Assembly (NCBI GenBank): GCA_000004985.1
Contig: GG738903.1
Source: Naegleria gruberi
Lineage: Eukaryota
Reading direction: 5' to 3' (one strand)
Length of the DNA stretch: 64,000 nucleotides
In this document: positions 1 through 64,000 of the stretch, in pieces
How positions within the stretch are numbered: position 1 is the stretch's first letter
How the letters are laid out: each line of letters opens with the position of its first letter
Made by a program: the position numbers and the translations under genes
Notes under the pieces: generated by a model
The model's input: the letters and a program-made list of their open reading frames with translations, nothing else
What the model was told of the DNA's origin: nothing
Database searches by the model: none

Positions 1-46
1 AGAACGAAATAAGAAAAATTATAATGAGAAATGTTTATTACAATAA

Positions 47-886
47 TTATTTTCTATAGACACAATTAATGTAAATTTCAGAAAGTATCAAATTAGTAAC
101 GAATGACAACCAAACTGAACTTGTATAAGAATCCTTAACAGCAGCATCAACATTGATTCCTTCCTTTTGTTGGAAAATATTGTAAACTGTAAAGAGAGCC
201 AAATAGACTCTCAATGAGATTGAACTCATCACAGTAGCATAACATCTAATCATCCATTCTCTGTGCTTTTGAATTCTATATTCCTTCTCCTTGTTAATTA
301 GAGATTTGAATGGATTTATCCATTTTGGTAAAACATAGGCCATTGCCATTCCCATTGTACCAACCCAAATAGATGTCAATAATGTGAATGCACTCTTAGT
401 TGCCAATCCACCAGCACTGTATGGAATCAAACCTATTGATCCAATTGCACCTAGAACAATACTTGAATTGAAAATATAACCCATCCATTTGTGTAATTTC
501 ATATGTCTAGCCCTGAATGATTCTTGAAATTGGAAAATACCCAATCCCAAACAAACCATTCCACAACTAGCATGTAAAGCCAATGCAGGATATCCTTGTT
601 TTAAAGTATAAGTTGATCCGACATATTCCAATGCTCTTGGGTCAATGGATGGATCTGGATTAACAGGTTTAAATCTATGAAATATGGACAATCCCATTAC
701 TGCTGCCCATCCTGTTCCAACAACAACCCAAGAACCGTATTTCAATAGGGATTTAAGCCATGATGACGATGAAGAAGATGTAGTAGTATTGATTGTTTCT
801 TCTGTTGCTACTTTCTCTACTTGTTGTTGCTCGGATGAGGTAGATGATGGTGTTGATGAATTTTCATTAGACGATGTCTTACTCAT
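47..886 (-). CDS. multi-pass membrane protein with an N-terminal Ser/Thr-rich low-complexity region; family uncertain
   Basis: Uninterrupted 279-aa ORF. At least five hydrophobic helices follow an S/T-rich N-terminus. An AT-rich region sits upstream. I recognise no catalytic motif. Confidence 0.5.
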   Translation of the reverse strand: MSKTSSNENSSTPSSTSSEQQQVEKVATEETINTTTSSSSSSWLKSLLKYGSWVVVGTGWAAVMGLSIFHRFKPVNPDPSIDPRALEYVGSTYTLKQGYPALALHASCGMVCLGLGIFQFQESFRARHMKLHKWMGYIFNSSIVLGAIGSIGLIPYSAGGLATKSAFTLLTSIWVGTMGMAMAYVLPKWINPFKSLINKEKEYRIQKHREWMIRCYATVMSSISLRVYLALFTVYNIFQQKEGINVDAAVKDSYTSSVWLSFVTNLILSEIYINCVYRK

Positions 887-1280
887 GATGATATTGGTTT
901 AATTTTTTTTAATGGTGGTAAGGTATTGATTGGACCATTGTGTTTTTTTTTATAAGGAAACGGACAGTATTTATTTAAGGAATTGGAAACATTTATTCCC
1001 CGAATGGAAGACATTTTGCTACGTGTCTTCTACACACGTGTATTATGTGTGAAATTTATTGTGCTGTGTGCGTTTCTAATCCTTAAATTACTTCCACTAC
1101 TACTGTTGAACACTTTTAAGGGTTGGTTGAACAGTGCTGAATTATCCTCAATGGTTGTTGTATGGAAGCCAAGTCACCTATCAACTGTCACTGTTTTGAA
1201 CTGGCATCACCAATAAAAATTTTCGGTTTGCCCTTGTGACTACTTCACAGATCACTGAACGTGCTTCATCATAAAAAATT

Positions 1281-2306
1281 ATGCATAAGAGTTCATCATT
1301 ATCCTTCCTCTTGCTTGGAAGCATTTTGATTTGTTGCTTCTTGGCAACCTTCACAAATGCTCTCAAATTAAATGGGAAAGACAACAAAATTTCACTGGAT
1401 TTAAATTTGAATGGAATTAGTGGTTTGGGTGGTTTAAGTGCTTCATCATCTTCCGCTGCTTCTGCTGCTGCTGGAACATCAACTCAACAACAACAACAAC
1501 CAATTATTATTCAAGCTCCTCAACCTCAAGTTCAATATCAACCACAACCAATTACTATTAAAATTCCACCATTTAAATTCCCAAAGTGTTGTTCAAAGAA
1601 AAAGAAGGTTGAAAAAAAGACTGTTGTTATTGAAGTTCATCAAGAAAAGAGACAAAAGAAGAAGAAACCAACTAAAAAGACAGTCATTGTTGAAATTCAT
1701 CAAAAGAGAAAAGTTAAGAAGGTTAAGAAATCTGTCATTGTTGAAATTCATCAAAAAGTTAAACGTTCTAAATGTTCAAAGAGGGAAAGTAAGAGTTTGG
1801 CTCGTCAAATTAGATCAATTTTCAGAATTAAATATCAACAAGGAAAGAGATTCCATCCAAAGAAACATTTGGGAGCTGATTTGTTGATTTTATTCTCTCA
1901 TTTGAAGAAGAATCGTTCAGTTCCAAAATGTAGAAATAATACCAAGCCAAAACTTCCAAAATCTGTTAAAAAGATGGTAAAGATTATTTTCAAATGGAAG
2001 AAATCAAAGAAGGTTGAAAAGAAGCCTGAAAAAAAGCCTGAAAAGAAATGTAAGAAACCAACTAAACCAAAGAAATGTCCAAAGCCAGTCAAACCAAAGA
2101 AATGTAAAAAACCAACTAAACCAAAGAATAAGAAGCTCACTAAGGAAACTGTAGAAATGCTCAAATATTTGGCCACTTGTGACAAGAAATCTGTCACTAT
2201 TAAGAAGAAGAAGGTTGTTCAAAAGAAGGTTGAAAAGAAGGTTGTTGAAAAGAAACCTGAAAATAAGAATCAAAACATTGATGAAATCTTTTCAAAGAAG
2301 AAATAA
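1281..2306 (+). CDS. secreted lysine-rich repetitive protein (signal peptide, then KK-rich VIVEIHQK and KKPTKPKKC repeats)
   Basis: 341-aa ORF with a hydrophobic signal peptide (LSFLLLGSILICCFLATFTNA). Internal repeats include KKTVVIEVHQEKRQKKKKPTKKTVIVEIHQK and KKCKKPTKPKKCPKPVKPKKC. The antisense ORFs 1438..1887, 1898..2197 and 2004..2273 are artefacts of the low-complexity sequence. Confidence 0.5.
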   Translation: MHKSSSLSFLLLGSILICCFLATFTNALKLNGKDNKISLDLNLNGISGLGGLSASSSSAASAAAGTSTQQQQQPIIIQAPQPQVQYQPQPITIKIPPFKFPKCCSKKKKVEKKTVVIEVHQEKRQKKKKPTKKTVIVEIHQKRKVKKVKKSVIVEIHQKVKRSKCSKRESKSLARQIRSIFRIKYQQGKRFHPKKHLGADLLILFSHLKKNRSVPKCRNNTKPKLPKSVKKMVKIIFKWKKSKKVEKKPEKKPEKKCKKPTKPKKCPKPVKPKKCKKPTKPKNKKLTKETVEMLKYLATCDKKSVTIKKKKVVQKKVEKKVVEKKPENKNQNIDEIFSKKK

Positions 2307-2614
2307 ATCCAATTCTAACCAAGTAAATTGAATAACAATTGATACTTTCAATGTTGATAGAAGAAGAAACAGCAGACATGCAATATTGGATGATTTACAA
2401 AGTTATATTGAATAAATAGAAATTGTATCTTCTAAAAAAGGCAATTCAACAGGTAAGGAATTGGATACAAACTGGTAGATTTTTCGTTAAAAAACATTAG
2501 AAAATACGTGGTGGCTGTCATCATCAATGATAACTGACAACAACAACATTTAACCATTAAATTTGAAAAACTTTAAAAAAATATAAAAATTTGACTTGAA
2601 GAACCACCACACAT

Positions 2615-4219
2615 ATGAGTTATAAAACAGTGTTTAAAGCTTTATTCGCACTCGTAATAGTTGCTCTTTTACAGTCAGCCATCTATCTCCTAGTAGTAAA
2701 GAAGAGCAATGTTGAAGAGTCTAGAGCAGCAAGTCCTTCAGAGAAGAATCGTCCCGAGTTTAGTTCACCCTATCATCATCAAATGTTTTTAAATTATTCT
2801 TCGAGGATATTTACGGAGAGTGATTATTCTCATCAACGTCCAGGATTTTCCGAAATTATGAAACATGATTTGAAAGAGTTGTATAAATCAATGATTAATG
2901 TGGATGATCAGGTGAATAGAGCATTATCTATTTCTCTGGATCGTCCAATTGATTTTAGTAAAATGGATACGTATAGAAGAAGGATTAGAAGATATTTTGA
3001 AAAGGATAGAGTTTGGGATAGTTCTATGCATAAACATCAAATAACCTATTCACCATTTGATTCAGTTGTGGTACCTGCAGATTATTTCCTTGAAAATTAT
3101 CCAATTTATCGTAATTTTGTACTTCCACACACTGAAATTTACATGTTGAGAGAAAAGAATGTTCATGCCATCTATGATAATGACTATTCCACAACATTAC
3201 AAACTCTTGCAAAACATATAGTTGGAGAGGAGTGTTGGAAAAAAAAGATTGTAATGCTTCATGATACATTTCATTTCCATTCTGGTGGACCTAGAAAAGT
3301 AGGAATTACTTTAATGTCTGCATTGAAACTTATTGGAAAGGAATTTATTTCTACTGAGGATATTGATAGTCCTGATGTATTGAGTGCAGATGCTATGTAT
3401 TCCTATCATCCAATTCAACATACAAAAGTTGTTGATAGACTTTTAAGAGAAAAGCTAAAAGACAATTTCGTATATTTTGTTGGACCTACCATAGCACCTG
3501 ATATACATGCACATCATTACAGTAGATTGGGAGATAAAGTTAGAGTTTTAACAGCTTCACATTGGGTAAAATATCATGACTATGGTCCTGCTCTACCAAA
3601 ATCTATGAAATTATTGGTTTATCCAACACCAATTAACACAAAAATTTGGTCACCAAAACCAAAACAAGAACCTCCAAGTATGGATGGTGTATTATATATC
3701 AAGAATTGTGGACAGGGAGCTCCAGAGACTGTTAAGAGTCTAACTGAATCATTATTGAAGAATAATGCATACTTTTCCAATAGTACTCTCCATTTTTTTG
3801 GTTATGGTGGATATACTGAGCCACAATATTGGAAATTATTGAGAGAAAAGGCTAGATTTGCTGTTGTGTGCGTATCAACAGAAACTCAGGGCATTGCTCT
3901 CGAAGAAATGATGTCCATGAACATTCCTCTCTTTATTTTATGGGACAAGGGAAATTCTTACAGAGAGGCTGATTCACCAACTTCTGTTCCATATTTCTCT
4001 GAAGGAAAAACAGGAGTAATCTCAAAATTTAGTGAGATGCCTACTACTTTTCCTGATTTCTTAAAAAAGGTCGAAACCAATCAGTTTCAACCAAGACAGT
4101 ACGTTGCCAATGTGTTCAATTATTTTGATTTGGCCGTTTCATTTCTCGATATGGCTTGTAATTTGAAAAGCACTTTCGAACCAAGAGAAGAATATTTATC
4201 AAAATTTAAAAACATGTAA
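2615..4219 (+). CDS. type II membrane protein with a GT1/GT4-like glycosyltransferase C-terminal domain (putative Golgi glycosyltransferase)
   Basis: 534-aa ORF with an N-terminal signal-anchor helix (FKALFALVIVALLQSAIYLLVV). The C-terminal segment VVCVSTETQGIALEEMMSMNIPLFILWD resembles the E-x7-E nucleotide-sugar-binding motif of retaining GT4 enzymes. The family call is inference. Confidence 0.45.
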   Translation: MSYKTVFKALFALVIVALLQSAIYLLVVKKSNVEESRAASPSEKNRPEFSSPYHHQMFLNYSSRIFTESDYSHQRPGFSEIMKHDLKELYKSMINVDDQVNRALSISLDRPIDFSKMDTYRRRIRRYFEKDRVWDSSMHKHQITYSPFDSVVVPADYFLENYPIYRNFVLPHTEIYMLREKNVHAIYDNDYSTTLQTLAKHIVGEECWKKKIVMLHDTFHFHSGGPRKVGITLMSALKLIGKEFISTEDIDSPDVLSADAMYSYHPIQHTKVVDRLLREKLKDNFVYFVGPTIAPDIHAHHYSRLGDKVRVLTASHWVKYHDYGPALPKSMKLLVYPTPINTKIWSPKPKQEPPSMDGVLYIKNCGQGAPETVKSLTESLLKNNAYFSNSTLHFFGYGGYTEPQYWKLLREKARFAVVCVSTETQGIALEEMMSMNIPLFILWDKGNSYREADSPTSVPYFSEGKTGVISKFSEMPTTFPDFLKKVETNQFQPRQYVANVFNYFDLAVSFLDMACNLKSTFEPREEYLSKFKNM

Positions 4220-4511
4220 ATCTCTTCAACAGTACGATATTTACTAAAATTCTTCCAGACCATAAATCGACGACATTTGAGCATTTCATTAGGGTGGCTG
4301 TCAAAACGTGATTGAAATCATGTGAATCAATCACATTTTGTCACCCACCCAACAAACCACGAGTGAAATCTAAATTCCTTAATAAACACTATCTAATACC
4401 ATGCTATTCTACATTATTTCAATATCTGCTGATTTCATTAATACAAATAAGTTGGTGTATGATTCGTTAAGGATTAAAGCAGTTCCTTAAACAATACAGC
4501 AATATGTTCGT

Positions 4512-5522
4512 TTATTTGATAATGGAATATTTAGAAACCCAACCACTCTTTTCTACTTTGACAATACACAATCTCTTCCATGATGTCAAAGTAAAACATG
4601 TCTTGAATTCACCATCATCTCTAGCTTTCCTCACCTTTCCTCTCACATAGACAACATCATAAAAATGTCCCTTTTGGAAATAATAATTAGGTCTCATATG
4701 TCTCATCTGAATTTCCACACATTCCTCAAACTCTAAATTTTCAATAATGTAATCATATGTTCTATACCAATACACACCATTCTTAAAACAATAACCCTTA
4801 TTTCTCTCAGGGTATGCCCCTTCCATTCCCATATTTATAGCATTAAACATATTCGGGTCCTTAATAGAAATTGAGAAATTGAACCCCTTAACATTATAAT
4901 ATTTTTGGCAATAACATTGACATTTTTTCTGCACTGATCCAACAGAAGATGTTTTTTCATAGGGAAGAAACATTCCCATTGCTGTGTCACATATTGTTCT
5001 GAAATGGAGTGAGGGTTCATCTACTAGATATACATTTGGATTATACATCATTCCTCCATCACTATTCTGATCTAGAATATTCTTGTAAAGTTGTTCTGAG
5101 AAGGGATTAAATAATTTGTTGTTTAGTTTTGCAATCGAAAGTCCATTCCATTGTTGGTTGACTAACATCATGTAAACTTTGCCTTCGACCTTTCCAATAA
5201 ACAGTAAAGCACTTTCTTCCAATTTAAAATCTTCAATAAAAAGAGTCAACTGTTTCTTTTCTAAACAATACTTGCTGATTGATAATTTAAAGTGTCCAAT
5301 CAGGTTGGATGGATAGGAAATTTGAAGTTTGTATCGTTTCTCAGTTTTTCCTCCGTTCACAGAATCAAGTTTCACTTTAATTTTATCTTTCGTACTAATT
5401 GTAAATTCCAATGCTACAAGATTTTTATGTTTTTGTGTTGAATTGCTATTAATTAATCCAAAAACTAAATTGAAATTCGAAGAAAATTCCGACAGCATTG
5501 CCTTGTGCTGCAGTTTAGTCAT
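4512..5522 (-). CDS. hypothetical protein (336 aa)
   Basis: Long uninterrupted ORF with typical codon usage and AT-rich flanks. No motif recognised. Confidence 0.4.
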   Translation of the reverse strand: MTKLQHKAMLSEFSSNFNLVFGLINSNSTQKHKNLVALEFTISTKDKIKVKLDSVNGGKTEKRYKLQISYPSNLIGHFKLSISKYCLEKKQLTLFIEDFKLEESALLFIGKVEGKVYMMLVNQQWNGLSIAKLNNKLFNPFSEQLYKNILDQNSDGGMMYNPNVYLVDEPSLHFRTICDTAMGMFLPYEKTSSVGSVQKKCQCYCQKYYNVKGFNFSISIKDPNMFNAINMGMEGAYPERNKGYCFKNGVYWYRTYDYIIENLEFEECVEIQMRHMRPNYYFQKGHFYDVVYVRGKVRKARDDGEFKTCFTLTSWKRLCIVKVEKSGWVSKYSIIK

Positions 5523-5637
5523 TTTTTCAATTTAATTGGACAACTAATCTGTTTGAACAAGTTCAATATTGAATTTGATCTTGTTATTTTACAATGTTAT
5601 TCAGTAATTAATTTTAAAAAATATTTCGAAAAGAAAA

Positions 5638-7887
5638 ATGGGCAACTTCTTTCCTTCAGTAACGCTTGAACCACAACAGAAAACTGAACTGGAATCAAAG
5701 TTGAAAAGAAAAATAGATTCTGTTGGTGCCTATCCTGTAAGGAGTCCCAAGAAAAAGGTTCATACAAAATCCGAAACAAAGAAATATCTTCCATCTGATA
5801 TACTTCAGTTTTTTGATATTCCCTTAGTCAACAGGGAAATAGCCTGCAGAAACCTGATGGACAGCTTAATAGAACAAAAAAGCTCAGCGAACCATGGACT
5901 GCTCCCTATTTTGAGCCAGCATTATGGTAGTGGGAAAACTCGTCTTTTAAGAGAGTTTCGACAAGCTTTAAAGGAGAGGAATGATCTTGAGCAATTTACC
6001 TGCTGCGAGTCTGAAACTTCATCAGCAGTAGCAAATAATATTATGCAAGCAGTTCTTGTGGATATGCCTTTAAATAGGGCAACATTAACAAATTCTATAG
6101 AAAAGGACTTGCAATTTCCATTGGGTGGTATAAGTCGTCTCTTTTTATTAAGGCTAAAGACATCTATAGAAGAACATGCAGCAATTTCAAAGGATCCTCT
6201 TGTTTCTAAAACGATGAATGTTTTACGGTATGTGGGTGCGTGTACATACAATCATGTTTCTGATCTTTCGTTTGAAGAAAAAGATATTATTACAGAATTG
6301 AGCTTTTGCTCTGATTGGATGCAGTTTCTTCAATTTTATTCTCGTAATAGACTTTACCCAATATTAATTCTAATAGACGAAGCTTCATATCTAGAGTACC
6401 ATTATAAGGATGGCCATGTGTCCTTTGTTTATCTTTGGGAAAAAGTAATCAAACCTACAATGGGATCATCTTCTCCAGGAATTTACTTTGTGGCTTGTGG
6501 GACATCTTCAACTCTTACGAAACTGGGAAGAGGATTGTTAAGAAACGAAACTAAACTGATTTCTCCCACAAACGCAATTCATATCACGTTAGAAATGTTA
6601 AAAGAAGAGCATATTATGGAGATTTTCGAGAAAGTAATTATATCTAAGGATGGAAAACTTAATGTTAGGCAATTTACTTCTATTTTTTGTAATATTGGAA
6701 ACAACTATGAATACTTTTGCAAAACAGTTTTTTGGTTTACTATGGGTGTTCCAAGATTGGTGCTGTACGTTCTCTCATCTTTAACGCGACATGTTAAAAG
6801 CAATGGACCATTAGATTTCAGCACGAGAGGAAAGATTGACGATGTTTTCAATAACTTTGAAGCAGGTCCAGAGCTTTCACTTGTGAAAACAGCAAAAGAA
6901 ATTTTCCCATTTAATGAATGTACTTCTACTAAGGACAATTTATCTCGCTTTCGTTCAATATTAACAATGGGAGTGTTGAGATTTCCAATTCCTGTAACAG
7001 AGGAGTTTTTGACTGAAATAGACCTTATCCATGATCTTAACGTAGCCGTGGAAACACCAACTATCAATATTGATGGAAAACCAACAGTCATGATCAAAAT
7101 GTTCATTCCAAGGTTTACATTGATTAAGGCAGCCAAGCAAGAAAGCTTGCAACATTTATCTGTCCTAGCTTCTCTTCCTTCCAATTACTACAGATACATA
7201 GACAAGGTCGACTTGCTTGAACAACTATTTCATGACACAATACTAACTAGAGTTTTGGTAACCATCAAATTTTCAAACGCAACGAGATGGCAAAACATCC
7301 ACTCAATATTCTCTCATTCACAGTTTCTAACAGACAAAAAGGTTGAAAGGGAACATGAATTGTTTATGACCACCTCTGTTTTAGGACCCCCAGCTCCTAA
7401 ATCCAAAAGCCCAGGTTTTTTGATATCTGTTCCTGAAGGCAATAGTATAATTGGTATTGCATGTAAAACCAACATGTTTTCATCAATATTTAGTCTAAAA
7501 ATGCTTCAAGACGAAATAGATAAGGCCAGTTTGCTTGAAAAAAACATTACACTTTTTGTTTTTGCCAGACAGTTGACTGCTGAACTAGTTCAGTCTTGTA
7601 AAGATTTAGGGTACTTAAAGTTGACAGAAGGGAAGTGGTCATTTGGTTCCGGCTTAAGTTGCTCAAAGCTAACCACACCTCCAACAGGTGTATGGGCCAA
7701 AGGACTCAAATTTATTGAGAAGACCATAAATGTTTACAAAAACATGGAGGTTATTATATTGGGGAATGATTTGTTCAGTTCATTCTTTACGAAAGAGGAT
7801 ATTGAGCTCCTGACAGAAATTTCTACTGCAAAAACTTATCCAAAAATGGGACTGGTAGAAAATTGGGTTCAATCATTAATTCAATAG
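5638..7887 (+). CDS. P-loop NTPase of the AAA+/STAND-like class (749 aa)
   Basis: Walker A motif QHYGSGKTRLL and Walker B motif ILILIDEASYL (hhhhDE) sit about 130 aa apart. A long alpha-rich C-terminal region follows with no recognisable repeats. Confidence 0.55.
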   Translation: MGNFFPSVTLEPQQKTELESKLKRKIDSVGAYPVRSPKKKVHTKSETKKYLPSDILQFFDIPLVNREIACRNLMDSLIEQKSSANHGLLPILSQHYGSGKTRLLREFRQALKERNDLEQFTCCESETSSAVANNIMQAVLVDMPLNRATLTNSIEKDLQFPLGGISRLFLLRLKTSIEEHAAISKDPLVSKTMNVLRYVGACTYNHVSDLSFEEKDIITELSFCSDWMQFLQFYSRNRLYPILILIDEASYLEYHYKDGHVSFVYLWEKVIKPTMGSSSPGIYFVACGTSSTLTKLGRGLLRNETKLISPTNAIHITLEMLKEEHIMEIFEKVIISKDGKLNVRQFTSIFCNIGNNYEYFCKTVFWFTMGVPRLVLYVLSSLTRHVKSNGPLDFSTRGKIDDVFNNFEAGPELSLVKTAKEIFPFNECTSTKDNLSRFRSILTMGVLRFPIPVTEEFLTEIDLIHDLNVAVETPTINIDGKPTVMIKMFIPRFTLIKAAKQESLQHLSVLASLPSNYYRYIDKVDLLEQLFHDTILTRVLVTIKFSNATRWQNIHSIFSHSQFLTDKKVEREHELFMTTSVLGPPAPKSKSPGFLISVPEGNSIIGIACKTNMFSSIFSLKMLQDEIDKASLLEKNITLFVFARQLTAELVQSCKDLGYLKLTEGKWSFGSGLSCSKLTTPPTGVWAKGLKFIEKTINVYKNMEVIILGNDLFSSFFTKEDIELLTEISTAKTYPKMGLVENWVQSLIQ

Positions 7888-7974
7888 TTTCACAAACCAC
7901 ATTCAAAACCAAATTGGATGGTGAGTTTCAACTTAAACGCACTCAGAGGTAAATTGGTCCTTTATTCAGTTAGA

Positions 7975-8899
7975 TTAAACATTGTAATCAAAATGAATTG
8001 GATGTTCATCTCCATCACTTGCAGCATTAATTACAGTAACACCATTTTGTATCTTTTCATATCCATAACCCATGTGGACATGACCAAAACAATTTACCTT
8101 TAAATCTTTCAATTCATTCATTCTGGTCATCAATGAAGGACTTCCATATTTCAAAATTCCATCTAAATGACCCTTTGGTGGTGTATGGGTCACTAGAATA
8201 TTTGTATCTGGATCAATAGTAGCAAAAATCTCTGCAAGCTTTTCCTCACTTCTATAAAAATAATCATTGTCGAATTGACACATGTATTCCTTCTTTTCTC
8301 CAGGTAAATCTGACATATTTGGAATATATGGAGTTCCATAAATTTTAACACCTTCAATTACAACACTGCTATTTTCAAGATAAATAGCATTAGAAAATAA
8401 TTCTTGAATCTTTTCCTTTCCAAGTTTAGAAATATCCACTTCATGATTACCTAATTACAATCATTTCAATAATGTTACAAAATATTTAAATCAAATTATT
8501 AAACAAATATTAAACAAACATACCACAAATAACAATCTTGTGTTTGTAAGGAAGTGTTCCAACCCATTGATTAAACTTTTCAATATCCTCCAATTTTCCC
8601 TCATCAGTCATATCACCACAATGAATAAATACATCACCCTCTGGTAATTGCAGCATATCATGTTTGTTGTGTGTATCACTTATAATTACAAATTTTAATA
8701 CCTTTTTTCCTTCAGAGGTAGGTTGTGGATGAACAATTTCCCATTCAATCTTTTTTGGAGCCTTGATCGCTTCTTGTTCTCTTCGGGATGAGAGTTTCTT
8801 CATCAATTCATCGGAATTAGATGTTGTAGATGATGAAAGTATTTTGGTTGTAGGAGCTTTAACAGCAATGAATGAAGTAGGTGGAGGTGGTGGAGGCAT
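7975..8899 (-). CDS. calcineurin-like metallophosphoesterase (two exons)
   Basis: Exon 1 is 8514..8899 and exon 2 is 7975..8450. The 63-nt intron 8451..8513 reads GTATGT…TAG on the minus strand. Splicing gives …KIVICG|NHEVDISKLG…, restoring the GNHE motif. The GDxHG and GD metal-binding motifs are upstream (VIISDTHNKH, IHCGDMTD). Confidence 0.7.
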
Positions 8900-9049
8900 T
8901 TTCTAAATATATTGTACTTATGTGATGAACATTTCATTGTTGTGTAGATGATCTAAAACGTCAGGTTCACTATGAACTCGTCAATTTTTTTAAGGTTTTT
9001 TGCTTTCTAAATAATACATTAGTTTCCTTCTTATTATTAAAAACTTAAA

Positions 9050-11413
9050 TTACAATATGATATCTATTGCACTCTCTTCTTTTAGTGAAATGTATTTTGG
9101 AATCAGTTTTTGCATTTCTTTTTCTAGTTCTGTTGTGAATTCTCTATTGTTTTTCAGCTCGTTTGAAGCAAATTTGAGAGTATATGGTATTTCCAATACC
9201 GCAGCAGTTACAATCTGCTTATCGTTTCTCAATTCCTCTGAGGCAAACTTGAGAGCATTTCCATTTTTAGAGATGGCTGCTAGTACTACTTGCCTATCAT
9301 TTTTCAGTTCCTCTGAGACATACTCGAGGTTTAATCCATTTTGTTGTACTTTTTGTAATGCTAATTCTCTATTATCTATTATTGATAGTGGTTGAGAGGA
9401 AAATACAAATGGTAAAATATAAGTAAATGGTTTTTTGAAAATGAGAATGTCGCCATCTTGTTTCAGTTCTTCAGATGCAAATCTAAAGGAAGAGCCATTG
9501 TTTTGAACTGCCTTCATAACAACCTCTTTGTCATTTCTCAATCTATCCGATGCATATTCAAGAACAATTCCATCCAGTTGAACTGCAGCTAGAACAATAT
9601 CCCTATCGTCCCTTAGTTCTTCTGTGCAGTGTTGTAAAGCTATTGGATTATTTTTAACTGCTTCCATAGCAATAATCTTGTTTCCTTTAAAAGATGTTCC
9701 ACAAAATTTAAGAGAATTTCCATTTTTTCTAATGGCCAAGCTAACTATTTCTAAATCATTCCTTAAAGCCTTACATGCATACCCAAGATTGTTACCGTCT
9801 CTTTTAATAGCTTCTGTAACAATATGACGATCTTTCTTCAATTCCTCAGATGCATAACTAAATGATCCACCATCGGTATTCATTGCCTCTATTATTACAT
9901 CCTTATCATTTCTCAAATTTTCACATGAATAATATAGAGCATTACCATAATTCTTCACTGCTTTCAAGACCATTTCCTTATCATTGTTGAAATGAGGAAT
10001 GCAACATAGTGCTTGTCCTTTTAATTCCATTATTTTTAACATGAATTCTCTATTATTCTTCAATTCTTCAGAGGTCAGTGATAGATTTTTAATTGCATCC
10101 TGAGGTTCACTCATCAATGCAACTTGATAAATGATTTGCTGATCATTCAAAAGTTTAGTAGAGGCATACATAATAGCGTTTGAATTTTGAGTAATAGCCT
10201 CCATTACAATTTCAAAATCATTTCTAAAAGAGAGTGCATATTCAAGAGACATGCCATTTTGTTTTACACACCCTAAAACAAGTTCTTTCTCTATCAAAAA
10301 GTCCTCTGGTGATACAAATTGAAGATTGAGGCCATTCTTTTCACATACATACGAAACAACACTCTTACTATTTTTAAATGGGTGTTTTAAATTTTGAAAA
10401 CAATCAACCAAGCTAGTAACTTTGCCATTCAAATTATCAAACATCACCTGAAATATATTTTCAATAGAATATCTATTGTCTTCGTGAATACATGTCATTC
10501 CTTTACATAAGTCCTTAATTACAATCCATGAAGAAGGATCATTCTCAAATTCGCTAATAGTGGTAGTAGTATTAGTAATAATATTTTGGAATAATGTTTC
10601 GATATCATTCCACAATTCTTCTTGTTGATATTTTAATTGTAAGTGAAATCGATCTAGAAATAGAAATGATAGAATAGTAATACCCAGACTAAAAATATCA
10701 CATTTGCAGGAACATTTTCCATTAAGGATTTCTGGAGCAATAAACCCAATTGTACCAGCAAAACCTGTAGCAGAAGAGTAACAGGAGCTAGTACAATCAT
10801 CAACCAATTGCTCATTATTTTCCTCATTTAACAATAACATATCATCTAAATTATTTTCTGCCATTGTGGCACATCCTAAATCTCCCAACACTATCATTCC
10901 CTCCTCACTCATAAAAATATTTTCCGGTTTAACATCTCTGTGAATGATATGATTCAGTGATAGGGATTGCAAAGCTCCACAACACTGCACAATGATTTGT
11001 AATACCATTAAAATTGAAACTCTTTCCAAGTTTTTTCTCACATCACGCAAATTATTTCCTCTAAATTTAGATATAATAACATATTCTCGTAAGGTTATAG
11101 AGGCTTCATCATCATCATTATAATTATTAAAAGTTTTCATCGATAAAACATTGGCATGATTTGTGTGTTTATACTTTTGCAAATACTCGCTTCTGGTTTC
11201 TCCAGTCTCAAGTAAACCTGAATCATCATGAATAATTTTAAAAACCATCAATGATTGATCGCTCATCTTTCTACACTTGTAAACCCATGTTGTTGGATTT
11301 CGGTAAATTTCTGCTATGGGAAAATAGTATTCACCTTGAAATTCAAAACTTGTTCCATTGTTGTTATTATGGAAAAGAAGCGAAGAAATGGTGGACTGAA
11401 GAGATTTGGTCAT
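9050..11413 (-). CDS. Ser/Thr protein kinase with about 15 C-terminal DUF4116 repeats
   Basis: 787-aa ORF. The kinase catalytic loop HRDVKPENIF, DLG (a DFG variant) and the activation segment GFIAPE are present. The C-terminal half is tandem ~25-aa repeats of the form (A/V)(V/I)xxNGxALxYASEELRNDKEIV, typical of DUF4116. Confidence 0.7.
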   Translation of the reverse strand: MTKSLQSTISSLLFHNNNNGTSFEFQGEYYFPIAEIYRNPTTWVYKCRKMSDQSLMVFKIIHDDSGLLETGETRSEYLQKYKHTNHANVLSMKTFNNYNDDDEASITLREYVIISKFRGNNLRDVRKNLERVSILMVLQIIVQCCGALQSLSLNHIIHRDVKPENIFMSEEGMIVLGDLGCATMAENNLDDMLLLNEENNEQLVDDCTSSCYSSATGFAGTIGFIAPEILNGKCSCKCDIFSLGITILSFLFLDRFHLQLKYQQEELWNDIETLFQNIITNTTTTISEFENDPSSWIVIKDLCKGMTCIHEDNRYSIENIFQVMFDNLNGKVTSLVDCFQNLKHPFKNSKSVVSYVCEKNGLNLQFVSPEDFLIEKELVLGCVKQNGMSLEYALSFRNDFEIVMEAITQNSNAIMYASTKLLNDQQIIYQVALMSEPQDAIKNLSLTSEELKNNREFMLKIMELKGQALCCIPHFNNDKEMVLKAVKNYGNALYYSCENLRNDKDVIIEAMNTDGGSFSYASEELKKDRHIVTEAIKRDGNNLGYACKALRNDLEIVSLAIRKNGNSLKFCGTSFKGNKIIAMEAVKNNPIALQHCTEELRDDRDIVLAAVQLDGIVLEYASDRLRNDKEVVMKAVQNNGSSFRFASEELKQDGDILIFKKPFTYILPFVFSSQPLSIIDNRELALQKVQQNGLNLEYVSEELKNDRQVVLAAISKNGNALKFASEELRNDKQIVTAAVLEIPYTLKFASNELKNNREFTTELEKEMQKLIPKYISLKEESAIDIIL

Positions 11414-11757
11414 TTTTTATCATCTTTAATTCTTATTGTAATGCAAGTGGTTCATCACGCCTCTGTTGATTCTTGGTGTAATTTCACATCTATTAACTCC
11501 AAGAATTTCAGCACATCAGCTCAACATCTATATAATAGTAATTTGGAATTTATTCCTTCATCATGATTTGGAAATAAAATTTCGATTGTCAGACCTCCAA
11601 TACGAAGAACGTAAACCAATCCAAGGCTTGTATTGCCATGTGTGGTAAGGAAAGGTTAAGGTCGTCAGTGATATTATTGAAAAACTACATGAGATTAACA
11701 TGTCAAGGTGAAATGAGATATTAGAGAGGCAACCAAACAAAAAAAAATACCGAAAGA

Positions 11758-13311
11758 ATGTTCAAGTTTAAACGAAACAATTCTTCGACTAAACTTGAGG
11801 ATATCCACTTGATTTATGAGTTTCCTTTGGAGGCTATATTCGATGTTCCCGAAGCCAAGGAAGAATTTCGTGCCTATCTAAAGAGGGAACACAATGAAGA
11901 ACCTCTTTTGTTTTATGAGGAAGTTGAAGATTTTAAACGACTTAAATTTGAAGAGAATAAGACAAAGAAGGCATTATTCATACTAAAGACTTATGTCATG
12001 CCGAACAGCAGTCATGAAATTAATATATCATCACAATATAGACAGAATATCGTGTTAGGATTTGAAAAATCAGGTCAACTGACTTCAGAAAAGAATATGT
12101 TGGTTGATGAAACTATTTTTGATGATTCACAAAGTGCTATTTTCTATAATTTGAAGAATGACACTTATCCTAGGTTTACCAAATCTGTTCAATTTAACAA
12201 TTTCCTTAAACAAAAGGATGAAGCATTTATTACATCAATTTCTGTACTGAAAAACACAAAATATATGGAGTATATTCCAAAATTTGATGGATTGGTTTGT
12301 GATAGAGATATTCAATTCTTTTCATTCATGGCTTTTAATGATGATGAGGAAGTTTGGGATGAAATTAAAGTTGGAGCAAGTGGTAGAAGAGCTTGTTATC
12401 AATCCAAAAAGGAATTCAACATTGATGAAAATGAGGAAAAAGCAAATGGTAAACTGTTAAAGCAAGTTTTCATTTTACCATGTTCCAAGGAACAAGCTTT
12501 TAATATGTTTTCTCATACTCAAGTTAGACAGGATATTCTAGATGCAGAGAGTATTAATCAGTTAGATTACATTCCAATATCAAAAACAAATAAGTATGCA
12601 CAATCTATTCTCAAGATTGTTATTCAAATGACAGGTTTAACTTGGGTAATGAAACCTAGACAAGCAGTTGTGGCTGGTACTGTAGTTAAAGATACAAAGA
12701 GAAACTGTATTGCTAATATTATGAAGTCAACCAACTCTGTCCTTCTTCCTGAAAAGAAGTCACATGTTAAAGCGAGAGTACTTTCTTCCAGCTTCTTTGT
12801 AGATTGCTACACCACAACACATCTAAATAAGCTCAAAGATCCACCCCACACAAACCATAGTATGAGTTCTGGAGATTTGAGAAAATCAACCTCATCAGCA
12901 TCATCTACTTCCTCCTTTTCAAGAAAAAGCTCAGTAGCATTTGATGACAGCTTGTCTGATATGAGTACTGAATCATTTGGACCAATTGAAAATGCTTGCA
13001 AAGTAATTTGTGTTTCCTACATTGACTTACAATCAATGCAATCTGATTTTATAAGGAAAAAGTTTTTTAATGCGAAAAACAAGGCAGCCCATACAGTATT
13101 TATGAATTCTGTAAAGGAATTTGGAGCTTTAAATTTCCCTAAACCTAAATTCAGTGAGGGACTATATGACACCTTAGATGCTTTTACTTCACACTATACT
13201 ACTGGTGATAATGACACTGTTATGACCTGGGATTTGGAAGAAGAAGAAGAGGGTAATATGTATCCGTGTTATCCAGCCAACGCTGGATTGAAAGGATTTT
13301 GTCAGATGTGA
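11758..13311 (+). CDS. RGS (regulator of G-protein signalling) domain protein
   Basis: 517-aa ORF. The N-terminal region (FRAYLKREHNEEPLLFYEEVEDFKRL … KKALFILKTYVMPNSSHEINISSQYRQNI) matches the RGS-box consensus. The last 60 bp of the CDS is duplicated in inverted orientation about 580 bp downstream. Confidence 0.6.
   Translation: MFKFKRNNSSTKLEDIHLIYEFPLEAIFDVPEAKEEFRAYLKREHNEEPLLFYEEVEDFKRLKFEENKTKKALFILKTYVMPNSSHEINISSQYRQNIVLGFEKSGQLTSEKNMLVDETIFDDSQSAIFYNLKNDTYPRFTKSVQFNNFLKQKDEAFITSISVLKNTKYMEYIPKFDGLVCDRDIQFFSFMAFNDDEEVWDEIKVGASGRRACYQSKKEFNIDENEEKANGKLLKQVFILPCSKEQAFNMFSHTQVRQDILDAESINQLDYIPISKTNKYAQSILKIVIQMTGLTWVMKPRQAVVAGTVVKDTKRNCIANIMKSTNSVLLPEKKSHVKARVLSSSFFVDCYTTTHLNKLKDPPHTNHSMSSGDLRKSTSSASSTSSFSRKSSVAFDDSLSDMSTESFGPIENACKVICVSYIDLQSMQSDFIRKKFFNAKNKAAHTVFMNSVKEFGALNFPKPKFSEGLYDTLDAFTSHYTTGDNDTVMTWDLEEEEEGNMYPCYPANAGLKGFCQM
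13249..13308. repeat. left arm of a perfect 60-bp inverted repeat (copy of the RGS gene's 3' coding end)
   Basis: The sequence gagggtaatatgtatccgtgttatccagccaacgctggattgaaaggattttgtcagatg is read directly. Its exact reverse complement lies at 13888..13947. Confidence 0.8.
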
Positions 13312-13887
13312 GTGGATTCCGTCGACTGCCAGTGGATTTTTATCTGGATAAATCAGATAAATCAAGGAAAAATCTGGATTTAATGGATAAAATTAAAGGG
13401 GGGCGAGTAACCAATCATTACCATCATTAAACTGATTCAAAACTTTCTTATAGCCAATGGAATTCATGGCCAAGATCTTGCAATTTACCATCTTGTGCAT
13501 TTCTTATAATTTCTGCAAAGAAAATAACACTGCACATTCACTCAAACTCTTCTATTAAATCTTGCTTTTTTTCCAACTATTTCCAATTTGAATTATAATC
13601 ATATGATTTATTGTTATTTTTGTTTGATCTCTCTTAATACAATCACTAGATGAATAAATTTGTGATTAACTTCCGATTCTACCAATTCTACCAATTCCAA
13701 TATGTTGACTTGATTCACGTGATGAATTGGATCTGTTGCTTGTAGATATGAGTCTTTCTGTGTTAGTTTGCCAACTGAAATAATAGCAGCTCTTCTGTGT
13801 ACTAAATTGTATTTTGCAGCCAATAAAATCGGAAATATCCATCCATTATCCATTTTATCCTGGCTTTGTCTTGATGGGATCCACTTA

Positions 13888-13947
13888 CAGTGGATCCCAT
13901 CTGACAAAATCCTTTCAATCCAGCGTTGGCTGGATAACACGGATACA
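13888..13947. repeat. right arm of the 60-bp inverted repeat
   Basis: Exact reverse complement of 13249..13308. On the minus strand it encodes the same peptide EGNMYPCYPANAGLKGFCQM inside ORF 13802..13993. Confidence 0.8.
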
Positions 13948-14275
13948 TATTACCCTCAAGAAGAACAATCGTTACATGAAATAATAACATCACAACTCAA
14001 AATATAAAAATAAATAAGGTATTTCACTACAGTATGAAAATCAACAACAAGACCCTCCAACAATCCATTTCACATGGAGTTGGATTTTTGATTGTTCTCT
14101 TCTCCGATTTGGAACATTGTCAACACTAGCAAGTTGGTTTAGTAAAGATATTTCAATAAAGAAGAGCACTTTGAAATAACGCAAAAACAATTGGTAACAC
14201 TCTATTTTCAATGTCGTAAACAGAAGACTGCTATTTGTCTTTTCAAAATTTGAAAAAAATGTTTAACAAAACCAA

Positions 14276-14878
14276 TTGTTTACTTTGATATTATTCCTAT
14301 TGTTTGCTCAATCAGCTGTTGCCTTGATTGATCCAAATGATTTGAGTGAAATAAAAGAGACCATAATTACCCTTTCCAACAGTTCTAACATTACATGTAG
14401 TACATGTTCTGAACAATTACTTCCATTCTTGAATGACATGTGTTGGAAGTATAACACCAATACTAGAGAGCAAATTGTTTCATTCTTGTCTATCTCTATT
14501 GATAAAGAACCTAACCAAAAATTGTTGAATGAGGTAATTGCTAGTGTTGCTCCAACCATTGTTGAACTTAAAACAGCTTCTCAGACTATGGAAGAAAAGA
14601 AGACTGATCTACTTTCTGGATGGTTATCAACTTATGGATTCTACCCAAAAGGAAATGGTCAACCAATTGAGAGAGTTATTGGGTTTATTGTTACCAACTG
14701 GGCTTCACCTTCAACCACCTTACACATTCTTCTAAATGCCAGAAATATTCGTAATTTACTCAATACTAGACCTGCTTCTTCTGAAGTATTAATGTTTTCA
14801 TTGATGAATTACTTGAATAGTTTGAATAGTCTTGCCTACAGTTCTAAACCAGTTTGTTCTAGATTGGAATGTCATTAA
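14276..14878 (+). CDS. possible secreted Cys-containing protein with no in-frame ATG; may be an exon fragment or pseudogene
   Basis: 200-aa ORF beginning with a signal-peptide-like FTLILFLLFAQSAVA. The nearest ATG (14259) is out of frame, which implies an unrecognised upstream exon or an indel. Confidence 0.3.
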   Translation: MFTLILFLLFAQSAVALIDPNDLSEIKETIITLSNSSNITCSTCSEQLLPFLNDMCWKYNTNTREQIVSFLSISIDKEPNQKLLNEVIASVAPTIVELKTASQTMEEKKTDLLSGWLSTYGFYPKGNGQPIERVIGFIVTNWASPSTTLHILLNARNIRNLLNTRPASSEVLMFSLMNYLNSLNSLAYSSKPVCSRLECH

Positions 14879-15396
14879 ATGCGTTTTAACAAATTTGGTA
14901 TTTAATTAAATTGAATTGAACATTACACCTGTCTGAAATTGCTTGTGAAAGTTCTGAATATTCTTATATCTAGAATTGTATTCTCAATTTTTCAGTATTC
15001 GATACCTTATTTAAATTAGATTCTTCCTCACTAAAAACTTTCATATTTCCTCTTTAATATCTTTCAAAGAATCCGAAAGATATCCAAACATCCCTTAACA
15101 AGTAAGATTTGTTGGGCGACGAATTGTATGTAAAGGTGTTGGTTGACCAATAGAAACATCTGTTCCATCCTTGTAGTGATGAAGATTGATTGTCAGCAAT
15201 TTTGTGGAATGATATGTTTTTCTATTTTAAACGGGTTGAAAAAGAGGGATTTTCATTGTAATTGTGATGAACATTGGGTGAACAAGTTATTTTTAAACTC
15301 TAAAAATAAAATACAAAATGCTTTAAATACATCAAACTTTTGCCGTCATCATCACAAATCAACAAGAAAAAACAATTTAATAATACAACAAGAACA

Positions 15397-15591
15397 ATGG
15401 CAAGATCAAAAAATTCAAGAAGAGGAATTAACAGCCACTCTAACAAGTATTGGAAAGCTGAATATCATGGAGCCGGAAGAACAATGACTCGTTCCGTCTT
15501 GGCAAAAACTACCAAGGAATGTACCTTGAGTGGAACCGAATCATTGCCACACAGACATGAATATAGTGATAGATGGGATGCCAGATGGTAA
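15397..15591 (+). CDS. small basic protein (64 aa), possibly a highly expressed gene
   Basis: ATG in an A-rich context (aacaATGG). Local GC and codon choice (acc, gtc, tcc, gga) are higher than the surroundings. The product is Arg/Lys/His-rich (MARSKNSRRGINSHSNKYWK…). Identity not established. Confidence 0.3.
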   Translation: MARSKNSRRGINSHSNKYWKAEYHGAGRTMTRSVLAKTTKECTLSGTESLPHRHEYSDRWDARW

Positions 15592-15974
15592 AATATTCAT
15601 CAGAATGTGTATTAATTATCAACATATGATTCTAGTTGAAATTGATACTATTGTTCTTCCTGATTATTTAGTATGAACAGAAATAATGACCATCAACATA
15701 TAACTAATTTGCTAACTTCGAGAAAACTATTAGCATTGAAAAATTGTACAATACAACAACAAGAATAAACCATGGTTGAAATGTCATATAAAAAACCTAG
15801 ATCAGAATTTTTATTAATCGATGTAAGTGAATTGATATATCTTGATATTCATTTTAGTGAGATTGGCATTGAAGGAATTGGAGAAATGAAACAATTAATC
15901 TTGACATACTTTCATAAATTACATGAATTTCAAAGGCGCTGGATATGTTGTATCATTTTAAAAGTAAAAAGGTG

Positions 15975-16045
15975 TAGGAAGACAGGGAATCGAACCCTGA
16001 TCTTAGGAACCACAATCCCATGTTCTACCACTGAACTATCTCCCT
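15975..16045 (-). tRNA. tRNA-His (anticodon GUG)
   Basis: I folded a cloverleaf by hand. Acceptor AGGGAGA/TCTTCCT. D-arm GTTC-AGTGGTA-GAAC. Anticodon stem TGGGA/TCCTA with loop TTGTGGT (U33, GTG, G37). T-arm CAGGG-TTCGATT-CCCTG. Discriminator A, no encoded G-1 as expected in eukaryotes. A T5 run follows immediately downstream (15966..15970 on minus). Confidence 0.8.
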
Positions 16046-16123
16046 TCATGTTGTTACTCACCTTGATACATTTTCGTGAACATAATATTAACAATAAGAC
16101 ATCTTTATTTCAAGAAAAAGGCA

Positions 16124-18355
16124 TTAAGCTTGCTGCCCAACTTGTTGATTAATTGAGAATGGTACCCGAATATGATGAGTTGTCAAAAATGATTCCACAA
16201 ATGGATTAGTTGTCAAGTTGAATATCCTACCATAGTATGGTCTATTTGTAAATAAAAATTCCTTGCAATTTTCCACAATTCCCTTATCAAATAAATTTAA
16301 ATATTTCGTTCTGGGATTAATGATGTCAATGAAATAATGAACAATTCCATTATAGTGTTTGGAAATATACTCTGAATAATTTGAACTATTCACAATGTAG
16401 AAATGTCTGTCTGGCTTCATCATTTCAAATGCAGTATTGTTAAACATGACTGCTATTGTTTGTTGAATAGAAAGGATTGACCCAAAGAGTGAAAATACTA
16501 TGAAATAGGCTGTAGCAATTGTAATACATGGATTTTCCATGAGTACAACATAAAGCATGCTTGAATCAGAATCATTTACAAGTATGTAAAGTGAACAAGC
16601 TGCAATATTGACAAAAAGAAAACTGGAAATGGCAACTGAGTATACAAATGCTAAGAATTTCACATGATTCTTTTCTCCAATGGGATTGAGAGTGTAGACA
16701 CAGTAGTGATCAAATCTAATAACAATTTGGTCTGTGACTCTATCAAACTTTGATCTAATTGGTTTTCTAATAAGTAATTCAGAGCTGTATATGTGTGAAT
16801 AGTTTCCCTCAATTTCCCAACCTCTATGTTTAAAGAATGATTCATCAATAGAAGAAACTGATACGCAATTTTCTTTCTGAATATCCTTATAATAACCAGG
16901 ATCACAATTAACAGTCAATTGGTACCACAAATAGGCACAAACGGAAACACTTGGTATGAACAATATTAGAAATAGTGAACTGTAGTATATTGGTAAGATA
17001 TTGTAAAATAGTACCATTAGTCCAAAGAGAATTGATGATGGGAATAAGCCGAAGAACAGCAAATCCCTAATGTTACCATGATGCTTCGATCCTGATACCC
17101 TAATCACATAATTTTTAGTTTTGGTATGTAAATAGAAAACTAGTGGAATAATTAAAATCGCCAAATAAATAGGCATAATATTCAGCATTATCATAAAGAG
17201 AGGATAAACCACTATTGGTATTAGGAATCTGTAATGAAGGGTCTTTACCTTCATCATATCTGAAATAGTAACTGGTTGACTTTCTAGAATTTCAATAGAT
17301 TTCTTAGTGAGAAGTTCCTCATTTGAAAATCCCCTTTCACTCAAGCTCTGTTCTTTCAACTTGCTAATTAGATGATCATTAATATGCTCATTATTTTTGT
17401 ATAACTCCAATAGAGGATTCAAAATTCCTTGAAGAAAATCACTATAACCAACATAGTCCAATACAGAATTTCCAACAGTATCTCTTTCAGATATGACCTC
17501 TTTCAGACTAGTTAATCCCAAAATTTTTTCTGCAATTAAAAATTCCATTAATAGATATCTCATAATATTCAAATAGCCTTTCCTAGCAATCCAATGAAAC
17601 GCAGTTCTGTTAAAAGTATCCTTAGCAACAATAAAATTGTACAAATGTTGATAAAAATCCAACATTTCAATTCTTTCTTTTGAGTGGTATTTAAAAAACT
17701 GAATAATAAACTTGACTTGGTGCTCATATCCTTCATAACAAGCCCAATGTAATATAGTATGAGATTCGTTATCTAAATATTTTGTATACATATCTTGAAT
17801 ACTCTCTGTGGTTAACTCTACATTTCCATTCTCATTCGAATACAAGTGATACATTAAATATTGAACAATTGAAATGTGATCATCCTGAATAGCTAACATT
17901 AATAAATTATAACCAGTTCTTTTTTGAACATGTTCTTTAAACAAAGTTCGAACCATATTCGATTCATCCATTTCATGTTGTGAGTGCATGTAGTGTTGAA
18001 TTAAAAATTGGAGACATGGCAAACTTCCACCCTGTACACACCACATTAATGGTGTTTGATACTCGGAATCAATGTCCTGTTCATTGTTTGATGAGACATT
18101 TCTGTTTTTTACATAAGTTTTCAAAGAAGCTCCATAGGATAGCAATAATCGGATAGTGTCAATATTACCATAATAACAAGCCCAATGGAGAGGTGAAGCA
18201 AACCTTTCATCATCACAAATATTATTGATGTTAAACGTGTTGTCATCAGAAGAAGAATTTTGTGATAGCTGGTCCAGGATGGCTTTTGTTGTTTGTGCAT
18301 CATTAAACTGGAGTGAGTCGAACAAGTTTCGGATAGTGTATTGGAATGTGGCCAT
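16124..18355 (-). CDS. ankyrin-repeat zDHHC-type palmitoyltransferase (Akr1/HIP14-like; DHYC variant)
   Basis: 743-aa ORF. The N-terminal half has ankyrin repeats (TPLMWCVQGGSLPCLQFLIQ, TILHWACYEGYEHQVKFII, TAFHWIARKGYLNIMRYLL). Several TM helices follow. A Cys-rich domain has the active-site variant FDHYCVYTLNPIGEKNHVKF (DHYC, as in yeast Akr1). Confidence 0.75.
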   Translation of the reverse strand: MATFQYTIRNLFDSLQFNDAQTTKAILDQLSQNSSSDDNTFNINNICDDERFASPLHWACYYGNIDTIRLLLSYGASLKTYVKNRNVSSNNEQDIDSEYQTPLMWCVQGGSLPCLQFLIQHYMHSQHEMDESNMVRTLFKEHVQKRTGYNLLMLAIQDDHISIVQYLMYHLYSNENGNVELTTESIQDMYTKYLDNESHTILHWACYEGYEHQVKFIIQFFKYHSKERIEMLDFYQHLYNFIVAKDTFNRTAFHWIARKGYLNIMRYLLMEFLIAEKILGLTSLKEVISERDTVGNSVLDYVGYSDFLQGILNPLLELYKNNEHINDHLISKLKEQSLSERGFSNEELLTKKSIEILESQPVTISDMMKVKTLHYRFLIPIVVYPLFMIMLNIMPIYLAILIIPLVFYLHTKTKNYVIRVSGSKHHGNIRDLLFFGLFPSSILFGLMVLFYNILPIYYSSLFLILFIPSVSVCAYLWYQLTVNCDPGYYKDIQKENCVSVSSIDESFFKHRGWEIEGNYSHIYSSELLIRKPIRSKFDRVTDQIVIRFDHYCVYTLNPIGEKNHVKFLAFVYSVAISSFLFVNIAACSLYILVNDSDSSMLYVVLMENPCITIATAYFIVFSLFGSILSIQQTIAVMFNNTAFEMMKPDRHFYIVNSSNYSEYISKHYNGIVHYFIDIINPRTKYLNLFDKGIVENCKEFLFTNRPYYGRIFNLTTNPFVESFLTTHHIRVPFSINQQVGQQA

Positions 18356-18598
18356 TTTTTTTCAATCAGATTGTAAATAAATCCTCTAATGGTTGGCGAC
18401 ACCTGTCAAATTTGATTGTTTCCAGAATACTTCCATAAGACACAACTCATACAGACATTAGGTTTTAATTTCCTTATTGAAGATTTTGAAGGTACAACTT
18501 ATCCATTCCTCAATCATAAACCATGCCAAACAAAGAATAGTGTGATAAAATCTTTTGATCAATAGACATCTTCTAGAAGAGTTAATCATATTTGAGGC

Positions 18599-19600
18599 TC
18601 AATCTTCATTCAATAGTGCTTTGAGTTCTGCATCAATCCGAGCATTTTTCCTTGCAACTTCCCTTGATTTCTTTTTGATAAATTGCTCCATATCATCCTT
18701 ACACTGTTTAACTTGATTCAAATAAGTGTTATAATTTTCCTCAATGTAATTCAATTTTTCTTTGAGTTTCTTTGCCACCTTCTTCTTGTATTCCTCATAG
18801 ACTTCCATTTTCTTTTCATAAATTTCCGTCTGCTGAGTCAGTATTGAATCAATTTTTCTAGACATGGCACGAGAATTTTCCACAGTACATTTTGCATTAT
18901 CATCTGTGATAGATTGTTTCATTCCTCTCTTCAATGTTAGTACTGTACTCTTTGAAAAGATTGTTTCATCCTCATTGGTCTTTCTTTGCTTGGCTGCTTT
19001 TTCCTCACTATCCTTTATGGTGGTCGTATTTCTATTGGAAGTAGTTGTTGTAGTGGAAGTATTATTAGTGCTTTGAACAGTTCTTCTAGTGGCAACACTG
19101 CTGCTGGTAGAAGTACTTGGTGTTGTTGTTTCTAAAGCCTCTGAAGCTTTACGTTTCTTTGTTGTTGTTGAAGGTTGTTGCTTCTCCTCTTCATCCAAAT
19201 CAATATAACGAATGGAATTTTCATCAACTAATTTAACTGGTCCCTGTCTAATTTCCCTCTCCAAAGCATCTCTTATATGATTCTTCCTATTAGTAAAATA
19301 GAGTTTGAACATTTTGTCAATGACTTCATGGGATTTTGGCAATCTAGTCGACCTCGGAAGAAGTAAATCCTTATTCTCATCAGATGAAGAAGACCTATTG
19401 CTGGCTGTTGTTGTGGGAAAGCCTTTGTAGTCTTTATGAGTGATTGTATAGCTTTGAAAATCCTTGAATAGAATTTGAACAAGATCAATTTTCTTCAAGC
19501 AACGATCTTTGAATGCATCATGTTTAAGAATCTCTGCGAAATTAATCTGCAGAATATCACAAAAGTGATCGATTAAATACCAAGTTTGAAATTGAGTCAT
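18599..19600 (-). CDS. hypothetical protein with Ser/Thr-rich and Lys/Glu coiled-coil regions
   Basis: 333-aa uninterrupted ORF. Low-complexity TTT/S stretches and a C-terminal charged heptad-like region. No recognised domain. Confidence 0.45.
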   Translation of the reverse strand: MTQFQTWYLIDHFCDILQINFAEILKHDAFKDRCLKKIDLVQILFKDFQSYTITHKDYKGFPTTTASNRSSSSDENKDLLLPRSTRLPKSHEVIDKMFKLYFTNRKNHIRDALEREIRQGPVKLVDENSIRYIDLDEEEKQQPSTTTKKRKASEALETTTPSTSTSSSVATRRTVQSTNNTSTTTTTSNRNTTTIKDSEEKAAKQRKTNEDETIFSKSTVLTLKRGMKQSITDDNAKCTVENSRAMSRKIDSILTQQTEIYEKKMEVYEEYKKKVAKKLKEKLNYIEENYNTYLNQVKQCKDDMEQFIKKKSREVARKNARIDAELKALLNED

Positions 19601-19737
19601 TTTTATTAATTTATTAAATCATGAATTTTCAATAATATATTATATTATTAATCCATTGGTACAAGTTTACTGTAGAATACAATTTATATTATTATTTAAT
19701 AATAAATTAAAACCCAAGTAACAAAATGAAGGAAGAA

Positions 19738-19870
19738 GGCTTCGGAACAAATTCCGAAAAAAATGGCTTGAAATTACTTCCGAGGTTTTAAGCCAAAAAT
19801 AATTCGGAAGCAAACAAACTTTGGAAGTTATTTTCGGGATATGTGTTTGGAGAATAGTATTTAAATGATG
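19738..19870 (+). promoter_or_regulatory. putative Hsp70 promoter: five TTC[CG]G[AG][AG] (HSE-like) repeats plus a TATA-like box
   Basis: TTCGGAA at 19741, TTCCGAA at 19752, TTCCGAG at 19788, TTCGGAA at 19803 and TTCGGGA at 19833 are read directly. TATTTAAATG at 19858..19867 lies about 110 bp upstream of the Hsp70 ATG. The heat-shock-element function is inference, because the spacing differs from the canonical nGAAnnTTCn. Confidence 0.35.
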
Positions 19871-19977
19871 GAACAATCTTCTCATCCTGAAATAGCAATA
19901 AGAAAAAAAAAGGATTTAAACATTCTTAGCAATATATTGTACATAATTATAATCGAGTAAATAGTAATAACAACAAG

Positions 19978-21924
19978 ATGTCATCTGCTGAAGTATTTGA
20001 TGGAGCTATTGGTATTGATTTGGGAACAACTTATTCATGTGTTGGTGTTTATATGGGAGATAATGTAGAAATTATTCCGAATGATCAAGGTAATAGAACA
20101 ACACCTTCCTATGTTGCATTCACTGATGAAGAACGTTTAATTGGTGATGCTGCCAAGAATCAAGTTGCAATGAATCCACACAATACAGTATTTGATGCTA
20201 AACGTTTAATTGGTAGAAAGTTTTCCGACTCAACAGTTCAAGATGATATGAAACATTGGCCATTCAAGGTCATTACAAAGAGTGATGAGAAACCATACAT
20301 TCAAGTTGAATACAAGGGAGAATCACATGTTTTCACACCAGAACAAATCTCATCCATGGTCTTGACCAAAATGAAGGATATTTCAGAACAATATTTGGGT
20401 AAACAAGTCAAGAAGGCAGTCATTACAGTTCCTGCCTATTTCAACGATTCACAAAGACAAGCAACCAAGGATGCTGGTGCAATTGCTGGTTTGGAAGTTT
20501 TGAGAATTATCAATGAACCAACAGCTGCTGCCATTGCTTATGGTTTGAATAAGAAGGGTGAGAGAAATGTTTTGATTTTCGATTTGGGTGGTGGTACTTT
20601 TGATGTTTCAATTTTGAATATTGAGGATGGTGTTTTTGAAGTGAAAGCCACTGCTGGTGATACTCACTTGGGTGGTGAAGATTTTGATAACTTGATGGTT
20701 CAATTCTGCTGTCAAGAATTCAAGAGAAAGTACAAGAAGGATATTCAAGAAAATCCAAGAGCATTAAGAAGATTGAGAACTGCCTGTGAAAGAGCCAAGA
20801 GAAATTTATCATCAGCTGCCAATGCTTCAATTAATGTTGATTCAATTATGGACGGAATTGATTTGGATATTTCAATGACTCGTGCTAAATTTGAACAATT
20901 GAATATGGACTTGTTTAAGAAGTGTTTCGAACCAGTCAAGAAGGTTTTACAAGATTCAGGATTGGATAAGGCACAAATTGATGATGTTGTTTTGGTTGGT
21001 GGTTCAACTCGTATTCCAAAAGTTCAAGAAATGCTCAGAGAATTTTTCAACGGTAAAGAATTGTGCAGATCAATTAATCCAGATGAAGCTGTAGCTTATG
21101 GTGCTGCAGTTCAAGGTGGTGTTTTAACTGGTAAGGAAACCAAAGTCTTGCTGATCGATGTTACTCCACTTTCATTGGGTATTGAAACAGCTGGTGGTGT
21201 CATGACCAAATTGATTGAAAGAAATTCAACCATTCCATGTAAGAAATCTGAAATCTTCTCAACCTATGCTGATAATCAAACAGCAGTCACTATTCAAGTC
21301 TTTGAAGGTGAAAGAACCTTGACAAAGGATAATCACTTGTTGGGAAGATTTAACTTGGAAGGTATTCCACCAGCACCAAGAGGTGTTCCAAAGATTGAAG
21401 TCACATTTGAAATTGATTCAAATGGTATTATGAAAGTCTCTGCCAAGGATACTTCATCTGGTAAGACACAAAACATTACCATCAAGAATGAACAAGGACG
21501 TTTGAGTAAGGAAGAAATTGAAGAAATGGTCAAGAAGGCCAAGGAAATGGAACAATTTGATAAGGAATTGAAAGAAAAGATTGATGCCAAGAATCAATTA
21601 GAGGCCTACGCCTATCAAACGAAATCCACTGCTGATGATCCAAACTTGTCTGGTAAATTATCAGATGCTGATAAGAATACCATTAAGAAGACGTGTGAGG
21701 AAGTTATTAATTGGTTAGATAACAATTCTACCTATTCAAAGGATGATATTGAAAAGAAAAGAAAGGAATTGGAAGGTAAATGTGCACCAATTGTTAGCAA
21801 GCTGTATCAACAGGGAGCTGGTCAACCAGAATTCACACCAAATGGTGCAAACTTTACCTCATCAGGTAATACTTCCAGTGATTCTGAATCAAAGCCAAAG
21901 TTTGAAGATGTTGATGTTGATTAA
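19978..21924 (+). CDS. HSP70: cytosolic Hsp70 (HSP70/HSPA family chaperone)
   Basis: 648-aa intronless ORF carrying the Hsp70 signatures [31 protein letters not shown] and the GGMP-less linker. The C-terminus ends …[10 protein letters not shown] rather than the canonical EEVD. Confidence 0.9.
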
Positions 21925-22005
21925 ATAAATATATTTGCAAAATTGATTAAAGTTAAATGTGGTTTTGTTTTCAACAATAAGATATCTAGAGTCAACCTTA
22001 ATTTA

Positions 22006-25000
22006 TTACTTCTTTTTTTTAAATTCTGCAAGTAAAGAATGCGAAAGAACATCCTGAGCTTGAGGCCTTGTTAAATTATCCTTTTCAAGCATGCTCAATA
22101 CTAAATCGATAATTTCGTTCGAATATCTTTCCACCAATGTCTTTCTCAGCATTTGCACAACTTCTTTCTCATCTCTATGTCCATACAATTCGGAGATTGA
22201 CGTGGTTATGTCTTTGGTCATGATCTGATACATAACTACTCCCAAACTAAAGATATCTGCATTAAAGTAGTGTTTGTATACAGACACTATTTCTGGAGAT
22301 GAAAAGATTGGATTTACTTTCGTTCCAAAAACTCCATATCCAAAATCTGAAATTAATGCATGAATATTATCGTTATCCAAACTCTTGATGAGTAAATTGG
22401 AATGTTTGATGTTTGCATGAATGCATTTTTCAACACAATGTGAATATTCCAAACCTGTACATATTTGAAAAATGATCTGTTTCACTAACTTTTCAGAAAC
22501 ATTAAAGTTTCGATTAGTCAACTTGCTGAAATCACCCATTTCGAAATAATCCATATCAATGCAAATCTTTTGATCTATTGTACTCACGAAAATCTCATTA
22601 ATTTTACAAATATTTGGATTGGTAGTATTCAGTAGATGAACGGCTTGATTAAGGAATTTGTTCACATCTTCCTCAGATTTGTATTTGACAATTTTGATTG
22701 CTTTTGAACAATTCTTGACAGAATCGATTACTTTAAAGACATTTCCACTTCCAATTCTTGCAATATTGGTATATCTCAAGTGAGGATTGAATTCAGCACT
22801 GATGAAGGCATTTTCTAATTGGAAACTGTAACCACTGCTTGGTTTTAAGTAATATGCTTGAGTTGGAAGATTATCATAGACTAATTCAATATCTCCAGAG
22901 TTGATAGTAGCAACATTGGAAAGAGTTTCCGTTCTTGGTTGTTTCTTTTTCATTCTCCAAACAATGCAAATCAAGAGAATGATAACAATAATGATAATTA
23001 GAATAACAACAAATGCAACTGGAACTGCAATAGCTGCTGCAAGAGCACCTGTATCCATTCCTTGTTGAGCATTATCAGGATTTCTGTTATTACTCAATTC
23101 GGAAATTGGTGAAGATGGTTCTGTAACTATTGGAGGAATTGCTGGGTTGATAATATATGGTAATTCTTGAATGGTGAATAAACTGAGGTGGGATACTTGA
23201 CATTCTAAATCAAAATATAACAAGTCTCCATTTCGTTTTGTTATAGTTACAGAGCTGCTAATTCCTGATTGAGACCAACTTTTCGAATTATCAAGAAAGA
23301 CGCAGGATGCATTGATACCAGTCTTGTTAGCTGTAACAAGTCCTTCAAATTTGAAAATAATAGGATCTGCCAGATTGTCAACCTTCACTCCATTTCCATT
23401 CTTGTCATAAATTGACAAATCCAAAGATGGCCTCACTGAAAGAATATTTCCATCATTGGTGTCATTGGTAATCATTGTTAAGGCATAGAAAATCATAGAT
23501 TTTGATCCTAAATTTTGAACTTGTTCTGAAAATTTGCTTGGGAAGGTAATTTTCACATTCAACAAATCTTTGGAAATGGAAACTGATTTGGAATTGAATT
23601 GTTTTTCAAGTTGAAGGATTTGAGTGGAGATTAATCCATCAGAGGAGGATTTTCCTGTGAGTTTGTAGTAATCTAAATGATACTTGGCTAATTCTCCTTG
23701 CTTTGTTGCGTTATTGGAAAAAGTGTTCGAAAGAATGGTCATTAAACTTGAAATTTCATCAAAGTTCTTTGAATCTAACAGAGTTTTGTAAACATTGGAG
23801 GAATAATAGGAACGTGCTTGATTCATAGAAGCGAATATCCAGTCCATCCACCAAACTATTTCAGAACTAGTTGAAACTGAGAACTTTTCTAATAGATTAA
23901 AGATAGTCGAAATTGAAGGCAGAATTAATTGAACAATCTTTTCATCAGCGTTGTAGCTTAATGAAGGAATATCTTTCAGAGCACTCAACATATCAATAAG
24001 AATGGAAACTGCTTCTCTCTTTGCATCTTGTGAGATTATTCTTTCGGCGACATTATTCAAAGTTTCGTCTTGAGTAATTAATGATATTAAGGCATTTACA
24101 GAATTAATTGTATCTACAGTCAGTGGTTTGGATTGTCTCAGTGCAGCAAATTCATTACTGACATAATTAATTCTAGAAAGAAGTGAATTATTCGAAATAT
24201 CAATTTTTTCTGGCAATAGAGATGGCAAGTTATTTCTAAATTCACTCACAGTTCCAAATTCATTGATCATTTTCACAACCAAAACTAAACTTTGTTGATT
24301 GAAGAATGGTAAGTGAGTCACAATTGTATTTTTCAAACTATTCGAAAGGACAAATAATCTTTCATTTTGTGAGTGAACTTCCATTACAATACTAGAAATG
24401 GAATCTTGTGGAAGTGTTAAACAACTAATAGAAACCAAAGTTTCATGAGCAATAATATCCCTTTCGTTTTTCACTGTTTCTAATAAACAAGTAAATCTTG
24501 GTTTCATATCGATTCTAGTAGAAAGTGTCAACTTGGAAGAGCCATCTGTATTTGTAGTTTCCAATTCAAATTCGTAAAATTCACCTTCAATAAGATATTC
24601 TTTTCCAATATTAAGGTAAACTTCTAGGGAGTTTCCAACAAGAATATTAGAAACTGTGAAAAGTTCAAGATTTGGAGAATTTCTCAATTTTCCATTCAAG
24701 ACTTTCCAATTCAAAGTAACTAAACTTTCAGATTCGACCACACAATATAACGAAAGATTCTTTCCTTCTGGATATACTGATGGAATGTAATCTGGTGTTA
24801 ACTTAGGAACAGAAGTGGCAGAGTTGACCAATTCAATGTAACCAAAATAGGAGAAGGTACTTTCCGCTGTCGTAACATTGGTTCCTATCAAATAGATACC
24901 TTCAAAGAATCCAAGAGAATTAAAATCCGTTTCTAATTGGCAAGATGTTCCTTGACATAAATTATTCGAAACATCCATAATTGACTTGTCTAAAGTTCTG

Positions 25001-28000
25001 TAACAATACCAAGAATAAGATTTTGTAATAGAAGAAACGAAAGGATCATCACTTTCTAATGCAATTGTTAACTTTCCTGAATTTAGAGAAATAGTTCTGT
25101 TAACATTAGTTAATCTCAAGTCAATTGAATTGATTGGTGACTTTTTGATAGGATAGTCGATATTTAGAGTTGATTTAGATTCCCTATGCGTACCTATTAC
25201 CTTAAAAGTTGACAAATTTTCTTGTGGAATTCTTATCATTTGCTTATTAGAAAGCTCTGTATTTATCATTCCAGATACATCATACGAAAGTGAAGTATTT
25301 AATGACAGAGGAGATACTTCAAATAAACAATTATATCCTTTACATTCAAGATTATCAATCAAAACATTAAAGGAAGGAATAAGTTGTCCTTCTGGGTTGA
25401 CTTGAAGATTTTTAACACTTGAAGTCGAAATATACTTCTCATTAGTCGTATTCATCACAATATCGAATACATTCGGAATATCTTTCAATATACTCTTTGG
25501 AATACTAATAACTGTCTTGTTTGCATAATTGACCAAGGTGGAAGAAACAGTTTCAATGGAGGAAGACCAAATTTGAGAAATTTTCTTGAAATGATGATAT
25601 GAAGGTGGAATGTATGATCTGATAATCAAGTCCTGAGAGGATGGAATCAAATCTACGAGTTGCTGAATGGATGGAGTGGAAGGAGTTTGAGGAATTTCAA
25701 AGTCAACTTGGAGTTGAATTCCAAATGTTGTCTTGATAATTGAACCAGTTTCAATTAGATGATTATATCCTAAATAAATCTTGAGATTATTTCTTCTCCA
25801 TTGACATTTAAGCAAGTCAACTTGACCAAATTTGGAAATATCATTTTCTTGAATGAAATTTTCACATCCTTCAACTACAGATTCATTCAAAAACATGTTC
25901 AATACATTAGAATAGGAATAAATTATAGCATTATCAACATCCATTTGAACACTGAGATATTGACATTCATTTCCAACGAAACCTTTCAAACATTCACAAT
26001 TGTTTGGAGATTTACATTGGCCATTACCTGAACATACATTTGAATCAATTTCTGACTTGGAATAGCAAACATTGTATTGACAGTTTCCTCCTGTGAATCC
26101 AGTTTTGCATGAGCATTCGTCTGGTTTCAGACATTTACCCTTTCCAGAACAAACACTTTCGTTATTCGAAAGAACTCCATTACATTTGGCCAGAGAACAT
26201 TCTAAACCGTTCCAACCATTATTACATGTGCAATTATTGTAACTAGAGCATTTGCCATGACCAGAGCAAACATTTGGCATGTCAAAAGTCAGAGAATAAC
26301 ATTTGATTTTGTCACATTTGTCTCCACCCCATTCTTCTGAGCAAGTACAAGTACCACTAGTTAAGCATTGATAACCATTTTGACAAATGCTCTTATTAAC
26401 CCTTGAACAATTGAAAATGTCACAATCCAAACCAAAATAACCCAATTGACATTCACAAACATCTGGAGATTGACATGTGCCAGAAGCAGAGCAAACAGAT
26501 TGATTCAAACTTGATACACCAAAACAATCAAATAAATCACATAAACTTCCTCCATATCCTGAATCACATTTACAAATAGCAATTCCAGTTTCGTTTAAAC
26601 AAGTTCCATTTACACATTGTAAAGTACATGGATTTGGAATTTCACAATTGTATCCATAGTGGCTTGATTTACATGCACAAGTGTCTTTGTCTGTACAATT
26701 ACCGTGACCAGAACAAACTGTAGAGTTGAGTGAATTCACTCCATAACAGTTGAATTTTTCACATTCTTTTCCATAGTAACCTTCTTGACATGTGCAGTTA
26801 TCAAGTGATGAGCAGATTCCTCTTGATGAACAAACTGAAAGTGAGTCTTGAGCCTTTCCATAACAATCAAATTTTTCACAATTTTGTCCATAGTAAGGTT
26901 TTGTACAATTACATGTATCGATATTGGAACAATTACCATGTGATGAACAAACATCCTTCTTATCATTTCTTACACTGAAACAATCATAATACTGACAACT
27001 TTCTCCATAGAAACCTTGTTGACAAGAACAATTATTCAATGAGAGACACACTCCTTTTCCAGAACACACATTCGAATTGAGTGAGCTAACATTATAGCAA
27101 TTAAACTTTTCACACTCTTTGCCATAATAACCTTCCTTGCATGTGCAGTTATCAAGAGAAGAGCAGATACCTCTTGCTGAACAAACATCTCCCATATCAT
27201 TTCTGATACTAAAACAATCATAATATTGGCATCTTTCTCCATAGAAACCTTGTTGACAGGTACAGTTATTCAGGGAGACACAAACTCCCTTTCCAGAACA
27301 AACAGTTGAGTTGAGTGAGGAAACATTATAGCAGTTGAATTTTTCACATTCTTTTCCATAATAACCTTCTTGACATGTACAATTATCAAGTGATGAGCAG
27401 ATTCCTCTTGAAGAACAAACTGAAAGTGAGTCTTGAGCCTTTCCATAACAATCAAATTTTTCACAATTTTGTCCATAATAAGGTTTTGTACAATTACAAG
27501 TGTCAATATTTGTGCAATTACCATGTGATGAACAAACATCTCTCTTATCTTTTCTAACACCATAGCAATCGAATAATTCACAATTGCTTCCATAAAACCC
27601 TTGTTGGCAGGTACAATTGTTAGCAGAAACGCAACTTCCTTTTCCTGAACAAACTGTAGAGTTGAGTGAATTCACTCCATAACAGTTGAATTTTTCACAT
27701 TCTTTTCCATAATATCCTTCTTGACATGTGCAGTTATCAAGTGATGAGCAGAATCCTCTTGAAGAACAAACTGAAATCGAATCTTGAGCCTTTCCATAAC
27801 AATCAAATTTTTCACAGTTTGTTCCATAGTAAGGTTTTGTACAATTACATGTATCGATATTGGAACAATTACCATGTGATGAACAAACATCCTTCTTATC
27901 ATTTCTTACACTGAAACAATCGTAATACTGACACTTTTCTCCATAGAAACCTTGTTGACATGTACAATTATTCAATGAGAGACAAACTCCCTTTCCTGAG

Positions 28001-29612
28001 CAAACATTCAAACTAGTGTTCTTGACACCAAAGCAAGAAACTAATTCACAGTTACTTCCATGATATCCTTCAGAGCATGAACAATTGTTAGGAGAAACAC
28101 ATCGACCTTTCGAATAGGAACAAACTTCTGGACTAGTGGCCAAAATATTCGAACATTTAGGAACGTTACAATTGGAACCACCATACATTTCGGTACAGTT
28201 ACAAACTCCAGGTGCTAGACAATTTCCATTTCCTGAACATACGCTTGGAGAATTTGCCAAAACATTTCCACATTTGTGAATGTCACAATTTTGACCTCCC
28301 CAAAAAGTTGAATTCCAACATGAGCAATTATTTGCATAGACACATGTACCAATTCCAGAACAAACACTAGTATCATTAGCCATTATATTATTACATTTAG
28401 GAATTTCACAAAATTCTCCTCCCCAAAGTGAACTATTGAAACAATTACAAATGTCAAAATTCAAACAAACACCTCTTCCAGAACAGACATCTCCACTATA
28501 TTGGGGATAACCGAAACATACAGCTACACATTCATTCATAGTAGCATTGTATACATAACCTCCTGTGCAATAAGGTTCAATTTTTCTAATACGGAGATTA
28601 CCAGTATCTTTTTCAAAGTATTCGAAATATAAATTCTTCACTACTACTTACCAAGAATAAAAATATGACCTTCTGAACTAACATCCACATCATAGGTATT
28701 ATTCATCTTTACCAAATCACTTCCAGGAGTTTTAGCAACGCCTGAAAATAATGAAATTGTAGCTAAATTTTGGGTACCAGTAGTTCCATAAGAAAATTTC
28801 ACAACACGAACAACATGATTTCCTCTGTCAGCAATGTAAAGATCCTTGTTGGGTCCATAAGCAACTCCAGTAGGTGCGTTATACAAGGCATTGAATGCAC
28901 TGCCATCGGCATAACCAGCAGACCCAACACCTAAATAGGAAGTAGCTCCAGAGCCTGTCCTAATTAAACGATGAGTACCTGGTTCAGCAAAAGTCATTTC
29001 AGTACTAGAAAAGGCTGCGACTCCAGCGGATAGAGAACCTTGTACAATAAGTTGCTGAGTAGAGATGAAATTATTAGCTTTCGTATACTTTCTAACTCTG
29101 TAATTCAATGAATCTGAAAAGTAAATATTGCCATTTGGAAGTGAGGTAACATATTTCGGCTGATTTAGGTATGCATTTGTAGGGAGGGTATTCAAATCAT
29201 TGGCAACACCAGAAACTCCACATTTTCCAATAATTGTTTTAATCTGTCCATTGCTTACTTCTCTAATGACATGATTTAAAGTGTCAGCAATCAATAACTT
29301 TCCTTCTGATGTAACACATATACCACCTGGATAATTCAGCATGGCACCTGTAGCTGTAGTATTAGTGTCGTTTCCAGCAATTCCAGTTCCTGCCACGATT
29401 GTTACTTTCAATGTTGTCAAATCTAATCTTTTCACAAGGTGGTTTTTGGAATCTGAAATGAAAAGTTCATTATTATTACCAACAGCAATTCCTTCAGGAG
29501 AGTTGAAACCTTGTAGGTAGATGTGAGTGATGTTGTACAGAGGTGCAATAGAGTTGACTAAACTCAAGTGCAATAGTATTAGAAACAAGACGAAAGTAAT
29601 GAGTCTTGCCAT
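22006..29612 (-). CDS. giant receptor-kinase-like protein: signal peptide–NHL repeats–about 25 EGF-like repeats–about 1000-aa extracellular region–TM–pseudokinase
   Basis: Two track ORFs, 28644..29612 (signal peptide plus NHL repeats) and 22006..28641, are joined by a 44-nt phase-1 intron 28608..28651 (GTAAGTAG…AAAAG). The join is in frame: …FILG|DTGNLRIRK…. CDS = complement(join(22006..28607,28652..29612)). The TM is ALAAAIAVPVAFVVILIIIIVIILLICIVW. In the C-terminal kinase-like domain the VAIK lysine and DFG are kept, but the catalytic loop reads HANIKHSN (Asp to Asn, about 22411..22419) and APE is SPE. Confidence 0.7.
26650..28000. repeat. intragenic tandem repeats: near-identical three-EGF blocks (units of about 348 and 588 bp, combined period 936 bp) inside the giant receptor gene
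   Basis: The protein block DCYGKAQDS(I/L)SVCSSRG(F/I)CSSLDNCTCQEGYYGKECEKFNCY…CQQGFYG…DVCSSHGNC(S/T)NIDTCNCTKPYYG(Q/T)NCEKF recurs at least four times. The track shows near-identical out-of-frame ORFs 936 bp apart (26736..26966 vs 27672..27902; 26790..26978 vs 27726..27914). Boundaries are approximate. Confidence 0.7.
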
Positions 29613-30250
29613 TTTTTCTTATTGTATCTTCAATATTTGTTAAACAAGGTTGCGTGATATTCAATGGAGATACTGTAGTACAACATTCTTTCAATTTTGA
29701 CATGTTTCGTGTTAAATCACATGGATATAAATTGCTCAATTTTAGTCCGTTACTGCATCATACTTTTGCTTGAATTGTACTTTGCGGATTAGCGTTTGTA
29801 ATCTTTTATGAATTGAGTGCCAATGGATTTCTCTCAAATTTCCATTTTTGAAAAATAACCGATTTGGCATCTGCTTGTCATGACAAGTATTTGTTACAGG
29901 CAACAAGAAGGATTGCGTTATTGGTTTTTCCTTGTTTCAATTTTTATAGACTCGCACTAATTAAGGATGATTCAGTGTGTCAAAGACAATTGACTATTTA
30001 ACCAAGTTGAAAAAAACAAGATGAGAAAAGAAAAGCATTCTTGATAAAGGTTGTAATCACTCTCAGGGAGGGAAAACGAACATTGAAGAAGGTAACCCTT
30101 TGCAATAATTGTGTTTATCTTCAAATTTTAACTGAGAACAAGTAGATGAGGGAATTTATGAATAATGAGTTTAATAATGAGTTTAAGAAGGTGAATGGAT
30201 AGTGGTAAATACTGGCACTAGGTTTTTTATTTGTAATCGTAAGTTTTCAA

Positions 30251-30801
30251 TTATTCTGCAGCAACAACTGGTGGAACTTCTTCAGCAACTGGTTGAACAG
30301 GTTCTTCGTTCTTGGTTCTCACAGCTAGAACCAATTCTTCATTCATTGCTCTTAAGCTATTAACTTCATCATTCAAACTTTTAATCTTGTTATCATTTTC
30401 TTTTAAAAAGTTGTTTTCAATCAAAGTATTCGAAATGGCTACAACTTACCTTTGAGCATTCTTTCAAACTTCTTCTCCAATAAGTAAACCTGTTCTTGAA
30501 GGAAATCTTGACTTGTAATTTCAGTCTTTTCCAATTTCAAACACTTGGTTCCAATGGTGAGTTCAATGACTCCTTGAGTTTCGTCTGAAATCTTGACTGA
30601 AACAAGTCCACTTACCAATTGAGTAAAAACCTTTGTATTGATGACTTCAAGAGGACAATTGCCATTCATATACTTGACAGAATTTTCAAAGTCAATCAAG
30701 AATACTTTTCCAGATTGTTGGGATGAGAAAGATTCATGATAGGCAAATCTGAATTTTGAGTTGTTGGATTCAAGGCAAGCATAGTGGGTTGGGGAAGACA
30801 T
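30251..30801 (-). CDS. hypothetical protein with a C-terminal coiled-coil (two exons)
   Basis: Exon 1 is 30450..30801, ending …FERMLK before GTAAGT. The 50-nt intron is 30400..30449. Exon 2 is 30251..30399, encoding ENDNKIKSLNDEVNSLRAMNEELVLAVRTKNEEPVQPVAEEVPPVVAAE*. The joint is in frame (phase 1). Confidence 0.5.
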
Positions 30802-31191
30802 TCTTATTTGGTTCGGGAAGTTGTGATGTGTCGGTTGTTGAGTTGAGTTTCTTTAGGATGGCGTTTGTTTTTTTACTATTATTTAACCAAAACGTGATAA
30901 ACACAACCTCCATTCTAAACCATTAGAAAGGTGCTTGAGTAAAGTAACAGAAACGTGCTTTCTAATAATAATTCATTAATAACATTGTTTTCAATAAACT
31001 TGTTATAATTTTCTCTTTGAATCAGAGATGAAAATCTGTTGAAACTCAACTAACTATTGTAAATATCACGTTTGAACCAAATATACTTATCACGTTTACT
31101 AATAATACAATTATTACAATAACTTCACGTTCCAGAAATCTTTAAATAAACAAACACCCATCGAAAGAAAACAAAACTCAACAACAAAAAA

Positions 31192-32055
31192 GTGTTTCAA
31201 ATTCCAAGAACTTACTACAATCCAAATGCAAGATCAGAAACTGAAGATCGTTTCATGAGACTTGGTCATCTAATTGACTGGCTCAGAATTCAAGTTCTTG
31301 CCCCTTCAAATGTTGGTAAAAGTAGTTTCATCATGACTATTCACTCTGCCATAAAGGGAATGAGAGAGAAACCAACAGGATTGGAAGTTAGAGTTTCAGG
31401 TGGAGCAGATCATACTACCATGAGTGTTAATAATTATCCACTTACTGAGAAGATCTCAATCAATGATATTTTTGGTTGGGATTTCAATTCAGATAATTTG
31501 CAAGTTGATCGTTTTAAATGTTTATTGGAAGGTATGCTTAAATTTGGTCAATCAAAGAATGATCCAAGTGTTAGTGAAAGTGATCTTTCGAGAGCAAGCA
31601 ATGCTGTATTATTAATGTTGACATTTGAAGATTGTTTCACACCTGGTTTCTTGGAAAAACTCAAAGTTTTGCACGACAGTGCCAGAGAAATGGGAAGAGT
31701 TGTTGCCTTTGCTATTACCAAATTGGATACTATTGCTGATGATACTAAAATTCAACAATTTAATGATTCAGTTGATCCAGAAACAGCTCAGAACTTTCTT
31801 TTAAATAGTTCTGCTTTTAAGAGATGTTCAGAAAGGATTCAACAAGTTATTAGCGGTCAAGCCTGCTGTTATCCACTTGTAAATTATCAGAATCATCAAC
31901 AGTCAACTATTAGAAAGTTGGATTATCTTGCTGGAAGTATTGTTGAGGGAATTTTGATTCAACTTGAAAGAGAAAGTATGTTGATTGATACCAGCTCTGA
32001 AATATTTGATCCATTCCAATTCGAAACCCCAATTAAAGCTGTAAAAATTAACTAA
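31192..32055 (+). CDS. P-loop GTPase (G1 motif VLAPSNVGKSSFI, G4 motif TKLD); possibly IRG/IIGP-like
   Basis: 287-aa ORF with Walker A GKS and the NKxD-type motif AITKLDT. The family assignment is inference. Upstream exons are possible. Confidence 0.45.
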   Translation: MFQIPRTYYNPNARSETEDRFMRLGHLIDWLRIQVLAPSNVGKSSFIMTIHSAIKGMREKPTGLEVRVSGGADHTTMSVNNYPLTEKISINDIFGWDFNSDNLQVDRFKCLLEGMLKFGQSKNDPSVSESDLSRASNAVLLMLTFEDCFTPGFLEKLKVLHDSAREMGRVVAFAITKLDTIADDTKIQQFNDSVDPETAQNFLLNSSAFKRCSERIQQVISGQACCYPLVNYQNHQQSTIRKLDYLAGSIVEGILIQLERESMLIDTSSEIFDPFQFETPIKAVKIN

Positions 32056-32147
32056 TTTCAATAAACTGTACTAACAATGAAATTGGATCAGTACTTGATT
32101 AATAGCTAATTGGAGCCACCACTTGTTTTATCAACACTTGCAGCAAT

Positions 32148-32927
32148 TTATTCCTTTGCACATTGAAGGTTTTCACACTTTCGTGGGACTCTCTTTTTCA
32201 TCTCATTGAAGGAAGATGAGTTTCGATCGATTAAAGGCTCAAAATTAAATGAAGAGTATTCCAAATCGGGTATTACATTATTTTCCTGTAATATTTTGTA
32301 AAGTTCCTTATTTGTTCTCCATATAATCTCAATTATCTTGCTTCTACTTTTCATACAAACCTCAAATACAGGATCATGGAGGTTGTCGTCTACTGTAGCT
32401 GAACTCTCTGATACATTTCCAGAAATGCAAAATACCACAAACTTGTGCTCTTGATATTCCACAGTATCATATGTGAATTGAATGTTTTCTTTTTGGTAAA
32501 TACTTCTGTACACAACAAGCATAAATTGTGGTTGTAATTTTGATGAACATCCCAAGCAAAACCCTTCTTCGTATTTAATATGATTGCTTTCTATAATTGA
32601 CGCTTGTTTTTTGGAAATTTTCTTAAATTTGGTATTAGAGGTGTTTACTATTTTGATCCATGTATTTTGTTTCATGTTTGTGAAGTATTCATCGTCATAA
32701 TATGTCTCCACTATTTTATATGTTTCCACAAAAGCAAAACCCAAATCAATAACTTTATCCACAACTTCTTTAATGTTTTGTGAGGTAAAGTGGTACTTTA
32801 CTTTGATGCTTTTATCTGTCAGGCTTGTTTTACCAGAAAGTAAGAAGTATGGGAATTTGTGAATCAACATAGTCGGAAAGTAAGAAGATTTTGTGATCTC
32901 CACCTCTTCTATTTGGTGTAGACTCAT
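32148..32927 (-). CDS. hypothetical protein (259 aa)
   Basis: Uninterrupted ORF with typical codon usage. No recognised motif. Confidence 0.4.
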   Translation of the reverse strand: MSLHQIEEVEITKSSYFPTMLIHKFPYFLLSGKTSLTDKSIKVKYHFTSQNIKEVVDKVIDLGFAFVETYKIVETYYDDEYFTNMKQNTWIKIVNTSNTKFKKISKKQASIIESNHIKYEEGFCLGCSSKLQPQFMLVVYRSIYQKENIQFTYDTVEYQEHKFVVFCISGNVSESSATVDDNLHDPVFEVCMKSRSKIIEIIWRTNKELYKILQENNVIPDLEYSSFNFEPLIDRNSSSFNEMKKRVPRKCENLQCAKE

Positions 32928-33331
32928 TTTTTTAAATTGAACAACAATTAAGCTACTCGTTGAACTAAAATATTGAGCTGCAAGGGCTGTTCCACCTTGA
33001 TAATGGCGATTAAGACTGGAGCCTGCCTTGGAAGGATCAAAATCTATAGTGAGCAGGTCCCGACCTATTAAAATTGTCTGTAATGTAACTTAACAATTGT
33101 TGAAATAAGGATAAACGTTTCCAAACGCAACAGTTAAGAACTTCTTCTTGTTGGTGTGGCTTTTTTACCTTGTGCAAATTACTTGAAGGAATCGATAAGG
33201 TTATGGGCGAATCATTAACATTGTTTCTCAATATTTAATACTCTTATTCTAAAACTAAAAGAATGCAAAACATTTAATATTAAAACAGATTCACAAAAAG
33301 AGCTTTCCTAATAATCAAACTTTTGAATACT

Positions 33332-34147
33332 TTATTCATCAAAGTAGCGCTCCCAATACAAAACTCGAATGGTTAACTCTTTCCAATTCTTTGAAAAATA
33401 AATTGCACCATCTCCATTTCTGTATTTTGAAAGATCAGTATTTCTCTTGTAAGGAAACATTTCGTATAAATCTCTAATCTCCATAAAAGGTTCTGAACCA
33501 CAAGATTTAAATTCCCAAAATAAATCCGATTCAAAATTACAAAATATAAATCTTTTCGAATTTGGGAAATAATTTGGAGTGTAAATGATTAATTCAGTAG
33601 GTTCTGAATATTGAATGATTGCAAATAAGCAACATAGTGGCATTTCGTCTATTTCTTTCTTATCTTTACTCCCAACACGAACTGTATCATTGAAATAGTC
33701 CAACTTTCGTCCATTTCTTCCAGAAAGAAATCCAATCAACAAGGAAATGAACGCAAATCTCGACAATTCTTCACAATACTCATATTTCTCAACAAATTTT
33801 CCAAATTCATCAGGCAAACGCATGACAATATCCTCCACAGGATTATGATACACTGTAGTTGGTGATTCTTCATCATCATAAACTTTAACGGATTTCATTA
33901 TTGGAAAGTAGAATAATTTTCTGAATAATTGATAATAGAATAAATTTGAAGTCGTTGAATTGTCGTCGAGATCTAGAGAGTCGAAATGGTATTGATGATT
34001 CCTCATGTAAATATTGCAAAATTGTTGCCAAATAGAATTAGTTAAACAAGAAGAATTCCACACGGAAGAAACTAAACGAAAGGGAAGCAAATCTCGAGGA
34101 GGTAAAAATTGAAGAATATTGCATAGCTCGTATGTTGTGGTGAACAT
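33332..34147 (-). CDS. F-box domain protein
   Basis: The N-terminus LCNILQFLPPRDLLPFRLVSSVWNSSC matches the F-box consensus (LPxEIL…DL…VCKxW). 271-aa ORF. Confidence 0.55.
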   Translation of the reverse strand: MFTTTYELCNILQFLPPRDLLPFRLVSSVWNSSCLTNSIWQQFCNIYMRNHQYHFDSLDLDDNSTTSNLFYYQLFRKLFYFPIMKSVKVYDDEESPTTVYHNPVEDIVMRLPDEFGKFVEKYEYCEELSRFAFISLLIGFLSGRNGRKLDYFNDTVRVGSKDKKEIDEMPLCCLFAIIQYSEPTELIIYTPNYFPNSKRFIFCNFESDLFWEFKSCGSEPFMEIRDLYEMFPYKRNTDLSKYRNGDGAIYFSKNWKELTIRVLYWERYFDE

Positions 34148-34428
34148 TTTTTTAAATTATGAAATTGATCCTTGACTTTTACAATTTAAATTAACAAATT
34201 ATGAAATTGCTCCTTGACTTTAAATTAACATGTTTTACACCCAACACACACAATGAACATGTTCATCTTGGTTCCTCTAATGGTCATGAATATCATATCT
34301 TTGATACTGCTGGTAAACCATTCGAAAAGGAATGGATGGAAATGATGTGAATCAAATTCAATAGGTAATGCATGAATTGCCAACAGGTGTAAACTTGTCA
34401 CTTTCTAAATGGATGAATTCAGAAATTG

Positions 34429-35347
34429 TTACAGAAAATGCAGTTGGATTTGTGTTTTGAGCGTTTCTCTTTTACCCTTAATAGCTTCCATTACAATTTC
34501 CTTGTCATTTCTAATTTCCTCTGAGGCGTATGCAAGTAAACTTGCATGGTTTTTAATTGCTATCATTGCCAACTGTCTGTCATTTCTTAATTCCTTTGAT
34601 ACATGTTTATAAACAATGTCAGCATGTCGGTTAATAGCTTCTGTTACAATTTCTCTGTCACCTCTTAGTTGTTTTGAGGCATATTCAAACATCCATCCAC
34701 ATTTCTTAACTAGTTCCATTACAAGTTCTCTATTATTTTTTATCTCAATAGATGCAAATTCAAAAGCACTCATGTTTTGTTTAATAGCTGCCAATACAAT
34801 TTCTTTGTCTCTTAAATAATGACATACATGTTGAAGTGCAAGGCCATTTTGCTTAACAGCTTCCATTGCTATTTCTTTGTCATGTTTATTAATGTAATTA
34901 TATTTTAGACTCTTTCCATTATTCTTAACGGCAAGAAGTACTATTTCTCTGTTATATTGTAATTGTTTTGATGCATATTGAAGTGGCAAATCCATCAGTC
35001 TGGACTGCTTTCATAATAATTTCTCTATCACTTATCAAATCATCAGGACAATATTTCAAAACATCAACATTGTACTTAATAGCCTCTAAAACAAGTTCTC
35101 TGTCTCTTTTCAGTTCTTCACTAACGTTTTCAAATACTATTATTGGAAATATATTTACAATCATCATGACAATAAACTTGTTATTCCATAAATTCAACAT
35201 TTTCATAACTTTAATAGCCAAATTAAACATTCTATTAGAATTATGTTGGAAGAGTTTTGAAATTAAATAAAAACCATGTTTCTTATAATCAAAGTTGTAA
35301 TGGTCATCACCAACAAGAACAACATCATCTTTCTGACTTTGTAACAC
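34429..35347 (-). CDS. DUF4116-repeat protein split by an apparent +1 frameshift (possible pseudogene or sequencing error); 5' end possibly in the assembly gap
   Basis: ORFs 34952..35347 and 34429..34995 both carry DUF4116 repeats (EELKRDRELVLEAIKYN…, EIVLLAVKNNGKSL…). They overlap in different frames. Removing one A near 34984 (within gccActt on the minus strand) gives a continuous repeat …KAVQTDGFA|LQYASKQLQYNREIV…. An upstream ORF (35383..35595) and then the N-gap at 35662 follow. Confidence 0.45.
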
Positions 35348-35661
35348 TTGGTTAATAATTGGCTTGGCAATAGTTTCGTATTTTAGTGATGCATTGGAAC
35401 ATCTCGGATTTTCTTAATTAGCAACGGACTTGCAATAGATTCATCAAGAATAATTTGATGATTGTTTTTACTTATTTTCTTCTTCTTGTTTAAAGAGGTA
35501 GCATTTGAATGCCGCATCCTTAATAACGCGTTTTGTTTCTTTTTTAAAAATGGGGATGGAAAATCCGCCATTCCAATCCCAGATTCCTCCACCAACTGGA
35601 TCCACGAATTTAAGCGGTTTTTTGACTTTGAATCCAGCTAACAATCCGTCTGTAAAGTGTG

Positions 35662-35711
35662 NNNNNNNNNNNNNNNNNNNNNNNNNNNNNNNNNNNNNNN
35701 NNNNNNNNNNN
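35662..35711. other. assembly gap (50 N)
   Basis: Run of N read directly. Confidence 0.95.
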
Positions 35712-35956
35712 AATTGTGAGTTATTTAAATAGTAGATACTTTTTGTTACAAAATCTTAGAGAACATGACTGCTTAGCCCATACAATGATTGTTTTAACAC
35801 ATTCCACAGAGACAAGGTGAGAAGCAATTTGTGGATAAAGTTACAAATGCCTTTCTATTTGCATTCTTGGATAATCCAAAAGATCTTTCCAAAGATTTGA
35901 CACAAGTTGTGGAAGCAAAGATAAATAATTAAATGTTGGTTTAATGCAAAAGGAAT

Positions 35957-36029
35957 CGCCCACCGTGGGGGTCGAACCCACGACCACAAGGTTAAGAGCC
36001 TTGCGCTCTACCGACTGAGCTAGACGGGC
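35957..36029 (-). tRNA. tRNA-Lys (anticodon CUU)
   Basis: The minus-strand sequence GCCCGTCTAGCTCAGTCGGTAGAGCGCAAGGCTCTTAACCTTGTGGTCGTGGGTTCGACCCCCACGGTGGGCG is nearly identical to the vertebrate tRNA-Lys-CTT I recall. The hand-folded acceptor, D, anticodon (CTCTTAA loop) and T arms are all consistent. 73 nt, with a short T-run downstream. Confidence 0.9.
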
Positions 36030-36148
36030 TGTTATTGAGTCATTCCTTAATGACGTTAAATTGATTAACGACTTTTCCTTTGTGGCGATTTAATGCTTAG
36101 TTTACCAAAACAATACAAACTGAACTTTTTGACATTAGAATGTTAATT

Positions 36149-38392
36149 TTACATCAAAGATTTCATATCTACACTTTCTATCACAGATTGTAAACCCTCT
36201 AATTGGTTAGCAACACCTGTCAAGTAAGGTCTCATAGTATATTGTTCAGAATAAATCTTTTGCTTTGAAATATCTTGTAAATAATCACTCCAAGCATTAT
36301 CTGTTAAGAAATCCAACTTTTGTAAAAGTGTAGAAACAGCCTTTTCCAAATTATTCAAGTGAGTATCAAAGAGGAGGAAGCATCTCTCGCGCTCCTTCTT
36401 GATTTTATATTCCTTAGAGTGAATGTTTAGCAGAGAAGCTTTGGTTGAATTACTCTTCTTGTCCTTCTCTGCCAACTCTTCATTAAAGGCACAGAATGCA
36501 TAGACATAAGCTCCGTGAAGATAACGTTTTGCTTCCTTTACCTTCTTTAACATTTCATCAATCCAAAACAAGTGCTTATATGGTACATCAGTGTGCATGT
36601 AAATATCTGCTTTGAATTGTTGAATGTTATTCTTCATGTAGTGATTGAATTTTTCACGTTGTAACCACTGTTTGTGTTCATTCATTTTACCCTCATAGTA
36701 AATGTAGTGATGATAAAGATTCTTTTGGTGAATTTCATTTTTGGTTAAATTCATAGAATGCTCAACAACTCTTTCTTTACATGCTTCAAAATTGTGGGTG
36801 CTCCATTTTCCCTAACCAATGTTAAGATTTTCTATTTTTGAAATTACTTACAAAACATAACCAACAGAATTCATGTCTACACATCGAACAACTATTATTT
36901 TGTTAGGATATTTGAAAAATTATAAAACTTACGTCATGTGATTACAACCACCATTCTTTTCAATTGCCTTCTTGCAATTTGGACAGACTTTTGTGTTACC
37001 TTGAATAAATGCAATAGATGCACCTTCTGACATACCGCTCGATTTACCTTTGAAATCACTCACCTGTTGACAAGTGGAAGGGAAGTGAGGTTCCTTACCA
37101 CATTGGAAGCAAAACCTTTCTCCACAATAGCATTTCACATAGTGAATAGGTTCATCAATAGTTTTCTTAATAGCGCATTTACAACGATTTGATGGACATC
37201 TGGTAACCATAAAGTGATCACTCACATAGGTTTCAATTCTGTTCTCAATAAAACGTCTCTTGATTCTTTCATCATTTTTGAAGAATGAAAAGATAAAATC
37301 TTGGGTCAATGCAGCGTTACAATCCATACAATTGATACGTGTTTGTCCTAAACCTGAAGTTTCCTTAATCTTGACTTCTAAATATGATTTCCAGCAAGCA
37401 TTACAGAATGAATGACCACACATTGGACTCTCAGTCATTGGTACATCATCACAGAAACAAGCAGGACAAGTATTGTCATCATCGTTCGTTTGTTTTTCGC
37501 CTATTGGAATACCACATAATTTGAATACATAATTTTCACCCCTTTCCCAGTAATCGTGCGAAATATTTTCACTTCTCCATCTGTACTGTTTCAACATTGT
37601 AAGAACGATTTGATCTTTTTGAGCTCCTGACCATTGAATCAAATCCTTTGTATGTTGAACTTCTTCATCTTGCTCTCTGATAATATCCATTTCATCAATA
37701 AGAACCTTGTAGTCCTTCTTTTTCTTTTTGTATTGTTCCCACAAATATTCCAGAGTTTCTTCTTCCTTTTTCAAATCGAGGAAGAATTTTGGATCCATTG
37801 CTTTTCTTCTCAATTCTGATTGTAAAGTTTGATTGTGCAACTCTTCCTCTGAGTATTCATAGGCATCTGTCACATCAAGTACAATATGTTCATTATCGTC
37901 ATAGTCAAAGAGATTTTCATCATCTTCTGTTGGATCTCTATAAACTTCCTCTTCTTCCTCCTCTTCCTCTTGATATTCTTCATCATCAATTTCAATATCA
38001 CTTCCATAATCATCAATTTCGACATCTTCATCCTCGGCTATATCACTAGTTTCAACCATTGTTTCCTCCAGTTTAGTTTTCTCATCGACATCGACATTGG
38101 AATTGCCAACTACAGAAGATGAAGATTCTTCAATAATTTCCAACATTTCTTCATCATCATTATCCTTTTTACTATTATCATTGGAAATGTCAATAGTTGC
38201 TCCTTCTGATGTTTTTGGTGCCGATTCTTTTATTGCTTTTTCTTCCTCTTCTTCTTGCATCATGATCAAACGACTAATCGTAGCAGTTTCATCCTTTTCT
38301 TCTTGAAGATAAATCTTCAAAATTTCATCGGGAGTTCTCGATGGAAATAAAGAGTGAAGAGACAAGACTTGTCCTCTTACAATTTCTAACAT
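36149..38392 (-). CDS. Ariadne-type RBR (RING–IBR–RING) E3 ubiquitin ligase (three exons)
   Basis: CDS = complement(join(36149..36811,36852..36891,36933..38392)). Exon 1 carries the acidic N-terminus, RING1 and the IBR (CPACFCDD…CGHSFCNACW…; CPNCKKAIEKNGGCNHMT). A 41-nt intron is followed by a 40-nt exon encoding CSMCRHEFCWLCF (the remainder of the Rcat/RING2). A 40-nt intron then leads to the Ariadne C-terminal domain (GKWSTHNFEACKERVVEHSMNLTKNEIHQKNLYHHYIYY…). All joints are in frame. Confidence 0.8.
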
Positions 38393-38915
38393 GATTATCT
38401 AAAACAAATGTACAATGCCGATTAAACTTACCCTTCTCCTCTTTTGACCATGAATCAAACTTGCTCTTTGGAGGTTGTTTCTTATTGTTACTTTGTCGTG
38501 ATAACATTTTTTACTGGTTTGGATGTTTTAATAATAGATCATCATCATAATTTTCCACAAGTGTTGTTCATCCTATTTCAAAGTGGAGCTTGAATTTTCT
38601 GAAGATTTAGACAAGGTAAAACTGTTATCATCAGCATTATAATACTCTAGTATTTAATCATGTTTGCTTTCAGCAATTTCCATTGTAAATATAATATTCC
38701 AATCAAATGAATTAAAGCCTTCCGCAACAATGATACTTGAACAAATAAACAAGGAATAAGCCAAATTTTTGCTTTTTATTTTTTACGTAATTCAAAAAAA
38801 TTTTAAACCCTCTCCACCGCGTTTGCTGCCTTGTTGAAGTTTTACACCAACAACATCAAAACATCATCATCTTCATCATCAAGCAAGTTTGGAGAGTATA
38901 GAATTGATTTGGAAA

Positions 38916-41900
38916 ATGATTGCCTTTGGACCTGATAACGAAAATTCTTTTCATACACTCTACGAACGAGTTTCAAGCCTAAGTTTAATTAAAGAAAACA
39001 AGGATAGTACAACAAAATTCTTTCAACTCCTTGCTAATTTCAAATCAAGTTTTCAATTCAAGTTTCCAGTATGTACAACAACAATAATTGTTAAATTAAT
39101 TTAATTGAATAGGAAAAATCATCAGATGCCAGAAACAAAATTCAAACTAATAATGTAGATATTAAAGGAGTGCCTTCAACATTACCGGATTCACTTAAGG
39201 AATTGGTTCTCCAAGTGTCCGATGCTCTTAATCTTAACGAGTTGGTTGCTCTCAGCTTGATTTTTACAGCAACAAAAAGTAATCCAGTAAGTACTTGTAC
39301 ATATTACACAAATTTACTATTGAATTAGCCACAAGTTTATGGAGTACATGAATATCAATTATCTATCAAACTTTTTTACGAGGACTATTTAAAATTGTTA
39401 TCATCAGTATTGATTTTATTCCAATCTAGATTTAATGAAGATTTACATCCTAATACCAGAGATGTTGTTGTTAAATTTACTAATGAATTGTTGAGTGATA
39501 ATATTATTTCATCAATTTGTGAACAAATAACATCCACATCAAAACAAATTAACGAAGCTCAAAATTTAATTACTACATTGGAACAACAAGGTAATCAAGA
39601 TTCCGTAAAAGTATATCAATCAAGTGAACAAATCAAGTACAAAGTCGAAATAAGAAGAGGCTTTGCTGAATGTTTGTTCTTTGCTTGTTCAAATATACAA
39701 TGTGATGACGATACATTCTTCAAAGTATTTAACACATTCATTGGATTACAAAATTTGTTTAATCAATGTGTAGCTAACAGAATTGGAGAAAGACAAGAGG
39801 AGTTCTCATATAGCTTCCCATCTATTTTTGAATATCTTCCAATAGGTACAAAGAGTATCTTTAGCATATTGTACTTATTAACAACAACAATTCTTTCTTT
39901 ATTGGATCCAACAATCGGAAAGATTAGAATTGATCCTAAGGGTGTTACACAAAGTCCAAACAACAGCTTATACAAACAACAATTCATAGAGAAATTCGAC
40001 AAAATTTTGGACAATTTAATGCCTGATGATCATGATGATTTGAGCTATTTAATAGATAGAACTCAATTTGAAGCCATGACTGCTTTACAGTGGTGTGTTG
40101 GTTTAAGAGTTCAAAATAATATCAAACCAAATCTTGAATTATTAACAAGAAGTGATAATGCTTTCTCTAAGAGTTTATCGCGAGGAGTTTTTGCATTCAT
40201 CACAACTGGACTTTTGAATAACAAGGTTTACAGAAGTGAAAGTGAAAATGTCAAAGAATTTATTGTCAACATACTAGGTGACTTGATATCCAGTTTTATT
40301 GTAAATTTGGAAGATAGTATTAATGATTCATTGGTTGATCAAATTGAAGAATTGAGAAGTTATTTAACAAGAAGAGATGACAATCAAGCATCTGAAGAAG
40401 ATGAGCAAAATATTCCAAGAGAATTTAATGATATTTTACTGTTATTGGCTGAATTATATCGTGGATTCCCAAGTTATACTCACAAATACTTTGATAGAGA
40501 TGCTAATCCAAAATTGAACGATTTTTTGAGAAAGACATGCTGTGAACAAATTACTTCCCTTTGCAAATTTCAAGTAGAACTTGACGTAACATTCATTTAT
40601 TATTTGGGAGTACTTTGTTCATTCAGTGGAGATTCTGTGGGAGCAACGAATGTTTTTGCTCTTTTGAATGACTCTACTTATCCACTTTTTAGCTGGGAAT
40701 ATTTCTTTAAAGTATTACTTGAAGAATTCCGTTCACAATGTTCAAGTAATGATGATTTTGTTTTTGAGAAGAGAACTCTTGATGCAATTTCGATTGTTCT
40801 TAAGCTTGTAGAAGTTGTATGTAGAAACTCTGAACAGAGCAGAGTTGCAATTTTGGACAATACAAACTGGCGTGTGTTAGGTTTGCTTTTTGAAATGATG
40901 TATGCACCAAAAATTACACCATGTTTGATGGGTCAAGTTTTCTCCACCTTGTCATCATTCTTGAAACCATCCCAAGGTGAACCAAGCAACATTGCTTTTG
41001 CTATTATTTCACAAATGGGTAGAATTCTCCATTATGAAATTAGAGATCAAAAATACGAAGTCTCAAGCAAGGGAGGTATTAAGTATCAATTGAATTTTAG
41101 AGAAGCTCAAGAAGGAGAATACTATGAAACTTTAGGATTCTTAGAACTTATTGACGCTCTTATTTCTAGCACTGGAATGGCTATTGTTGGGTTCACACCC
41201 TTCCTCAAGTTTATCCAAGAAGATGTTTTTAATAATTTCTCAAAAAGATATTATAAGGACCAAAGTGATAAGTGGCTGATTGCAAAGTCTTGTCTACAAA
41301 TATTTACAAAACTTCTTTCCAGATACACCCCATCTACTTCTGATTTTGAGGAAGTTAAATCATCCGAAGACGAAACACCAAAAGTCAATGACCCTCCAGC
41401 TGGATTCCAACTTATGAGAGATATGCTTAGTGATACTATTTTCAGAAAAGAATTATTTAAAATTGTTATAGGAGAAGATTTTAATCTTGAAGAAGAAAGA
41501 TATAACAATAGAGAAGGAGAAGCTTTGGAAAGATCAGTTATTTATGCTTTGGAAATCATTGAAACTACCTTACTCAAAGAAGATGATTTCATTAAATGTT
41601 CTACAAGCAAGCTTCATTTGGTTCCATTAGTGATCAAACGTTTAGAGTACCAATTACCTAATTCATTAATAATTAGATTGATTGATCTTATTGATTATTC
41701 ACATAACAATGAAATCAGATATAGAGTTGTTAATATCCTTTGTTTGATTAGCAAGAATGCTACTAAGTTGGTAAGCTTGTTCAAGGACAAGCGTAAGGAA
41801 AAGACCGTGGTTAAGCTTTTCGTCAAGTATCTCCATGCTGTAACAACTGAAACAAACAGAGAATGCTCTGATGTTGAAGAAATTCCTGTAACAGAAGAGC

Positions 41901-44671
41901 AAAGAGATAATGAAACTAGATTAAGAATGTTAGACCTTTTGAAGGCTAATCTTGATGCTCCTGGAGAAAACTTGAGCCATTTATTATGTGGATTTGATGT
42001 TTCTAATGACGAACCAAGAGAAATCGACATTTTCAATGAAAAGACTTGTCTCACAGTAATTCTTAACTTGTTGAAATCTAAACAATTACCAATTACTCAT
42101 CCAAGATTTATTGAATCATGTTATGAACTTATTTACAAGTTGTGTGCTGATAGAAGAGTTAGTCAACAAACATTTGCTTGCCTTGAAAAGGCCAACTTTT
42201 TGATTGATAAGTTGAAGAATGCTAACTTCTCCACAAAGATTGAACCGTCACCTCTTGCCCATCATATTCTCAACCAAAGAGGTTTTGTTATTAGAATTGT
42301 TGCTCTCAAATTATACTCTAACACAAAGGCATTCAAGAAGGGTGATAGTAACAGAGGAGGTGTTCAAGAATTGGTACACATTCTTTTTGGTGGTGACTCA
42401 CTTTCTGATTTCAGTCGTTCTTACGATTTACTTGAGCAAAGAAGAGCCCTCATGCTCGAAATTTTGGACACTATCGACTTGAACTTGGCTCAAAATGCTC
42501 CTGCACAAGATTCAAAGGAGTGGAAACTTTTCTTGAAGAATTGGGCATCAACTTCTAACTCATTCGATGGATGGAAACAAGTAGTAGAAATTACTTTGTC
42601 CCAATGTTTTGGTATGATTCCGGATGATGGAATGAGACTGAGAATATTGCACGATATTATTAGTTCATTGCTTTTCAAACTTTTCCAAATGAAGAGAATT
42701 AACAAAGGTAAACAACAACAAAAATTGGAACTTTTGGTTTCTCAAGTAATTTTGAGAGTCATGTCCAAGTTAAGAGAGGAATTCATTACTAGTGGTGAAG
42801 TCATCATGCTTCCAGTTGATCAATGCCTCACAATTTTCAGAAATTTACTTGAATGCATTTTACTTTCTGAACAAAGTGAACAATCCATAAGAGGTAATCT
42901 TTACTCTACACTTATCAACTATTTGCAATACACCAAGAGAAACGAGCTTAACTATGGAAGTGATCAAATAATGAATCTTCAAAAGAATACTGAACACATT
43001 ATTGACAAGTATGACTTGAGAGTTTTCGCCCTTGTAGCTAAGGATGCATTGGATGCTAAGAACATTTGGAAGGCTGTTTCTTACTCCCTTTTGGAAACTT
43101 TCTTCACATACACCACTAACATTGCCCAAAGAGGTAAATGGATCACTTACTTTGAGTCAAGTGGATGTTTGAAACAAATTTTGGATAGTGTTATGACAGA
43201 AGCCAAACATTCCTTGCCTAAGGTGTTACAACCAACCCTTCACGATACTGATGCCTCTTCTTTAAACAGACTTTTCATTTATGAAAATGCTATGTCATTC
43301 CTTCTCAAGTTTACTGATGTTGATGTTAAGAGTGCTGAAATTATGATGAGCTTTGAAGTTATTACCAAGATTTGCTCGCATTTCACCTTTATCGATTTGA
43401 GACCTTCAATTGTTTCTCATCAATATGGCAGAAAGATGGATATGGAAGATGATATGGAAGCTGACTGGGAGCCTTCTATCACTGAAAAATATAATCAACT
43501 TGTTATTCCTGCAATTAAGCTCATTGTCGCCATTCAATCACATATGAGAATTAATAAGAAGGTTGCTGAACAAGTCTTGTCATTTGTTGAGCTACACAGA
43601 AAGTCAATTTCTGCAATTCTTAAGATGGAAAATATTCAAAAGAATTTGATTAATATTGATTCGGGTTCTTTGGAATTGGTTCGTTTGGTTACAGAGATGA
43701 TGTATCTTTTGTCTCTTCATCAAGACGTTATGTCTTCTAAATTACATACTAATAAGTATGAAAAGTTAATGTTGAACGCGTTGGTTAAACTGAATACTAT
43801 TCAACAATTGGGATCTACGAAGAAGACTATCAATATTCTTGATGCCAACATGGCTGATGAAAATGGTATCAGAACTGGAGAGCTGCAATTCGAGTATAGT
43901 TTGGAACAAAAGAGATGTTGTATTGACGAAATTTGTAAAACAATAATCAATTTCTGTAGAGTAGTATGTCAATACCCAGAATTCTTAACTAGTGGATCAA
44001 GTTTGGAACTGATAGGAAAAGTTCTATTTACCCATTTTATTTCTGGACCAAATTCAGCTTCAGGTAAACAAATGGCCTTGGATGAAGATATTATTCCAAA
44101 GCCATTCGAGCTTGACCAAAGACCATCTATTCATGTACTTGGTTTGTTGTTGCAAAATGGATACCATAGATTGAACAATGCTCTCGAGGAAAGATTTACT
44201 TGTGAATCCAACTTGCAACAATTGGATCAATTGAAGATTGAACAATTGAATAATATTGTTCGTTCAGCAAACACAATTTTAGGAGAAGAACATTTCTTAA
44301 GCTTCTTTGAAAAACAAGACAGTGTTCCAAATGAAGCCAAGTTGCTTTGCCGAACAATTCTTTCCAGAAAATTACTTAAACTTGATATCCACCTCAACAC
44401 TCACATCAGTTTGTTAGAAAATACTTTGATTGTTTTATTCAGACACATCAGTTTCTATGTACAAAATAGAGAATCTCCATTATCTGCTGAGCAAAGAACA
44501 CAACTCTTACAAGAAGCAACAACTGGAACACTCAACAAGTTGTTGGATGAAATTCTCCAAATGCAAATTCCAAAATCTTTACTTCAAAGATATTCCACAG
44601 TTGACAATATTTTCCATTTGACTATTGCTCAACGTCTTAAAAACCTAATTTTCCAAGTTAACATTGAATAA
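38916..44671 (+). CDS. NUP205: nucleoporin Nup205/Nup192 homologue (three exons)
   Basis: CDS = join(38916..39068,39113..39286,39329..44671), with introns of 44 and 42 nt (GTATGT…TAG; GTAAGT…TAG). The spliced N-terminus …VDIKGVPSTLPDSLKELVLQVSDALNLNELVALSLIFTA… aligns with human NUP205 as I recall it (…RLLPEQLIKEAFILSDLFDIGELAAVELLLAG…). Internal matches are FTPFLKFIQEDVFNNFSKRYYKDQSDKWLIAKSCLQIFTKLL against FDPYLQFLRDSVFLRFRTRAYRRAAEKWEVAEVVLEVFYKLL, and YELIYKLCADRRV against CYQVIYQLCACSD. Confidence 0.75.
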
Positions 44672-44805
44672 ATTATTGAATTGAAATCTTTATTATGAAA
44701 CTTGATGTTGGTTGGACAGATGAACTTGAACGTTGGTACTGTAATTGTATTACAGAAACACGAAAGGCCCATTTATTTTTTGGCTTTTCTCACACAGAAA
44801 AAACA

Positions 44806-47800
44806 ATGAAAAAGGTATTTGGTAGTTACCATTGCCAACTTTTAGTTTTGTTGGCTTTTTGCATGTGTTTTGTGCAATCAACAAATATTTATCAATCATC
44901 TTCATCAAATTCCTCTATTTATTATAATAATTTGGCCACCTATAGTGTTCAAACAATTATTGGATATCCGAGGCCATTGCAAAATTACTTTCCGAGTGGT
45001 TTGCCAGCCACTTACTATTGGGGATTATCAATACAGGCAATTGTATTGCCACGAAATGGTGATGGAAGTTTACATGGTGATGAAATTATTTACATCTCCT
45101 CCATGGAAATAATTTACAAATATTCAAAACAAGATGGACTATTGAGAAAGTTATCATTTAGTGGTGAGAAATGGTATGATATTTCATCATTCTTTGTTTT
45201 GAAAACTCAGGAAGGAGGAACTTTAATATATGTTACTTCCAATAGACTCGAGTCGACTGTTTATTCGGCAAGTGAAGAAAGTGGAACTGTTCAGAGGATT
45301 GCAGGTTCTTTGAGTTCATCGGGATATAATGGTACGTAATGGAGTAAATTGATTTTGTAATATGAGAATGTACATTGTAAAGGTGATGGAAAACCAGCTA
45401 TCGATTCCTTACTGAGCCAACCTCAATCTGTATTTGTTAAGGATGGTGAGGTTTATATTTGTGATACAAATAATCATCTGATTCGACGTATTGATAGGAA
45501 TGGAATTTTATGGAATGTTTTTCGTAAGTGTGTGTTAATTTTCAATTTATTTAAAACATTTAATATTTCTAAAAACAGAAAAAGGGTTTGTAAGGGAACC
45601 ACAACAACTAATTTTTGCAGGGAATGATATGGTAGTAAACACAGGCAATTTGATTCTTAGAATATTTCCCAATCAAACATATGAAACTCATTATGCTTTC
45701 TATTCATTTTCTAAAGCTGCTGTTTTTGAAAATGATATCTACTATATCAATTATGGTAGTATCCAGAAGGCAATTGGTTCATATTCCTCTGAGACTGTGT
45801 TAGTGTTTGAAAAATCTGCCAAAATTCCTAGAATTCTAACAATCAACAATGAGGGAAATTATTTAGTTTCAGTTGGAAACGTTTTAAAAGAATTTCAGAG
45901 ATATAATGATAGTATTGGAAGAGTTGTGATTGGAACATCGGATTCTAATCTTCAATACTATACATTACCAGCAAATATCTCAGATATTCAAAACGTTGAA
46001 TCGATGACACTTTGTGAAGAGGACAATTCCATTATTTTCACTCAACATTCGTCTTCTGTTATAAGACATTATGTTCCAAACAAACCATTCATGGATGTTG
46101 TTGGAATGAATGTGGATAAGATATCTTTTATTTCAAAGTATGGGAATGATATGTATGCAATTGTGAATAATAATATTTACTTGAGGAATAACCAAGGAAA
46201 TTTCACTCAATTATCAGGATTGCTATCACCAGTCAATGTACCTGATAATATTAAGGCAACATTATCAACCTTAAACAATCCTAGAGGAATATTTCTTAAA
46301 AACCAAAAACTGTACATTTCTGATTCGAATAATCATAGAATACGAGTAATTGATATACAAACTGGACTTATTTCTACATTGGCAGGAAATGGAATTGCAA
46401 ATTTTAGTGGTGATGGGCTAGCCGCAACAGAAGCATCCCTAAACTCTCCATCTGGTGTATTTGTTTCAGAGTTTGGAAAAATTTATATATCTGACTCTGG
46501 TAATCATAGAATTAGAGCTATTCTTCCAAATGGCATTATTTCAACTGTTGGAGGTAATGGTATTCCTGGATTTTCGGGTGATAATGGTTTGGCTACTAAT
46601 GCAAGTCTTAACAACCCCTATGGCATAGTTGAAACATATAGTGGTGACTTGATTATTTCTGATTCTGATAACAATAGAATTAGACTAATCGATAGATATG
46701 GAATTATCACAACTCTAGCTGGAACAGGAGAGAAAGGATTCCAGGATGGATTCTTTCTCGACGCGTTATTTAACAATCCATCTCAATTATTTTACTTCCA
46801 TTCCCGCTTGTACATTTCAGATACATATGGCCAAAGGATTCGTGAAGCAAATCTTGAATCAAAAACCGTAAAAACAATTATTGGAACAGGAGAGAAGGGA
46901 TACAATGGAGATAATTTCCCAACCACCACTCAGCTCAATAACCCTCTATCAATGTTTATTACATATAATAATATTATTTACATTGCAGATACTGACAACA
47001 AGAAAATAAGAATGTTGAATACGGGTATTGTATCAACACTAGAGCTTACTTTTGAATCTCCAAAGGGAATAACTGGAGATGATAAATTTCTCTATATCAC
47101 CGATGGGAATTTAGTTAAGAAAATTGATATTGCCAATGGTTATAGAGTTGAAATTATTGGAGGTGGAATTGGTGATGGTTGGTACTTGAAGTATGCAATT
47201 CTTAATGCTGAAAACCTTGCTTTTGATGATGAGAAGAATGTTTATTTTACAGATTCTTCTCATAATGTTGTAAGAAAGTTCAATACAATGAATGGAATAG
47301 TGAGTACAGTAGCAGGAAGGACTAGTACATTGGGATATGAAGGTAAGTTTCAATTACTACTAATATCTCATTAAAAAAACAACAGGTGATGGTGGATTGG
47401 CTGTTGGGGCTCTCTTAAATTTTCCAAAAGGTATTGCAGTTTCCAAGTCGAGTTTAGGATTCTTTCTCTATATTTGTGACTTTGAAAATCAACGCATTCG
47501 AAGAGTTAATTTGGAAACTGGAATAATAACAACAGTAGTAGGTACAGGTCAAAAAGGATATAGTGGTGATGGAGGGTTAGCAATTTATGCCAAGATTACT
47601 AATCCAACACATATAGCTGTCAACAAGGAAGGAGAAGTTTTCTTCTCAGATTACAATTATGTAAGGAAAATAACAAGAAATGGATATGTTTATAGAATAT
47701 CTGGTGCTCAAGGAGGAACTGATTTTAATGGAGATTCATATCCTGCTTTGGAAACAGGTTTCAGTATTACAAGTAAGTATTTTATCTCCGTTTTGAAATT

Positions 47801-49429
47801 CATATTTCAATTCAGAAACTTTAATGGTAGATAATACTGGAAGTATTGTTGTTTTCGATTATAACAATCAAATTATTAGAAAGTTAATTCCTCACTGTGA
47901 AACTGGCTATAGTTTGGAACCTGAAACTAATTCTACATGCATTCCAAATTGTTTTGGAATTTATGGAAAAACAATTAATGCTTGTTCTTCACATGGATTT
48001 TGTAAAAGTTTAGATCAATGTGAATGTTATTCTGGTTATTCTGGATCAAATTGCTCAGAATCAATATGCTTTGGTAAGACGGGATCTGGAGCATGTAATG
48101 GCAAAGGAATTTGTGTTTCACCAAATGTTTGTCAGTGCTTGGATGATTATTCAGGTATTGATTGTTCGATACCTAAAACAGTTTTAATTTTAGTTGGAAG
48201 TTTGATTGCTTGTGGCTTGGTTATTGTAATAGTTTTTGTAATTTCTGTTTCAATGGTCTTTGTCTATATTCAAAATCAAAGAAAGAAGAGAGCAATCCTC
48301 ATGACTGACAAATTATTAGACAAGAGATTGCTTATGGATGATTTTGCATCCTATAATTCTTCAATGGGGATCAGTAATAGTGAACTCAATGAAGCAGATT
48401 TTGTTATTCCACTGGAACAGTTGGATATGGATCATCCAATCAAGAGGATTGGTGAAGGTTCTTTTGGAAGAGTATTTTCTACAAAATGGGGAAACCAATT
48501 AGTTGCCGTTAAGGTTGTGGACATGAATGATTTTGACATGTCGGAGGAAACTTTCAAACAAGAATTTCAAATCTTGTCACGTTTAAGACATCCAAAAATT
48601 GTCTCCTTCTATGGCATTTCATTTTCTCCAACGAAGAGATATATTGTTATGGAGCTTTGTGAACACAGCTTGGAACATGTCATTAGTCAATTGCAGAATC
48701 AAGTTATTCAAATGGATTTACAGGAAAAGATTGATATTCTAATAGATATTATTGAGGGAGTGAATTATTTACATACCTTGACTCCAAAATGCCTTCATAG
48801 AGATTTGAAACCCCTCAATATTCTTGTGAGCTTTCAGAAAGAATACAAATTATGCGATTTTGGTGTTGGAAAGATTTTAAACTCAAAAACTGTCAATTCT
48901 TTGACCAACAATGGTAAGTTTCAATGAAATTGTTCTCAATATTTAATTATATTCACAAAACACAATAGTGGGGACGTGTTACTATATGGCTCCAGAAACT
49001 ACAGGATGTGAAAGTTTACAAGAATCTGAATCAGTTTGTGCTACTTCAATAGATATTTACAGTCTGGCCATTATTTTCTACCAATTATTATTTGAAGTGA
49101 AAGAGCCCTATATTTCATGTCATGATAGAGTTTTGAAAAAGTTGAAAATGAATGAACCACTACAATTGACTAACATGTACCATTTGCATAGATTAGTGAT
49201 TGAGAAAAACCTCAGACCTATCATTCCATTTTCTTCTGCAAAGGAATGTCAACAATGGTGTCAGGAATATCTATCACCAACAGATGCCAAATATCATAGC
49301 ATTTTCTATGAGATTTGTCAATTAACTAAACTATGTTGGGATAAACAACCAAAAACGAGACCAAGTGCAAAAACTATTTTAGAACGACTCCATGGTTGGA
49401 AGAAAGAAATTGAAACAAAGTATTACTAA
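44806..49429 (+). CDS. receptor Ser/Thr/Tyr-type kinase: signal peptide–NHL repeats–EGF-like module–TM–active kinase (six exons)
   Basis: CDS = join(44806..45331,45383..45523,45579..47342,47386..47772,47816..48913,48969..49429), with introns of 51, 55, 43, 43 and 55 nt, all GTA(A/C)GT…AG and phase 1. It re-joins track ORFs 44695, 45629, 47397, 47824 and 48968. NHL repeats look like ISDSNNHRIRVID. EGF-like cysteines CxCxxGYSGSNC are present. The TM is LILVGSLIACGLVIVIVFVI. The kinase has IGEGSFGRV, VAVK, HRDLKPLNILV, DFG and GTCYYMAPE, the last spanning the final intron. The acceptor of intron 4 has an alternative in-frame site 15 nt downstream. Confidence 0.7.
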
Positions 49430-49493
49430 GTATTTAGTTAATTAGTAATTTAATAAACTTCAGTTGAATTATTCAGTTGTTTCTTTCGAATAA

Positions 49494-50727
49494 TTATTCT
49501 GAACTTGAGGATGAGGCAGTAGATACTTGTATAACTTTGCACTTTTCAAAAACTCTTTTGAATGCCAAATAGTTGGATTGATCTTTTCCATCTTCCAAAA
49601 TAGCAAACACAATACTCTTAAAACTATTTGGAAATTCCTGAGTTATTACTTCATAAAACAATTTAGCCATATGATTTTCTGAAATAAATTGAATTCAATA
49701 AAACAAATAATTAAATAATTAACTTACCTGGATTCTTGTATGCTCCACATCCAAAAGCACTCAACACAATACTCAAATGTCCATTATTAAGAGCTGCATA
49801 AAGAATTCCTCTAATTTTCTGTCTTGTTCCTTCCTCAAACTTGCTCGTCATCATGAGTTGATTTGTCTTTTTATCTAAAAAGGTATTTGGTCTAATGAAA
49901 GCACTTGCTGCAATGATTGAAATTTCCAATGGTTGATCCAAATATTCGAAAGCACTTCCTTCTCCGTGTCTTAATAATTGAACATTGGGTGAGTAAATGA
50001 TATCATAATCAGAAAGTGGATAGAACTGATCTGGGCCAATAACTGAAACTATTTGTTGATCAGGGGAAGGTTTCTTACAATTTGGATTAAACTTTTTGAA
50101 AATATCATTTGGATCTAATAGAGAATAAATGTAATTTGTTGATCTGAAGAGAGCTTCTTCTTGACTTTTCTGTCCAGTTTCAAAACCTCCACCAGCTCTC
50201 TTCTTACTTGCCATATTTAGCACAACTGGATTCATTCCATTTTTGTGTAATTTGAAAATAGTTTCAACACAATCTTCCTTAATTACTTCAATGGTAGTAG
50301 CAAATTGTTGATTAGTAGAGGTGGAATTGAAGACAATCTTCTCAATTTCATTAAATTGATATAACTTATTCTTTGCCAATTGTTGCTCATAAATTTCTTT
50401 ATCCAAGTTTCTAATAGAAACTTTCTCCTTCTTTGAATTATAATAAAACCCTCTCTGTAATGACAACATTGTATCCTTCATGACATAAATCCTCATTCCC
50501 TTCAATGCATCTGGATTATTCTCATTCAAATATCGTTGATGCCACTTTCTAAAAACAACCGAATTAAAAACTGGTGATTGTAACAATAATTTATCCGCAT
50601 TTTCTTGAATTTGATTATAGCTCTGATCAAGAGGATCCGATAAATCAATAGATTGTTGCTGATTTCCCTTTGGATTATTTGCTGATTTATCATCCGATGA
50701 TTTTCCTGGTTTCTTGTTTTTTACCAT
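49494..50727 (-). CDS. bacterial-type poly(ADP-ribose) glycohydrolase-like macrodomain protein (DUF2263/TIGR02452 family; two exons)
   Basis: CDS = complement(join(49494..49678,49728..50727)), with a 49-nt intron (GTAAGTT…TTTCAG). The signature VLNMASKKRAGGGFETGQKSQEEALFRS (GGG-x7-QEE) and the C-terminal SAFGCGAYKNP|ENHMAKLFYEV are characteristic of microbial-type PARG. The track's upstream extension to 50937 runs through poly-T promoter-like sequence, so I start at MVKNKKPGKSS. Confidence 0.65.
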
Positions 50728-50991
50728 TTTTTTTTTATTTTTTTTTAAAGTTTTAATTTTTTCAAATTGGAAATTGAAATTTAGCCAAGTTTTAATTTTC
50801 AAATTCAAATTTAACTTCAAGGCAACTTCCTGGAGTAAAATCCAAATTTCACAGGAAAGAATAAACCCTATTATATTCATATTGCCATTTCGAATAATAT
50901 TAACTCCTAACATTTTACAATAAATTAATATGACCAATAATACGATAGAATCAAGTAGATCAATAATCTATTTAAACGAAAGTGAAATAAT

Positions 50992-53900
50992 TTATTCTCT
51001 CCTATATTTAATCAAATATTCAGGATAGCATTGATATCTATCATAGACAATAAATTCTCTATATGAAGAATTAGAACTATTCGATTGACCAATCACTGAA
51101 TCATACACTCTTCTGTTGGATCCATTAATCTCTGGTGGTCTTCTCTGATTTGTCATTCCCATAGGTGTATAATAGATCTGTCTTCCCAACACAACCCTAC
51201 ACAAAAACATGTAATACTCGCCATTAGTATCTGGAGTAGAATATTGATCTGATTTGGAACAATATTCAGCAAAGTATACTCCAGCTCCAAAGAGACCAGC
51301 TAAACTGGCAACTCTTTCATCAAATCCGTGCTCTGAAATGGTATTCACATATTCATGTTTGGTACCATGCCACAAATACTTTTCATTCATTGATGTGTTC
51401 AATCCAGTTGACTTGAGCCATTCAAAAGCAGGAGATTTCAATGTTGTGAAATTTTCAGTTTGGACTTGAATGGGATTGAGTGGATCTTGATAAGAAGAAA
51501 TGTGATTTTCTCGTATCTTGTAGGCACTGTAAAGGGAAGGATTTTCAATTCTGTAAACACTTGATATGACTAGTTTCGAATATTTCATTTTGTAGAGTTG
51601 ATCTCTTCCTGATCCAAGTGTTTTCGAGTTAGAAGAAACATTCATTATTTCTTGTATAATATCTTTCAATTGACTTGTTACATCAACAGTGTTGTATCTG
51701 TCTGCAAATCTATTAAAACTATTTCGTTTCCAATAACGAGGCAACCCAATATTCAATTGTTTCGACTTGTTTTCAATCATTTCCTTCTCCATCTTTTCAA
51801 GTTTCTTTTCCTTTCTCTTCAACCTTTCCACTTGTTTTGATAATTCCTCTCTTTCCTTTGAACTTTCTCTTGATAATTGTTTCTTCTTCTGTTCTAGTTC
51901 TTTAATTTTCTGCTCGAGCTCAGCATGTTCATTTGTCATGTTAAGTTTCAAATTATTCAATTGTTGCTCATATTCTTTCAATTGTTTTGACTGGTTTTCA
52001 ATGAATTTAACTTGATCTTGAAGTTTCCTTTCGTTCAATGGTTCAAATAAATCATTTTCTTCAATTTCATCAAAACTTGGATCTGAAAGCAGGTCTATTT
52101 TAAATCCTAATCCTTCAAGTTGAATGAATTTAGTTTTGAGCTCTCTCAATTGTTCGTAAATATTCCTCCATTCTTCTTGATATTTAGGAACCTGACTCTC
52201 CTTCTTTCTTAGTTTGTTTTCAAACTTTAAGATTTCCATTTCTGGCATATTTCCCTTCTTGGCGATTTCTAATGCACTTTTGATTCCTTCAATATCTAAG
52301 GTATTCATTTTACTTCTCAATGTTGTCTTTCTAATAAGTAAATTGGTCAATTGAGAGCTCAACTGAGGATAATTATTCATAACTTCAACTTGGCTTTGCA
52401 ACTCTTCAAACTTTTCAATGATAAATGGTATTCTATCTTGAATGAACATTTCACATGTAGAATATTGAATATAATAATCATGAAATAAATGAAAAATTGT
52501 AATCTGAATTTCTTTTGGAATTAAATTTTTAAAATTTGCAGAAATGTCATCCAAGTACTTTCTTTCCTGTTCTAAATTTTCCATAGCATTACCCAAGCTG
52601 GATGATAATTCAGTATTACTAATTCCAACAGAGGAAATTAAAGAAAAAGTAATGTTTTGTAATTGTTTTGTAACGAGCTCCAATCCTATTTTTGAATTTC
52701 GTTCAAAATTCGTTCCTGATACTATTTTACCCAAAGCATTTCCAATATAGTTTGGAATTTCTTCCGTATTTTTTACATAAACAGCTTCATTATTTTGTGA
52801 ATAAATTTCGTTTAAATAGTTTCCAATAAATTCTTTCAATTTTTCTAATTTTTCTTCCAATAATTGCATGTAACTATTGAGATTTATCAAGTAACTATCC
52901 AAATTAATTGCTTCTACCACCGATCCAATATAATATAGTAAACTATTAACATGCTCAATGTGTTCTCTAATTCCAATATCCAAAACTAAATTTGGTAAAT
53001 TTTCATTAATAAAATTGTGACATGTTGATATTTGTCCCTTCATAATAAAATATCCCTCTTGAATAGATTGATGAATGAATAGCTCTTTAGATTGAAAAAT
53101 TACTTTTTCAATCGTTTCTGATAATAGAGTTCTTTGTTTGGAAACTCTTTCATTTAAGGAACATAATTCCATAAATGATTGATTAGTAATTTCATGTTGT
53201 TGTTTTCTTTCTTTTCTTATTTTTTCATTTTCTAAACTTAAACTCTCGATCTTTCTTTCTTCTTTAATTATTCTTCTTTCTTCAGGAAGAATAACACCAT
53301 AATGAATAGCTTTCGAATAGTTTCTATTATTGGAAGTAGAAACTCTATTGCTCTTTTGAGTATTTTGAATTTCAATCTGATTATTCTTCATATCTTCCAT
53401 AATTTTACCAATAGGCTCTCCATTTACTTTCAAACGATAATCAATTTCTAAATCTTCCACTTTTAGTAATAACTTTACAATTTCCAGCTGATTTTTCTGG
53501 CAAGCAGAATGGAGGGGTGTCTAATTGACTTGATTTAATAAGAATTTACAATGAAAACTTACAAAAACAAGGTTCGGATCAGTTCCTGGCTACCATAATC
53601 CTCCAATTAATCCACAATTTTTTTTATCAAAACTTACCATCTATTAAACTATTTAATAATTTACAACATCAATATTAAACACTTACAAACTATTACAAAA
53701 TACTCAACAACCACAACACACCAACAAATCAACTTACGCCAATATTAACATTAATCCCATCACACTCCAATAACAATTTTACAATTTCAACATGTCCATT
53801 CCGACACGCAACAGATAACAAAGTTCTGTTATTTAAAATATCGTCCGAATATTTGTTAACTTGTTGAGGATTGAAGAAAGTTTTAAAATCAGAAACGTTG

Positions 53901-54013
53901 CCAATTTCTGCTGCTTTGAACGCTTTTTTGAAATCGTATCTGGACATTTTTTTCTTGTGGGAATTGTGATGGGAATTGTGAAAATGATGATTGACATTTC
54001 GAATAACTGACAA
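50992..54013 (-). CDS. poly(ADP-ribose) polymerase (PARP catalytic domain) with N-terminal ankyrin repeat(s) and a long coiled-coil
   Basis: Main exon 50992..53520. The C-terminal PARP fold has LWHGTKHEYVNTISEHGF (H-G-T), GAGVYFAEYCSKSDQY and YDSVIG…EFIVYDRYQCYPEYLIKY, resembling tankyrase-type catalytic domains. The reading frame continues upstream of the first Met into an ankyrin repeat (TPLHSACQKNQLEIVKLLLKVEDLEIDYRL). The upstream exon 53738..54013 (…LLSVACRNGHVEIVKLLLECDGINVNIG, then GTAAGT) joins in frame (phase 0) through a composite 216-nt intron, 53522..53737. That exact junction is inference. Confidence 0.6.
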
Positions 54014-54371
54014 GAAATCAAGTCAAAGGAACGAAATGTTTTGATTGTAGTTTATTAATCTAAAACCTATTCGGAACGAGTGTGGAGGATTGAGAAATGA
54101 TAAGGAATATTGGCATTAGATAAATGATATTTTACAAAACCTTAAGTTTGTTCCCTATTATCCTAAACTGTATTACAGCATTGATTATGTTGGAATTGGT
54201 GGCGATATCTGGACATCAATTCTGGTTTGTCACTTGTTTCCATCACCATAATAAGCACATTATGGTTTGCTAAATGTCTCTTGATGTGGTTTCGTATTTG
54301 CAAAAAACGAAATTTACAATGGACACAAGATAGGTTATTGGAAATATGAGTTTTTAGCCGACAATTAAGAG

Positions 54372-56551
54372 GTGTTGATGCCCATTAAACACTTCTTTAC
54401 ATTAAAGAGATTAGAAAGCATCTTAAAGATCCTTATTAAAAAAAATATGAAGACCAAAGTTGCACCTAATATCAAATACGAAACTGAAAGTGTTTCTAGT
54501 TCTTCGGCTGATGGTATCGATGAATTGAAAACTACCTTTTTCTCTTCCATTAAATTTCTGCTCATAATTTTAATTTCCTTATTAATTTTGATTAGTGTCG
54601 TTTTGCTGTCAGTTATTTGGATCAGCAGTTTTAGTTCAGCAGTTGGTGAGATGAGCAGCAAAGTGAGAAGACAAGAATTTGAAAAGATTGTTTCATTCAC
54701 TCAAAGGATTTTAAATGATGTCATGTTAGTGACAGAATCTGTCAAATCTCAATTATATTCTGATTTTGATTTTGACACCATGATTGAAAAGCACATGTTT
54801 AAAGCCATGAGAGTAGCTCAGAAATATCTACCAAGTGTTACCCAGGGAGTCAATATAGGTGATCCATTTGGAGCCTTTTATGGACTAGCTCACTTTGGGG
54901 ATGAAATTACTTTTTATAATATCACTCCAGGAAAAGATCAGTACTATTACAATTGTCGAAACTTTTACACTAGTGACTATTGTAATAGATCTTCTGAACC
55001 TGATATTGTCTATCCTCCATTCACTTCCAATTTTGTGGCAGAATCTGCTTCAGTCAACCCTGGCAATCCGGTGTTTACAGTTTCGTATGTGGATCCAACC
55101 TTACCGAATTTTGTCTTCCTTACAGCAGTCTCATCTTTCAAACAGGGAAATATCAAGTCAGGTGCCAGTTTTTCATACTTTTTTGGTTATGACATGACCG
55201 TGGCTTCAATTTCTGAATTTTTAGTTGAAATTACAAAAGAAGTGAGTGGCTCATCTTCGTTTATTATAGAAAAGAAGACAGATTTCATTATTGCAAGTGA
55301 CCATCCAGAGGTTGCGGTTGCCACAGTCGATTCTCAAGGAAACGTTCAAAGAAAAACAGCAAACGATTTTGGAGGTGATGTTACCAAAATTGGTAATATT
55401 GTTTATGGAGCTTTTAAATCATTTGATGAATTAACTTGCAATACTGAAAGTGTACTATCAGATGTTAGTAATGTCATTTCGGTTTATAGACTTTGTACTG
55501 AGGAGGGATTGGAATGGGTTCTTGTGTTTAGTGTTCCTCACTGGAATTATATTGGATCGATGGTTATTGCGATAATTTGTGCCATTTTGGGATCAATTCT
55601 GATCGTTTCTATTGGTATGGTAANNNNNNNNNNNNNNNNNNNNNNNNNNNNNNNNNNNNNNNNNNNNNNNNNNNNNNNNNNNNNNNNNNNNNNNNNNNNN
55701 NNNNNNNNNNNNNNNAAATGAATCCAACGATACAGTTACACTCTTGACTGACATTTTTGAAATCATTGGACAAGCAGCCAAAACAAGTTGTGGACAAATT
55801 GGAAAGTTTGAAAATGAAATGGTGACTATTCATTTCAATGCCACAAATGATCAAAATCAACATGAAATGAAAGGTCTACAATTATGTCATGTCCTCCTAT
55901 CCAAGTTAAATGGATACAAGGAAAGAAAATTAAGGAAACATCAATTATTGGAAAAGTATAAGGAATCCTCTCTCATAGAACGATTCAACTTTAGAATAGT
56001 TGCCAATAGTCAATATAATTTGTGTGGAAATTTGGGAACGAAACAAGTGATGACATTTTCAATTCTTGGAAGTACACCTTTCAATTTACAATCAATGATT
56101 GAAACTGCTAAGGAATTGGATGTTCCAATATTAATTTCAGATGATTTGAATGAAAAGGTTGATAATTTATTCCAAACTAGATATGTGGATACGAAAGAAA
56201 TGGTCATTGATCAGTATTACACCTCCCCTGTATCTGATTCGAATTTGTTTAGTATGAGAAGAGTTTATGAATTGGGAGAATCTTCTCAAATTGCGCAAGA
56301 TGAATGGATGTAAGTTATCATGGTTCTTTACTAATTAATTTTCAAATAATTTATTCGAAAGGTATGAGTTGGAAGCTAAGGAAAAGAAGAATCGTTGGAA
56401 CAAGTACAATAATGCATGTGCAATGGTCTTTGAGAATAAATATGGTGACGCTGCAAACATGTTGCGGGATTACATTACAGAACTTTCGAATGCAAAACAA
56501 GATTTGGTAGCTATAAGGTTACTTGAAAATTGTGAAAGACTATGCCAGTAA
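54372..56551 (+). CDS. receptor-type class III nucleotidyl cyclase-like protein (TM–extracellular domain–TM–divergent cyclase homology domain), interrupted by an assembly gap
   Basis: ORF 54372..55623 has two TM helices flanking an extracellular domain of about 320 aa and runs into the 92-N gap. After the gap the same strand reads …TVTLLTDIFEIIGQAAK… (compare cyclase F.DIVGFT) and …RIVANSQYNLCGNLGTKQVMTFSILGSTPFNLQSMIETAKELDVPILISDDL (compare RIGIHSGPVVAGVIG…GDTVNTASRMES…I.VS). The second metal-binding Asp motif (ETIGDAY) is not conserved. A 52-nt intron 56310..56361 joins the C-terminal exon 56362..56551. Frame continuity across the gap is unknown. Confidence 0.5.
55624..55715. other. assembly gap (92 N) inside the cyclase-like gene
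   Basis: Run of N read directly. Confidence 0.95.
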
Positions 56552-58137
56552 TAAATGTTTACATTATTGGAAACCCACTAGTTGCCCTTCATTTCCTTTT
56601 ATGTGAAAATCATTTTTGTCCAAATACATAATAAGGTAAGTAAAATTGGTTTCTGATGATTTATTATTGATGAAGATGGGTTGTGTTGTGTTGTGCATTT
56701 GTTAATTGTACTCTCGTTCTCCTCACCTTCAGCTTTTCTAACGATTGTTCTGTCAATTCGGAAGCTCTCTTTCTATCAGTGTACAGTAATGCTCTTGCTA
56801 ATTCTAATTTCATATTACAAATAGCATAGAGTCTATTGGCTGATCTATTGGAAACTCGATATTTGATAATGCTAGTTTTTACTACCCGTGATGAAAAGTA
56901 GAGTCTGTGAGAAGTTGAAGGAGCCATTTCGAAATGGTCGTTTGTTATTGTGTTATGTAAACGTGTTGTGTTTTTTTTCTTTTGTGAAAAGCCATTCTCA
57001 TTCGTGTTGGGGCATTGTCTTTCACTTTCCAATAATTATTAATTGGATGAATGCTGCCTAAACCCATGTTTAACAACCCAATTTGTACAATTGGAGTATG
57101 CACCAAAACAGTTACTAATTTCATGGCATGAAGAAGTTGAGAGGTCCGAATATCATAATAATAAAAATAAGATCAATAAGGTACAGAGTGCACATAGTTC
57201 TACAACGAAGCGTCTGGTTATTAGTGCGTGCCATTGATTACTTGGTGTTAAAATGGTGTTAGCCTTCAGGATTAGAAGAAACCTTTCGAATAGAATTTCC
57301 AACCAACACGGAACAAACTGTCATCCTTCAAATCCGTAATGCAATAACCCACTTGCCAAAGGATTCGAATGTCTAACAATGTTGATTAATTTCACAAAAA
57401 AGAGAGCCACTGTCCCTTCTTGACACAAAGGAGAAACTCCCATTGAGTACATTATTAATTAGTCAAGAAATATATTTCAACTATCGTGAATATTTTGCAA
57501 TATTACTAGAATGGATCATTAAAATTATGGACATGAATTTCATGAAAATTAATTTCATTATTATAGCCATTGAGCCCTCGGTTGCAAGTCAATCAAATAG
57601 ATGCATTATGTTGATAAGTGTATGATTCATCAATTTAATATTTTCATCATGACGAATACATTTTGAAAGTGAATATGAAGATGTTATGCATGTTGAAATA
57701 TTAAATGGATGTTGTATGATGCATGCATCAGAATATTCAAAGCCTTTACATCTAGTACACATCTACATCTTGATAATAGATGTAGTCTTCTTTCCTCATG
57801 TAATTTACTCCTTTAAATTCCAAATTTTGTTATTACATATTATTCAAACCTTCCAAACGAACATACAACAAATTCACCAAATTTATTCTTTGGAAAGAAT
57901 TGTTGACTGCATCACGTGTTATTTTTTTTTTGGTTGTTTTTTGGAAATTTTGTAAACCGTTGTAGTTTTGGAATGGGTTTTTTGACAGGTTCAACAAAAG
58001 ACCATCGATTTCATTGACCACATTTTCAATAAATTAAGAATTGCAATTAAATACAATGTAATACTGAAAATTTGGTGCTTAAGGAAGCAACGCCAGAAGT
58101 TACTGTTACGAAAAACCAAAAAACAAATTTAAAAAAA

Positions 58138-58466
58138 ATGTCCAATCACCAAAGAGCTCTTCTTGCCCCAGAGAATCAACACATGATGATGGACGAGCAT
58201 CCATCTTTTATTCTCTCCACCAATTATCAATACAATGAAGATGATAAATCCATGACTGTTGCCGATTTTCTCCGTAAACAAGTTGCTTTAAAGGTAAATT
58301 ATCATCCTATTAATACTTCAACAATTAATCCCAATTCAAACAACAATTTACACAGAATGATGAAATGAAATTATTATCAGAACGTATGATACAACAACTT
58401 GTTGCCAATGGAATCAAACATCGAGAAGAGATCAAACAAGCCTTCAGAAACCAACAAAAACAATAA
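58138..58466 (+). CDS. hypothetical small protein (89 aa, two exons)
   Basis: CDS = join(58138..58293,58356..58466), with a 62-nt intron GTAAAT…CACAG in phase 0. The product is MSNHQRALLAPENQ…FLRKQVALK|NDEMKLLSERMIQQLVANGIKHREEIKQAF…. No family recognised. Confidence 0.35.
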
Positions 58467-58623
58467 TTCTTCTTTGATGATGTTCAATGTCGAATTGGAC
58501 TCTGATGAAGAATTGTTGCGATTTGTCCATTCAAAAAAATGGAGCAATTAAACGGTTTGCCTGTTCTATCGCCATCAGTATTGACAACATCTCCACATTC
58601 TGGAGAATTGGGTGTCAGCAACA

Positions 58624-60435
58624 ATGAATACTACAGGTAAATCATCATCGGACGAATGTCATCCCATTGCATGTATTCGATGTAGAAAGTTGCATAAAAA
58701 GGTTTGTCTCAAATTTAGTGAAGGTTTTTTACCCTTTCTTGTTGTTTAGTGTGATAAAAAGCTAGCTGGTTGTTCCAAATGTGCATCAGCAGGTGTTGAA
58801 TGTATTGTAGGTTGATGATTATTATCTTCTAACTTATCTTCCATAGTATAATTCTCCTCAGAAGAGAGGCAAAGGCTCGGAAATTTATGCCAAAACACCT
58901 AAAGATAAATCAGACAAAGATATTAACACCCAGAAACCAAGTAAGAAGAAGAAGAAAACTGCTGATAGTGTAATAATAATAGTAGTATTAGTAATGTGGA
59001 AGTTGTGAACAATTCAACGACAAACGAAACAAATAATCATAGTACGAACTCTACTCCGACTAGTAGTGCATCAACAGCGACAGTAACAACAACATCACCA
59101 CCATCTTTATTGTCACCTAATCATTTAGTAGAATTGTATTATACTTTCGTTTGTGGAATTCATCCAATGATAGAAAAGGATAAATTTAAATATTTTGTAA
59201 ATAATTGCCTTCCACAGTTTGAGAGAAGAGCAGAGTTGCATTTGGATCCAAATATTTGGATAAAATCTGTTGAGGAAATGAGATGCCTTTATGCATTATA
59301 TTTGGCAATAATGACAATGGGATCTCACCTAGTTGCTGATTTGAATTCAGTTGATTTTTATGCAAGAAAGGCTGAGCTGGAGATTGCCCTTCTTTCTCTC
59401 GATCATTCCACTGAGTTTTATTGGGCTGCTGCATGTCACTATATTTACTTGCACTATGTATCAGATGGGGACAATTACAAAGCAGGGTATTATTTGGCTA
59501 AAGTGAATTATTATTTCAATAGTCAAAAGGAAAAACCTAGTCCTAACAAATATTTTCATTTGTTAGAGTTCCACTCTTCAGTTGTTGCAAGTAGATTTAA
59601 TGAAGAGGCAAACACGTTTCAAAGTTTAATGAAGGGAATGAGTAGCATGTTTTATCATTATTCCAATCGAAAGATAGAGGATACACTATTGCCTGGGACT
59701 TGGGAGTATTGTATGAATACGAAACTATGCCAACAAAACTATATTCTATTCAAGCAAGTTTCAGAGTTTATTTTCAAAAATTTGGCTCATTTCAAGCTTC
59801 ATACTATGAAAACATTAACAGATTGTCATAGTGAGGGATTTTTTAAGTCTCAACGACTGCTCGCTTTATTTGTTGCTGAGGGATATACTATTTTATTTAT
59901 GAAACAAATACCAGAGATTAGTTATTCTGTACTTGAAGAAGCATGTCTGAAAGTCACATTGTTGACTGAAAATGAGGTTTTCCCATTCGTTTTACTTGCA
60001 GCTATCTATATTATTGTTGAGGCAGCTCAATTTCATCTGGAGGCTTGCAAACAAATTGAAAGAGGACTTAAACCTAGGAAGGCCACTGTTTTTACATCAG
60101 CAGGAAAGGTCATTACATTTGATTATTTTTCAATATTGGAAAAGGATCTGCGAGCACTTCACGTTTTGGGTCAACGTTACAGGAGAGTTAGCGCTTCACA
60201 TAGTGATCTAATGTTGGAAATATCTCAAATATTGGAAAGGAATAATAATGTAGACATGTCTCCTCCAGTTTTCTCTTCTTCAAAATTCACACCACCTCTT
60301 CAATCCATTCCACAACAGGATGAAGTTCTTGCAAGACAATTAGAAGAACAACACAATGTTAGCAAATCAGAAGATACAGAATCTTTCCTTTCCGATCAAT
60401 CTCTAGGCCCTTGGGAAGAATTATTCAAAGATTGA
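58624..60435 (+). CDS. Zn(II)2Cys6 binuclear-cluster (Gal4-like) transcription-factor-like protein; the DNA-binding domain is split by two introns, and the link to the long C-terminal ORF is unresolved
   Basis: Proposed exons 58624..58701 (MNTTGKSSSDECHPIACIRCRKLHKK), 58750..58806 (CDKKLAGCSKCASAGVECI) and 58847.. (YNSPQKRGKGSEIYAKTPKDKSDKDINTQKPSKKKKK…), with introns of 48 nt (GTTTGT…TTTAG) and 40 nt (GTAGGT…CATAG). Together these give the six-cysteine pattern C-x2-C-x6-C-x6-C-x2-C-x6-C followed by a basic linker. The 479-aa ORF 58996..60435 is in a different frame. A short intron or an indel in the AAG/A-rich stretch around 58940..58990 is needed to connect the two parts. Confidence 0.45.
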
Positions 60436-60506
60436 AACCTCATCAAATAAATAATTCACACACACGATGATCATCTTCCATCATGAAATGGATTGCATTG
60501 AATTAA

Positions 60507-62498
60507 TTGCTTACAATGAAAAAAAATATCACGACAAGCAACATGTCAGTTGTGCTTCTTCCTGAAATCCTTGGTGAAGTGTTCACTTTTTTACCCTATC
60601 GTTTATTATTTAATACAATCAGGAGAGTTTGTAAAGAATGGAATCACTTGATCACTGATGGTTCTTCCATCCGAAACAGTTCATTGAAAATTGTTTCTCT
60701 CTGTTTTATGAAAGAGGAGAGAAGACAAGCCTTCTGGGAATGTTGCAAAGCAGGCTACTTTAATAAGAGTATTGAAGAGTTGATTATCCGATTGCCAAAA
60801 GAAATGATGTGGAATCAGACAGAGAAGGAAATATTGGATTCCGATGATAATTCACTGTTACACTATTTTCAGAGTGTTAAAAGTTTGTCCTTGAGAGATT
60901 CTAAAATTTATTCTGATAATTTTGGTATGATGTTGGAGAATTGCAAATCAGCTGCAACTCTTGAGGGTATTACAGAGTTGAGTGTTGAAAATAATGGATT
61001 GAATAATCTTGATATTAATTTAATTGCTGAAAAACTTCCTAATTTAACACATATTGATATTTCATCCAATCCTATTAATGAAGGTGGCTTGGATGTATTG
61101 CTGACCAATCAAAAGTTAAAGACAATTTTTGCAGGTGTAAACGAAATTGAAGATGAAACAGATTTGGACAAGATGAAATGCACACAAATTGAAGAGTTAA
61201 CTATTAGTAATACTGATTTTGGAGATAGATATTTGGAACTTTTATTTGATCATAAGAAGAATAGAGATTTATTGAAGAATATGAAGGAGTTAGATTTGAT
61301 GGATACGTTGCCGTCCGATGTTGGATTGTCGTACATGAAAAACTATCCATATCCAACAAATATCACCTTCCTTAATTTGGAATATAATGAGCTGTTGCCA
61401 GAAACTCTTGCCATTATCACCCAGAGCCAAGCTCTATCCAATTTGAAGACTCTATTACTTCCAAATGGATCTATTCTTTCTGAGGGGTTTAGCTTGATTA
61501 CAAAATGCCCTTTTTTCAAAAATGTCACTAAATTGGATGTTAGTAATAACACAATTGGAGATGAGGGATTTATTCACTTTGGAACAGAAAATTTCACTCT
61601 CAAAAACCTAATTCATTTCAAATGCAATACTAACACAGTTGGTTATGAAGGATATCAACATTTTTTCAAGGAACCTTCTCTTTCAGGACTACAAAAGCTT
61701 AAGATTGCAGATACCAACTTTGATGATGACTCTGTGAGTGAATTGGCGTCTGCAAATTTGGCTTCCTTGAAAGTTCTTGATTTTGTAGGAAATATTATAA
61801 CTGATAAGGGATTTGAAACTCTTTCTCAACTCAAGGCACCAAAATTGGAAAAAATTTTATGTGGAGGTTCCAATGCAACTTCCTACAAGGGAGCAATTTA
61901 CTTTTTGGAGAATTGCTCTCTGCCAAATCTCAAATATTTGGATATTGATTTTTATGAAGAGTACAAGGAAGAAAATAAGGAAATTCTTGATGGTCCAGAA
62001 GTTGTTGAATTAGTAAAGGCCAATTCATTAAAAGTTGCCAAGGTATTAGTGCAAAGATTTCCAAGATTGAATGGTATTAAATATGACTCATATATCAGTG
62101 TTGAGATATTGAAAGTATTCCTTGATGGATTATCAGAACTGATTTCATTGTGTATTCAGGTTAATTTTATAGATGATGATCACATTATTTTACTGACCAG
62201 CCATCCACAGGCTGCCAAATTAGAAAAGCTTTACCTTTCAGATAATAAGATTACAGATGTTGGAGCTAAACTCATTTCTGAATGCGCACAGTTCAAGAAT
62301 TTACTAGAGCTTTCATGTGAAGATAATTTATTTACAGATGAAGGATGGAAGTTAATATTTTCAAGTAGAAATTTAATGTCCCTCACAAAATTATTTACAG
62401 ATTTCAATGAGAATGATATAGTTGACTGTGAATTATTGAATATTGATTATATATCGGCTTCTGATAAAGATCTCTATGAAGATGCTGAAGAAGAGTAA
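60507..62498 (+). CDS. F-box / RNI-like leucine-rich-repeat protein
   Basis: 663-aa ORF. The N-terminus LLPEILGEVFTFLPYRLLFNTIRRVCKEWNHLI is an F-box. It is followed by about 14 ribonuclease-inhibitor-type LRRs (e.g. LPNLTHIDISSNPINEGGLDVLL, LKVLDFVGNIITDKGFETL). Confidence 0.65.
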   Translation: MLTMKKNITTSNMSVVLLPEILGEVFTFLPYRLLFNTIRRVCKEWNHLITDGSSIRNSSLKIVSLCFMKEERRQAFWECCKAGYFNKSIEELIIRLPKEMMWNQTEKEILDSDDNSLLHYFQSVKSLSLRDSKIYSDNFGMMLENCKSAATLEGITELSVENNGLNNLDINLIAEKLPNLTHIDISSNPINEGGLDVLLTNQKLKTIFAGVNEIEDETDLDKMKCTQIEELTISNTDFGDRYLELLFDHKKNRDLLKNMKELDLMDTLPSDVGLSYMKNYPYPTNITFLNLEYNELLPETLAIITQSQALSNLKTLLLPNGSILSEGFSLITKCPFFKNVTKLDVSNNTIGDEGFIHFGTENFTLKNLIHFKCNTNTVGYEGYQHFFKEPSLSGLQKLKIADTNFDDDSVSELASANLASLKVLDFVGNIITDKGFETLSQLKAPKLEKILCGGSNATSYKGAIYFLENCSLPNLKYLDIDFYEEYKEENKEILDGPEVVELVKANSLKVAKVLVQRFPRLNGIKYDSYISVEILKVFLDGLSELISLCIQVNFIDDDHIILLTSHPQAAKLEKLYLSDNKITDVGAKLISECAQFKNLLELSCEDNLFTDEGWKLIFSSRNLMSLTKLFTDFNENDIVDCELLNIDYISASDKDLYEDAEEE

Positions 62499-62504
62499 AT
62501 AGCA

Positions 62505-63668
62505 CTAATCCTTTACTACATTAATCCTTAGCAAGTGTTCTATAGTTTCTCTAATCATCACGTTATTGTTGATGAATTCCATTCCCAAATCTTGTTTAAT
62601 TTTCTTATTGGAATAATAGGATGGCTTACCAAGGTTACTGTTAATACCTTGCCTTACTCCTTTTGGTTGAAATAGAGCTAATCCCTTCACAAGAATAGTT
62701 CCAAAACCTCCTTCCAATGACAATGTTGGTAATTGCTTTAGGAAATTTCTCTCTGGGAATTCTTTCTTAATTATTTCACATATTTGTCTAATTGAGATGG
62801 TTTCATCTCCACAACAAATGAAACGTTCTCCTTTGGATGGTAAAAATCTTTGTGGATTATCCATATCTAATTCCATACACTTGACATGTGAAAGAGCAAC
62901 ATCTTTCACATCTACAAAGGTCATGTACATTGCAATTAGAGCTGGCATTTCACCATTTACAACTTTGGCTACAATATCATGAGTTTGGTTGACTTGTTGT
63001 GGAAGAACTGGTTTACCAATGACGCCGCTAGGATTAATGGTTGCCAATTCAATGAAATCTTGTCCATGTTTAGTTTGCATTTCTTTCATTAGCTTCCAAG
63101 CTGCCTTCTCAGAAGTTACTTTGGAATAATAATAAGGATTTCTATCAACAGTTGACAATTCATTCCAATCATCCTCGGTGTAGATCTTATCCTTCTCAGC
63201 AGTATCACAAATAGCAACAATGGATGAAGTGATAATCACTCTCTGTAATCTATTGACATCATGCGTTGCTTGTTCTTGTCTGAGCTTGATACATTCATTT
63301 AGAATATTCAAAGTTCCTTTCACAGCTGGGTCAACCAATTCCTGTTGTGCATCTTTAACATCTAATTTATATGGACTGGCCACATGATGAACGAAACGAC
63401 ATCCCTTAATGACATCTGCAAAACTTCCTTCTTTCATTAAATCTGCCTCAAAGATTGATAAACGCTCGTTCAATACTTGTTCAGTGAGTAGTTGAGTTGG
63501 ATCTGTGCAATTCTCCTTGTGGTATTGCAGGAGTGCATCTCTCAATTCATCCTTCTTTTTCAAATCTCTTATGGTAGTATTGACATGATAGCCCTTCAAT
63601 AATAACTGATAAACCAAGTGGCTAGCAACAAAGCCAGTGCCACCAGTAACGCACACCCTTATGGACAT
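62505..63668 (-). CDS. NAD(P)-dependent reductase of the extended SDR family (cinnamoyl-CoA reductase / dihydroflavonol reductase / GRE2-like)
   Basis: Rossmann motif VCVTGGTGFVASHLV directly after the Met at 63668, and the catalytic YYYSK (YxxxK). I prefer 63668 to the track's ORF start at 63815, whose extra 49 aa are low-complexity with no homology signal. Confidence 0.75.
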   Translation of the reverse strand: MSIRVCVTGGTGFVASHLVYQLLLKGYHVNTTIRDLKKKDELRDALLQYHKENCTDPTQLLTEQVLNERLSIFEADLMKEGSFADVIKGCRFVHHVASPYKLDVKDAQQELVDPAVKGTLNILNECIKLRQEQATHDVNRLQRVIITSSIVAICDTAEKDKIYTEDDWNELSTVDRNPYYYSKVTSEKAAWKLMKEMQTKHGQDFIELATINPSGVIGKPVLPQQVNQTHDIVAKVVNGEMPALIAMYMTFVDVKDVALSHVKCMELDMDNPQRFLPSKGERFICCGDETISIRQICEIIKKEFPERNFLKQLPTLSLEGGFGTILVKGLALFQPKGVRQGINSNLGKPSYYSNKKIKQDLGMEFINNNVMIRETIEHLLRINVVKD

Positions 63669-64000
63669 TTGATTTGTTTTTTTTTGGTTTCTTGCTGTTG
63701 TAAATCTAAACCATTTCTGTTTTTGAAGAATCTGCTGCGTGAGCACTAATGTTGGCTTGAAAATGATGGAAAATATGTGCGTTTCATCTTCGAACCAATT
63801 GAAGTGCTCACTCAATATTCAATACAATGACAATACCCTACAGACAGGGTACTCCGGATTGCCCCATGCATTTTTAAAATTAGCCAAACTCCAAGGCAGT
63901 GTTGTGGTAGTTGACTCAATTATGCCTGAAAACCTTTTCTCAAGAATTTCCACCGTGTCGTTGTATTGGATAGGAATCAATCTAAATTTACTGTGGTTCA

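What the first reader, a model, noticed from the sequence alone, without database searches (positions are those of the whole stretch)
13249..13947. Perfect 60-bp inverted repeat copying the last 20 codons of the RGS gene, with arms 579 bp apart
The arms 13249..13308 and 13888..13947 are exact reverse complements and divergent outside. The left arm is the 3' end of the RGS CDS, and the right arm encodes the same peptide in a minus-strand ORF. Perfect identity implies a very recent event. Possible causes are a foldback or MITE-like insertion, a duplicated terminal exon captured by a convergent gene, or gene conversion. Convergent transcription through it would produce a long dsRNA stem. The interior contains short direct repeats (ccaattctaccaattctacc, agtggatt).
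Basis: seen in the sequence. Interest (0 to 1): 0.55.

Follow-up and report, generated by a model that had tools for sequence, protein, structure and literature searches.

The report
Small transposon inserted in RGS gene
The perfect 60-base inverted repeat is the pair of ends of a 709-base non-coding "jumping gene" that landed in the tail of a Naegleria gruberi RGS gene. This is an ordinary kind of event, but it makes the annotated protein end in transposon-derived sequence.

Summary
The inverted repeat is real and perfect (60/60). The right arm lies at 13898-13957, not 13888-13947, so the interior is 589 bp. The window is Naegleria gruberi.

The arms are not a copy of the RGS gene's last exon. 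They are the terminal inverted repeats of a 709-bp non-coding DNA transposon (13249-13957), flanked by an 8-bp target-site duplication (AAGAAGAA). Deleting the element plus one duplicate restores an ORF ending ...WDLEEEEQSLHEIITSQLKI*. That tail matches the C-termini of the Naegleria fowleri and N. lovaniensis orthologues; the annotated tail (GNMYPCYPANAGLKGFCQM) matches none.

A second copy splits a receptor gene on another scaffold into two annotated proteins. One reads into the repeat (...QPFGY|EGNMYPCYPANAGLKGFCQM*). The other reads out of it (MGSTYSGSHLTKSFQSSVGWITRIHITL|...). Back-translating those junctions allows only an 8-bp duplication (TTGGATAT). A 99%-identical protein on a third scaffold reads through uninterrupted, which looks like an empty site.

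Both subterminal regions carry TGGAT(A/T) repeats in inverted orientation. The element has no transposase and no Pfam domain.

Verdict: a MITE-like, recently mobile element of unassigned superfamily (hAT-like by duplication length). It is an ordinary kind of feature and a useful annotation correction. A long-shot reading is that it is spliced out as an intron.

The parts
13241..13248 (.). Left copy of the 8-bp target-site duplication, AAGAAGAA. These are host RGS codons, part of the EEEE stretch.
   Evidence: It directly abuts the left arm and is identical to 13958-13965. The empirical chance of such 8-nt flank identity in this window is 5.8e-5.
13249..13308 (+). Left terminal inverted repeat, 60 nt, with tip 5'-GAGGGTAATATG. 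In the RGS frame it reads EGNMYPCYPANAGLKGFCQM, followed by TGA at 13309-13311.
   Evidence: Exact reverse complement of 13898-13957. The same peptide ends a second, unrelated N. gruberi protein, P0158.
13309..13390 (+). Left subterminal region with five forward TGGAT(A/T) motifs (starts 13313, 13333, 13345, 13375, 13384). A sixth lies inside the terminal repeat at 13284. These are putative transposase-binding repeats.
   Evidence: Five copies in 140 nt against about 0.29 expected from the window frequency of 0.0021 per nt per strand. There is weak inverted similarity to 13846-13875 (I3).
13391..13835 (.). AT-rich non-coding core of the element. It includes the 9-nt direct repeat TTCTACCAA x2 at 13677-13694.
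   Evidence: Five ORFs of 54-108 aa in or overlapping the element have no Pfam family even at E up to 10. A six-frame chimera of the element (segments of 14 aa or more) finds only terminal-repeat junction peptides among 5.8 billion proteins. No Rfam family was found.
13836..13897 (-). Right subterminal region with four inverted TGGAT motifs (ATCCA at 13837, 13841, 13848, 13879). A local palindrome, GGGATCCACT-TAC-AGTGGATCCC (13876-13898), ends on the first base of the right arm. Read on the + strand, 13874-13957 encodes MGSTYSGSHLTKSFQSSVGWITRIHITL.
   Evidence: motif count; palindrome, self-hit 617-660; the identical 28 aa start protein P0008 at the second locus.
13898..13957 (-). Right terminal inverted repeat, 60 nt.
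13958..13965 (.). Right copy of the 8-bp target-site duplication, AAGAAGAA.
11758..13248 (+). RGS-domain gene: the host part of the coding sequence upstream of the insertion. The RGS domain spans residues 25-149.
   Evidence: The annotated protein P0001 (XP_002671667.1, N. gruberi) is 100% identical to ORF 11758-13311. Pfam RGS, E = 2.3e-20.
13966..14007 (+). Displaced ancestral 3' end of the RGS coding sequence (QSLHEIITSQLKI + TAA). It is in frame with 11758-13248 once the element and one duplicate copy are removed.
   Evidence: Restored ORF. The tail aligns with orthologue tails ...(T/M/S)LHE(I/L)(V/I)..., and only 0-14 of 2000 shuffles reach the observed score for 5 of 6 orthologues.
13253..13960 (+). 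Hypothetical, untested GT..AG intron (708 nt, or 13253-13963 at 711 nt). It would remove nearly the whole element and rejoin the ancestral tail with 3 or 2 extra Glu residues.
   Evidence: Enumeration of frame-restoring GT/AG pairs. The donor AGG|GTAATA comes from the terminal-repeat tip and the acceptor CCCTCAAG| comes from the repeat end plus the duplication. No expression data are available here.

Best explanation
The 60-nt arms are the terminal inverted repeats of a 709-bp non-autonomous cut-and-paste DNA transposon (MITE-like) at 13249-13957. It inserted into the last codons of a Naegleria gruberi RGS-domain gene.

Shown:
- The staggered 8-bp target cut left the direct duplication AAGAAGAA on both sides.
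- The RGS frame now runs 20 codons into the left repeat and stops at the TGA just inside it. The annotated 517-aa protein therefore ends in transposon-derived sequence.
- The ancestral 13-residue tail (QSLHEIITSQLKI) is stranded downstream of the right arm.
- The element encodes no detectable protein.
- A second copy interrupts another gene on a different scaffold.

Inferred:
- It is mobilised in trans by a transposase encoded elsewhere. That transposase would recognise the repeat tips and the TGGAT(A/T) subterminal repeats.
- The 8-bp duplication and the -AGGG tip fit a hAT-like enzyme best, but the superfamily is not established.
- An almost identical uninterrupted copy of the second gene on a third scaffold indicates presence/absence polymorphism, hence recent mobility.
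- Read-through transcripts would fold into a 60-bp perfect stem.
For: (1) Perfect 60/60 arms, unique in the window.

(2) An 8/8 direct duplication directly abuts both arms. The empirical chance is 5.8e-5.

(3) Removing 13249-13957 plus 8 nt restores an open frame ...TWDLEEEEQSLHEIITSQLKI*. All six Naegleria homologues carry a matching tail right after the acidic stretch: LHDMV, LHDIV, LHEIV, MHELI. In five of six, only 0-14 of 2000 shuffles score as well. The repeat-coded tail scores at background. The N. fowleri orthologue is one uninterrupted exon.

(4) Second locus, on a 665-kb scaffold. P0158 ends ...AYQPFGY|EGNMYPCYPANAGLKGFCQM*. P0008 begins MGSTYSGSHLTKSFQSSVGWITRIHITL|LDIQAPL..., where the first 28 aa equal window 13874-13957. 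Homologues align with P0008 only from residue 34 or later, which corresponds to about residue 120-200 in most full-length homologues, so P0008 is the 3' half of a split gene.

(5) Back-translating the two host junctions permits a duplication at exactly one length among 2-12 nt: 8 nt, TTGGATAT.

(6) P0010, on a 43.9-kb scaffold of the same assembly, reads ...YQPYGYPGTIRDIV... uninterrupted. It is 117/118 identical to P0158 and 290/290 identical to P0008 over the host parts. No GT-AG intron could excise the element plus duplication exactly, so this looks like an empty site.

(7) TGGAT(A/T) occurs 5 times forward and 4 times inverted in the two 140-nt subterminal regions, against about 0.29 expected in each.

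(8) No Pfam domain in the ORFs tested in or overlapping the element. No transposase domain in 29 of the 30 window ORFs of 180 aa or more; the 2211-aa ORF was not scanned.

(9) The element lies more than 20 kb from the nearest assembly gap.
Against: A high copy number, which is part of the usual MITE definition, is therefore not shown.

No autonomous partner was found.

The repeat tip starts with G (GAGGG) rather than the C/T usual for hAT elements, and 60-bp terminal repeats are long for hAT.

The locus-1 duplication lies in a GAA repeat, where short flank matches are more likely than in random sequence. The frame restoration and locus 2 compensate for this.

The empty-site status of P0010 is inferred from a protein model, not read from DNA.
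Confidence: 0.9

Rival explanations
1. Introner-like behaviour, compatible with the transposon origin but a different function. The element would be removed from the RGS pre-mRNA as a spliceosomal intron. It would use a donor carried in the terminal-repeat tip (GAGG|GTAATA) and an acceptor created by the repeat end plus the target duplication (CCCTCAAG|). The gene would then still make a near-normal protein with 2-3 extra Glu residues.
For: Element plus duplication is 717 nt, or 3 x 239. GT..AG pairs 13253-13960 (708 nt) and 13253-13963 (711 nt) restore the frame into QSLHEIITSQLKI*.

At locus 2, the DNA inferred by back-translation offers the same donor plus an acceptor CCAG| 12 nt past the element. 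That would give FGYEGTIR in place of FGYPGTIR. This is an inference, not read from DNA.

Both detectable copies sit in coding sequence in the same orientation. The 60-bp stem would bring the two splice sites together.
Against: The chance of a frame-compatible AG within 12 nt is about 0.3 per locus by my estimate, so two out of two is weak evidence.

Finding copies by protein search selects for coding-sequence insertions in this reading phase.

All three annotated gene models (P0001, P0158, P0008) treat the element as exon or terminator, not as an intron.

From my own recollection, unchecked here, a 708-nt intron would be long for Naegleria. GTAATA is not an ideal donor.

No paper in the searched library linked introner elements to Naegleria.
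Confidence: 0.08
2. A local inverted duplication or gene conversion copied the RGS terminal exon to the opposite strand. The mechanism could be a template switch or capture by a convergent gene, with no mobile element involved.
For: The left arm coincides with the end of the annotated RGS ORF, and the right arm encodes the same peptide on the minus strand.
Against: The peptide is absent from all orthologue tails. The orthologue-like tail lies beyond the right arm and comes into frame only if the element plus 8 nt is removed.

The same terminal sequences flank an unrelated gene on another scaffold.

A direct 8-bp duplication flanks the arms.

No convergent gene is evident: the minus-strand ORFs tested lack any homologue or domain.
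Confidence: 0.02
3. An assembly artefact: a chimeric or fold-back join in the draft assembly created the inverted repeat.
For: The genome is a draft with gaps; N runs lie at 35662-35711 and 55624-55715. Read support cannot be checked here.
Against: The nearest gap is more than 20 kb away. The structure has exact transposon anatomy: terminal repeats, an 8-bp duplication and subterminal repeats. The same junction sequences recur at an independent locus with its own 8-bp duplication.
Confidence: 0.02
4. A classification rival. The element belongs to a superfamily other than hAT, for example a Mutator-like element (long terminal repeats, G-rich tip), or P, Merlin, Zisupton or Novosib, which by my recollection also make 8-bp duplications.
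For: The terminal repeats are long (60 bp) and the tip begins GAG, as in maize Mu (own knowledge). A full-length MuDRF element has been reported in N. gruberi (PMC3164196).
Against: MuDRF and most Mutator elements give 9-bp or longer duplications (PMC3164196). Both loci here give exactly 8 bp, and 9 bp is excluded at locus 2.

No transposase is available to decide.
Confidence: 0.35

Closest known systems
MITEs / non-autonomous TIR DNA transposons (class II, cut-and-paste)
   Same: It is small (709 bp), non-coding and AT-rich inside. It has perfect terminal inverted repeats, a fixed-length target-site duplication and subterminal short repeats. It is found inside genes and folds into a long hairpin if transcribed.
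   Different: Only two copies are documented here, whereas classical MITE families have tens to thousands. The 60-bp terminal repeats are at the long end of the range. No parent element has been identified.
hAT superfamily non-autonomous elements (Ds-like)
   Same: An 8-bp duplication at both loci. The tip -AGGG fits positions 2-5 of the usual YARNG tip. The subterminal short-motif repeats in inverted orientation resemble the Ac/Ds subterminal hexamers (own knowledge). Like Ds, it is inserted in coding sequence with potential partial splicing.
   Different: The first base is G, not C/T. The terminal repeats are 60 bp rather than about 10-25 bp. Only one of the two duplications fits the loose nTnnnnAn target preference (TTGGATAT fits, AAGAAGAA does not). 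No hAT transposase was linked to it.
Mutator-like elements, including MuDRF reported in N. gruberi (PMC3164196)
   Same: Long terminal repeats with a G-rich tip. This superfamily is known to be present in the species.
   Different: The duplication is 8 bp, not 9-11 bp. A 9-bp duplication is excluded at locus 2 by back-translation.
Introner elements (transposon-derived introns of Micromonas, Aureococcus, some fungi and others)
   Same: It is a short non-autonomous transposon inside coding sequence. One splice site could come from the element and the other from the element end plus the duplication. The insert length is a multiple of three.
   Different: Splicing is not shown. Only two copies are known. 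Existing gene models do not splice it. No such family was found reported for Heterolobosea in the literature searched.
Foldback elements
   Same: An inverted-repeat structure that can fold back on itself.
   Different: The arms are 60 nt of unique sequence, not long arrays of tandem subrepeats. The loop (589 bp) is much longer than the arms. The duplication is 8 bp rather than 9 bp (own knowledge of Drosophila FB).

Membership tests
Non-autonomous TIR DNA transposon (MITE-like) | Terminal inverted repeats at both ends | tested here: met
   60/60 perfect arms at 13249-13308 and 13898-13957.
Non-autonomous TIR DNA transposon (MITE-like) | Target-site duplication of fixed length directly flanking the repeats | tested here: met
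   AAGAAGAA on both sides at locus 1 (chance 5.8e-5). At locus 2 only 8 bp (TTGGATAT) is compatible with the junction peptides.
Non-autonomous TIR DNA transposon (MITE-like) | An empty site: the pre-insertion sequence is reconstituted by removing the element plus one duplicate copy | tested here: met
   The restored RGS tail matches orthologues. The uninterrupted near-identical protein P0010 covers locus 2. This is protein-level evidence only.
Non-autonomous TIR DNA transposon (MITE-like) | Small size and no transposase coding capacity | tested here: met
   709 bp. No Pfam hit at E up to 10 for five ORFs in or overlapping the element. No homologues apart from junction peptides.
Non-autonomous TIR DNA transposon (MITE-like) | Multiple dispersed copies in the genome | tested here: inconclusive
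   At least 2 copies, the window plus the 665-kb scaffold. The whole-genome copy number could not be obtained. There is no further copy in this window.
hAT superfamily | 8-bp target-site duplication | tested here: met
   8 bp at both loci.
hAT superfamily | Short terminal repeats with a YARNG tip | tested here: not met
   The tip is GAGGG, so the first base is G. The repeat is 60 bp. The consensus is quoted from my own knowledge.
hAT superfamily | Transposase with a BED finger, RNase-H-like DDE domain and hAT dimerisation domain, in an autonomous partner sharing the termini | not testable with these tools
No transposase domain was found in 29 of the 30 window ORFs of 180 aa or more.
Mutator-like elements (MULE / MuDRF) | 9-11 bp target-site duplication | tested here: not met
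   8 bp at locus 1. At locus 2, lengths of 9, 10 and 11 are incompatible with the junction peptides. The 9-bp duplication for MuDRF comes from PMC3164196.
Mutator-like elements (MULE / MuDRF) | Long terminal repeats (often 100 bp or more) | tested here: inconclusive
   The 60-bp perfect repeats are intermediate in length.
Introner elements | The element is removed from mRNA by the spliceosome, using splice sites supplied by the element and/or the duplication | not testable with these tools
   Frame-preserving GT..AG pairs exist but no transcript data are available. RNA-seq PRJEB23822 exists.
Introner elements | Many near-identical copies that make up annotated introns across the genome | not tested
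   This needs a whole-genome search. The three gene models touching the element do not treat it as an intron.
Foldback elements | Long arms built from tandem subrepeats, with little or no loop | tested here: not met
   The arms are unique sequence and the loop is 589 bp.

The most novel reading that the evidence does not exclude
The element is an introner-like transposon. Its symmetric terminal repeats carry a 5' splice donor (GAGG|GTAAT). Its end plus the target duplication supplies the acceptor. Its length plus the duplication (717 nt) is a multiple of three. Insertions into Naegleria coding sequence would then be spliced out and become new introns. This would be a first case of ongoing transposon-driven intron gain in Heterolobosea.
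Probability: 0.07. Interest if true: 0.6.

Novelty: new member of a known kind. Interest (0 to 1): 0.22.

Why it matters
The main value is annotation and housekeeping.
- The C-terminus of the N. gruberi RGS protein XP_002671667.1 is transposon-derived. Its conserved LHE(I/V) tail is displaced.
- Two 'predicted proteins' on another scaffold (the 190-aa P0158 and XP_002680337.1) are halves of one receptor gene split by the same element.

It also indicates that strain NEG-M carries a recently mobile DNA transposon family that differs between haplotype scaffolds. That could be useful as a marker, or eventually as a genetic tool, in an organism with few such tools.

It would address how new introns arise only if the element proves to be spliced out.

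Tried and rejected
- Fetching other N. gruberi loci by exact protein look-up (the RGS ORF, P0008, P0010): none is on record, so no DNA of the second locus or the empty site could be read.
- Scanning JGI metagenome contigs (twice) and IMG/VR viral contigs for terminal-repeat sub-strings: 0 hits.
- Looking for a further or degenerate copy in the window: none with up to 3 mismatches on 18- to 60-nt tips, and nothing by word-7 blastn.
- Pfam scan of the element's ORFs at E up to 10: nothing. Rfam at E up to 1: only two sub-threshold chance hits.
- Looking for an autonomous transposase among 29 of the 30 window ORFs of 180 aa or more: only host genes (kinase-DUF4116, RGS, ankyrin-DHHC, Hsp70, NHL, F-box, IBR, Nup192, PARG, PARP, epimerase and others). 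The 2211-aa ORF at 22006-28641 was not scanned.
- Literature on Naegleria MITEs, hAT elements or introners: nothing specific. The only relevant statements were that Kolobok and MuDRF occur in Naegleria. The N. gruberi genome paper is not held.
- Rejected ideas: a CaaX-type lipidation signal in the ...GFCQM tail (the Cys is at -3, and the tail is transposon-derived anyway); a convergent minus-strand gene; and the GTGAGT just inside the left arm as a genuine RGS intron donor (no frame-restoring partner).
Full report
**Observation.** The window is AT-rich (about 33% G+C). It belongs to Naegleria gruberi: ORF 11758-13311 is 100% identical to the annotated RGS domain-containing protein XP_002671667.1 (P0001, 517 aa).

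The 60-mer GAGGGTAATATGTATCCGTGTTATCCAGCCAACGCTGGATTGAAAGGATTTTGTCAGATG occurs exactly twice. One copy is at 13249-13308 on the + strand and the other at 13898-13957 on the - strand. There are 0 mismatches, and no shuffle of the window gives even one match. It is the only inverted repeat of 30 nt or more in the 64 kb.

The interior is 589 bp and the feature ends at 13957. Inside the arms the two sides diverge immediately: TGAGTGG... against GGATCCA....

The 8 nt directly outside each arm are a direct repeat...GGAAGAAG[AAGAAGAA]|GAGGG...CCCTC|[AAGAAGAA]CAATCG.... Over all positions and comparable spacings in this window, such 8-nt flank identity occurs with frequency 5.8e-5.

Deleting 13249-13957 plus one 8-nt copy joins the RGS frame to 13966-14007. 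This gives ...VMTWDLEEEEQSLHEIITSQLKI*.

The six homologues from N. fowleri, N. lovaniensis and environmental Naegleria all continue after the conserved (M/V/I)TW(E/D/N)(L/M) + acidic stretch with a tail of the type (T/M/S)LHE(I/L)(V/I) (alignment A1). The restored tail scores 24-30 (BLOSUM62) against five of them, with only 0-14 of 2000 shuffles as good. The annotated tail GNMYPCYPANAGLKGFCQM scores 10-12, which is background. The N. fowleri orthologue is one uninterrupted 537-codon exon.

So the arms do not copy the RGS terminus. The RGS frame runs into foreign DNA, and the true terminus is displaced 717 nt downstream.

**A second copy.** A chimeric query made of the six-frame translation of the element (segments of 14 aa or more) was searched against 5.8 billion proteins. 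It found one hit, N. gruberi EFC47593.1 (P0008, 678 aa, 665-kb scaffold). Its first 28 residues, MGSTYSGSHLTKSFQSSVGWITRIHITL, equal the outward reading of window 13874-13957. That is the right arm plus 24 subterminal nt.

A second chimera of terminal-repeat peptides found P0158 (190 aa, same 665-kb scaffold). It ends ...AYQPFGY|EGNMYPCYPANAGLKGFCQM*, exactly as the RGS protein does.

Homologues of P0008 begin to align only at its residue 34 or later, which corresponds to about residue 120-200 in most full-length homologues. P0158 supplies exactly that missing N-terminal part. One gene is therefore split by the element into two annotated 'proteins'.

P0010 (EFC35967.1, partial, 43.9-kb scaffold of the same assembly) reads straight through...AYQPYGYPGTIRDIVNITTG.... 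It is 117/118 identical to the host part of P0158 and 290/290 identical to that of P0008. P0008's residues 29-35 (LDIQAPL) are the +1 frame of (F)GYPGTI.

Back-translating '...QPFGY' and 'LDIQA...' shows that, among lengths of 2-12 nt, a duplication is possible only at 8 nt, and then uniquely as TTGGATAT. No GT-AG intron could remove the element plus duplication exactly at that site, by my enumeration of the duplication offsets. P0010 therefore most likely reflects an empty site on an alternative haplotype scaffold. That N. gruberi NEG-M is heterozygous is my own recollection of the genome paper, which I could not read here.

**Anatomy.**
- The element is 709 bp.
- The arms are 60 nt each.
- Immediately inside the arms, TGGAT(A/T) occurs five times forward in 140 nt on the left and four times inverted in 140 nt on the right, against about 0.29 expected in each. 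This is the arrangement of subterminal transposase-binding repeats.
- The right subterminal region also holds a 10+3+10 palindrome at 13876-13898.
- The core is AT-rich. Five ORFs of 54-108 aa in or overlapping the element have no Pfam match at E up to 10. No Rfam match reaches threshold.
- None of the 29 window ORFs of 180 aa or more that were scanned carries a transposase domain.
- As RNA, the region folds into the expected long hairpin: -246.8 kcal/mol over 749 nt, z = -10.9.

**Mechanism.**
- Shown: the element has terminal repeats, an 8-bp duplication at two independent loci, a reconstitutable empty site and no coding capacity.
- Inferred: it is a non-autonomous cut-and-paste transposon. 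A transposase encoded elsewhere mobilises it in trans, making 8-bp staggered target cuts.
- Superfamily: the 8-bp duplication and the -AGGG tip favour a hAT-like enzyme. The G first base and the 60-bp arms are atypical for hAT.
- Mutator-type elements do exist in N. gruberi but make 9-bp duplications (PMC3164196). A 9-bp duplication is excluded here. I leave the superfamily open.
- Consequence for the host: the RGS domain (residues 25-149) is intact, but the conserved tail is replaced by 20 transposon-coded residues. The second gene is broken in one haplotype.

**Rivals.** Local duplication or gene conversion, and a convergent gene, are contradicted by the orthologue tails, the second locus and the lack of any homologue for the tested minus-strand ORFs. 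An assembly artefact is unlikely: the nearest N run is more than 20 kb away and the same junctions recur elsewhere.

The one reading with some novelty is that the element is spliced out.
- The repeat tip offers AGG|GTAATA.
- The repeat end plus the duplication offers CCCTCAAG|.
- Introns 13253-13960 or 13253-13963 restore the ancestral tail with 3 or 2 extra Glu.
- Element plus duplication is 717 nt, or 3 x 239.
- A comparable in-frame pair can be inferred at locus 2.

Such coincidences are expected in roughly 30% of sites by my estimate. My way of finding copies selects for this reading phase, and all gene models ignore the possibility. I give it about 7%. RNA-seq that could settle it exists (PRJEB23822; PMC6142364).

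**Novelty and verdict.** I found no description of this element in the searchable literature. It may well be in Repbase, which I cannot query.

It is a new, or at least locally undocumented, member of a very well known kind. It is an ordinary finding, cleanly explained, and its practical value is correcting three N. gruberi gene models. Interest 0.22.

Noticed in passing
second locus (not in window): proteins P0158, P0008, P0010: Two annotated N. gruberi proteins on the 665-kb scaffold are the 5' and 3' halves of one receptor-type gene split by the same element: P0158 (190 aa) and XP_002680337.1 (678 aa). XP_002668711.1, on a 43.9-kb scaffold, is the uninterrupted, 99%-identical version, probably an alternative haplotype. 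P0008 itself has no Pfam hit at E up to 0.001.
   Followed up: partly
window 35662-35711 and 55624-55715: Two runs of N (50 and 92 nt) mark assembly gaps in the draft scaffold. The second cuts through the ORF pair 54372-55721 / 55744-56313.
   Followed up: no
window 22006-29612 (-): A very long ORF (2211 aa) contains 117-nt (39-aa) tandem repeats at 234/117-nt spacing, with 60-94% identity between copies (families D1-D3). It is directly followed by an NHL-repeat ORF (28644-29612). This is probably one large repeat-rich surface protein gene.
   Followed up: no
window 9050-11413 (-) and 34429-34995 (-): One ORF is a protein kinase fused to 11 DUF4116 repeats. A second ORF 24 kb away carries 5 DUF4116 repeats. 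The two share DNA-level repeat similarity (families D4, D6, D9).
   Followed up: no
window 49711-53460 (-): A microbial-type PARG catalytic-domain ORF (49711-50937) lies immediately downstream of a PARP catalytic-domain ORF (50992-53460) on the same strand. This is either an adjacent writer/eraser pair or a single split gene.
   Followed up: no
window 13876-13898: A perfect 10+3+10 palindrome, GGGATCCACT-TAC-AGTGGATCCC, abuts the inner edge of the right arm and contains two BamHI sites. The left end has no counterpart; instead it has AGTGGATT twice (13311-13318 and 13331-13338). The two ends of the element are therefore asymmetric just inside the arms.
   Followed up: partly
L001 6001-9475 (N. 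fowleri VFQX01000060.1): In N. fowleri the RGS orthologue is followed by a tandem RGS paralogue (537 aa). Its neighbours (Tfb2, PNO1, a SNF2 helicase) differ from those in the N. gruberi window, so there is no local synteny around this gene. N. lovaniensis also has two adjacent locus tags, C9374_007700 and C9374_007701.
   Followed up: no
window 1600-2270 (+): Lys/Glu-rich short tandem repeats (27-nt and 12-15-nt units such as AAAGAAGGTTGAAAAGAAG) lie inside ORF 1281-2306, which has no Pfam match.
   Followed up: no

What the first reader, a model, noticed from the sequence alone, without database searches (positions are those of the whole stretch)
22006..29612. About 2,500-aa NHL–EGF–TM receptor whose kinase domain has lost the catalytic aspartate (HRD to HAN): a predicted pseudokinase receptor
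The two track ORFs fuse through a 44-nt intron into one gene with the same architecture as the active paralogue at 44806..49429. Here the catalytic loop is HANIKHSNLLI and APE is SPE, while the VAIK lysine and DFG remain. This is the pattern of signalling pseudokinases. The extracellular part carries about 25 tenascin-like EGF repeats plus an unassigned region of about 1000 aa.
Basis: partly seen in the sequence, partly recalled or inferred. Interest (0 to 1): 0.6.

Follow-up and report, generated by a model that had tools for sequence, protein, structure and literature searches.

The report
Naegleria GAIN-domain receptor pseudokinase
This is an already annotated but uncharacterised Naegleria gruberi gene for a 2,520-residue cell-surface receptor whose inner kinase domain has lost its catalytic aspartate yet is strongly conserved. 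Its "unassigned" outer part ends in a GAIN self-cleavage domain, a module otherwise known from adhesion GPCRs and polycystins and not, as far as I could find, joined to a kinase.

Summary
Removing the 44-nt intron (28608..28651) joins the two minus-strand ORFs into a 2,520-aa protein. That protein is identical to N. gruberi XP_002671728.1 / NAEGRDRAFT_73188, annotated only as "predicted protein".

The kinase domain reads HANIKHSN in place of HRD. The change is not an isolated one:
- the glycine loop has a 3-residue deletion;
- the helix-C Glu is Gln;
- the activation loop is about 7 residues short.

The β3 Lys, the catalytic-loop Asn and DFG are kept. SPE is normal for this family. A second N. 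gruberi gene, NAEGRDRAFT_49308, shares the loss (HGN). The kinase-like domain is the best conserved part of the protein (72% identity, dN/dS about 0.12). It is therefore a maintained pseudokinase, not an error or a decaying gene.

The gene at 44.7–49.4 kb is not a close paralogue: its kinase is 23% identical and it lacks the spacer. There are 22 EGF repeats, not about 25.

The main addition is that the last ~350 aa of the "unassigned" region form a GAIN domain:
- AlphaFold2 model pLDDT 82.7;
- a conserved GPS motif, HL↓S, lies 45 aa before the single TM helix.

GAIN–single TM–kinase is an architecture I found described nowhere in the library searched.

The parts
28652..29612 (-). Exon 1 (aa 1-320 plus the first base of codon 321): signal peptide and most of the NHL propeller
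   Evidence: identical to the RefSeq model
28608..28651 (-). 44-nt intron, GTAAGT...AAAAAG, phase 1, inside the last NHL repeat
   Evidence: same style as the introns; the paralogue is continuous here
22006..28607 (-). Exon 2 (aa 321-2520 plus the stop at 22006..22008)
29550..29612 (-). Signal peptide MARLITFVLFLILLHLSLVNS (aa 1-21)
   Evidence: one of only two hydrophobic segments; assignment inferred from the sequence
28570..29549 (-). NHL-repeat beta-propeller (aa 22-333; the range includes the intron). Five clear xxDxxNhxIR motifs; the fifth spans the splice site.
   Evidence: Pfam NHL E 2.5e-24; motifs
25963..28518 (-). 22 six-cysteine tenascin/teneurin-type EGF repeats (aa 351-1202), period 39 aa
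   Evidence: Pfam EGF_TEN 8.5e-66 and EGF_2 3.4e-56; regex count of 22
26740..28006 (.). Tandem DNA repeats of 117 nt (one EGF) and 351 nt (three EGFs, 80% matches) inside the EGF array. They account for most of the roughly 9 extra EGFs relative to the paralogue.
   Evidence: length difference 2520 vs 2166 aa
24217..25953 (-). Family-specific spacer (aa 1206-1784). No family assigned; only weak Ig/PKD-type hints.
   Evidence: Homologous over its full length only to Naegleria proteins, plus unnamed ENA metagenome fragments that cover parts of it.
23650..24216 (-). GAIN subdomain A (aa 1785-1973), helical bundle
23161..23649 (-). GAIN subdomain B (aa 1974-2136), beta-sandwich
23170..23304 (-). 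GPS motif (aa 2089-2133): C2089..W2098..G2102..C2123..H2127-L2128|S2129..F2131
   Evidence: These positions are invariant in 7 family members. Pfam GPS is the only family matched by 7/7 members. The PDB profile search puts the ADGRF1 GPS first, aligned in register.
23182..23190 (-). Predicted autoproteolysis site His-Leu|Ser, in the turn between the last two beta-strands of the model
   Evidence: cleavage itself is inferred
22957..23049 (-). Single transmembrane helix (aa 2174-2204), 45 aa after the GPS site
   Evidence: hydropathy scan
22009..22782 (-). Pseudokinase domain (aa 2263-2520); nearest solved kinases are STE20-type STK25/MST3
   Evidence: Pfam Pkinase 1.2e-31; PDB search; alignments
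22735..22755 (-). Degenerate glycine-rich loop IGS---GNVF, a 3-residue deletion relative to IGQGAFGSVF
   Evidence: shared with the paralogue (IGSGRTF)
22693..22695 (-). Retained beta3 lysine (K2292 of AIK)
22645..22647 (-). Helix-C position: Gln2308 in place of the conserved Glu. The paralogue keeps Glu.
22396..22419 (-). Catalytic loop HANIKHSN. Asn2386 (AAC, 22411..22413) replaces the catalytic Asp, Ala2385 replaces Arg, and Asn2391 is retained.
22339..22347 (-). Retained DFG (aa 2408-2410), followed by an activation segment about 7 residues shorter than in active relatives and ending in SPE

Best explanation
The locus is the N. gruberi gene NAEGRDRAFT_73188. It encodes a type I single-pass surface receptor with this domain order: signal peptide, NHL propeller, 22 EGF repeats, a ~580-aa family-specific spacer, a GAIN domain with a GPS site, one TM helix, then a kinase-like domain.

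Shown:
- The kinase-like domain lacks the catalytic Asp (HAN) and has a damaged glycine loop, a Gln at the helix-C Glu position and a shortened activation loop. It keeps the beta3 Lys, the catalytic-loop Asn and DFG.
- An in-genome paralogue shares the loss (HGN).
- This domain is the most constrained part of the protein.
- The region just outside the membrane has the GAIN fold and an intact, conserved H-L-S/T motif.

Inferred:
- The domain no longer phosphorylates substrates efficiently. It most likely works as a nucleotide-binding or allosteric and scaffolding module, as HER3 does (HRD Asp->Asn) and as JAK JH2 domains do (HGN). A likely mode is pairing with the catalytically intact family members that share its ectodomain (NAEGRDRAFT_70916 and NAEGRDRAFT_70317).
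- By analogy with adhesion GPCRs and polycystin-1, the GAIN domain probably cuts itself at HL|S in the secretory pathway. The adhesive NHL-EGF fragment would then stay non-covalently attached to the TM-pseudokinase fragment. Ligand binding or mechanical pull on the long ectodomain could be converted into a change in the state or pairing of the intracellular domain.
For: Gene model: exact RefSeq identity; intron style; intron-less paralogue reads through the junction.

Pseudokinase:
- Alignment with an active Naegleria relative, the neighbouring gene's kinase and PKA.
- Motif table across the family: HAN and HGN against HRD in five relatives.
- Identity by domain: kinase 72% against 52-64% for the other domains.
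- NG86 dN/dS: kinase 0.12, the lowest of six domains.
- Only 1 of 42 strain differences in the paralogue falls in its kinase domain.

GAIN:
- AF2 with a 7-sequence alignment gives pLDDT 82.7 and pTM 0.82.
- C, W, G, C, H, L and F of the GPS are invariant in 7 members.
- Pfam GPS is the only family hit in 7/7 members, best E 7.9e-4.
- The family keeps exactly the Cys pair equivalent to CL1 C801-C832 and has lost both partners of C820-C834 together (disulphide map from PMC3321182).
- HLS lies in the turn between the last two strands.
- There is one TM helix, 45 aa downstream.
Against: - No experimental or expression data were available.
- Kinases with Asp->Asn (HER3, JAK2 JH2) keep weak activity (my knowledge). 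'Dead' is therefore not proven, especially with Lys, Asn and DFG retained.
- The candidate's own Pfam GPS score (14 bits, E 0.076) is below the gathering cut-off of 22.5.
- The PDB profile hit has E 0.52.
- Foldseek against the PDB found no GAIN.
- Only one of the two canonical GPS disulphides is present, and the first Trp is absent.
- The stalk between the GPS and the TM helix is longer than in adhesion GPCRs.
- With a single TM helix there is no 7TM pocket for a tethered agonist, so the coupling step is speculative.
- No member of the pseudokinase subfamily was found outside N. gruberi-type sequences.
Confidence: 0.72

Rival explanations
1. It is a weakly active, atypical kinase rather than a pseudokinase. 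Asn2386, together with the retained Lys2292, Asn2391 and DFG, would still support slow phosphotransfer, for example autophosphorylation. This is reported for HER3 and JAK2 JH2.
For: The beta3 Lys, the catalytic-loop Asn and the DFG Asp are retained in both HAN and HGN genes. Strong purifying selection on the domain fits either a catalytic or a non-catalytic role.
Against: Four independent lesions affect catalysis-related elements: the glycine-loop deletion, helix-C Glu->Gln in this gene, the HRD Arg and Asp both replaced, and the truncated activation loop.
Confidence: 0.22
2. The GAIN-like domain is only a structural stalk and does not cleave itself, as in some adhesion GPCRs. The receptor then signals like an ordinary single-pass receptor, by ligand-induced oligomerisation.
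For: One of the two GPS disulphides and the first Trp are missing. The Pfam GPS score is sub-threshold. Araç et al. report an uncleaved BAI3 GAIN domain despite the fold (PMC3321182).
Against: H, L, S/T and F at -2, -1, +1 and +3 are invariant across members that are only 27-33% identical to the candidate over this region. That is hard to explain without selection on the cleavage chemistry.
Confidence: 0.35
3. It is a decaying duplicate: a young pseudogene, or a relaxed copy of an active receptor kinase.
For: The EGF array is being remodelled by recent tandem duplication. Helix-C Glu->Gln is specific to this copy.
Against: The reading frame is intact over 7.5 kb. Kinase dN/dS is about 0.12 and identity to the HGN paralogue is 72%, both the strongest values in the protein.
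Confidence: 0.03
4. It is a sequencing or assembly error at the catalytic codon.
For: Asp->Asn alone is a single G->A change (GAC->AAC).
Against: Arg->Ala needs two more changes. The paralogue has HGN in two independent assemblies, NEG-M and an ENA metagenome contig. The glycine-loop and activation-loop indels are in frame and shared by both genes.
Confidence: 0.01

Closest known systems
N. gruberi NAEGRDRAFT_49308 (XP_002676784.1, D2VGC0; P0021/P0010)
   Same: Same domain order from end to end. It has HGN in place of HRD, the same glycine-loop deletion and short activation loop, and an identical GPS core (LECQVSHLSLFTIQELPYI). Overall identity is 60% and kinase identity is 72%.
   Different: It is 2,167 aa with about 9 fewer EGF repeats, has no intron at the NHL junction and keeps the helix-C Glu. 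It is likewise annotated only as 'predicted protein'.
Active family members: NAEGRDRAFT_70916 and NAEGRDRAFT_70317 (N. gruberi), FDP41_013523 (N. fowleri)
   Same: NHL - EGF - spacer - GAIN/GPS - TM - kinase. The spacer and GAIN are 32-38% identical over more than 930 aa.
   Different: They keep GQGAFGSV, HRD(I/V)KPSN, DFGLA and a full-length activation loop, so they are predicted to be active.
Receptor and receptor-associated pseudokinases: HER3/ErbB3 (catalytic Asp->Asn) and JAK JH2 domains (HGN)
   Same: The same class of lesion: the catalytic Asp becomes Asn while the beta3 Lys and DFG are retained. Active relatives that could serve as partners exist. The comparison rests on my knowledge of these families, not on a test here.
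   Different: The kinase groups are unrelated: here the nearest solved kinases are STE20-type STK25/MST3. The ectodomain is unrelated, and no partner has been demonstrated.
GAIN domains of adhesion GPCRs (BAI3, CELSR1, GPR126, GPR110, latrophilin)
   Different: It is followed by one TM helix and a kinase-like domain, not a 7TM domain. It has one of the two disulphides. Sequence similarity is sub-threshold. The organism is a discoban amoeboflagellate.
Polycystin-1 / suREJ family (REJ + GAIN + multi-pass TM)
   Same: A long extracellular region that is hard to assign precedes a GAIN/GPS domain next to the membrane.
   Different: No REJ, PLAT or 11-TM channel-like part was detected: Pfam finds no REJ at E<=10 and there is a single TM helix.
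   Same: NHL repeats, EGF repeats, one TM helix and a cytoplasmic kinase with HRDLKPLN / DFG / APE.
   Different: It has only 2-3 EGFs, directly abutting the TM helix, with no spacer and no GAIN/GPS. Its kinase is 23% identical, so the resemblance is one of domain types rather than close paralogy.

Membership tests
Eukaryotic protein kinase fold (Pfam Pkinase) | Significant match to the kinase-domain profile over its full length | tested here: met
   PF00069 E 1.2e-31, 110.5 bits (cut-off 31.7), profile positions 4-262 of 263
Catalytically competent protein kinase | Catalytic Asp of the HRD motif | tested here: not met
   HAN: Asn2386, codon AAC at 22411..22413
Catalytically competent protein kinase | Intact GxGxxG glycine-rich loop | tested here: not met
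   IGS---GNVF against IGQGAFGSVF, a 3-residue deletion
Catalytically competent protein kinase | Beta3 Lys paired with the helix-C Glu | tested here: inconclusive
   Lys2292 is present; the helix-C position is Gln2308. The paralogue keeps Glu.
Catalytically competent protein kinase | DFG Asp and catalytic-loop Asn (metal ligands) | tested here: met
   DFG 2408-2410 and Asn2391
Pseudokinase (sequence definition) | Lacks at least one of the VAIK Lys, HRD Asp or DFG Asp, while the domain is kept under selection | tested here: met
   The HRD Asp is lost in two paralogues. The kinase domain has the lowest dN/dS, 0.12.
Pseudokinase (functional definition) | No or negligible phosphotransfer activity | not testable with these tools
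   Needs an in vitro kinase assay
GAIN domain | Fold: helical subdomain A plus beta-sandwich subdomain B | tested here: met
GAIN domain | C-terminal GPS motif with His-Leu-Ser/Thr in the last beta-turn | tested here: met
   H2127-L2128-S2129 lies between model strands 375-384 and 389-394 and is invariant in 7 members
GAIN domain | Match to Pfam GPS (PF01825) above the gathering score | tested here: not met
   14.0 bits, E 0.076, against a cut-off of 22.5. It is nevertheless the only family matched by 7/7 members, best E 7.9e-4, covering profile positions 2-43 of 45.
GAIN domain | Two conserved GPS disulphides (CL1 C801-C832 and C820-C834) | tested here: not met
   Only the C801-C832-equivalent pair is present (C2089, C2123). 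Both partners of the other pair are replaced in all 7 members.
GAIN domain | Position immediately N-terminal to the first TM helix | tested here: met
   The cleavage site is 45 aa before TM 2174-2204
GAIN domain | Cis-autoproteolysis at the GPS | not testable with these tools
   Needs protein expression and mutants
Adhesion GPCR | Seven-transmembrane domain after the GAIN domain | tested here: not met
   Only one hydrophobic segment follows the signal peptide, and no 7TM Pfam hit was found
Polycystin-1-like (PKD1/REJ) | REJ module, PLAT domain and a multi-pass channel-like region | tested here: not met
   No REJ, PLAT or PKD_channel hit at E<=10; single TM helix
Teneurin | Type II orientation plus a YD-repeat shell and toxin-like C-terminus, in addition to EGF and NHL | tested here: not met
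   Only the generic NHL and EGF parts of the teneurin-named Pfam models match. The protein has an N-terminal signal peptide and a C-terminal TM helix.
NHL-repeat beta-propeller | Several NHL repeats matching PF01436 | tested here: met
   E 2.5e-24, 3 scored stretches; 5 motif copies

The most novel reading that the evidence does not exclude
Naegleria carries a previously undescribed receptor class in which a self-cleaving GAIN domain is coupled to a single TM helix and a Ser/Thr kinase or pseudokinase output, instead of a 7TM or polycystin body. Active members (HRD) and catalytically impaired members (HAN/HGN) would work as pairs. Force or ligand acting on the NHL-EGF fragment would be read out through GAIN dissociation. 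If so, the GAIN module is a general, portable mechano-proteolytic switch. Its presence in Discoba as well as in ciliates, amoebozoans and animals would place it at or near the last eukaryotic common ancestor.
Probability: 0.35. Interest if true: 0.78.

Novelty: new variant of a known kind. Interest (0 to 1): 0.55.

Why it matters
On its own, the pseudokinase call is a sound but ordinary annotation. Receptor pseudokinases are common in animals and plants, and this adds a discoban example with a conserved HAN/HGN pair.

The GAIN finding matters more. GAIN domains are discussed almost only as the hallmark of adhesion GPCRs and polycystin-1-like proteins. Recent work places the GAIN/7TM module in stem holozoans (PMC12716839).

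A GAIN domain with an intact HL|S/T site wired to a single-pass kinase or pseudokinase in Naegleria would have three consequences:
- It would show that the module can drive a quite different output.
- It would offer a simple system for asking what GAIN cleavage does when there is no tethered-agonist pocket.
- It would widen the known phylogenetic range of the domain.

It also gives a function-level annotation to at least seven 'predicted' or 'hypothetical' proteins in N. gruberi, N. fowleri (a lethal human pathogen) and N. lovaniensis.

Tried and rejected
The kinase-only query found only a 41%-identical N. gruberi kinase. The exhaustive HMMER search was what found the family.
- Exact-product look-ups of neighbouring genes in the contig index failed, even though cluster look-ups do hold exact N. 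gruberi matches for two of these neighbours and for the candidate. Those cluster look-ups identified the organism and the accession.
- Pfam on the whole spacer gave no GPS, GAIN or REJ hit. Single-sequence and long-profile PDB sequence searches gave nothing useful.
- Single-sequence AF2 was too poor to use, with pLDDT 49.
- The afdb_sample library was unavailable.
- The N-terminal 580 aa of the spacer stayed unassigned after per-member Pfam and profile-PDB searches. An REJ-like reading was considered and is not supported.
- A metagenome scan for more pseudokinase relatives found none.
- Reading the gene as a teneurin relative was rejected, because only generic NHL and EGF parts match.
- The 44.7-49.4 kb gene as a close paralogue was rejected: 23% kinase identity and no spacer or GAIN.
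- Literature searches for GAIN plus Naegleria, Discoba or receptor kinase found no prior description. A protist transmembrane-kinase survey does not mention Naegleria, NHL, EGF or GPS.


Full report
**What is at the coordinates**

The minus strand between 22006 and 29612 carries two ORFs, 28644..29612 (322 aa) and 22006..28641 (2,211 aa). Removing 28608..28651 joins them in frame. This 44-nt intron reads GTAAGTAGTAGTGAAGAATTTATATTTCGAATACTTTGAAAAAG. The result is a 7,563-nt CDS of 2,520 aa.

Three independent lines support the splice:
- It turns "...GHIFILGK*" plus "...EKDTGNLRIRKI" into GHIFILDTGNLRIRKI, a textbook NHL repeat.
- Four introns in the gene at 44.7–49.4 kb have the same GTAAGT 5' end and are 43–55 nt long.
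- The closest paralogue is an uninterrupted ORF that reads EVFILDSGNNRIRKLTPYC across the same point.

The spliced product is also letter-for-letter XP_002671728.1 / EFC38984.1 / D2VVY9, "uncharacterized protein NAEGRDRAFT_73188" of Naegleria gruberi. Eight neighbouring ORFs are exact matches to N. gruberi NEG-M proteins on one 304,373-bp scaffold. The gene model is therefore already public. Nothing about its function is.

**Domain map**

| Feature | Residues | Evidence |
|---|---|---|
| Signal peptide | 1–21 | |
| NHL propeller | 22–333 | Pfam NHL E 2.5e-24 |
| 22 six-cysteine EGF repeats, 39-aa period | 351–1202 | |
| Spacer, no family match | 1206–1784 | |
| GAIN domain | 1785–2136 |; see below |
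| Pro-rich stalk | after 2136 | sequence |
| Single TM helix | 2174–2204 | |
| Juxtamembrane segment | ~60 aa | by difference, 2205–2262 |
| Kinase-like domain | 2263–2520 | Pfam Pkinase E 1.2e-31 |

The EGF array contains 117-nt and 351-nt tandem DNA repeats.

**The kinase domain**

The catalytic loop is CIHANIKHSNLLI. The codons CAT GCA AAC lie at 22419..22411, and the Asn codon is AAC, not AAT. I aligned the domain with an active Naegleria relative, the neighbouring gene's kinase and PKA. Besides HRD→HAN, the alignment shows:
- a 3-residue deletion in the glycine-rich loop (IGS---GNVF against IGQGAFGSVF);
- Gln at the helix-C Glu position;
- an activation segment about 7 residues shorter.

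The β3 Lys (K2292), the catalytic-loop Asn (N2391) and DFG are kept. SPE instead of APE is not a lesion, because active relatives also read SPE. The nearest solved kinases are STE20-type STK25/MST3.

**Relatives**

The exhaustive search with the 943-aa spacer, with names, gave the family:
- **NAEGRDRAFT_49308** (2,167 aa, another scaffold) has the same architecture and is 58% identical over the spacer. Its catalytic loop is SIHGNIKTSN. It shares the glycine-loop deletion and the short activation loop but keeps the helix-C Glu.
- **NAEGRDRAFT_70916, NAEGRDRAFT_70317 and N. fowleri FDP41_013523** share the architecture at 32–38% identity. They have GQGAFGSV, HRD(I/V)KPSN, DFGLA and full-length activation loops.
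- **Two N. lovaniensis proteins** are NHL–EGF–GPS–TM with no kinase.

The Asp loss therefore defines a two-gene subfamily in N. gruberi, alongside active paralogues.

**Is the pseudokinase maintained?**

Several measurements say yes:
- Identity between the HAN and HGN genes is highest in the kinase-like domain, at 72%. The other domains range from 52% to 64%.
- Nei–Gojobori dN/dS against the paralogue's DNA (locus L001) is 0.12 for the kinase. The other values are 0.21 (EGF), 0.22 (GAIN), 0.33 (spacer), 0.43 (NHL) and 0.55 (stalk/TM/juxtamembrane). dS is about 1.1, close to saturation, so the ranking is more reliable than the absolute values.
- The metagenome-derived and NEG-M versions of the paralogue differ at 42 residues. 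Only one of these lies in the kinase domain, and both versions read HGN.

A base error is excluded. HRD→HAN needs at least three changes, the indels are in frame and shared, and HGN has been sequenced twice. A decaying pseudogene is also excluded.

**The "unassigned" region ends in a GAIN domain**

Just before the TM helix the sequence reads C2089-VFLD…W2098-SQSG…C2123-QVS-H2127-L2128-S2129-L-F. This resembles a GPCR proteolysis site.

Across seven family members that are only 29–71% identical to the candidate in this stretch, exactly C, W, G, C, H, L and F are invariant. Pfam GPS (PF01825) is the only family matched by all seven fragments. The best E-value is 7.9e-4. The candidate itself scores E 0.076 and 14 bits, below the 22.5-bit cut-off, with profile positions 2–43 of 45 covered. 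A profile search of PDB sequences puts the ADGRF1 GPS first. It aligns in register, but at E 0.52.

Araç et al. give the CL1 disulphides as C801–C832 and C820–C834 (PMC3321182). The Naegleria family keeps the first pair and has lost both partners of the second. That is the pattern expected of a real but simplified GPS.

Structure prediction gave the decisive test:
- The single-sequence model was unusable, with pLDDT 49.
- With the seven-sequence alignment A3, AlphaFold2 gave pLDDT 82.7 and pTM 0.82. The model has about ten helices followed by a ten-strand β-region.
- HLS sits in the turn between the last two strands.
- Foldseek against the PDB found nothing significant.

I take the GAIN fold as shown. 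Autoproteolysis is inferred from the conserved H-L-S/T…F.

The remaining 580 aa of the spacer (1206–1784) stay unassigned. There are only weak Ig/PKD-type hints and no REJ match.

**How it most likely works**

Shown:
- a type I single-pass receptor with a long adhesive-type ectodomain;
- a membrane-proximal GAIN domain with an intact GPS;
- a conserved kinase-like domain that lacks the catalytic base.

Inferred, step 1: the GAIN domain cleaves at HL|S, leaving the NHL–EGF–spacer fragment non-covalently held on the TM fragment. This is what happens in adhesion GPCRs and polycystin-1.

Inferred, step 2: the intracellular domain signals without efficient phosphotransfer, as an ATP-binding or allosteric and scaffolding unit. 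A likely mode is pairing with the active family members that share its ectodomain, in the manner of HER3 (catalytic Asp→Asn) or JAK JH2 (HGN). Those comparisons come from my own knowledge.

How GAIN dissociation would be transmitted through a single helix is unknown. The 2026 adhesion-GPCR review notes a single-pass isoform of Drosophila Cirl that works with the 7TM form (PMC13197933). GAIN–1TM units are therefore not without precedent, but none of them carries a kinase.

The gene at 44695..49429 has NHL repeats, 2–3 EGFs that abut the TM helix, and a kinase with HRDLKPLN/DFG/APE. It lacks the spacer and GAIN, and its kinase is only 23% identical. It shares domain types, not close ancestry.

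**Novelty and score**

The gene is annotated, and receptor pseudokinases are a known kind. I found no paper in the held library that links a GAIN domain to Naegleria, Discoba or Heterolobosea, or to a receptor kinase. A protist transmembrane-kinase survey does not mention Naegleria, NHL, EGF or GPS. Current accounts tie GAIN to 7TM or polycystin bodies and to holozoans, with isolated reports from Dictyostelium and Tetrahymena.

I rate this a new variant of a known kind, with interest 0.55. The pseudokinase alone would rate about 0.35.

Limits of the analysis:
- the fold call rests on one model from a shallow alignment;
- there are no expression or biochemical data;
- no orthologues of the HxN subfamily were found outside N. 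gruberi-type sequences.

Noticed in passing
window 44695..49429 (+): A second receptor-kinase gene with at least four short GTAAGT introns: many NHL repeats, 2-3 EGFs directly abutting a TM helix, and an apparently active kinase (HRDLKPLN, CDFG, MAPE). It has no GAIN/GPS, and its kinase is only 23% identical to that of the finding.
   Followed up: partly
window 26740..28006: The EGF array is built from 117-nt units in a 351-nt (three-EGF) higher-order tandem repeat at about 80% identity. The locus has gained about 9 EGFs relative to its paralogue NAEGRDRAFT_49308, which suggests ongoing unequal crossing-over in the ligand-binding arm.
   Followed up: partly
L001 501..7001 (ENA metagenome contig ERZ929261 k127_28711): An environmental contig carries a 98%-identical allele of the HGN paralogue as a single intron-less ORF. 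The intron at 28608..28651 was therefore either gained in NAEGRDRAFT_73188 or lost in the paralogue after duplication.
   Followed up: partly
P0011 and P0012 (NAEGRDRAFT_70916, NAEGRDRAFT_70317), C-termini: Both public models end abruptly right after GTP(I/L)FM with short odd tails, where relatives continue SPE.... They look like gene models that missed an intron and lost the C-lobe of the kinase.
   Followed up: no
window 9050..11413 (-): A 787-aa ORF combines an N-terminal protein kinase domain with about 11 DUF4116 repeats (E 4.5e-142). Its exact sequence is not in the protein collection, so the public model probably differs.
   Followed up: no
window 49711..53460 (-): A PARP catalytic-domain ORF (50992..53460) lies directly upstream, on the same strand, of a microbial-type PARG ORF (49711..50937). 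This is a possible ADP-ribosylation writer/eraser gene pair.
   Followed up: no
window 39395..44671 (+): A 1,758-aa ORF matches the Nup192/Nup205 nuclear-pore scaffold family (E 1.5e-81). Its listed TTG start is probably not the real one, so an upstream exon is likely.
   Followed up: no
P0018 and P0020 (N. lovaniensis C9374_013475, C9374_007198): These are kinase-less relatives, NHL-EGF-GPS-TM with a short tail. Their GPS (C..W..G..C.TSHLTSFAVID) is closer to the animal consensus than that of the kinase-bearing members. The GAIN module in Naegleria is therefore not restricted to kinase receptors.
   Followed up: partly

What the first reader, a model, noticed from the sequence alone, without database searches (positions are those of the whole stretch)
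44806..49429. Paralogous NHL–EGF–TM–kinase receptor with an intact catalytic core, assembled from five track ORFs across 43–55-nt phase-1 introns
Every joint is in frame and reconstitutes a conserved motif; for example GTCYYMAPE spans the last intron. The gene lies 15 kb from its giant pseudokinase paralogue on the opposite strand. This indicates a lineage-specific receptor-kinase family with NHL beta-propeller ectodomains.
Basis: partly seen in the sequence, partly recalled or inferred. Interest (0 to 1): 0.5.

Follow-up and report, generated by a model that had tools for sequence, protein, structure and literature searches.

The report
Naegleria NHL-propeller receptor protein kinase
This is a real, intact, six-exon gene of the amoeba Naegleria gruberi for a cell-surface receptor whose outside is built of NHL beta-propellers and two EGF modules and whose inside is an active-looking Ser/Thr kinase; it belongs to an uncharacterised receptor family of Naegleria and its relatives, which is interesting but not a new principle.

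Summary
The window is Naegleria gruberi NEG-M. Window 44806-49429 (+) encodes a 1458-aa type-I membrane protein, or 1444 aa with an alternative acceptor. Its order is signal peptide, at least 11 recognisable NHL blades, a Cys pair, 2 teneurin-type EGF modules, one TM helix, and a protein kinase with every catalytic motif intact.

It has six exons and five GT-AG phase-1 introns of 51, 55 (or 97), 43, 43 and 55 nt. A 99.4%-identical second strain shows introns diverging 8-fold faster than exons, 1-nt indels only in introns, and dN/dS 0.10. The gene is therefore spliced as proposed and under purifying selection.

Corrections:
- There are six exons, not five ORFs.
- GTCYYMAPE lies just after the last intron; it is the DFG...APE segment that spans it.
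- The intron 2 acceptor is ambiguous.
- The 15-kb "paralogue" shares the NHL-EGF-TM-kinase layout, but its kinase is only 24% identical. It is a true pseudokinase. The nearest paralogue is D2VDH5, elsewhere in the genome.

Relatives occur in N. gruberi, N. lovaniensis, Percolomonas and Acrasis, some with RCC1, Kelch or SBBP propellers instead of NHL.

The most likely function is a ligand-gated TKL-like receptor Ser/Thr kinase with an unknown ligand. It is a new variant of a known kind, of moderate interest.

The parts
44806..45331 (+). Exon 1. The start codon is at 44806. The signal peptide MKKVFGSYHCQLLVLLAFCMCFVQ occupies 44806-44877. The rest is a divergent N-terminal ectodomain.
   Evidence: An upstream in-frame ATG at 44695 lies only 24 nt after the stop of the Nup192-like gene and would bury the signal peptide. 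No differences from strain L002 in the overlapping 388 nt.
45332..45382 (+). Intron 1. 51 nt, GTACGT..AAG, phase 1. It splits the Gly codon of the inter-blade motif GYN-G-DG.
   Evidence: In-frame TAA at 45337-45339 (ORF end). One strain difference. Gap-free alignment to D2VDH5 across the junction.
45383..45523 (+). Exon 2. 141 nt. It encodes one clear NHL blade, residues 184-223.
   Evidence: Best Pfam NHL stretch at residues 186-210. Self-HMM blade 184-223, i-E 1e-21.
45524..45578 (+). Intron 2, minimal version. 55 nt, GTAAGT..ACAG, phase 1.
   Evidence: Two strain differences including a 1-nt indel.
45579..45620 (+). Ambiguous 42 nt. Either the first 14 codons of exon 3 (QKGFVREPQQLIFA) or the 3' part of a 97-nt intron 2 ending at the acceptor TTTTTGCAG at 45620. 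Both versions are in frame and phase 1.
   Evidence: There are 2 radical nonsynonymous strain differences in these 42 nt, against 0 in 2251 nt of flanking exon (P=3e-4). The segment is indistinguishable from introns (P=0.62). Pfam does not discriminate between the two versions.
45621..47342 (+). Exon 3, unambiguous part. A divergent beta-rich region followed by NHL blades.
   Evidence: Continuous ORF. The AF2 model of the exon 3 translation has pLDDT above 90 for residues 220-585, forming 4-stranded blades. Foldseek best matches are NHL propellers: bacterial teneurin-like protein 9ifo at 1.7e-24, then NHLRC2 and SOQ1.
47343..47385 (+). Intron 3. 43 nt, GTAAGT..ACAG, phase 1. It sits at the same place in the repeat unit as intron 1 (GYE-G-DG).
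   Evidence: A 1-nt indel between strains. Gap-free alignments to L001 and D2VDH5 across the junction.
47386..47772 (+). Exon 4. NHL blades.
   Evidence: Four strain differences, all synonymous.
47773..47815 (+). Intron 4. 43 nt, GTAAGT..TCAG, phase 1.
   Evidence: Two strain differences. The L001 homologue is uninterrupted here.
47816..48913 (+). Exon 5. In order: the last NHL blade; a Cys pair (47890-47940); two EGF modules (47944-48165); the TM helix, residues 1061-1091 (48178-48270); the basic stop-transfer QNQRKKR; the juxtamembrane segment; and the kinase N-lobe through DFG (48439-48913).
   Evidence: One uninterrupted ORF links EGF, TM and kinase. Pfam EGF_2, EGF_Teneurin and Pkinase. 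Hydropathy. Motif coordinates.
48914..48968 (+). Intron 5. 55 nt, GTAAGT..ATAG, phase 1. It lies in the kinase activation segment between DFG and APE.
   Evidence: Three strain differences. P0135, P0136 and D2VDH5 align across the junction without gaps (NNVGTCYYMAPE against SQIGTCYYLSPE, NQLGTHFYMSPE and NQIGTFYYMSPE).
48969..49429 (+). Exon 6. The kinase C-lobe: APE at 48989-48997, a family-specific insert with RPIIPF, and CW..RPS. Stop codon TAA at 49427-49429.
   Evidence: Four strain differences, all synonymous.
22006..29612 (-). Distant family member, 2520 aa. Two exons, 29612-28652 and 28607-22006, joined across a 44-nt phase-1 intron. Order: signal peptide, one NHL propeller, about 30 EGF modules, about 1000 aa of unassigned ectodomain with a GPS-like CxxSHLSLF, a TM helix, and a pseudokinase.

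Best explanation
Window 44806-49429 (+) is a functional six-exon gene of Naegleria gruberi for a type-I single-pass receptor protein kinase.

Shown by sequence:
- An N-terminal signal peptide.
- An ectodomain of about 1035 aa. It holds at least 11 statistically clear NHL blades, about 18 by eye, which fits two canonical six-bladed propellers plus one degenerate one.
- A Cys pair and two teneurin/tenascin-type EGF modules as a membrane-proximal stalk.
- One TM helix followed by a basic stop-transfer sequence.
- A juxtamembrane segment of about 55 aa.
- An RD-type eukaryotic protein kinase with all catalytic residues present.

The HRDLKPLN loop and the best matches (CTR1, plant Raf/STY, MLK, ILK, RLK-Pelle) point to a TKL-like Ser/Thr, possibly dual-specificity, kinase rather than a tyrosine kinase.

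Inferred mechanism:
- The propellers bind an extracellular ligand. Candidates are a bacterial or prey surface component, a glycan, or another cell's surface protein.
- Binding changes receptor oligomerisation.
- The cytoplasmic kinases trans-phosphorylate the Ser/Thr-rich activation loop (GKILNSKTVNSLTNNVGT) and then downstream substrates.

The gene belongs to a heterolobosean receptor family. The family shares an EGF-TM-kinase part, and the N-terminal propeller type is exchangeable (NHL, RCC1, Kelch, SBBP).
For: Organism:
- Eight neighbouring ORFs are exact matches to N. gruberi NEG-M proteins EFC38921 to EFC38989.

Gene model:
- One ORF after removing five GT-AG phase-1 introns.
- Junctions 1, 3, 4 and 5 align without gaps to homologues that lack those introns.
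- Strain comparison gives 3.6% divergence in introns against 0.45% in exons (P=1e-5).
- Intron-only 1-nt indels occur in introns 2 and 3.
- There are 13 synonymous and 5 nonsynonymous changes, dN/dS=0.10 (P=5.5e-6).

Domains:
- Pfam Pkinase 4e-48, NHL 7.5e-26, TEN_NHL 8e-39, EGF_2 and EGF_Teneurin about 1e-7.
- Eleven NHL blades by self-HMM.
- An AF2 model with pLDDT above 90 over seven blades. Foldseek hits to NHL propellers at 1e-24 to 1e-20.
- PDB sequence hits to the bacterial teneurin-like protein (1e-67), SOQ1, NHLRC2, teneurins and the PknD sensor domain.

Topology:
- Signal peptide, a single strongly hydrophobic 31-residue stretch, then QNQRKKR on the kinase side.
- 9 of the 10 NxS/T sites and all 14 EGF-region Cys lie on the N-terminal side.

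Kinase:
- All catalytic motifs are invariant in the family alignment.
- The closest solved kinase is CTR1 at 1.7e-30.
- Profile hits outside the family are TKL kinases.

Family:
-.
Against: - No transcript, protein or biochemical evidence could be reached. Expression, splice sites (especially the intron 2 acceptor), kinase activity, membrane localisation and ligand are all untested.
- The exact 1458-aa model, and near-identical full-length proteins, were not found in the protein collections. No independent annotation confirms the model. The word-index searches also missed the 99%-identical fragment P0270, so absence is weak evidence.
- The second strain's contig has a 1-nt deletion between the TM helix and the kinase (window 48316). 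If real, the gene is dispensable in that strain. It may equally be an assembly error.
- The TKL assignment is soft. STE20 kinases score almost as well, and Pfam Pkinase scores above PK_Tyr_Ser-Thr.
- The count of three propellers is inferred. Residues 25-183 and 224-451 give no significant NHL hits, and the model is of low confidence there.
Confidence: 0.78

Rival explanations
1. Same gene and function, but intron 2 is 97 nt (45524-45620) rather than 55 nt. The protein would be 1444 aa, with QKGFVREPQQLIFAG replaced by R. One intron would then fall outside the reader's 43-55-nt range.
For: - Both acceptors are in frame and phase 1 (sequence).
- The 42-nt segment carries 2 radical nonsynonymous strain differences (Q223P, G225E). 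The flanking 5' exons carry 0 in 2251 nt (P=3e-4). The segment matches the intron rate (P=0.62).
- ACTAAT followed by T5 and CAG directly upstream of 45620 resembles the ACTAAT in intron 3.
- D2VDH5 has a gap in this region.
Against: - The other six introns seen in this gene, the giant neighbour and L001 are 43-55 nt.
- The segment's base composition looks exon-like by eye (not computed).
- The 14 residues (EPQQLIFAGNDMVV...N.ILRIF) look like the first strand of a degenerate NHL blade.
- The case rests on only two SNPs.
- A search for either spliced junction in metagenome contigs found nothing.
Confidence: 0.5
2. The locus is a decaying or non-expressed pseudogene, one copy of an over-expanded family, rather than a working receptor.
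For: - The L002 strain contig has a frameshifting 1-nt deletion between the TM helix and the kinase.
- No identical annotated protein was retrieved.
- The neighbouring family member has a dead kinase.
Against: - In the window, all six exons are open across 4.4 kb and all splice sites are canonical.
- dN/dS is 0.10, with 13 synonymous against 5 nonsynonymous changes (P=5.5e-6).
- Every catalytic residue is intact and the family-specific motifs are conserved.
Confidence: 0.05
3. The region holds two or more independent genes, for example a secreted or anchored NHL-EGF protein and a separate cytoplasmic kinase, and not one receptor.
For: - Public models of paralogues are often kinase-only. P0135 (303 aa) and P0137 (320 aa) start at an internal Met just before the G-loop.
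- Prokaryote-style gene calls on L001 and L002 split the locus.
Against: - EGF modules, the TM helix, the juxtamembrane segment and the kinase N-lobe lie in one uninterrupted 1098-nt exon.
- The gaps between coding blocks are 43-55 nt with GT-AG ends, leaving no room for promoters.
- D2VDH5, A0AA88GYL3, P0331 and P0377 are single proteins with the same order.
- The kinase-only models look like truncated annotations.
Confidence: 0.04
4. The protein is mainly an adhesion or recognition molecule, in the manner of teneurin or tenascin. On this view the kinase modulates adhesion or phagocytosis, as Entamoeba PATMK does, and the protein is not a classical soluble-ligand receptor.
For: - The ectodomain modules are the teneurin types: TEN_NHL, EGF_Teneurin and EGF_TEN in Pfam. 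Best PDB hits are the bacterial teneurin-like protein and teneurins.
- Relatives carry dozens of EGF repeats and a REJ or GPS-like module typical of adhesion receptors.
- Naegleria is a bacterivorous, substrate-crawling amoeba. Entamoeba transmembrane kinases act in phagocytosis, as cited in PMC4053784 reference B88.
Against: - Nothing in the sequence separates adhesion from ligand sensing.
- The active RD kinase argues that signalling is part of the function in either case.
- This is a refinement of the best explanation rather than a contradiction of it.
Confidence: 0.25

Closest known systems
N. gruberi D2VDH5 (NAEGRDRAFT_66846, 'predicted protein', 1555 aa) and heterolobosean relatives: N. 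lovaniensis A0AA88GYL3, A0AA88KMQ8 and A0AA88GWG7; N. gruberi D2V423; Percolomonas A0A7S1KM06; Acrasis kona A0AAW2Z8L2
   Same: - Same order of parts: signal peptide, NHL propellers, teneurin-type EGF, TM helix, kinase.
- Collinear alignment over 1300 residues (E=1e-166). The kinase is 42% identical.
- They share a C-lobe insert with RPxIPF...W and CW..RP.
   Different: - Only 30% identical overall. The number of EGF modules and blades differs.
- Intron positions differ. L001 has a phase-0 intron before the G-loop and none at this gene's positions.
- Some relatives replace NHL with RCC1, Kelch or SBBP propellers.
- None has been studied experimentally, and all are annotated only as predicted or hypothetical proteins.
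Mycobacterium tuberculosis PknD and PknD-like bacterial Ser/Thr kinases (sensor domain PDB 1RWI/1RWL)
   Same: - A Hanks-type Ser/Thr kinase coupled through one TM helix to an extracytoplasmic NHL beta-propeller sensor.
- The PknD sensor is a detectable sequence match (1.5e-6).
- Bacterial hit P0003 combines Pkinase with C-terminal NHL repeats.
   Different: - Opposite polarity. In PknD the kinase is N-terminal and the propeller C-terminal.
- PknD has a single propeller, no EGF modules and no signal peptide.
- The kinase here is closest to eukaryotic TKL kinases, not to bacterial ones.
- The resemblance is analogous design, not membership.
Teneurins and bacterial teneurin-like proteins (PDB 9IFO, 6FB3; PMC13018210)
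   Same: The NHL propeller and the EGF modules are of the teneurin Pfam types. The best solved-structure match of the ectodomain is the bacterial teneurin-like protein (1e-67 by sequence, 1.7e-24 by fold).
   Different: - No FN-plug, YD-shell, TTR, ABD or toxin domain.
- Type-I rather than type-II orientation.
- The EGF modules follow the NHL domain instead of preceding it.
- It carries a cytoplasmic kinase.
Protist and plant receptor Ser/Thr (TKL-type) kinases: Entamoeba transmembrane kinases, plant RLK/Pelle and Raf-like CTR1
   Same: - Type-I layout with a variable ectodomain, one TM helix and a TKL-like RD kinase.
- CTR1 is the closest solved kinase (1.7e-30).
- RLK-Pelle, ILK, STY and Entamoeba kinases are among the best profile hits.
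   Different: - The ectodomains are unrelated: CXXC repeats in Entamoeba, and LRR, lectin or WAK domains in plants.
- Kinase identity is only 27-33%.
- No phylogeny was made, so common origin as opposed to convergence is undecided.

Membership tests
Eukaryotic protein kinase superfamily, catalytically competent | Gly-rich loop GxGxxG, VAIK Lys, aC Glu, HRD catalytic Asp with downstream Asn, DFG, APE, subdomain IX Asp and subdomain XI Arg | tested here: met
   - GEGSFG 1152-1157, K1172, E1189, HRDLKPLN 1267-1274, DFG 1287-1289, APE 1313-1315, D1334, R1436.
- Pfam Pkinase 164 bits against a cut-off of 31.7.
Eukaryotic protein kinase superfamily, catalytically competent | Measured phosphotransfer activity | not testable with these tools
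   Needs a recombinant cytoplasmic domain and an in vitro kinase assay.
TKL (tyrosine-kinase-like) group of Ser/Thr kinases | The kinase domain is closer to TKL members than to other groups. The catalytic loop is the Ser/Thr type HRDLKxxN. Subdomain XI has CW(x)6RPxF. | tested here: inconclusive
   - The best PDB hit is CTR1 (1.7e-30), but STE20 kinases follow closely at 7e-27.
- The family profile's best outside hits are plant Raf/STY, ILK, MLK and RLK-Pelle.
- CWDKQPKTRPS is present.
- No phylogeny was made.
Receptor tyrosine kinases (metazoan type) | Tyrosine-kinase catalytic loop HRDLAARN and the P+1 loop signature of the TK group | tested here: not met
   The loop is HRDLKPLN. Pfam Pkinase scores above PK_Tyr_Ser-Thr.
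Type-I single-pass receptor kinase | Cleavable N-terminal signal peptide, one TM helix, an ectodomain N-terminal to it and a kinase C-terminal to it | tested here: met
   - Signal-peptide-like MKKVFGSYHCQLLVLLAFCMCFVQ.
- A single hydrophobic stretch at 1061-1091, followed by QNQRKKR.
- Cys-rich EGF modules and 9 of the 10 NxS/T sites lie on the N-terminal side.
- This is a prediction only. No dedicated signal-peptide or TM predictor was available.
NHL-repeat six-bladed beta-propeller | Repeated blades of about 40-55 aa matching PF01436, folding as 4-stranded sheets around an axis | tested here: met
   - Pfam NHL 7.5e-26 and TEN_NHL 8e-39.
- Eleven blades by self-HMM.
- AF2 gives pLDDT above 90 over seven blades.
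- Foldseek TM-score 0.66-0.77, normalised to the target, against NHLRC2 and Pizza6 propellers.
- The number of closed propellers was not determined.
Teneurin / bacterial teneurin-like protein | Superfold of FN-plug, NHL and YD-shell (PMC13018210), and type-II membrane orientation in metazoan teneurins | tested here: not met
   - Only the NHL and EGF modules are present.
- There is no YD/RHS, FN-plug, TTR or toxin hit in Pfam at E<=0.01.
- The orientation is type I.
PknD-like bacterial receptor Ser/Thr kinase | N-terminal cytoplasmic kinase, TM helix, C-terminal extracytoplasmic NHL propeller | tested here: not met
   The domain order is reversed, and EGF modules and a signal peptide are present. 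It shares the design principle only.
Heterolobosean propeller-EGF-TM-kinase family (defined here) | One continuous match from teneurin-type EGF through the TM helix into a kinase that carries the RPxIPF...W C-lobe insert, with an N-terminal beta-propeller region | tested here: met
   - A phmmer search with exon 5 gives single-stretch EGF-to-kinase matches to Naegleria, Percolomonas, Acrasis and metagenomic proteins.
- Collinear alignment to D2VDH5.
- The insert is conserved in the closest members.
- The giant neighbour lacks the insert.

The most novel reading that the evidence does not exclude
Heterolobosean amoebae independently assembled a modular surface-receptor system comparable to plant RLKs or animal RTKs. 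In it, interchangeable beta-propeller sensors (NHL, RCC1, Kelch, SBBP) are plugged onto a common unit of teneurin-type EGF stalk, TM helix and TKL-like kinase. Some members gained REJ or GPS-like modules and dead kinases. The NHL/EGF sensor modules may have come from bacterial teneurin-like or NHL surface proteins by gene transfer. The family would serve prey, bacterium or self recognition. This particular member appears to be missing from the public protein set.
Probability: 0.3. Interest if true: 0.6.

Novelty: new variant of a known kind. Interest (0 to 1): 0.38.

Why it matters
Receptor kinases are the main way plants and animals read their surroundings. How free-living excavate amoebae sense prey, surfaces and each other is almost unknown.

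This gene and its relatives show that Naegleria has single-pass receptors joining large NHL propeller sensors to an apparently active Ser/Thr kinase. Naegleria includes the brain-eating N. fowleri. Until now that sensor-kinase pairing was known from bacterial PknD, which has the opposite polarity.

The family offers three things:
- Concrete candidates for prey or environment sensing.
- A natural case of sensor-domain swapping on a fixed signalling unit.
- Active and pseudokinase members lying 15 kb apart in this window.

It also flags that public gene models for this family are often truncated or missing. That matters for kinome counts and comparative genomics of Naegleria.

Tried and rejected
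1. Full-length homology search. It was swamped by bacterial NHL-repeat proteins and gave no family members or organism. A search with the EGF-TM-kinase part and a family-profile search returned mostly generic kinases. The word index also missed the 99%-identical fragment P0270, so these searches cannot prove the gene is unannotated.

2. Exact look-ups. My 1458-aa model, a kinase-only model and guesses for the two flanking genes are not in the collection. N. gruberi GenBank proteins P0135, P0137 and P0133 are not indexed in the look-up of encoding contigs. The official gene models around the locus could therefore not be read.

I used single-exon translations instead.

4. The metagenome scan for orthologues of the N-terminal 494 aa found nothing. 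The scan for either spliced exon 2/3 junction also found nothing. The intron 2 acceptor remains unresolved.

5. A Pfam comparison of the two intron 2 variants did not discriminate between them.

6. Pfam on the giant's unassigned 950 aa gave no REJ or GPS hit, although a relative (P0308) has REJ and the giant has a GPS-like HLS motif.

7. Literature searches found no description of NHL-EGF receptor kinases in Heterolobosea. They covered Naegleria with NHL, kinome, TKL and receptor kinase; the Acrasis genome paper; and the Naegleria pangenome paper. The 2010 N. gruberi genome paper is not held.

8. Rejected readings:
- A bacterial or viral origin of the window: eukaryotic introns and exact N. 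gruberi matches rule it out.
- A teneurin: there is no YD shell.
- A receptor tyrosine kinase: the loop is HRDLKPLN.

Full report
**Source and setting**

Base composition is 31-36% GC throughout. Eight ORFs of the window are exact matches to Naegleria gruberi NEG-M proteins EFC38921 to EFC38989 on a 304,373-bp scaffold. The window is therefore nuclear DNA of this heterolobosean amoeba.

The finding lies between two genes. Upstream is a Nup192/205-like nucleoporin gene (39395-44671, +; Pfam 1.5e-81). Downstream is a microbial-type PARG gene (49711-50937, -), which is followed by a PARP gene.

**Checking the observation**

From the raw sequence I placed the splice sites and joined 44806-45331, 45383-45523, 45579-47342, 47386-47772, 47816-48913 and 48969-49429. 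This gives one ORF of 4377 nt, or 1458 aa.

- The five introns are 51, 55, 43, 43 and 55 nt.
- All are GT..AG and four begin GTAAGT.
- Their GC is 18-27%.
- All are phase 1.
- None can be read through. Each holds an in-frame stop or shifts the frame (ORF ends).

Pfam finds Pkinase (4e-48, residues 1148-1444), NHL (7.5e-26), TEN_NHL (8e-39), EGF_2 and EGF_Teneurin.

The catalytic motifs are all present: GEGSFG, VAVK (K1172), aC E1189, HRDLKPLN (D1269), DFG and APE.

Three details need correction.

1. There are six exons. The 141-nt exon 2 is indispensable and contains the best NHL hit.
2. GTCYYMAPE sits entirely in the last exon. The intron splits the preceding Val codon, and it is the DFG...APE activation segment that spans it.
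3. The intron 2 acceptor is ambiguous (see below).

**Independent evidence for the gene model**

*(a) Homologues without these introns.* A metagenomic contig (L001) encodes, in one uninterrupted ORF, NHL blades, about five EGF modules, a TM helix and a juxtamembrane segment. A 46-nt GTAAGT..ACAG intron and the kinase follow. N. gruberi D2VDH5 (P0412, 1555 aa) is collinear with my model from residue 140 to 1454 (E=1e-166). Junctions 1, 3, 4 and 5 fall in gap-free stretches of these alignments. One example is NNVGTCYYMAPE against NQIGTFYYMSPE.

*(b) A second strain.* Contig L002, from the same sample as L001, is 99.36% identical to window 44944-49453.
- Introns carry 9 differences in 247 nt, including 1-nt indels in introns 2 and 3.
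- Exons carry 19 differences in 4236 nt (Fisher P=1e-5).
- Coding changes are 13 synonymous and 5 nonsynonymous, giving dN/dS=0.10 (P=5.5e-6).
- This is the signature of a spliced gene under purifying selection.
- L002 also has a 1-nt deletion at window 48316 that would frameshift between the TM helix and the kinase. I cannot tell an assembly error from a null allele.

**Intron 2**

A second acceptor (TTTTTGCAG at 45620) is also in frame and phase 1. It would make intron 2 97 nt and remove 14 residues.

For the 97-nt version:
- Two of the five nonsynonymous strain differences (Q223P, G225E) fall in these 42 nt. The other 2251 exon nt of the 5' half have none (P=3e-4). The segment matches the intron rate (P=0.62).
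- An ACTAAT motif and a T-run precede the distal AG.

Against it:
- All other introns seen in this gene, the giant neighbour and L001 are 43-55 nt.
- The 14 residues resemble the first strand of a degenerate NHL blade.

Neither Pfam nor a junction search in metagenomes decided the question. I rate the two versions as about equally likely. Only transcript data will settle it.

**Anatomy of the protein**

- Residues 1-24 look like a signal peptide.
- A self-built blade HMM finds 11 clear NHL blades: 184-223, and ten between 452 and 975.
- By eye there are about 18 blade-like units, which fits three six-bladed propellers with the first one degenerate. This count is an inference.
- An AlphaFold2 model of the exon 3 translation was built with 31 bacterial homologues. 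It has pLDDT above 90 over residues 443-808 of the protein, forming seven 4-stranded blades. Confidence is low for the N-terminal 136 residues of that exon.
- Foldseek places the model with NHL propellers: bacterial teneurin-like protein 9IFO at 1.7e-24, then NHLRC2, SOQ1, Pizza6 and teneurins.
- Sequence search of the PDB agrees and also finds the PknD sensor domain.
- After the last blade come a Cys pair and two six-Cys EGF modules (983-1056).
- Then follow a 31-residue hydrophobic helix (1061-1091), QNQRKKR, a juxtamembrane segment of about 55 aa, and the kinase.
- EGF, TM and the kinase N-lobe lie in one exon. The ectodomain and the kinase therefore cannot be separate genes.

**What kind of kinase**

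The catalytic loop HRDLKPLN is the Ser/Thr type. The closest solved kinase is the plant Raf-like CTR1 (1.7e-30), followed by STE20 kinases, TNNI3K, ZAK and TAK1.

A 12-member family profile finds plant Raf/STY, ILK, MLK, RLK-Pelle and Entamoeba kinases as its best outside matches. Subdomain XI has CW..RPS.

I call it TKL-like. The group assignment remains inconclusive without a tree.

The closest relatives share a conserved insert in the C-lobe, RPxIPF...W.

**The family**

I ran phmmer with the exon 5 translation against 1.84 billion representatives. Besides many giant EGF-repeat proteins, it returned proteins in which a single match runs from EGF through TM into the kinase. Pfam and name look-ups give:

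| Protein | Source | Domains |
|---|---|---|
| D2VDH5 | N. gruberi | NHL + EGF + kinase |
| D2V423 | N. gruberi | EGF + kinase |
| D2VPM5 (2807 aa) | N. gruberi | Pfam not run; EGF-TM-kinase match; closest relative of the giant |
| A0AA88GYL3 | N. lovaniensis | NHL + EGF + kinase |
| A0AA88KMQ8, A0AA88GWG7 | N. lovaniensis | EGF + kinase (shown for A0AA88KMQ8; A0AA88GWG7 is its cluster mate) |
| A0A7S1KM06 (cluster mate of P0362, which was the one scanned) | Percolomonas | RCC1 + EGF + kinase |
| 'serine/threonine-protein kinase/receptor' (651 aa) | Acrasis kona | Pfam not run; kinase 33% identical by BLASTP |
| unnamed | metagenomes | NHL, RCC1, Kelch or SBBP propellers |

By kinase identity the nearest relatives are P0135 (48%, a kinase-only N. 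gruberi model that starts at an internal Met), L001/P0136 (44%), D2VDH5 (42%) and P0331 (40%).

It can be widened: the propeller is the variable part on a conserved EGF-TM-kinase unit.

**The giant neighbour**

Joining 29612-28652 and 28607-22006 (minus strand) across a 44-nt phase-1 intron gives 2520 aa. The order is:
- signal peptide;
- one NHL propeller (NHL 2.4e-24);
- about 30 EGF modules (TRF period 117 nt);
- about 1000 aa without Pfam hits;
- a TM helix;
- a kinase-like domain (Pkinase 1.2e-31).

Its last blade and first EGF align with the target. Its kinase is only 24% identical (E=3e-4).

Its closest relative is D2VPM5 (36% identity over 1250 aa). Compared with D2VPM5, it has lost three Gly-loop residues, the aC Glu (now Gln) and the HRD Asp (now HAN). 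It keeps the VAIK Lys and DFG.

'Pseudokinase' is therefore justified. 'Paralogue' is true only at the level of the wider family.

**Mechanism**

The following are shown: the topology signals, the modular ectodomain, the intact RD kinase and purifying selection.

The following are inferred:
- The propellers bind an extracellular ligand or surface.
- Occupancy alters oligomerisation.
- The kinases trans-phosphorylate the Ser/Thr-rich activation loop and then substrates.

The ligand is unknown. For a bacterivorous, crawling amoeba, the obvious candidates are prey or bacterial surface molecules, substrate, or other cells. An adhesion or phagocytosis role, as for Entamoeba transmembrane kinases (cited in PMC4053784), is a refinement I rate at about 0.25.

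**Comparison with known systems and novelty**

The design of an NHL propeller sensor, one TM helix and a Ser/Thr kinase is known from bacterial PknD. There the polarity is reversed and there is no EGF.

The ectodomain modules are of teneurin type. However, the defining teneurin superfold of FN-plug, NHL and YD-shell (PMC13018210) is absent.

Type-I TKL-like receptor kinases are well known in plants and Entamoeba, with unrelated ectodomains.

Members of this heterolobosean family are in public databases only as predicted or hypothetical proteins. I found no paper describing them. The 2010 genome paper could not be read.

My exact model, and any near-identical full-length protein, were not retrieved. 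This member may be unannotated. The searches are demonstrably incomplete, so that is not proven.

**Verdict**

This is a real, well-supported gene and a new variant of a known kind. Interest is moderate (0.38).

Noticed in passing
window 22006-29612 (-), residues about 2115-2135 of the 2520-aa product: The giant pseudokinase has a GPS-like motif (ECQVSHLSLF) about 40 residues before its TM helix. Its N. gruberi sister D2VPM5 shares it (ECRSSHLSVF). A related 2331-aa protein (P0308) has a Pfam REJ domain. This hints at a polycystin or adhesion-GPCR-like juxtamembrane module in heterolobosean receptor (pseudo)kinases. Pfam gave no REJ or GPS hit on the giant itself.
   Followed up: partly
window 26740-28006 (-): The giant gene's EGF region is a tandem array. 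The unit is 117 nt (one EGF, 9.3 copies). Super-periods of 234 and 351 nt are 80-84% identical, so the repeats were amplified fairly recently.
   Followed up: partly
window 45331/45383 and 47342/47386: Introns 1 and 3 sit at the same position of the NHL inter-blade motif. Both split the Gly codon in G^GT GAT GG (G-DG). All five introns, and the giant's single intron, are phase 1. The homologue L001 instead has one phase-0 intron, elsewhere. This suggests either intron duplication together with the repeat, or repeated insertion at a proto-splice site.
   Followed up: no
L002 (ENA ERZ929261 k127_395396) against window 44944-49453: Divergence between the two strains is mosaic. The 5' half has 0 exon differences in 2251 nt, and the 3' half has 17 in about 1985 nt. 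L002 also has a 1-nt deletion at window 48316 that would frameshift between the TM helix and the kinase.
   Followed up: partly
L001 (ENA ERZ929261 k127_358704) 3-2611: A second family member comes from the same metagenome sample: NHL blades, about five EGF modules, a TM helix and a kinase. A 46-nt GTAAGT..ACAG phase-0 intron lies between PIK and the Gly-rich loop. Prokaryote-style gene calling split it into two 'genes'.
   Followed up: yes
window 49711-50937 (-) and 50992-53460 (-): A microbial-type PARG gene (Pfam 2.2e-31) lies directly next to a PARP catalytic-domain gene (4.1e-23). They form an ADP-ribosylation writer/eraser pair on the same strand.
   Followed up: no
window 9050-11413 (-): An intronless 787-aa protein has an N-terminal kinase domain (6.8e-26) followed by ten DUF4116 repeats (4.5e-142). 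The exact ORF was not on record in the contig index.
   Followed up: no
proteins P0135 and P0137 (N. gruberi GenBank models): The public models of the closest paralogues are kinase-only (303 and 320 aa). P0135 starts at an internal Met just before the Gly-rich loop (MDKPIKRLGSGG..., compared with DMDHPIKRIGEGS here). The ectodomain exons of these genes were probably missed in annotation.
   Followed up: no

Follow-up and report, generated by a model that had tools for sequence, protein, structure and literature searches.

The window analysed here, a 64,000-nt stretch of Naegleria gruberi contig GG738903.1, carries a PARP gene and, 264 nt downstream, a PARG gene, both on the minus strand (Table 1); the genes surrounding them in the window are unrelated housekeeping or signalling genes. 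Public annotation lists the two as consecutive entries, XP_002671735.1 (PARP) and XP_002671734.1 (PARG), on a common 304-kb scaffold, and genes and families alike have been catalogued before for N. gruberi. The gene identities, catalytic motifs, orientation and intron are as a preliminary description of this DNA had them. Three particulars are amended: the gap, put there at 265 bp, measures 264 nt from PARP stop to PARG ATG; the accession given for the PARP, PF01129, gives way to PF00644 for the catalytic domain (the Pfam check assigns PF00644 to the PARP and PF10021 to the PARG); and the upper boundary of 54013 is merely the start of a TTG open reading frame, the likely start codon being at 53947.

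Table 1. Features of the PARP and PARG genes, with positions in the window
Feature	Position	Strand	Remarks
Microbial-type PARG gene	49494..50727	-	ATG 50727; 394 aa = XP_002671734.1 (NAEGRDRAFT_73196)
PARG exon 1	50727-49728	-	
PARG catalytic signature GGGFETGQKSQEE, aa 179-191	50155..50193	-	GGG-x7-QEE (GGG-FETGQKS-QEE); agrees with GGG-X6-8-QEE
PARG diphosphate-binding loop SAFGCGAYKNP (GCGxxxNP), aa 323-333	49729..49761	-	Ends exactly at exon 1 donor site
PARG intron	49727-49679	-	49 nt, GT..AG, frame preserved
PARG exon 2	49678-49497	-	Stop 49496-49494
PARP–PARG intergenic spacer	50728..50991		264 nt, 22% GC, PARP stop to PARG ATG
PARP gene	50992..53947	-	ATG 53947; product 921 aa
PARP exon 1	53947-53738	-	CDS
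PARP micro-exon, putative/optional	53589-53563	-	27 nt
PARP exon 3	53520-50995	-	Stop 50994-50992
Two ankyrin repeats, aa 11-100	53458..53917	-	Pfam Ank_2 E=1.4e-14, Ank 2.4e-13; across exon 1–exon 3 junction
All-helical, partly coiled-coil middle region, aa 120-655	51793..53400	-	About 530 aa; AF2 secondary structure
ADP-ribosyltransferase (PARP) catalytic domain, aa 656-921	50995..51792	-	Pfam core 51001-51432
H797 (WHGT)	51367-51369	-	Triad residue, aligned to tankyrase-1
Y828 (GVYFA)	51274-51276	-	Triad residue, aligned to tankyrase-1
E901 (YREFIVY)	51055-51057	-	Triad residue, aligned to tankyrase-1

The two genes and their products

The spliced PARG is, by exact look-up, letter-for-letter identical to its public entry, and the intron is confirmed because N. 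fowleri codes straight across its position. The 90% cluster that contains XP_002671734.1 is represented by a 35-aa fragment. The protein is a genuine PF10021 PARG and not an ordinary eukaryotic macrodomain protein: PF10021 is matched with E=2e-31 and 109.8 bits (cut-off 23.5), and TIGR02452 at full length (model positions 2-266 of 266) with E=4e-30 and 105.2 bits (cut-off 50). Like its bacterial-type relatives, it has one catalytic domain, of macrodomain type, and matches no further Pfam family, the canonical PARG domain included; it carries both the GGG-x7-QEE signature, of which G179, G180, G185, Q189, E190 and E191 are invariant among 51 homologues, and the GCGxxxNP diphosphate loop, of which A324, G326 and G328 are invariant. 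Among solved structures it matches the PARGs of Deinococcus radiodurans (5ZDB, 1e-16) and Thermomonospora curvata (3SIG, 8e-14). It differs from the bacterial-type enzymes in being a eukaryotic gene with an intron, in an N-terminal extension of ~80 aa that is conserved in heteroloboseans only, in an insertion at aa 205-235, and in the interior of the signature, which reads ETGQ(K/P)SQEE in heteroloboseans vs xxGAGAQEE. As a macrodomain hydrolase, the enzyme would use the QEE glutamates to cleave the ribose-ribose bonds of poly-ADP-ribose and, if it works like its Thermomonospora and Deinococcus counterparts, would act mainly at chain ends.

For the PARP, the outcome is a corrected gene model to which an ankyrin N-terminus has been added. 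The public model XP_002671735.1, to which the PARP open reading frame is 100% identical, is 802 aa long and begins at M120 (53400), and the ankyrin part is absent from it. The added N-terminus is supported because the second ankyrin repeat, TPLHSACQKNQLEIVKLLL, is in frame with the PARP, whose reading frame opens precisely at the AG acceptor 53520. The junction between exons 1 and 3 is ambiguous, with either one 217-nt intron or two introns flanking the micro-exon. The helical middle region has no Pfam family, and NCBIfam gives just weak coiled-coil-type matches (HlyD, SMC) for it. A read-through fusion of PARP and PARG was also considered and rejected: the PARP closes with the C-terminus usual for its family, followed by a stop codon, and in N. 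fowleri, N. lovaniensis and Willaertia the protein likewise starts with the conserved PARG N-terminus (MxKNK...).

The catalytic domain itself is well defined. PF00644 is matched over aa 776-919 with 82.2 bits vs a cut-off of 26.7 (E=4.6e-23), AF2 pLDDT exceeds 90 for most of its length, and the ART fold is recovered by Foldseek (TMt 0.76-0.84 to TNKS1/2 and PARP15, E about 3e-13); a phmmer search of the PDB matches PARP12, TNKS1 and PARP15 at about 1e-16. The H-Y-E triad is intact and the PEYLIKY tail is present; across 42 relatives neither H nor Y varies, and 39 of them have the E. Judged by its triad, the protein is probably an active NAD+-dependent ADP-ribosyltransferase, with ankyrin and helical parts that may serve in target binding or oligomerisation. 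What type of product would it make, polymer or mono-ADP-ribose? As a sequence feature, H-Y-E would not distinguish between them; PARP3 and PARP4 carry the triad yet make mono-ADP-ribose.

Adjacency of PARP and eraser genes

The preliminary description suggested that the pair could be a co-regulated or co-inherited module, and the gene order of related genomes speaks against co-inheritance. With loci inspected over 10 kb on each side, the PARG orthologues of N. fowleri, N. lovaniensis and Willaertia magna have no PARP in that range, and neither do the bacterial-type PARGs in Planoprotostelium and one further eukaryote. In other words, the adjacency is missing at all five of the other eukaryotic bacterial-type PARG loci examined, three heterolobosean orthologues included, and the neighbours of the PARG differ in every lineage. 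Seen from the PARP, it is missing at two of the three other loci of the same PARP subfamily. When six Naegleria/Willaertia loci were compared with the window by tblastx, the shared genes were the PARG or the PARP domain only. Since related amoebae do not keep the pair together, the evidence does not support a dedicated writer/eraser module; probably, two distinct and ordinary nuclear genes stand here in tandem by happenstance, in an adjacency specific to one lineage. The arrangement would have arisen in the N. gruberi lineage, and each gene is most likely under its own promoter.

The best surviving alternative is a co-regulated writer/eraser module, in which the PARP would modify targets or itself on a stress or conflict signal and the neighbouring PARG, expressed from the same chromatin domain, would reset or buffer the modification, as an analogue of bacterial transferase and hydrolase gene pairs. 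We regard the module interpretation as weakly supported and unlikely. The genes share a strand and lie 264 nt apart, but genes in this compact window are usually spaced by a few hundred nucleotides. Both H-Y-E and GGG-x7-QEE are intact; however, the triad is no proof of polymer synthesis, and a bacterial-type PARG requires a polymer substrate. The a priori chance of such an adjacency would be low: with the 15,700 genes that N. gruberi reportedly has, about 2 x n x 7 / 15,700, or roughly 0.01-0.02, same-strand PARP–PARG pairs are expected, where n, the number of PARP genes, is an assumed range of 10-20. The shuffled N-terminal domains of the PARP subfamily resemble those of fast-evolving signalling or conflict proteins. 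Known defence-system models are unmatched: all matches in a PADLOC scan against defence-system profiles were insignificant (E of at least 1e-3), including one to the helical region. There is a bacterial parallel in Herpetosiphon aurantiacus and Clostridioides difficile CD160, each with a PARP and a bacterial-type (DUF2263) PARG in one genome, where the PARG reverses the product of the PARP (PMC5966428). The parallel is one of gene content, and the bacterial PARPs are Clade-1-like WGR-PARPs, whereas the N. gruberi PARP combines a Clade 3/4-like ART with accessory parts of eukaryotic type. A functional writer/eraser relationship between the two genes is possible, although conservation does not indicate it.

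A second adjacency keeps the module idea in play. The closest N. fowleri relative of the PARP, the kinase-PARP FDP41_002169 (P0379), lies ~100 bp downstream of, and on the same strand as, a gene for an ARH-family ADP-ribosylhydrolase; this linkage is independent of the N. gruberi PARG pair, and therefore two of the four inspected subfamily PARPs adjoin an eraser. Additionally, several metagenomic proteins (P0011, P0013, P0016, P0029) are fusions of a bacterial-type PARG domain with an ARH domain, so these erasers do get combined. Such findings would fit a lineage-specific, rapidly domain-shuffling Naegleria PARP subfamily that is repeatedly linked to non-homologous erasers, PARG in N. gruberi and ARH in N. 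fowleri, as eukaryotic two-gene writer/eraser cassettes comparable to bacterial transferase/antidote pairs, possibly in stress or conflict signalling; we consider this broader proposal more doubtful still. The second adjacency is nevertheless a pointer that can be tested genome-wide. Were the coupling real, the pair would be a rare eukaryotic operon-like ADP-ribosylation writer/eraser pair and an experimentally tractable handle on the role of bacterial-type PARGs in protists. Under the preferred reading of a chance tandem, the practical value is small, because genes and families are already catalogued and the linkage is confined to one lineage.

Relatives of the PARP and ancestry of the PARG

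The PARP belongs to a Naegleria subfamily to which this analysis serves as a pointer. The family was recovered when the catalytic domain served as query in an exhaustive search of representative sequences; the full-length protein drew mostly ankyrin-repeat proteins, with N. gruberi itself as the sole informative match, and the 802-aa model drew low-complexity/coiled-coil word matches, with the self-match alone scoring. The closest relatives are N. gruberi paralogues (71% and 64%), followed by N. fowleri proteins (57% and 55%). In a neighbour-joining (NJ) tree, which like that of the PARG is without bootstrap support, the family displays species-specific duplications, and the window PARP groups with two N. 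gruberi-only paralogues, one of ART only (P0229) and one of ricin lectin plus ART (P0231). By these comparisons, it appears to be a young, N. gruberi-specific paralogue. The relatives are mostly kinase-PARP fusions, and the N-termini of the other subfamily members are kinase, SNase-kinase or ricin-lectin. With the kinase-PARPs (N. fowleri FDP41_002169 and FDP41_002250, N. lovaniensis C9374_000562, N. gruberi NAEGRDRAFT_47537), the PARP shares an ART domain that is 45-57% identical and the pattern PxYW...RIENxxLW...YLWHGT...YREFIVYD...PEYLIKY. Weak similarity continues upstream, where blastp relates its helical region to the pre-kinase helical region of N. fowleri kinase-PARPs (27% over 231 aa with P0232, E=2e-7; E=8e-5 with P0379). 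The window PARP differs from them in having no kinase domain and ankyrin repeats at its start instead.

Is this PARP a tankyrase? The term 'tankyrase-like', used in the preliminary description, holds at the level of the catalytic fold and fails beyond it, where SAM domain, long ankyrin array and zinc motif are all missing. A Naegleria tankyrase orthologue, which would capture substrates through its ankyrin repeats and then poly-ADP-ribosylate them, is suggested by the combination of ankyrin repeats with a C-terminal ART, H-Y-E and a PEYLI(T/K)Y tail (tankyrase likewise has H-Y-E and a C-terminal PEYLIxY strand), and tankyrase 1 and 2 are the top Foldseek matches. PARP12 and PARP15 score equally well, however, and identity to the human tankyrase 1/2 and PARP12/PARP15 catalytic domains is ~24% over the domain; at the position of the catalytic E, PARP12 and PARP15 have I or L, whereas the N. 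gruberi PARP retains E. Only aa 11-100 match ankyrin models, which gives two repeats vs about 24 in tankyrase, with its five ARC clusters; the Pfam scan finds no SAM family, and about 530 aa of helices are present instead; the zinc-binding segment GCPTHKDRSCYICHRQ is largely gapped in the alignment, the aligned query residues being without a Cys/His pattern; and the closest relatives, the kinase-PARP fusions, lack ankyrin repeats. The published tankyrase-like ART is a different protein, from N. fowleri, with the zinc motif present (PMC9688111). Ankyrin+PARP combinations, which N. gruberi has, are regarded as independently evolved (Perina 2014, PMC4245714). Tankyrase identity is already refuted on its defining features, and we judge orthology extremely improbable.

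As for the PARG, the preliminary description held microbial-type PARGs to be rare in eukaryotes and often regarded as horizontally acquired. A published census (Perina et al. 2014, PMC4245714) opposes this: Plantae is the one eukaryotic supergroup for which it reports no bacterial-type PARG, and it counts seven in N. gruberi. The spliceosomal intron, a host-like GC3 and the branching order oppose it as well. In the NJ tree the PARG clusters with other eukaryotic bacterial-type PARGs, surrounded by named eukaryotic sequences and apart from a Bacteroidales-containing cluster; its branching, (Willaertia,(N. gruberi,(N. fowleri,N. lovaniensis))), matches the species tree of the heteroloboseans. 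To judge from this pattern, the gene is old and has been passed on vertically in Heterolobosea. Neither gene shows a sign of recent transfer in its base composition: GC/GC3 is 0.305/0.254 for the PARP and 0.322/0.254 for the PARG, within the spread of 18 other open reading frames of the window (mean GC3 0.279, sd 0.026). A recent acquisition from bacteria of the PARG, or of the whole pair as a foreign island, has the family name 'microbial-type' and the bacterial origin of the best solved relatives (5ZDB and 3SIG) to recommend it, but is effectively refuted, and in our view barely credible, given the intron, a GC3 that cannot be told apart from that of the genes around it, orthologues that track the species tree in three other heteroloboseans, nearest non-heterolobosean relatives that include eukaryotic sequences (EukProt) as well as metagenome proteins, and a PARP of the eukaryote-type ART class that has paralogues in Naegleria. 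The gene may still stem from an ancient transfer, whether into early eukaryotes or into heteroloboseans.

The PARP and PARG genes and their public models

What kind of pair do the window PARP and PARG form? The preliminary description saw in them a possible writer/eraser module; its observation of the pair and the identities of both genes are borne out, and its labels of a tankyrase-like PARP, a rare or horizontally acquired PARG and a co-inherited module are not. The best explanation is probably that these are two independent N. gruberi genes of known families, already annotated, with a lineage-specific adjacency. The PARP open reading frame is 100% identical to N. gruberi XP_002671735.1, a 'TCCD-inducible-PARP-like domain-containing protein', and the spliced PARG matches XP_002671734.1 exactly (NAEGRDRAFT_73196, 'predicted protein'); because these are consecutive accessions on one 304-kb scaffold, the two were already annotated as neighbours.

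The public PARP model has 802 aa, starts at M120 (53400) and is without the ankyrin part. The reading frame opens exactly at the AG acceptor at 53520, with the core of the second ankyrin repeat, TPLHSACQKNQLEIVKLLL. Exons 1 and 3 are joined either through a micro-exon, giving a 921-aa product, or across a single 217-nt intron, and the frame is kept in both cases. The two exons that XP_002671735.1 leaves out upstream encode, jointly with the first in-frame stretch of exon 3, the two ankyrin repeats, and the public model probably needs a 5' extension.

The PARG starts 264 nt past the PARP stop. Its proposed intron is confirmed independently by the identical public protein, and the N. fowleri PARG codes straight through that position. 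The clustered homology search missed the N. gruberi PARG because the representative of its 90% cluster is a 35-aa fragment (P0391); this is a pitfall by which an annotated gene can pass for an unannotated one.

Positions of the features discussed (window coordinates unless a locus is named)
Feature	Position	Strand	Description
PARP and PARG pair	49,494-53,947	minus	head-to-tail
PARP exon 1	ATG 53947; GTAAGT donor at 53737	minus	70 codons; one ankyrin repeat
PARP micro-exon	53589-53563	minus	27 nt; optional; between exons 1 and 3
PARP exon 3	53520 to stop 50994-50992	minus	open frame without interruption
5' part of PARP gene with the two ankyrin repeats	53400-53947	minus	omitted from XP_002671735.1
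PARG gene	50727-49494	minus	394 aa; one intron
PARG intron	49727-49679	minus	49 nt; GT..AG
Receptor gene	45629-49429	opposite to PARG	multi-exon; NHL-repeat, teneurin-type EGF, transmembrane, protein kinase
Membrane protein gene	54372-56313	plus	no Pfam match
Assembly gaps	35662-35711; 55624-55715		runs of N
ARH-family ADP-ribosylglycohydrolase gene and FDP41_002169	L004 (N. fowleri PARP locus, VFQX01000028.1, ~718-742 kb) 7950-13373		ARH 540 aa; PF03747
Coiled-coil protein genes	L005 (N. fowleri PARP locus) 5727-9886		three adjacent paralogues

Catalytic features and domain architecture

Pfam assigns Ank_2 to aa 11-100 of the window PARP (1.4e-14) and the PARP catalytic domain, PF00644, to aa 776-919 (4.6e-23), and the scan places no family between aa 100 and aa 776; PF01129, the accession initially suggested, is not the PARP catalytic-domain family. 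The H-Y-E triad that had been read from the sequence holds: H797 (YLWHGT), Y828 (GAGVYFA) and E901 (YREFIVYD) align with the tankyrase 1 triad, and across 42 relatives H and Y never vary, and 39 of them have E. For the exon-3 protein (842 aa), AlphaFold with a 42-sequence alignment gives a model of mean pLDDT 74.6, which has long helices throughout the middle region and a confidently folded C-terminal domain (pLDDT mostly >90), for which the best Foldseek matches are the catalytic domains of tankyrase 1/2 and PARP15 (E ~3e-13, TMt 0.76-0.84, ~24% identity). From triad and fold, we infer that the window PARP would be an active ADP-ribosyltransferase. The triad alone does not tell whether it makes polymer; PARP3 and PARP4 have H-Y-E, yet are mono-transferases.

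Is it a tankyrase? Three defining features were tested and all failed: the two ankyrin repeats are too few, there is no SAM domain but ~530 aa of helices in its place, and the zinc-binding segment of the tankyrase ART (ADP-ribosyltransferase domain) is an alignment gap. In a sequence search, PARP12, tankyrase 1 and PARP15 score equally against the window PARP (~1e-16). Ankyrin+PARP combinations in N. gruberi have been described as independent inventions (Perina et al. 2014, PMC4245714), and the published N. fowleri tankyrase-like ART, which has the zinc motif (PMC9688111), is a different protein.

The DUF2263/PARG assignment is confirmed by a PF10021 profile match (2e-31), TIGR02452 is matched over the full length (4e-30), and the closest relatives of solved structure are the PARGs 5ZDB from Deinococcus radiodurans (1e-16) and 3SIG from Thermomonospora curvata (8e-14). 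The GGG-x7-QEE signature is, as first described, complete (GGGFETGQKSQEE), the diphosphate loop SAFGCGAYKNP is complete as well, and the key columns of both are invariant in 51 homologues. These catalytic features suggest that the window PARG is an active poly-ADP-ribose glycohydrolase.

Separate histories of the two genes

Bacterial-type PARGs are found in all eukaryotic supergroups except Plantae, and N. gruberi has seven, three with a complete signature (Perina et al., PMC4245714); since its signature is complete and the public N. gruberi proteins include it, the window PARG is presumably one of the three. Its best homologues, one per species, are from N. fowleri (51%), N. lovaniensis (53%) and Willaertia magna (41%), followed by EukProt eukaryotes, glomeromycete fungi, rotifers and Planoprotostelium, mixed with metagenome proteins. 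A neighbour-joining (NJ) tree, built without bootstraps, has the topology (Willaertia,(N. gruberi,(N. fowleri,N. lovaniensis))) and places this heterolobosean clade inside a cluster with all named eukaryotic sequences, the named bacterial sequence falling in a separate one. GC3 is 0.254 versus 0.279 +/- 0.026 for the window ORFs. Tree, intron and GC3 together favour a gene passed down vertically within Heterolobosea over one acquired by recent transfer, and with the broad eukaryotic spread they leave a rare, horizontally acquired PARG unsupported. Among bacterial-type PARGs from metagenomes, some carry a fused ARH (PF03747) or WWE (PF02825) domain, and those of glomeromycete fungi have UBA domains (proteins P0011, P0013, P0016, P0029, P0039, P0012 and P0018).

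For the PARP, an exhaustive ART-domain search returned 7,140 relatives, of which 114 fall below 1e-30.

Closest relatives of the window PARP
Protein	Species	Identity to window ART	Domains
XP_002672366 (P0229)	N. gruberi	71%	ART only
NAEGRDRAFT_73830 (P0231)	N. gruberi	64%	ricin lectin + ART
FDP41_002169 (P0379)	N. fowleri	57%	kinase + ART
FDP41_002250 (P0232)	N. fowleri	55%	SNase + kinase + ART
C9374_000562 (P0234)	N. lovaniensis	47%	kinase + ART
NAEGRDRAFT_47537 (P0235)	N. gruberi	48%	kinase + ART

By neighbour joining, the window PARP clusters with its N. gruberi paralogues P0229 and P0231, and the kinase-PARPs of N. fowleri and N. lovaniensis form the sister group of these three. Its helical middle is weakly similar to N. 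fowleri pre-kinase regions (E=2e-7 and 8e-5). Identities, grouping and helical similarity all mark it as a young N. gruberi-specific copy, without a one-to-one orthologue, within a subfamily of Naegleria PARPs whose N-termini have been shuffled. Most members of the heterolobosean subfamily (P0379, P0232, P0234, P0235, P0239; loci L004-L006) are fusions of a protein kinase with a PARP, and some begin with an SNase or WD40 domain; a literature search of the accessible published PARP censuses found no mention of such fusions. At L005, beside the SNase-kinase-PARP gene, the coiled-coil paralogues have a common C-terminal motif, FNPYE...PxLMxPxxxxVFxRAxV.

Adjacency of writer and eraser

Linkage was assessed over 10 kb either side of the PARG orthologues, using called genes and tblastn. 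By both, no PARP lies within 10 kb of the orthologues in N. fowleri, N. lovaniensis or Willaertia; the neighbours are CTP synthase and one unnamed protein in the two Naegleria species, and an Elongator subunit and a glycosyl hydrolase in Willaertia, and the PARG is the sole match between these loci and the window. PARP is likewise absent at two more eukaryotic bacterial-type PARG loci, in Planoprotostelium and on one other eukaryotic contig. Because no PARP was found beside PARG at the other loci examined, the adjacency is specific to the N. gruberi lineage; unlinked orthologues are also what the preliminary description had itself set against a co-inherited module.

Could writer and eraser nevertheless be functionally coupled in N. 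gruberi? We consider this unlikely, although in a genome of ~15,700 genes with seven PARGs chance would place a PARP directly beside a PARG only ~0.01-0.02 times (an estimate that assumes 10-20 PARP genes), and although there is a second PARP/eraser adjacency: FDP41_002169, the N. fowleri protein nearest to the window PARP, lies on the same strand ~100 bp downstream of an ARH-family gene, an eraser non-homologous to PARG, with PF03747 confirmed on three exon pieces. At the other two subfamily PARP loci inspected there is no eraser neighbour, and an eraser adjoining two of four PARPs is suggestive, but the sample is small and post hoc. PADLOC returned no defence-system match. Two independent genes remain the preferred reading. 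The flanking genes are unrelated to the pair and encode an NHL/EGF receptor kinase (directly downstream of PARG), Nup192, an RBR-type protein, an LRR protein and an epimerase. The second of the two assembly gaps breaks the membrane protein gene.
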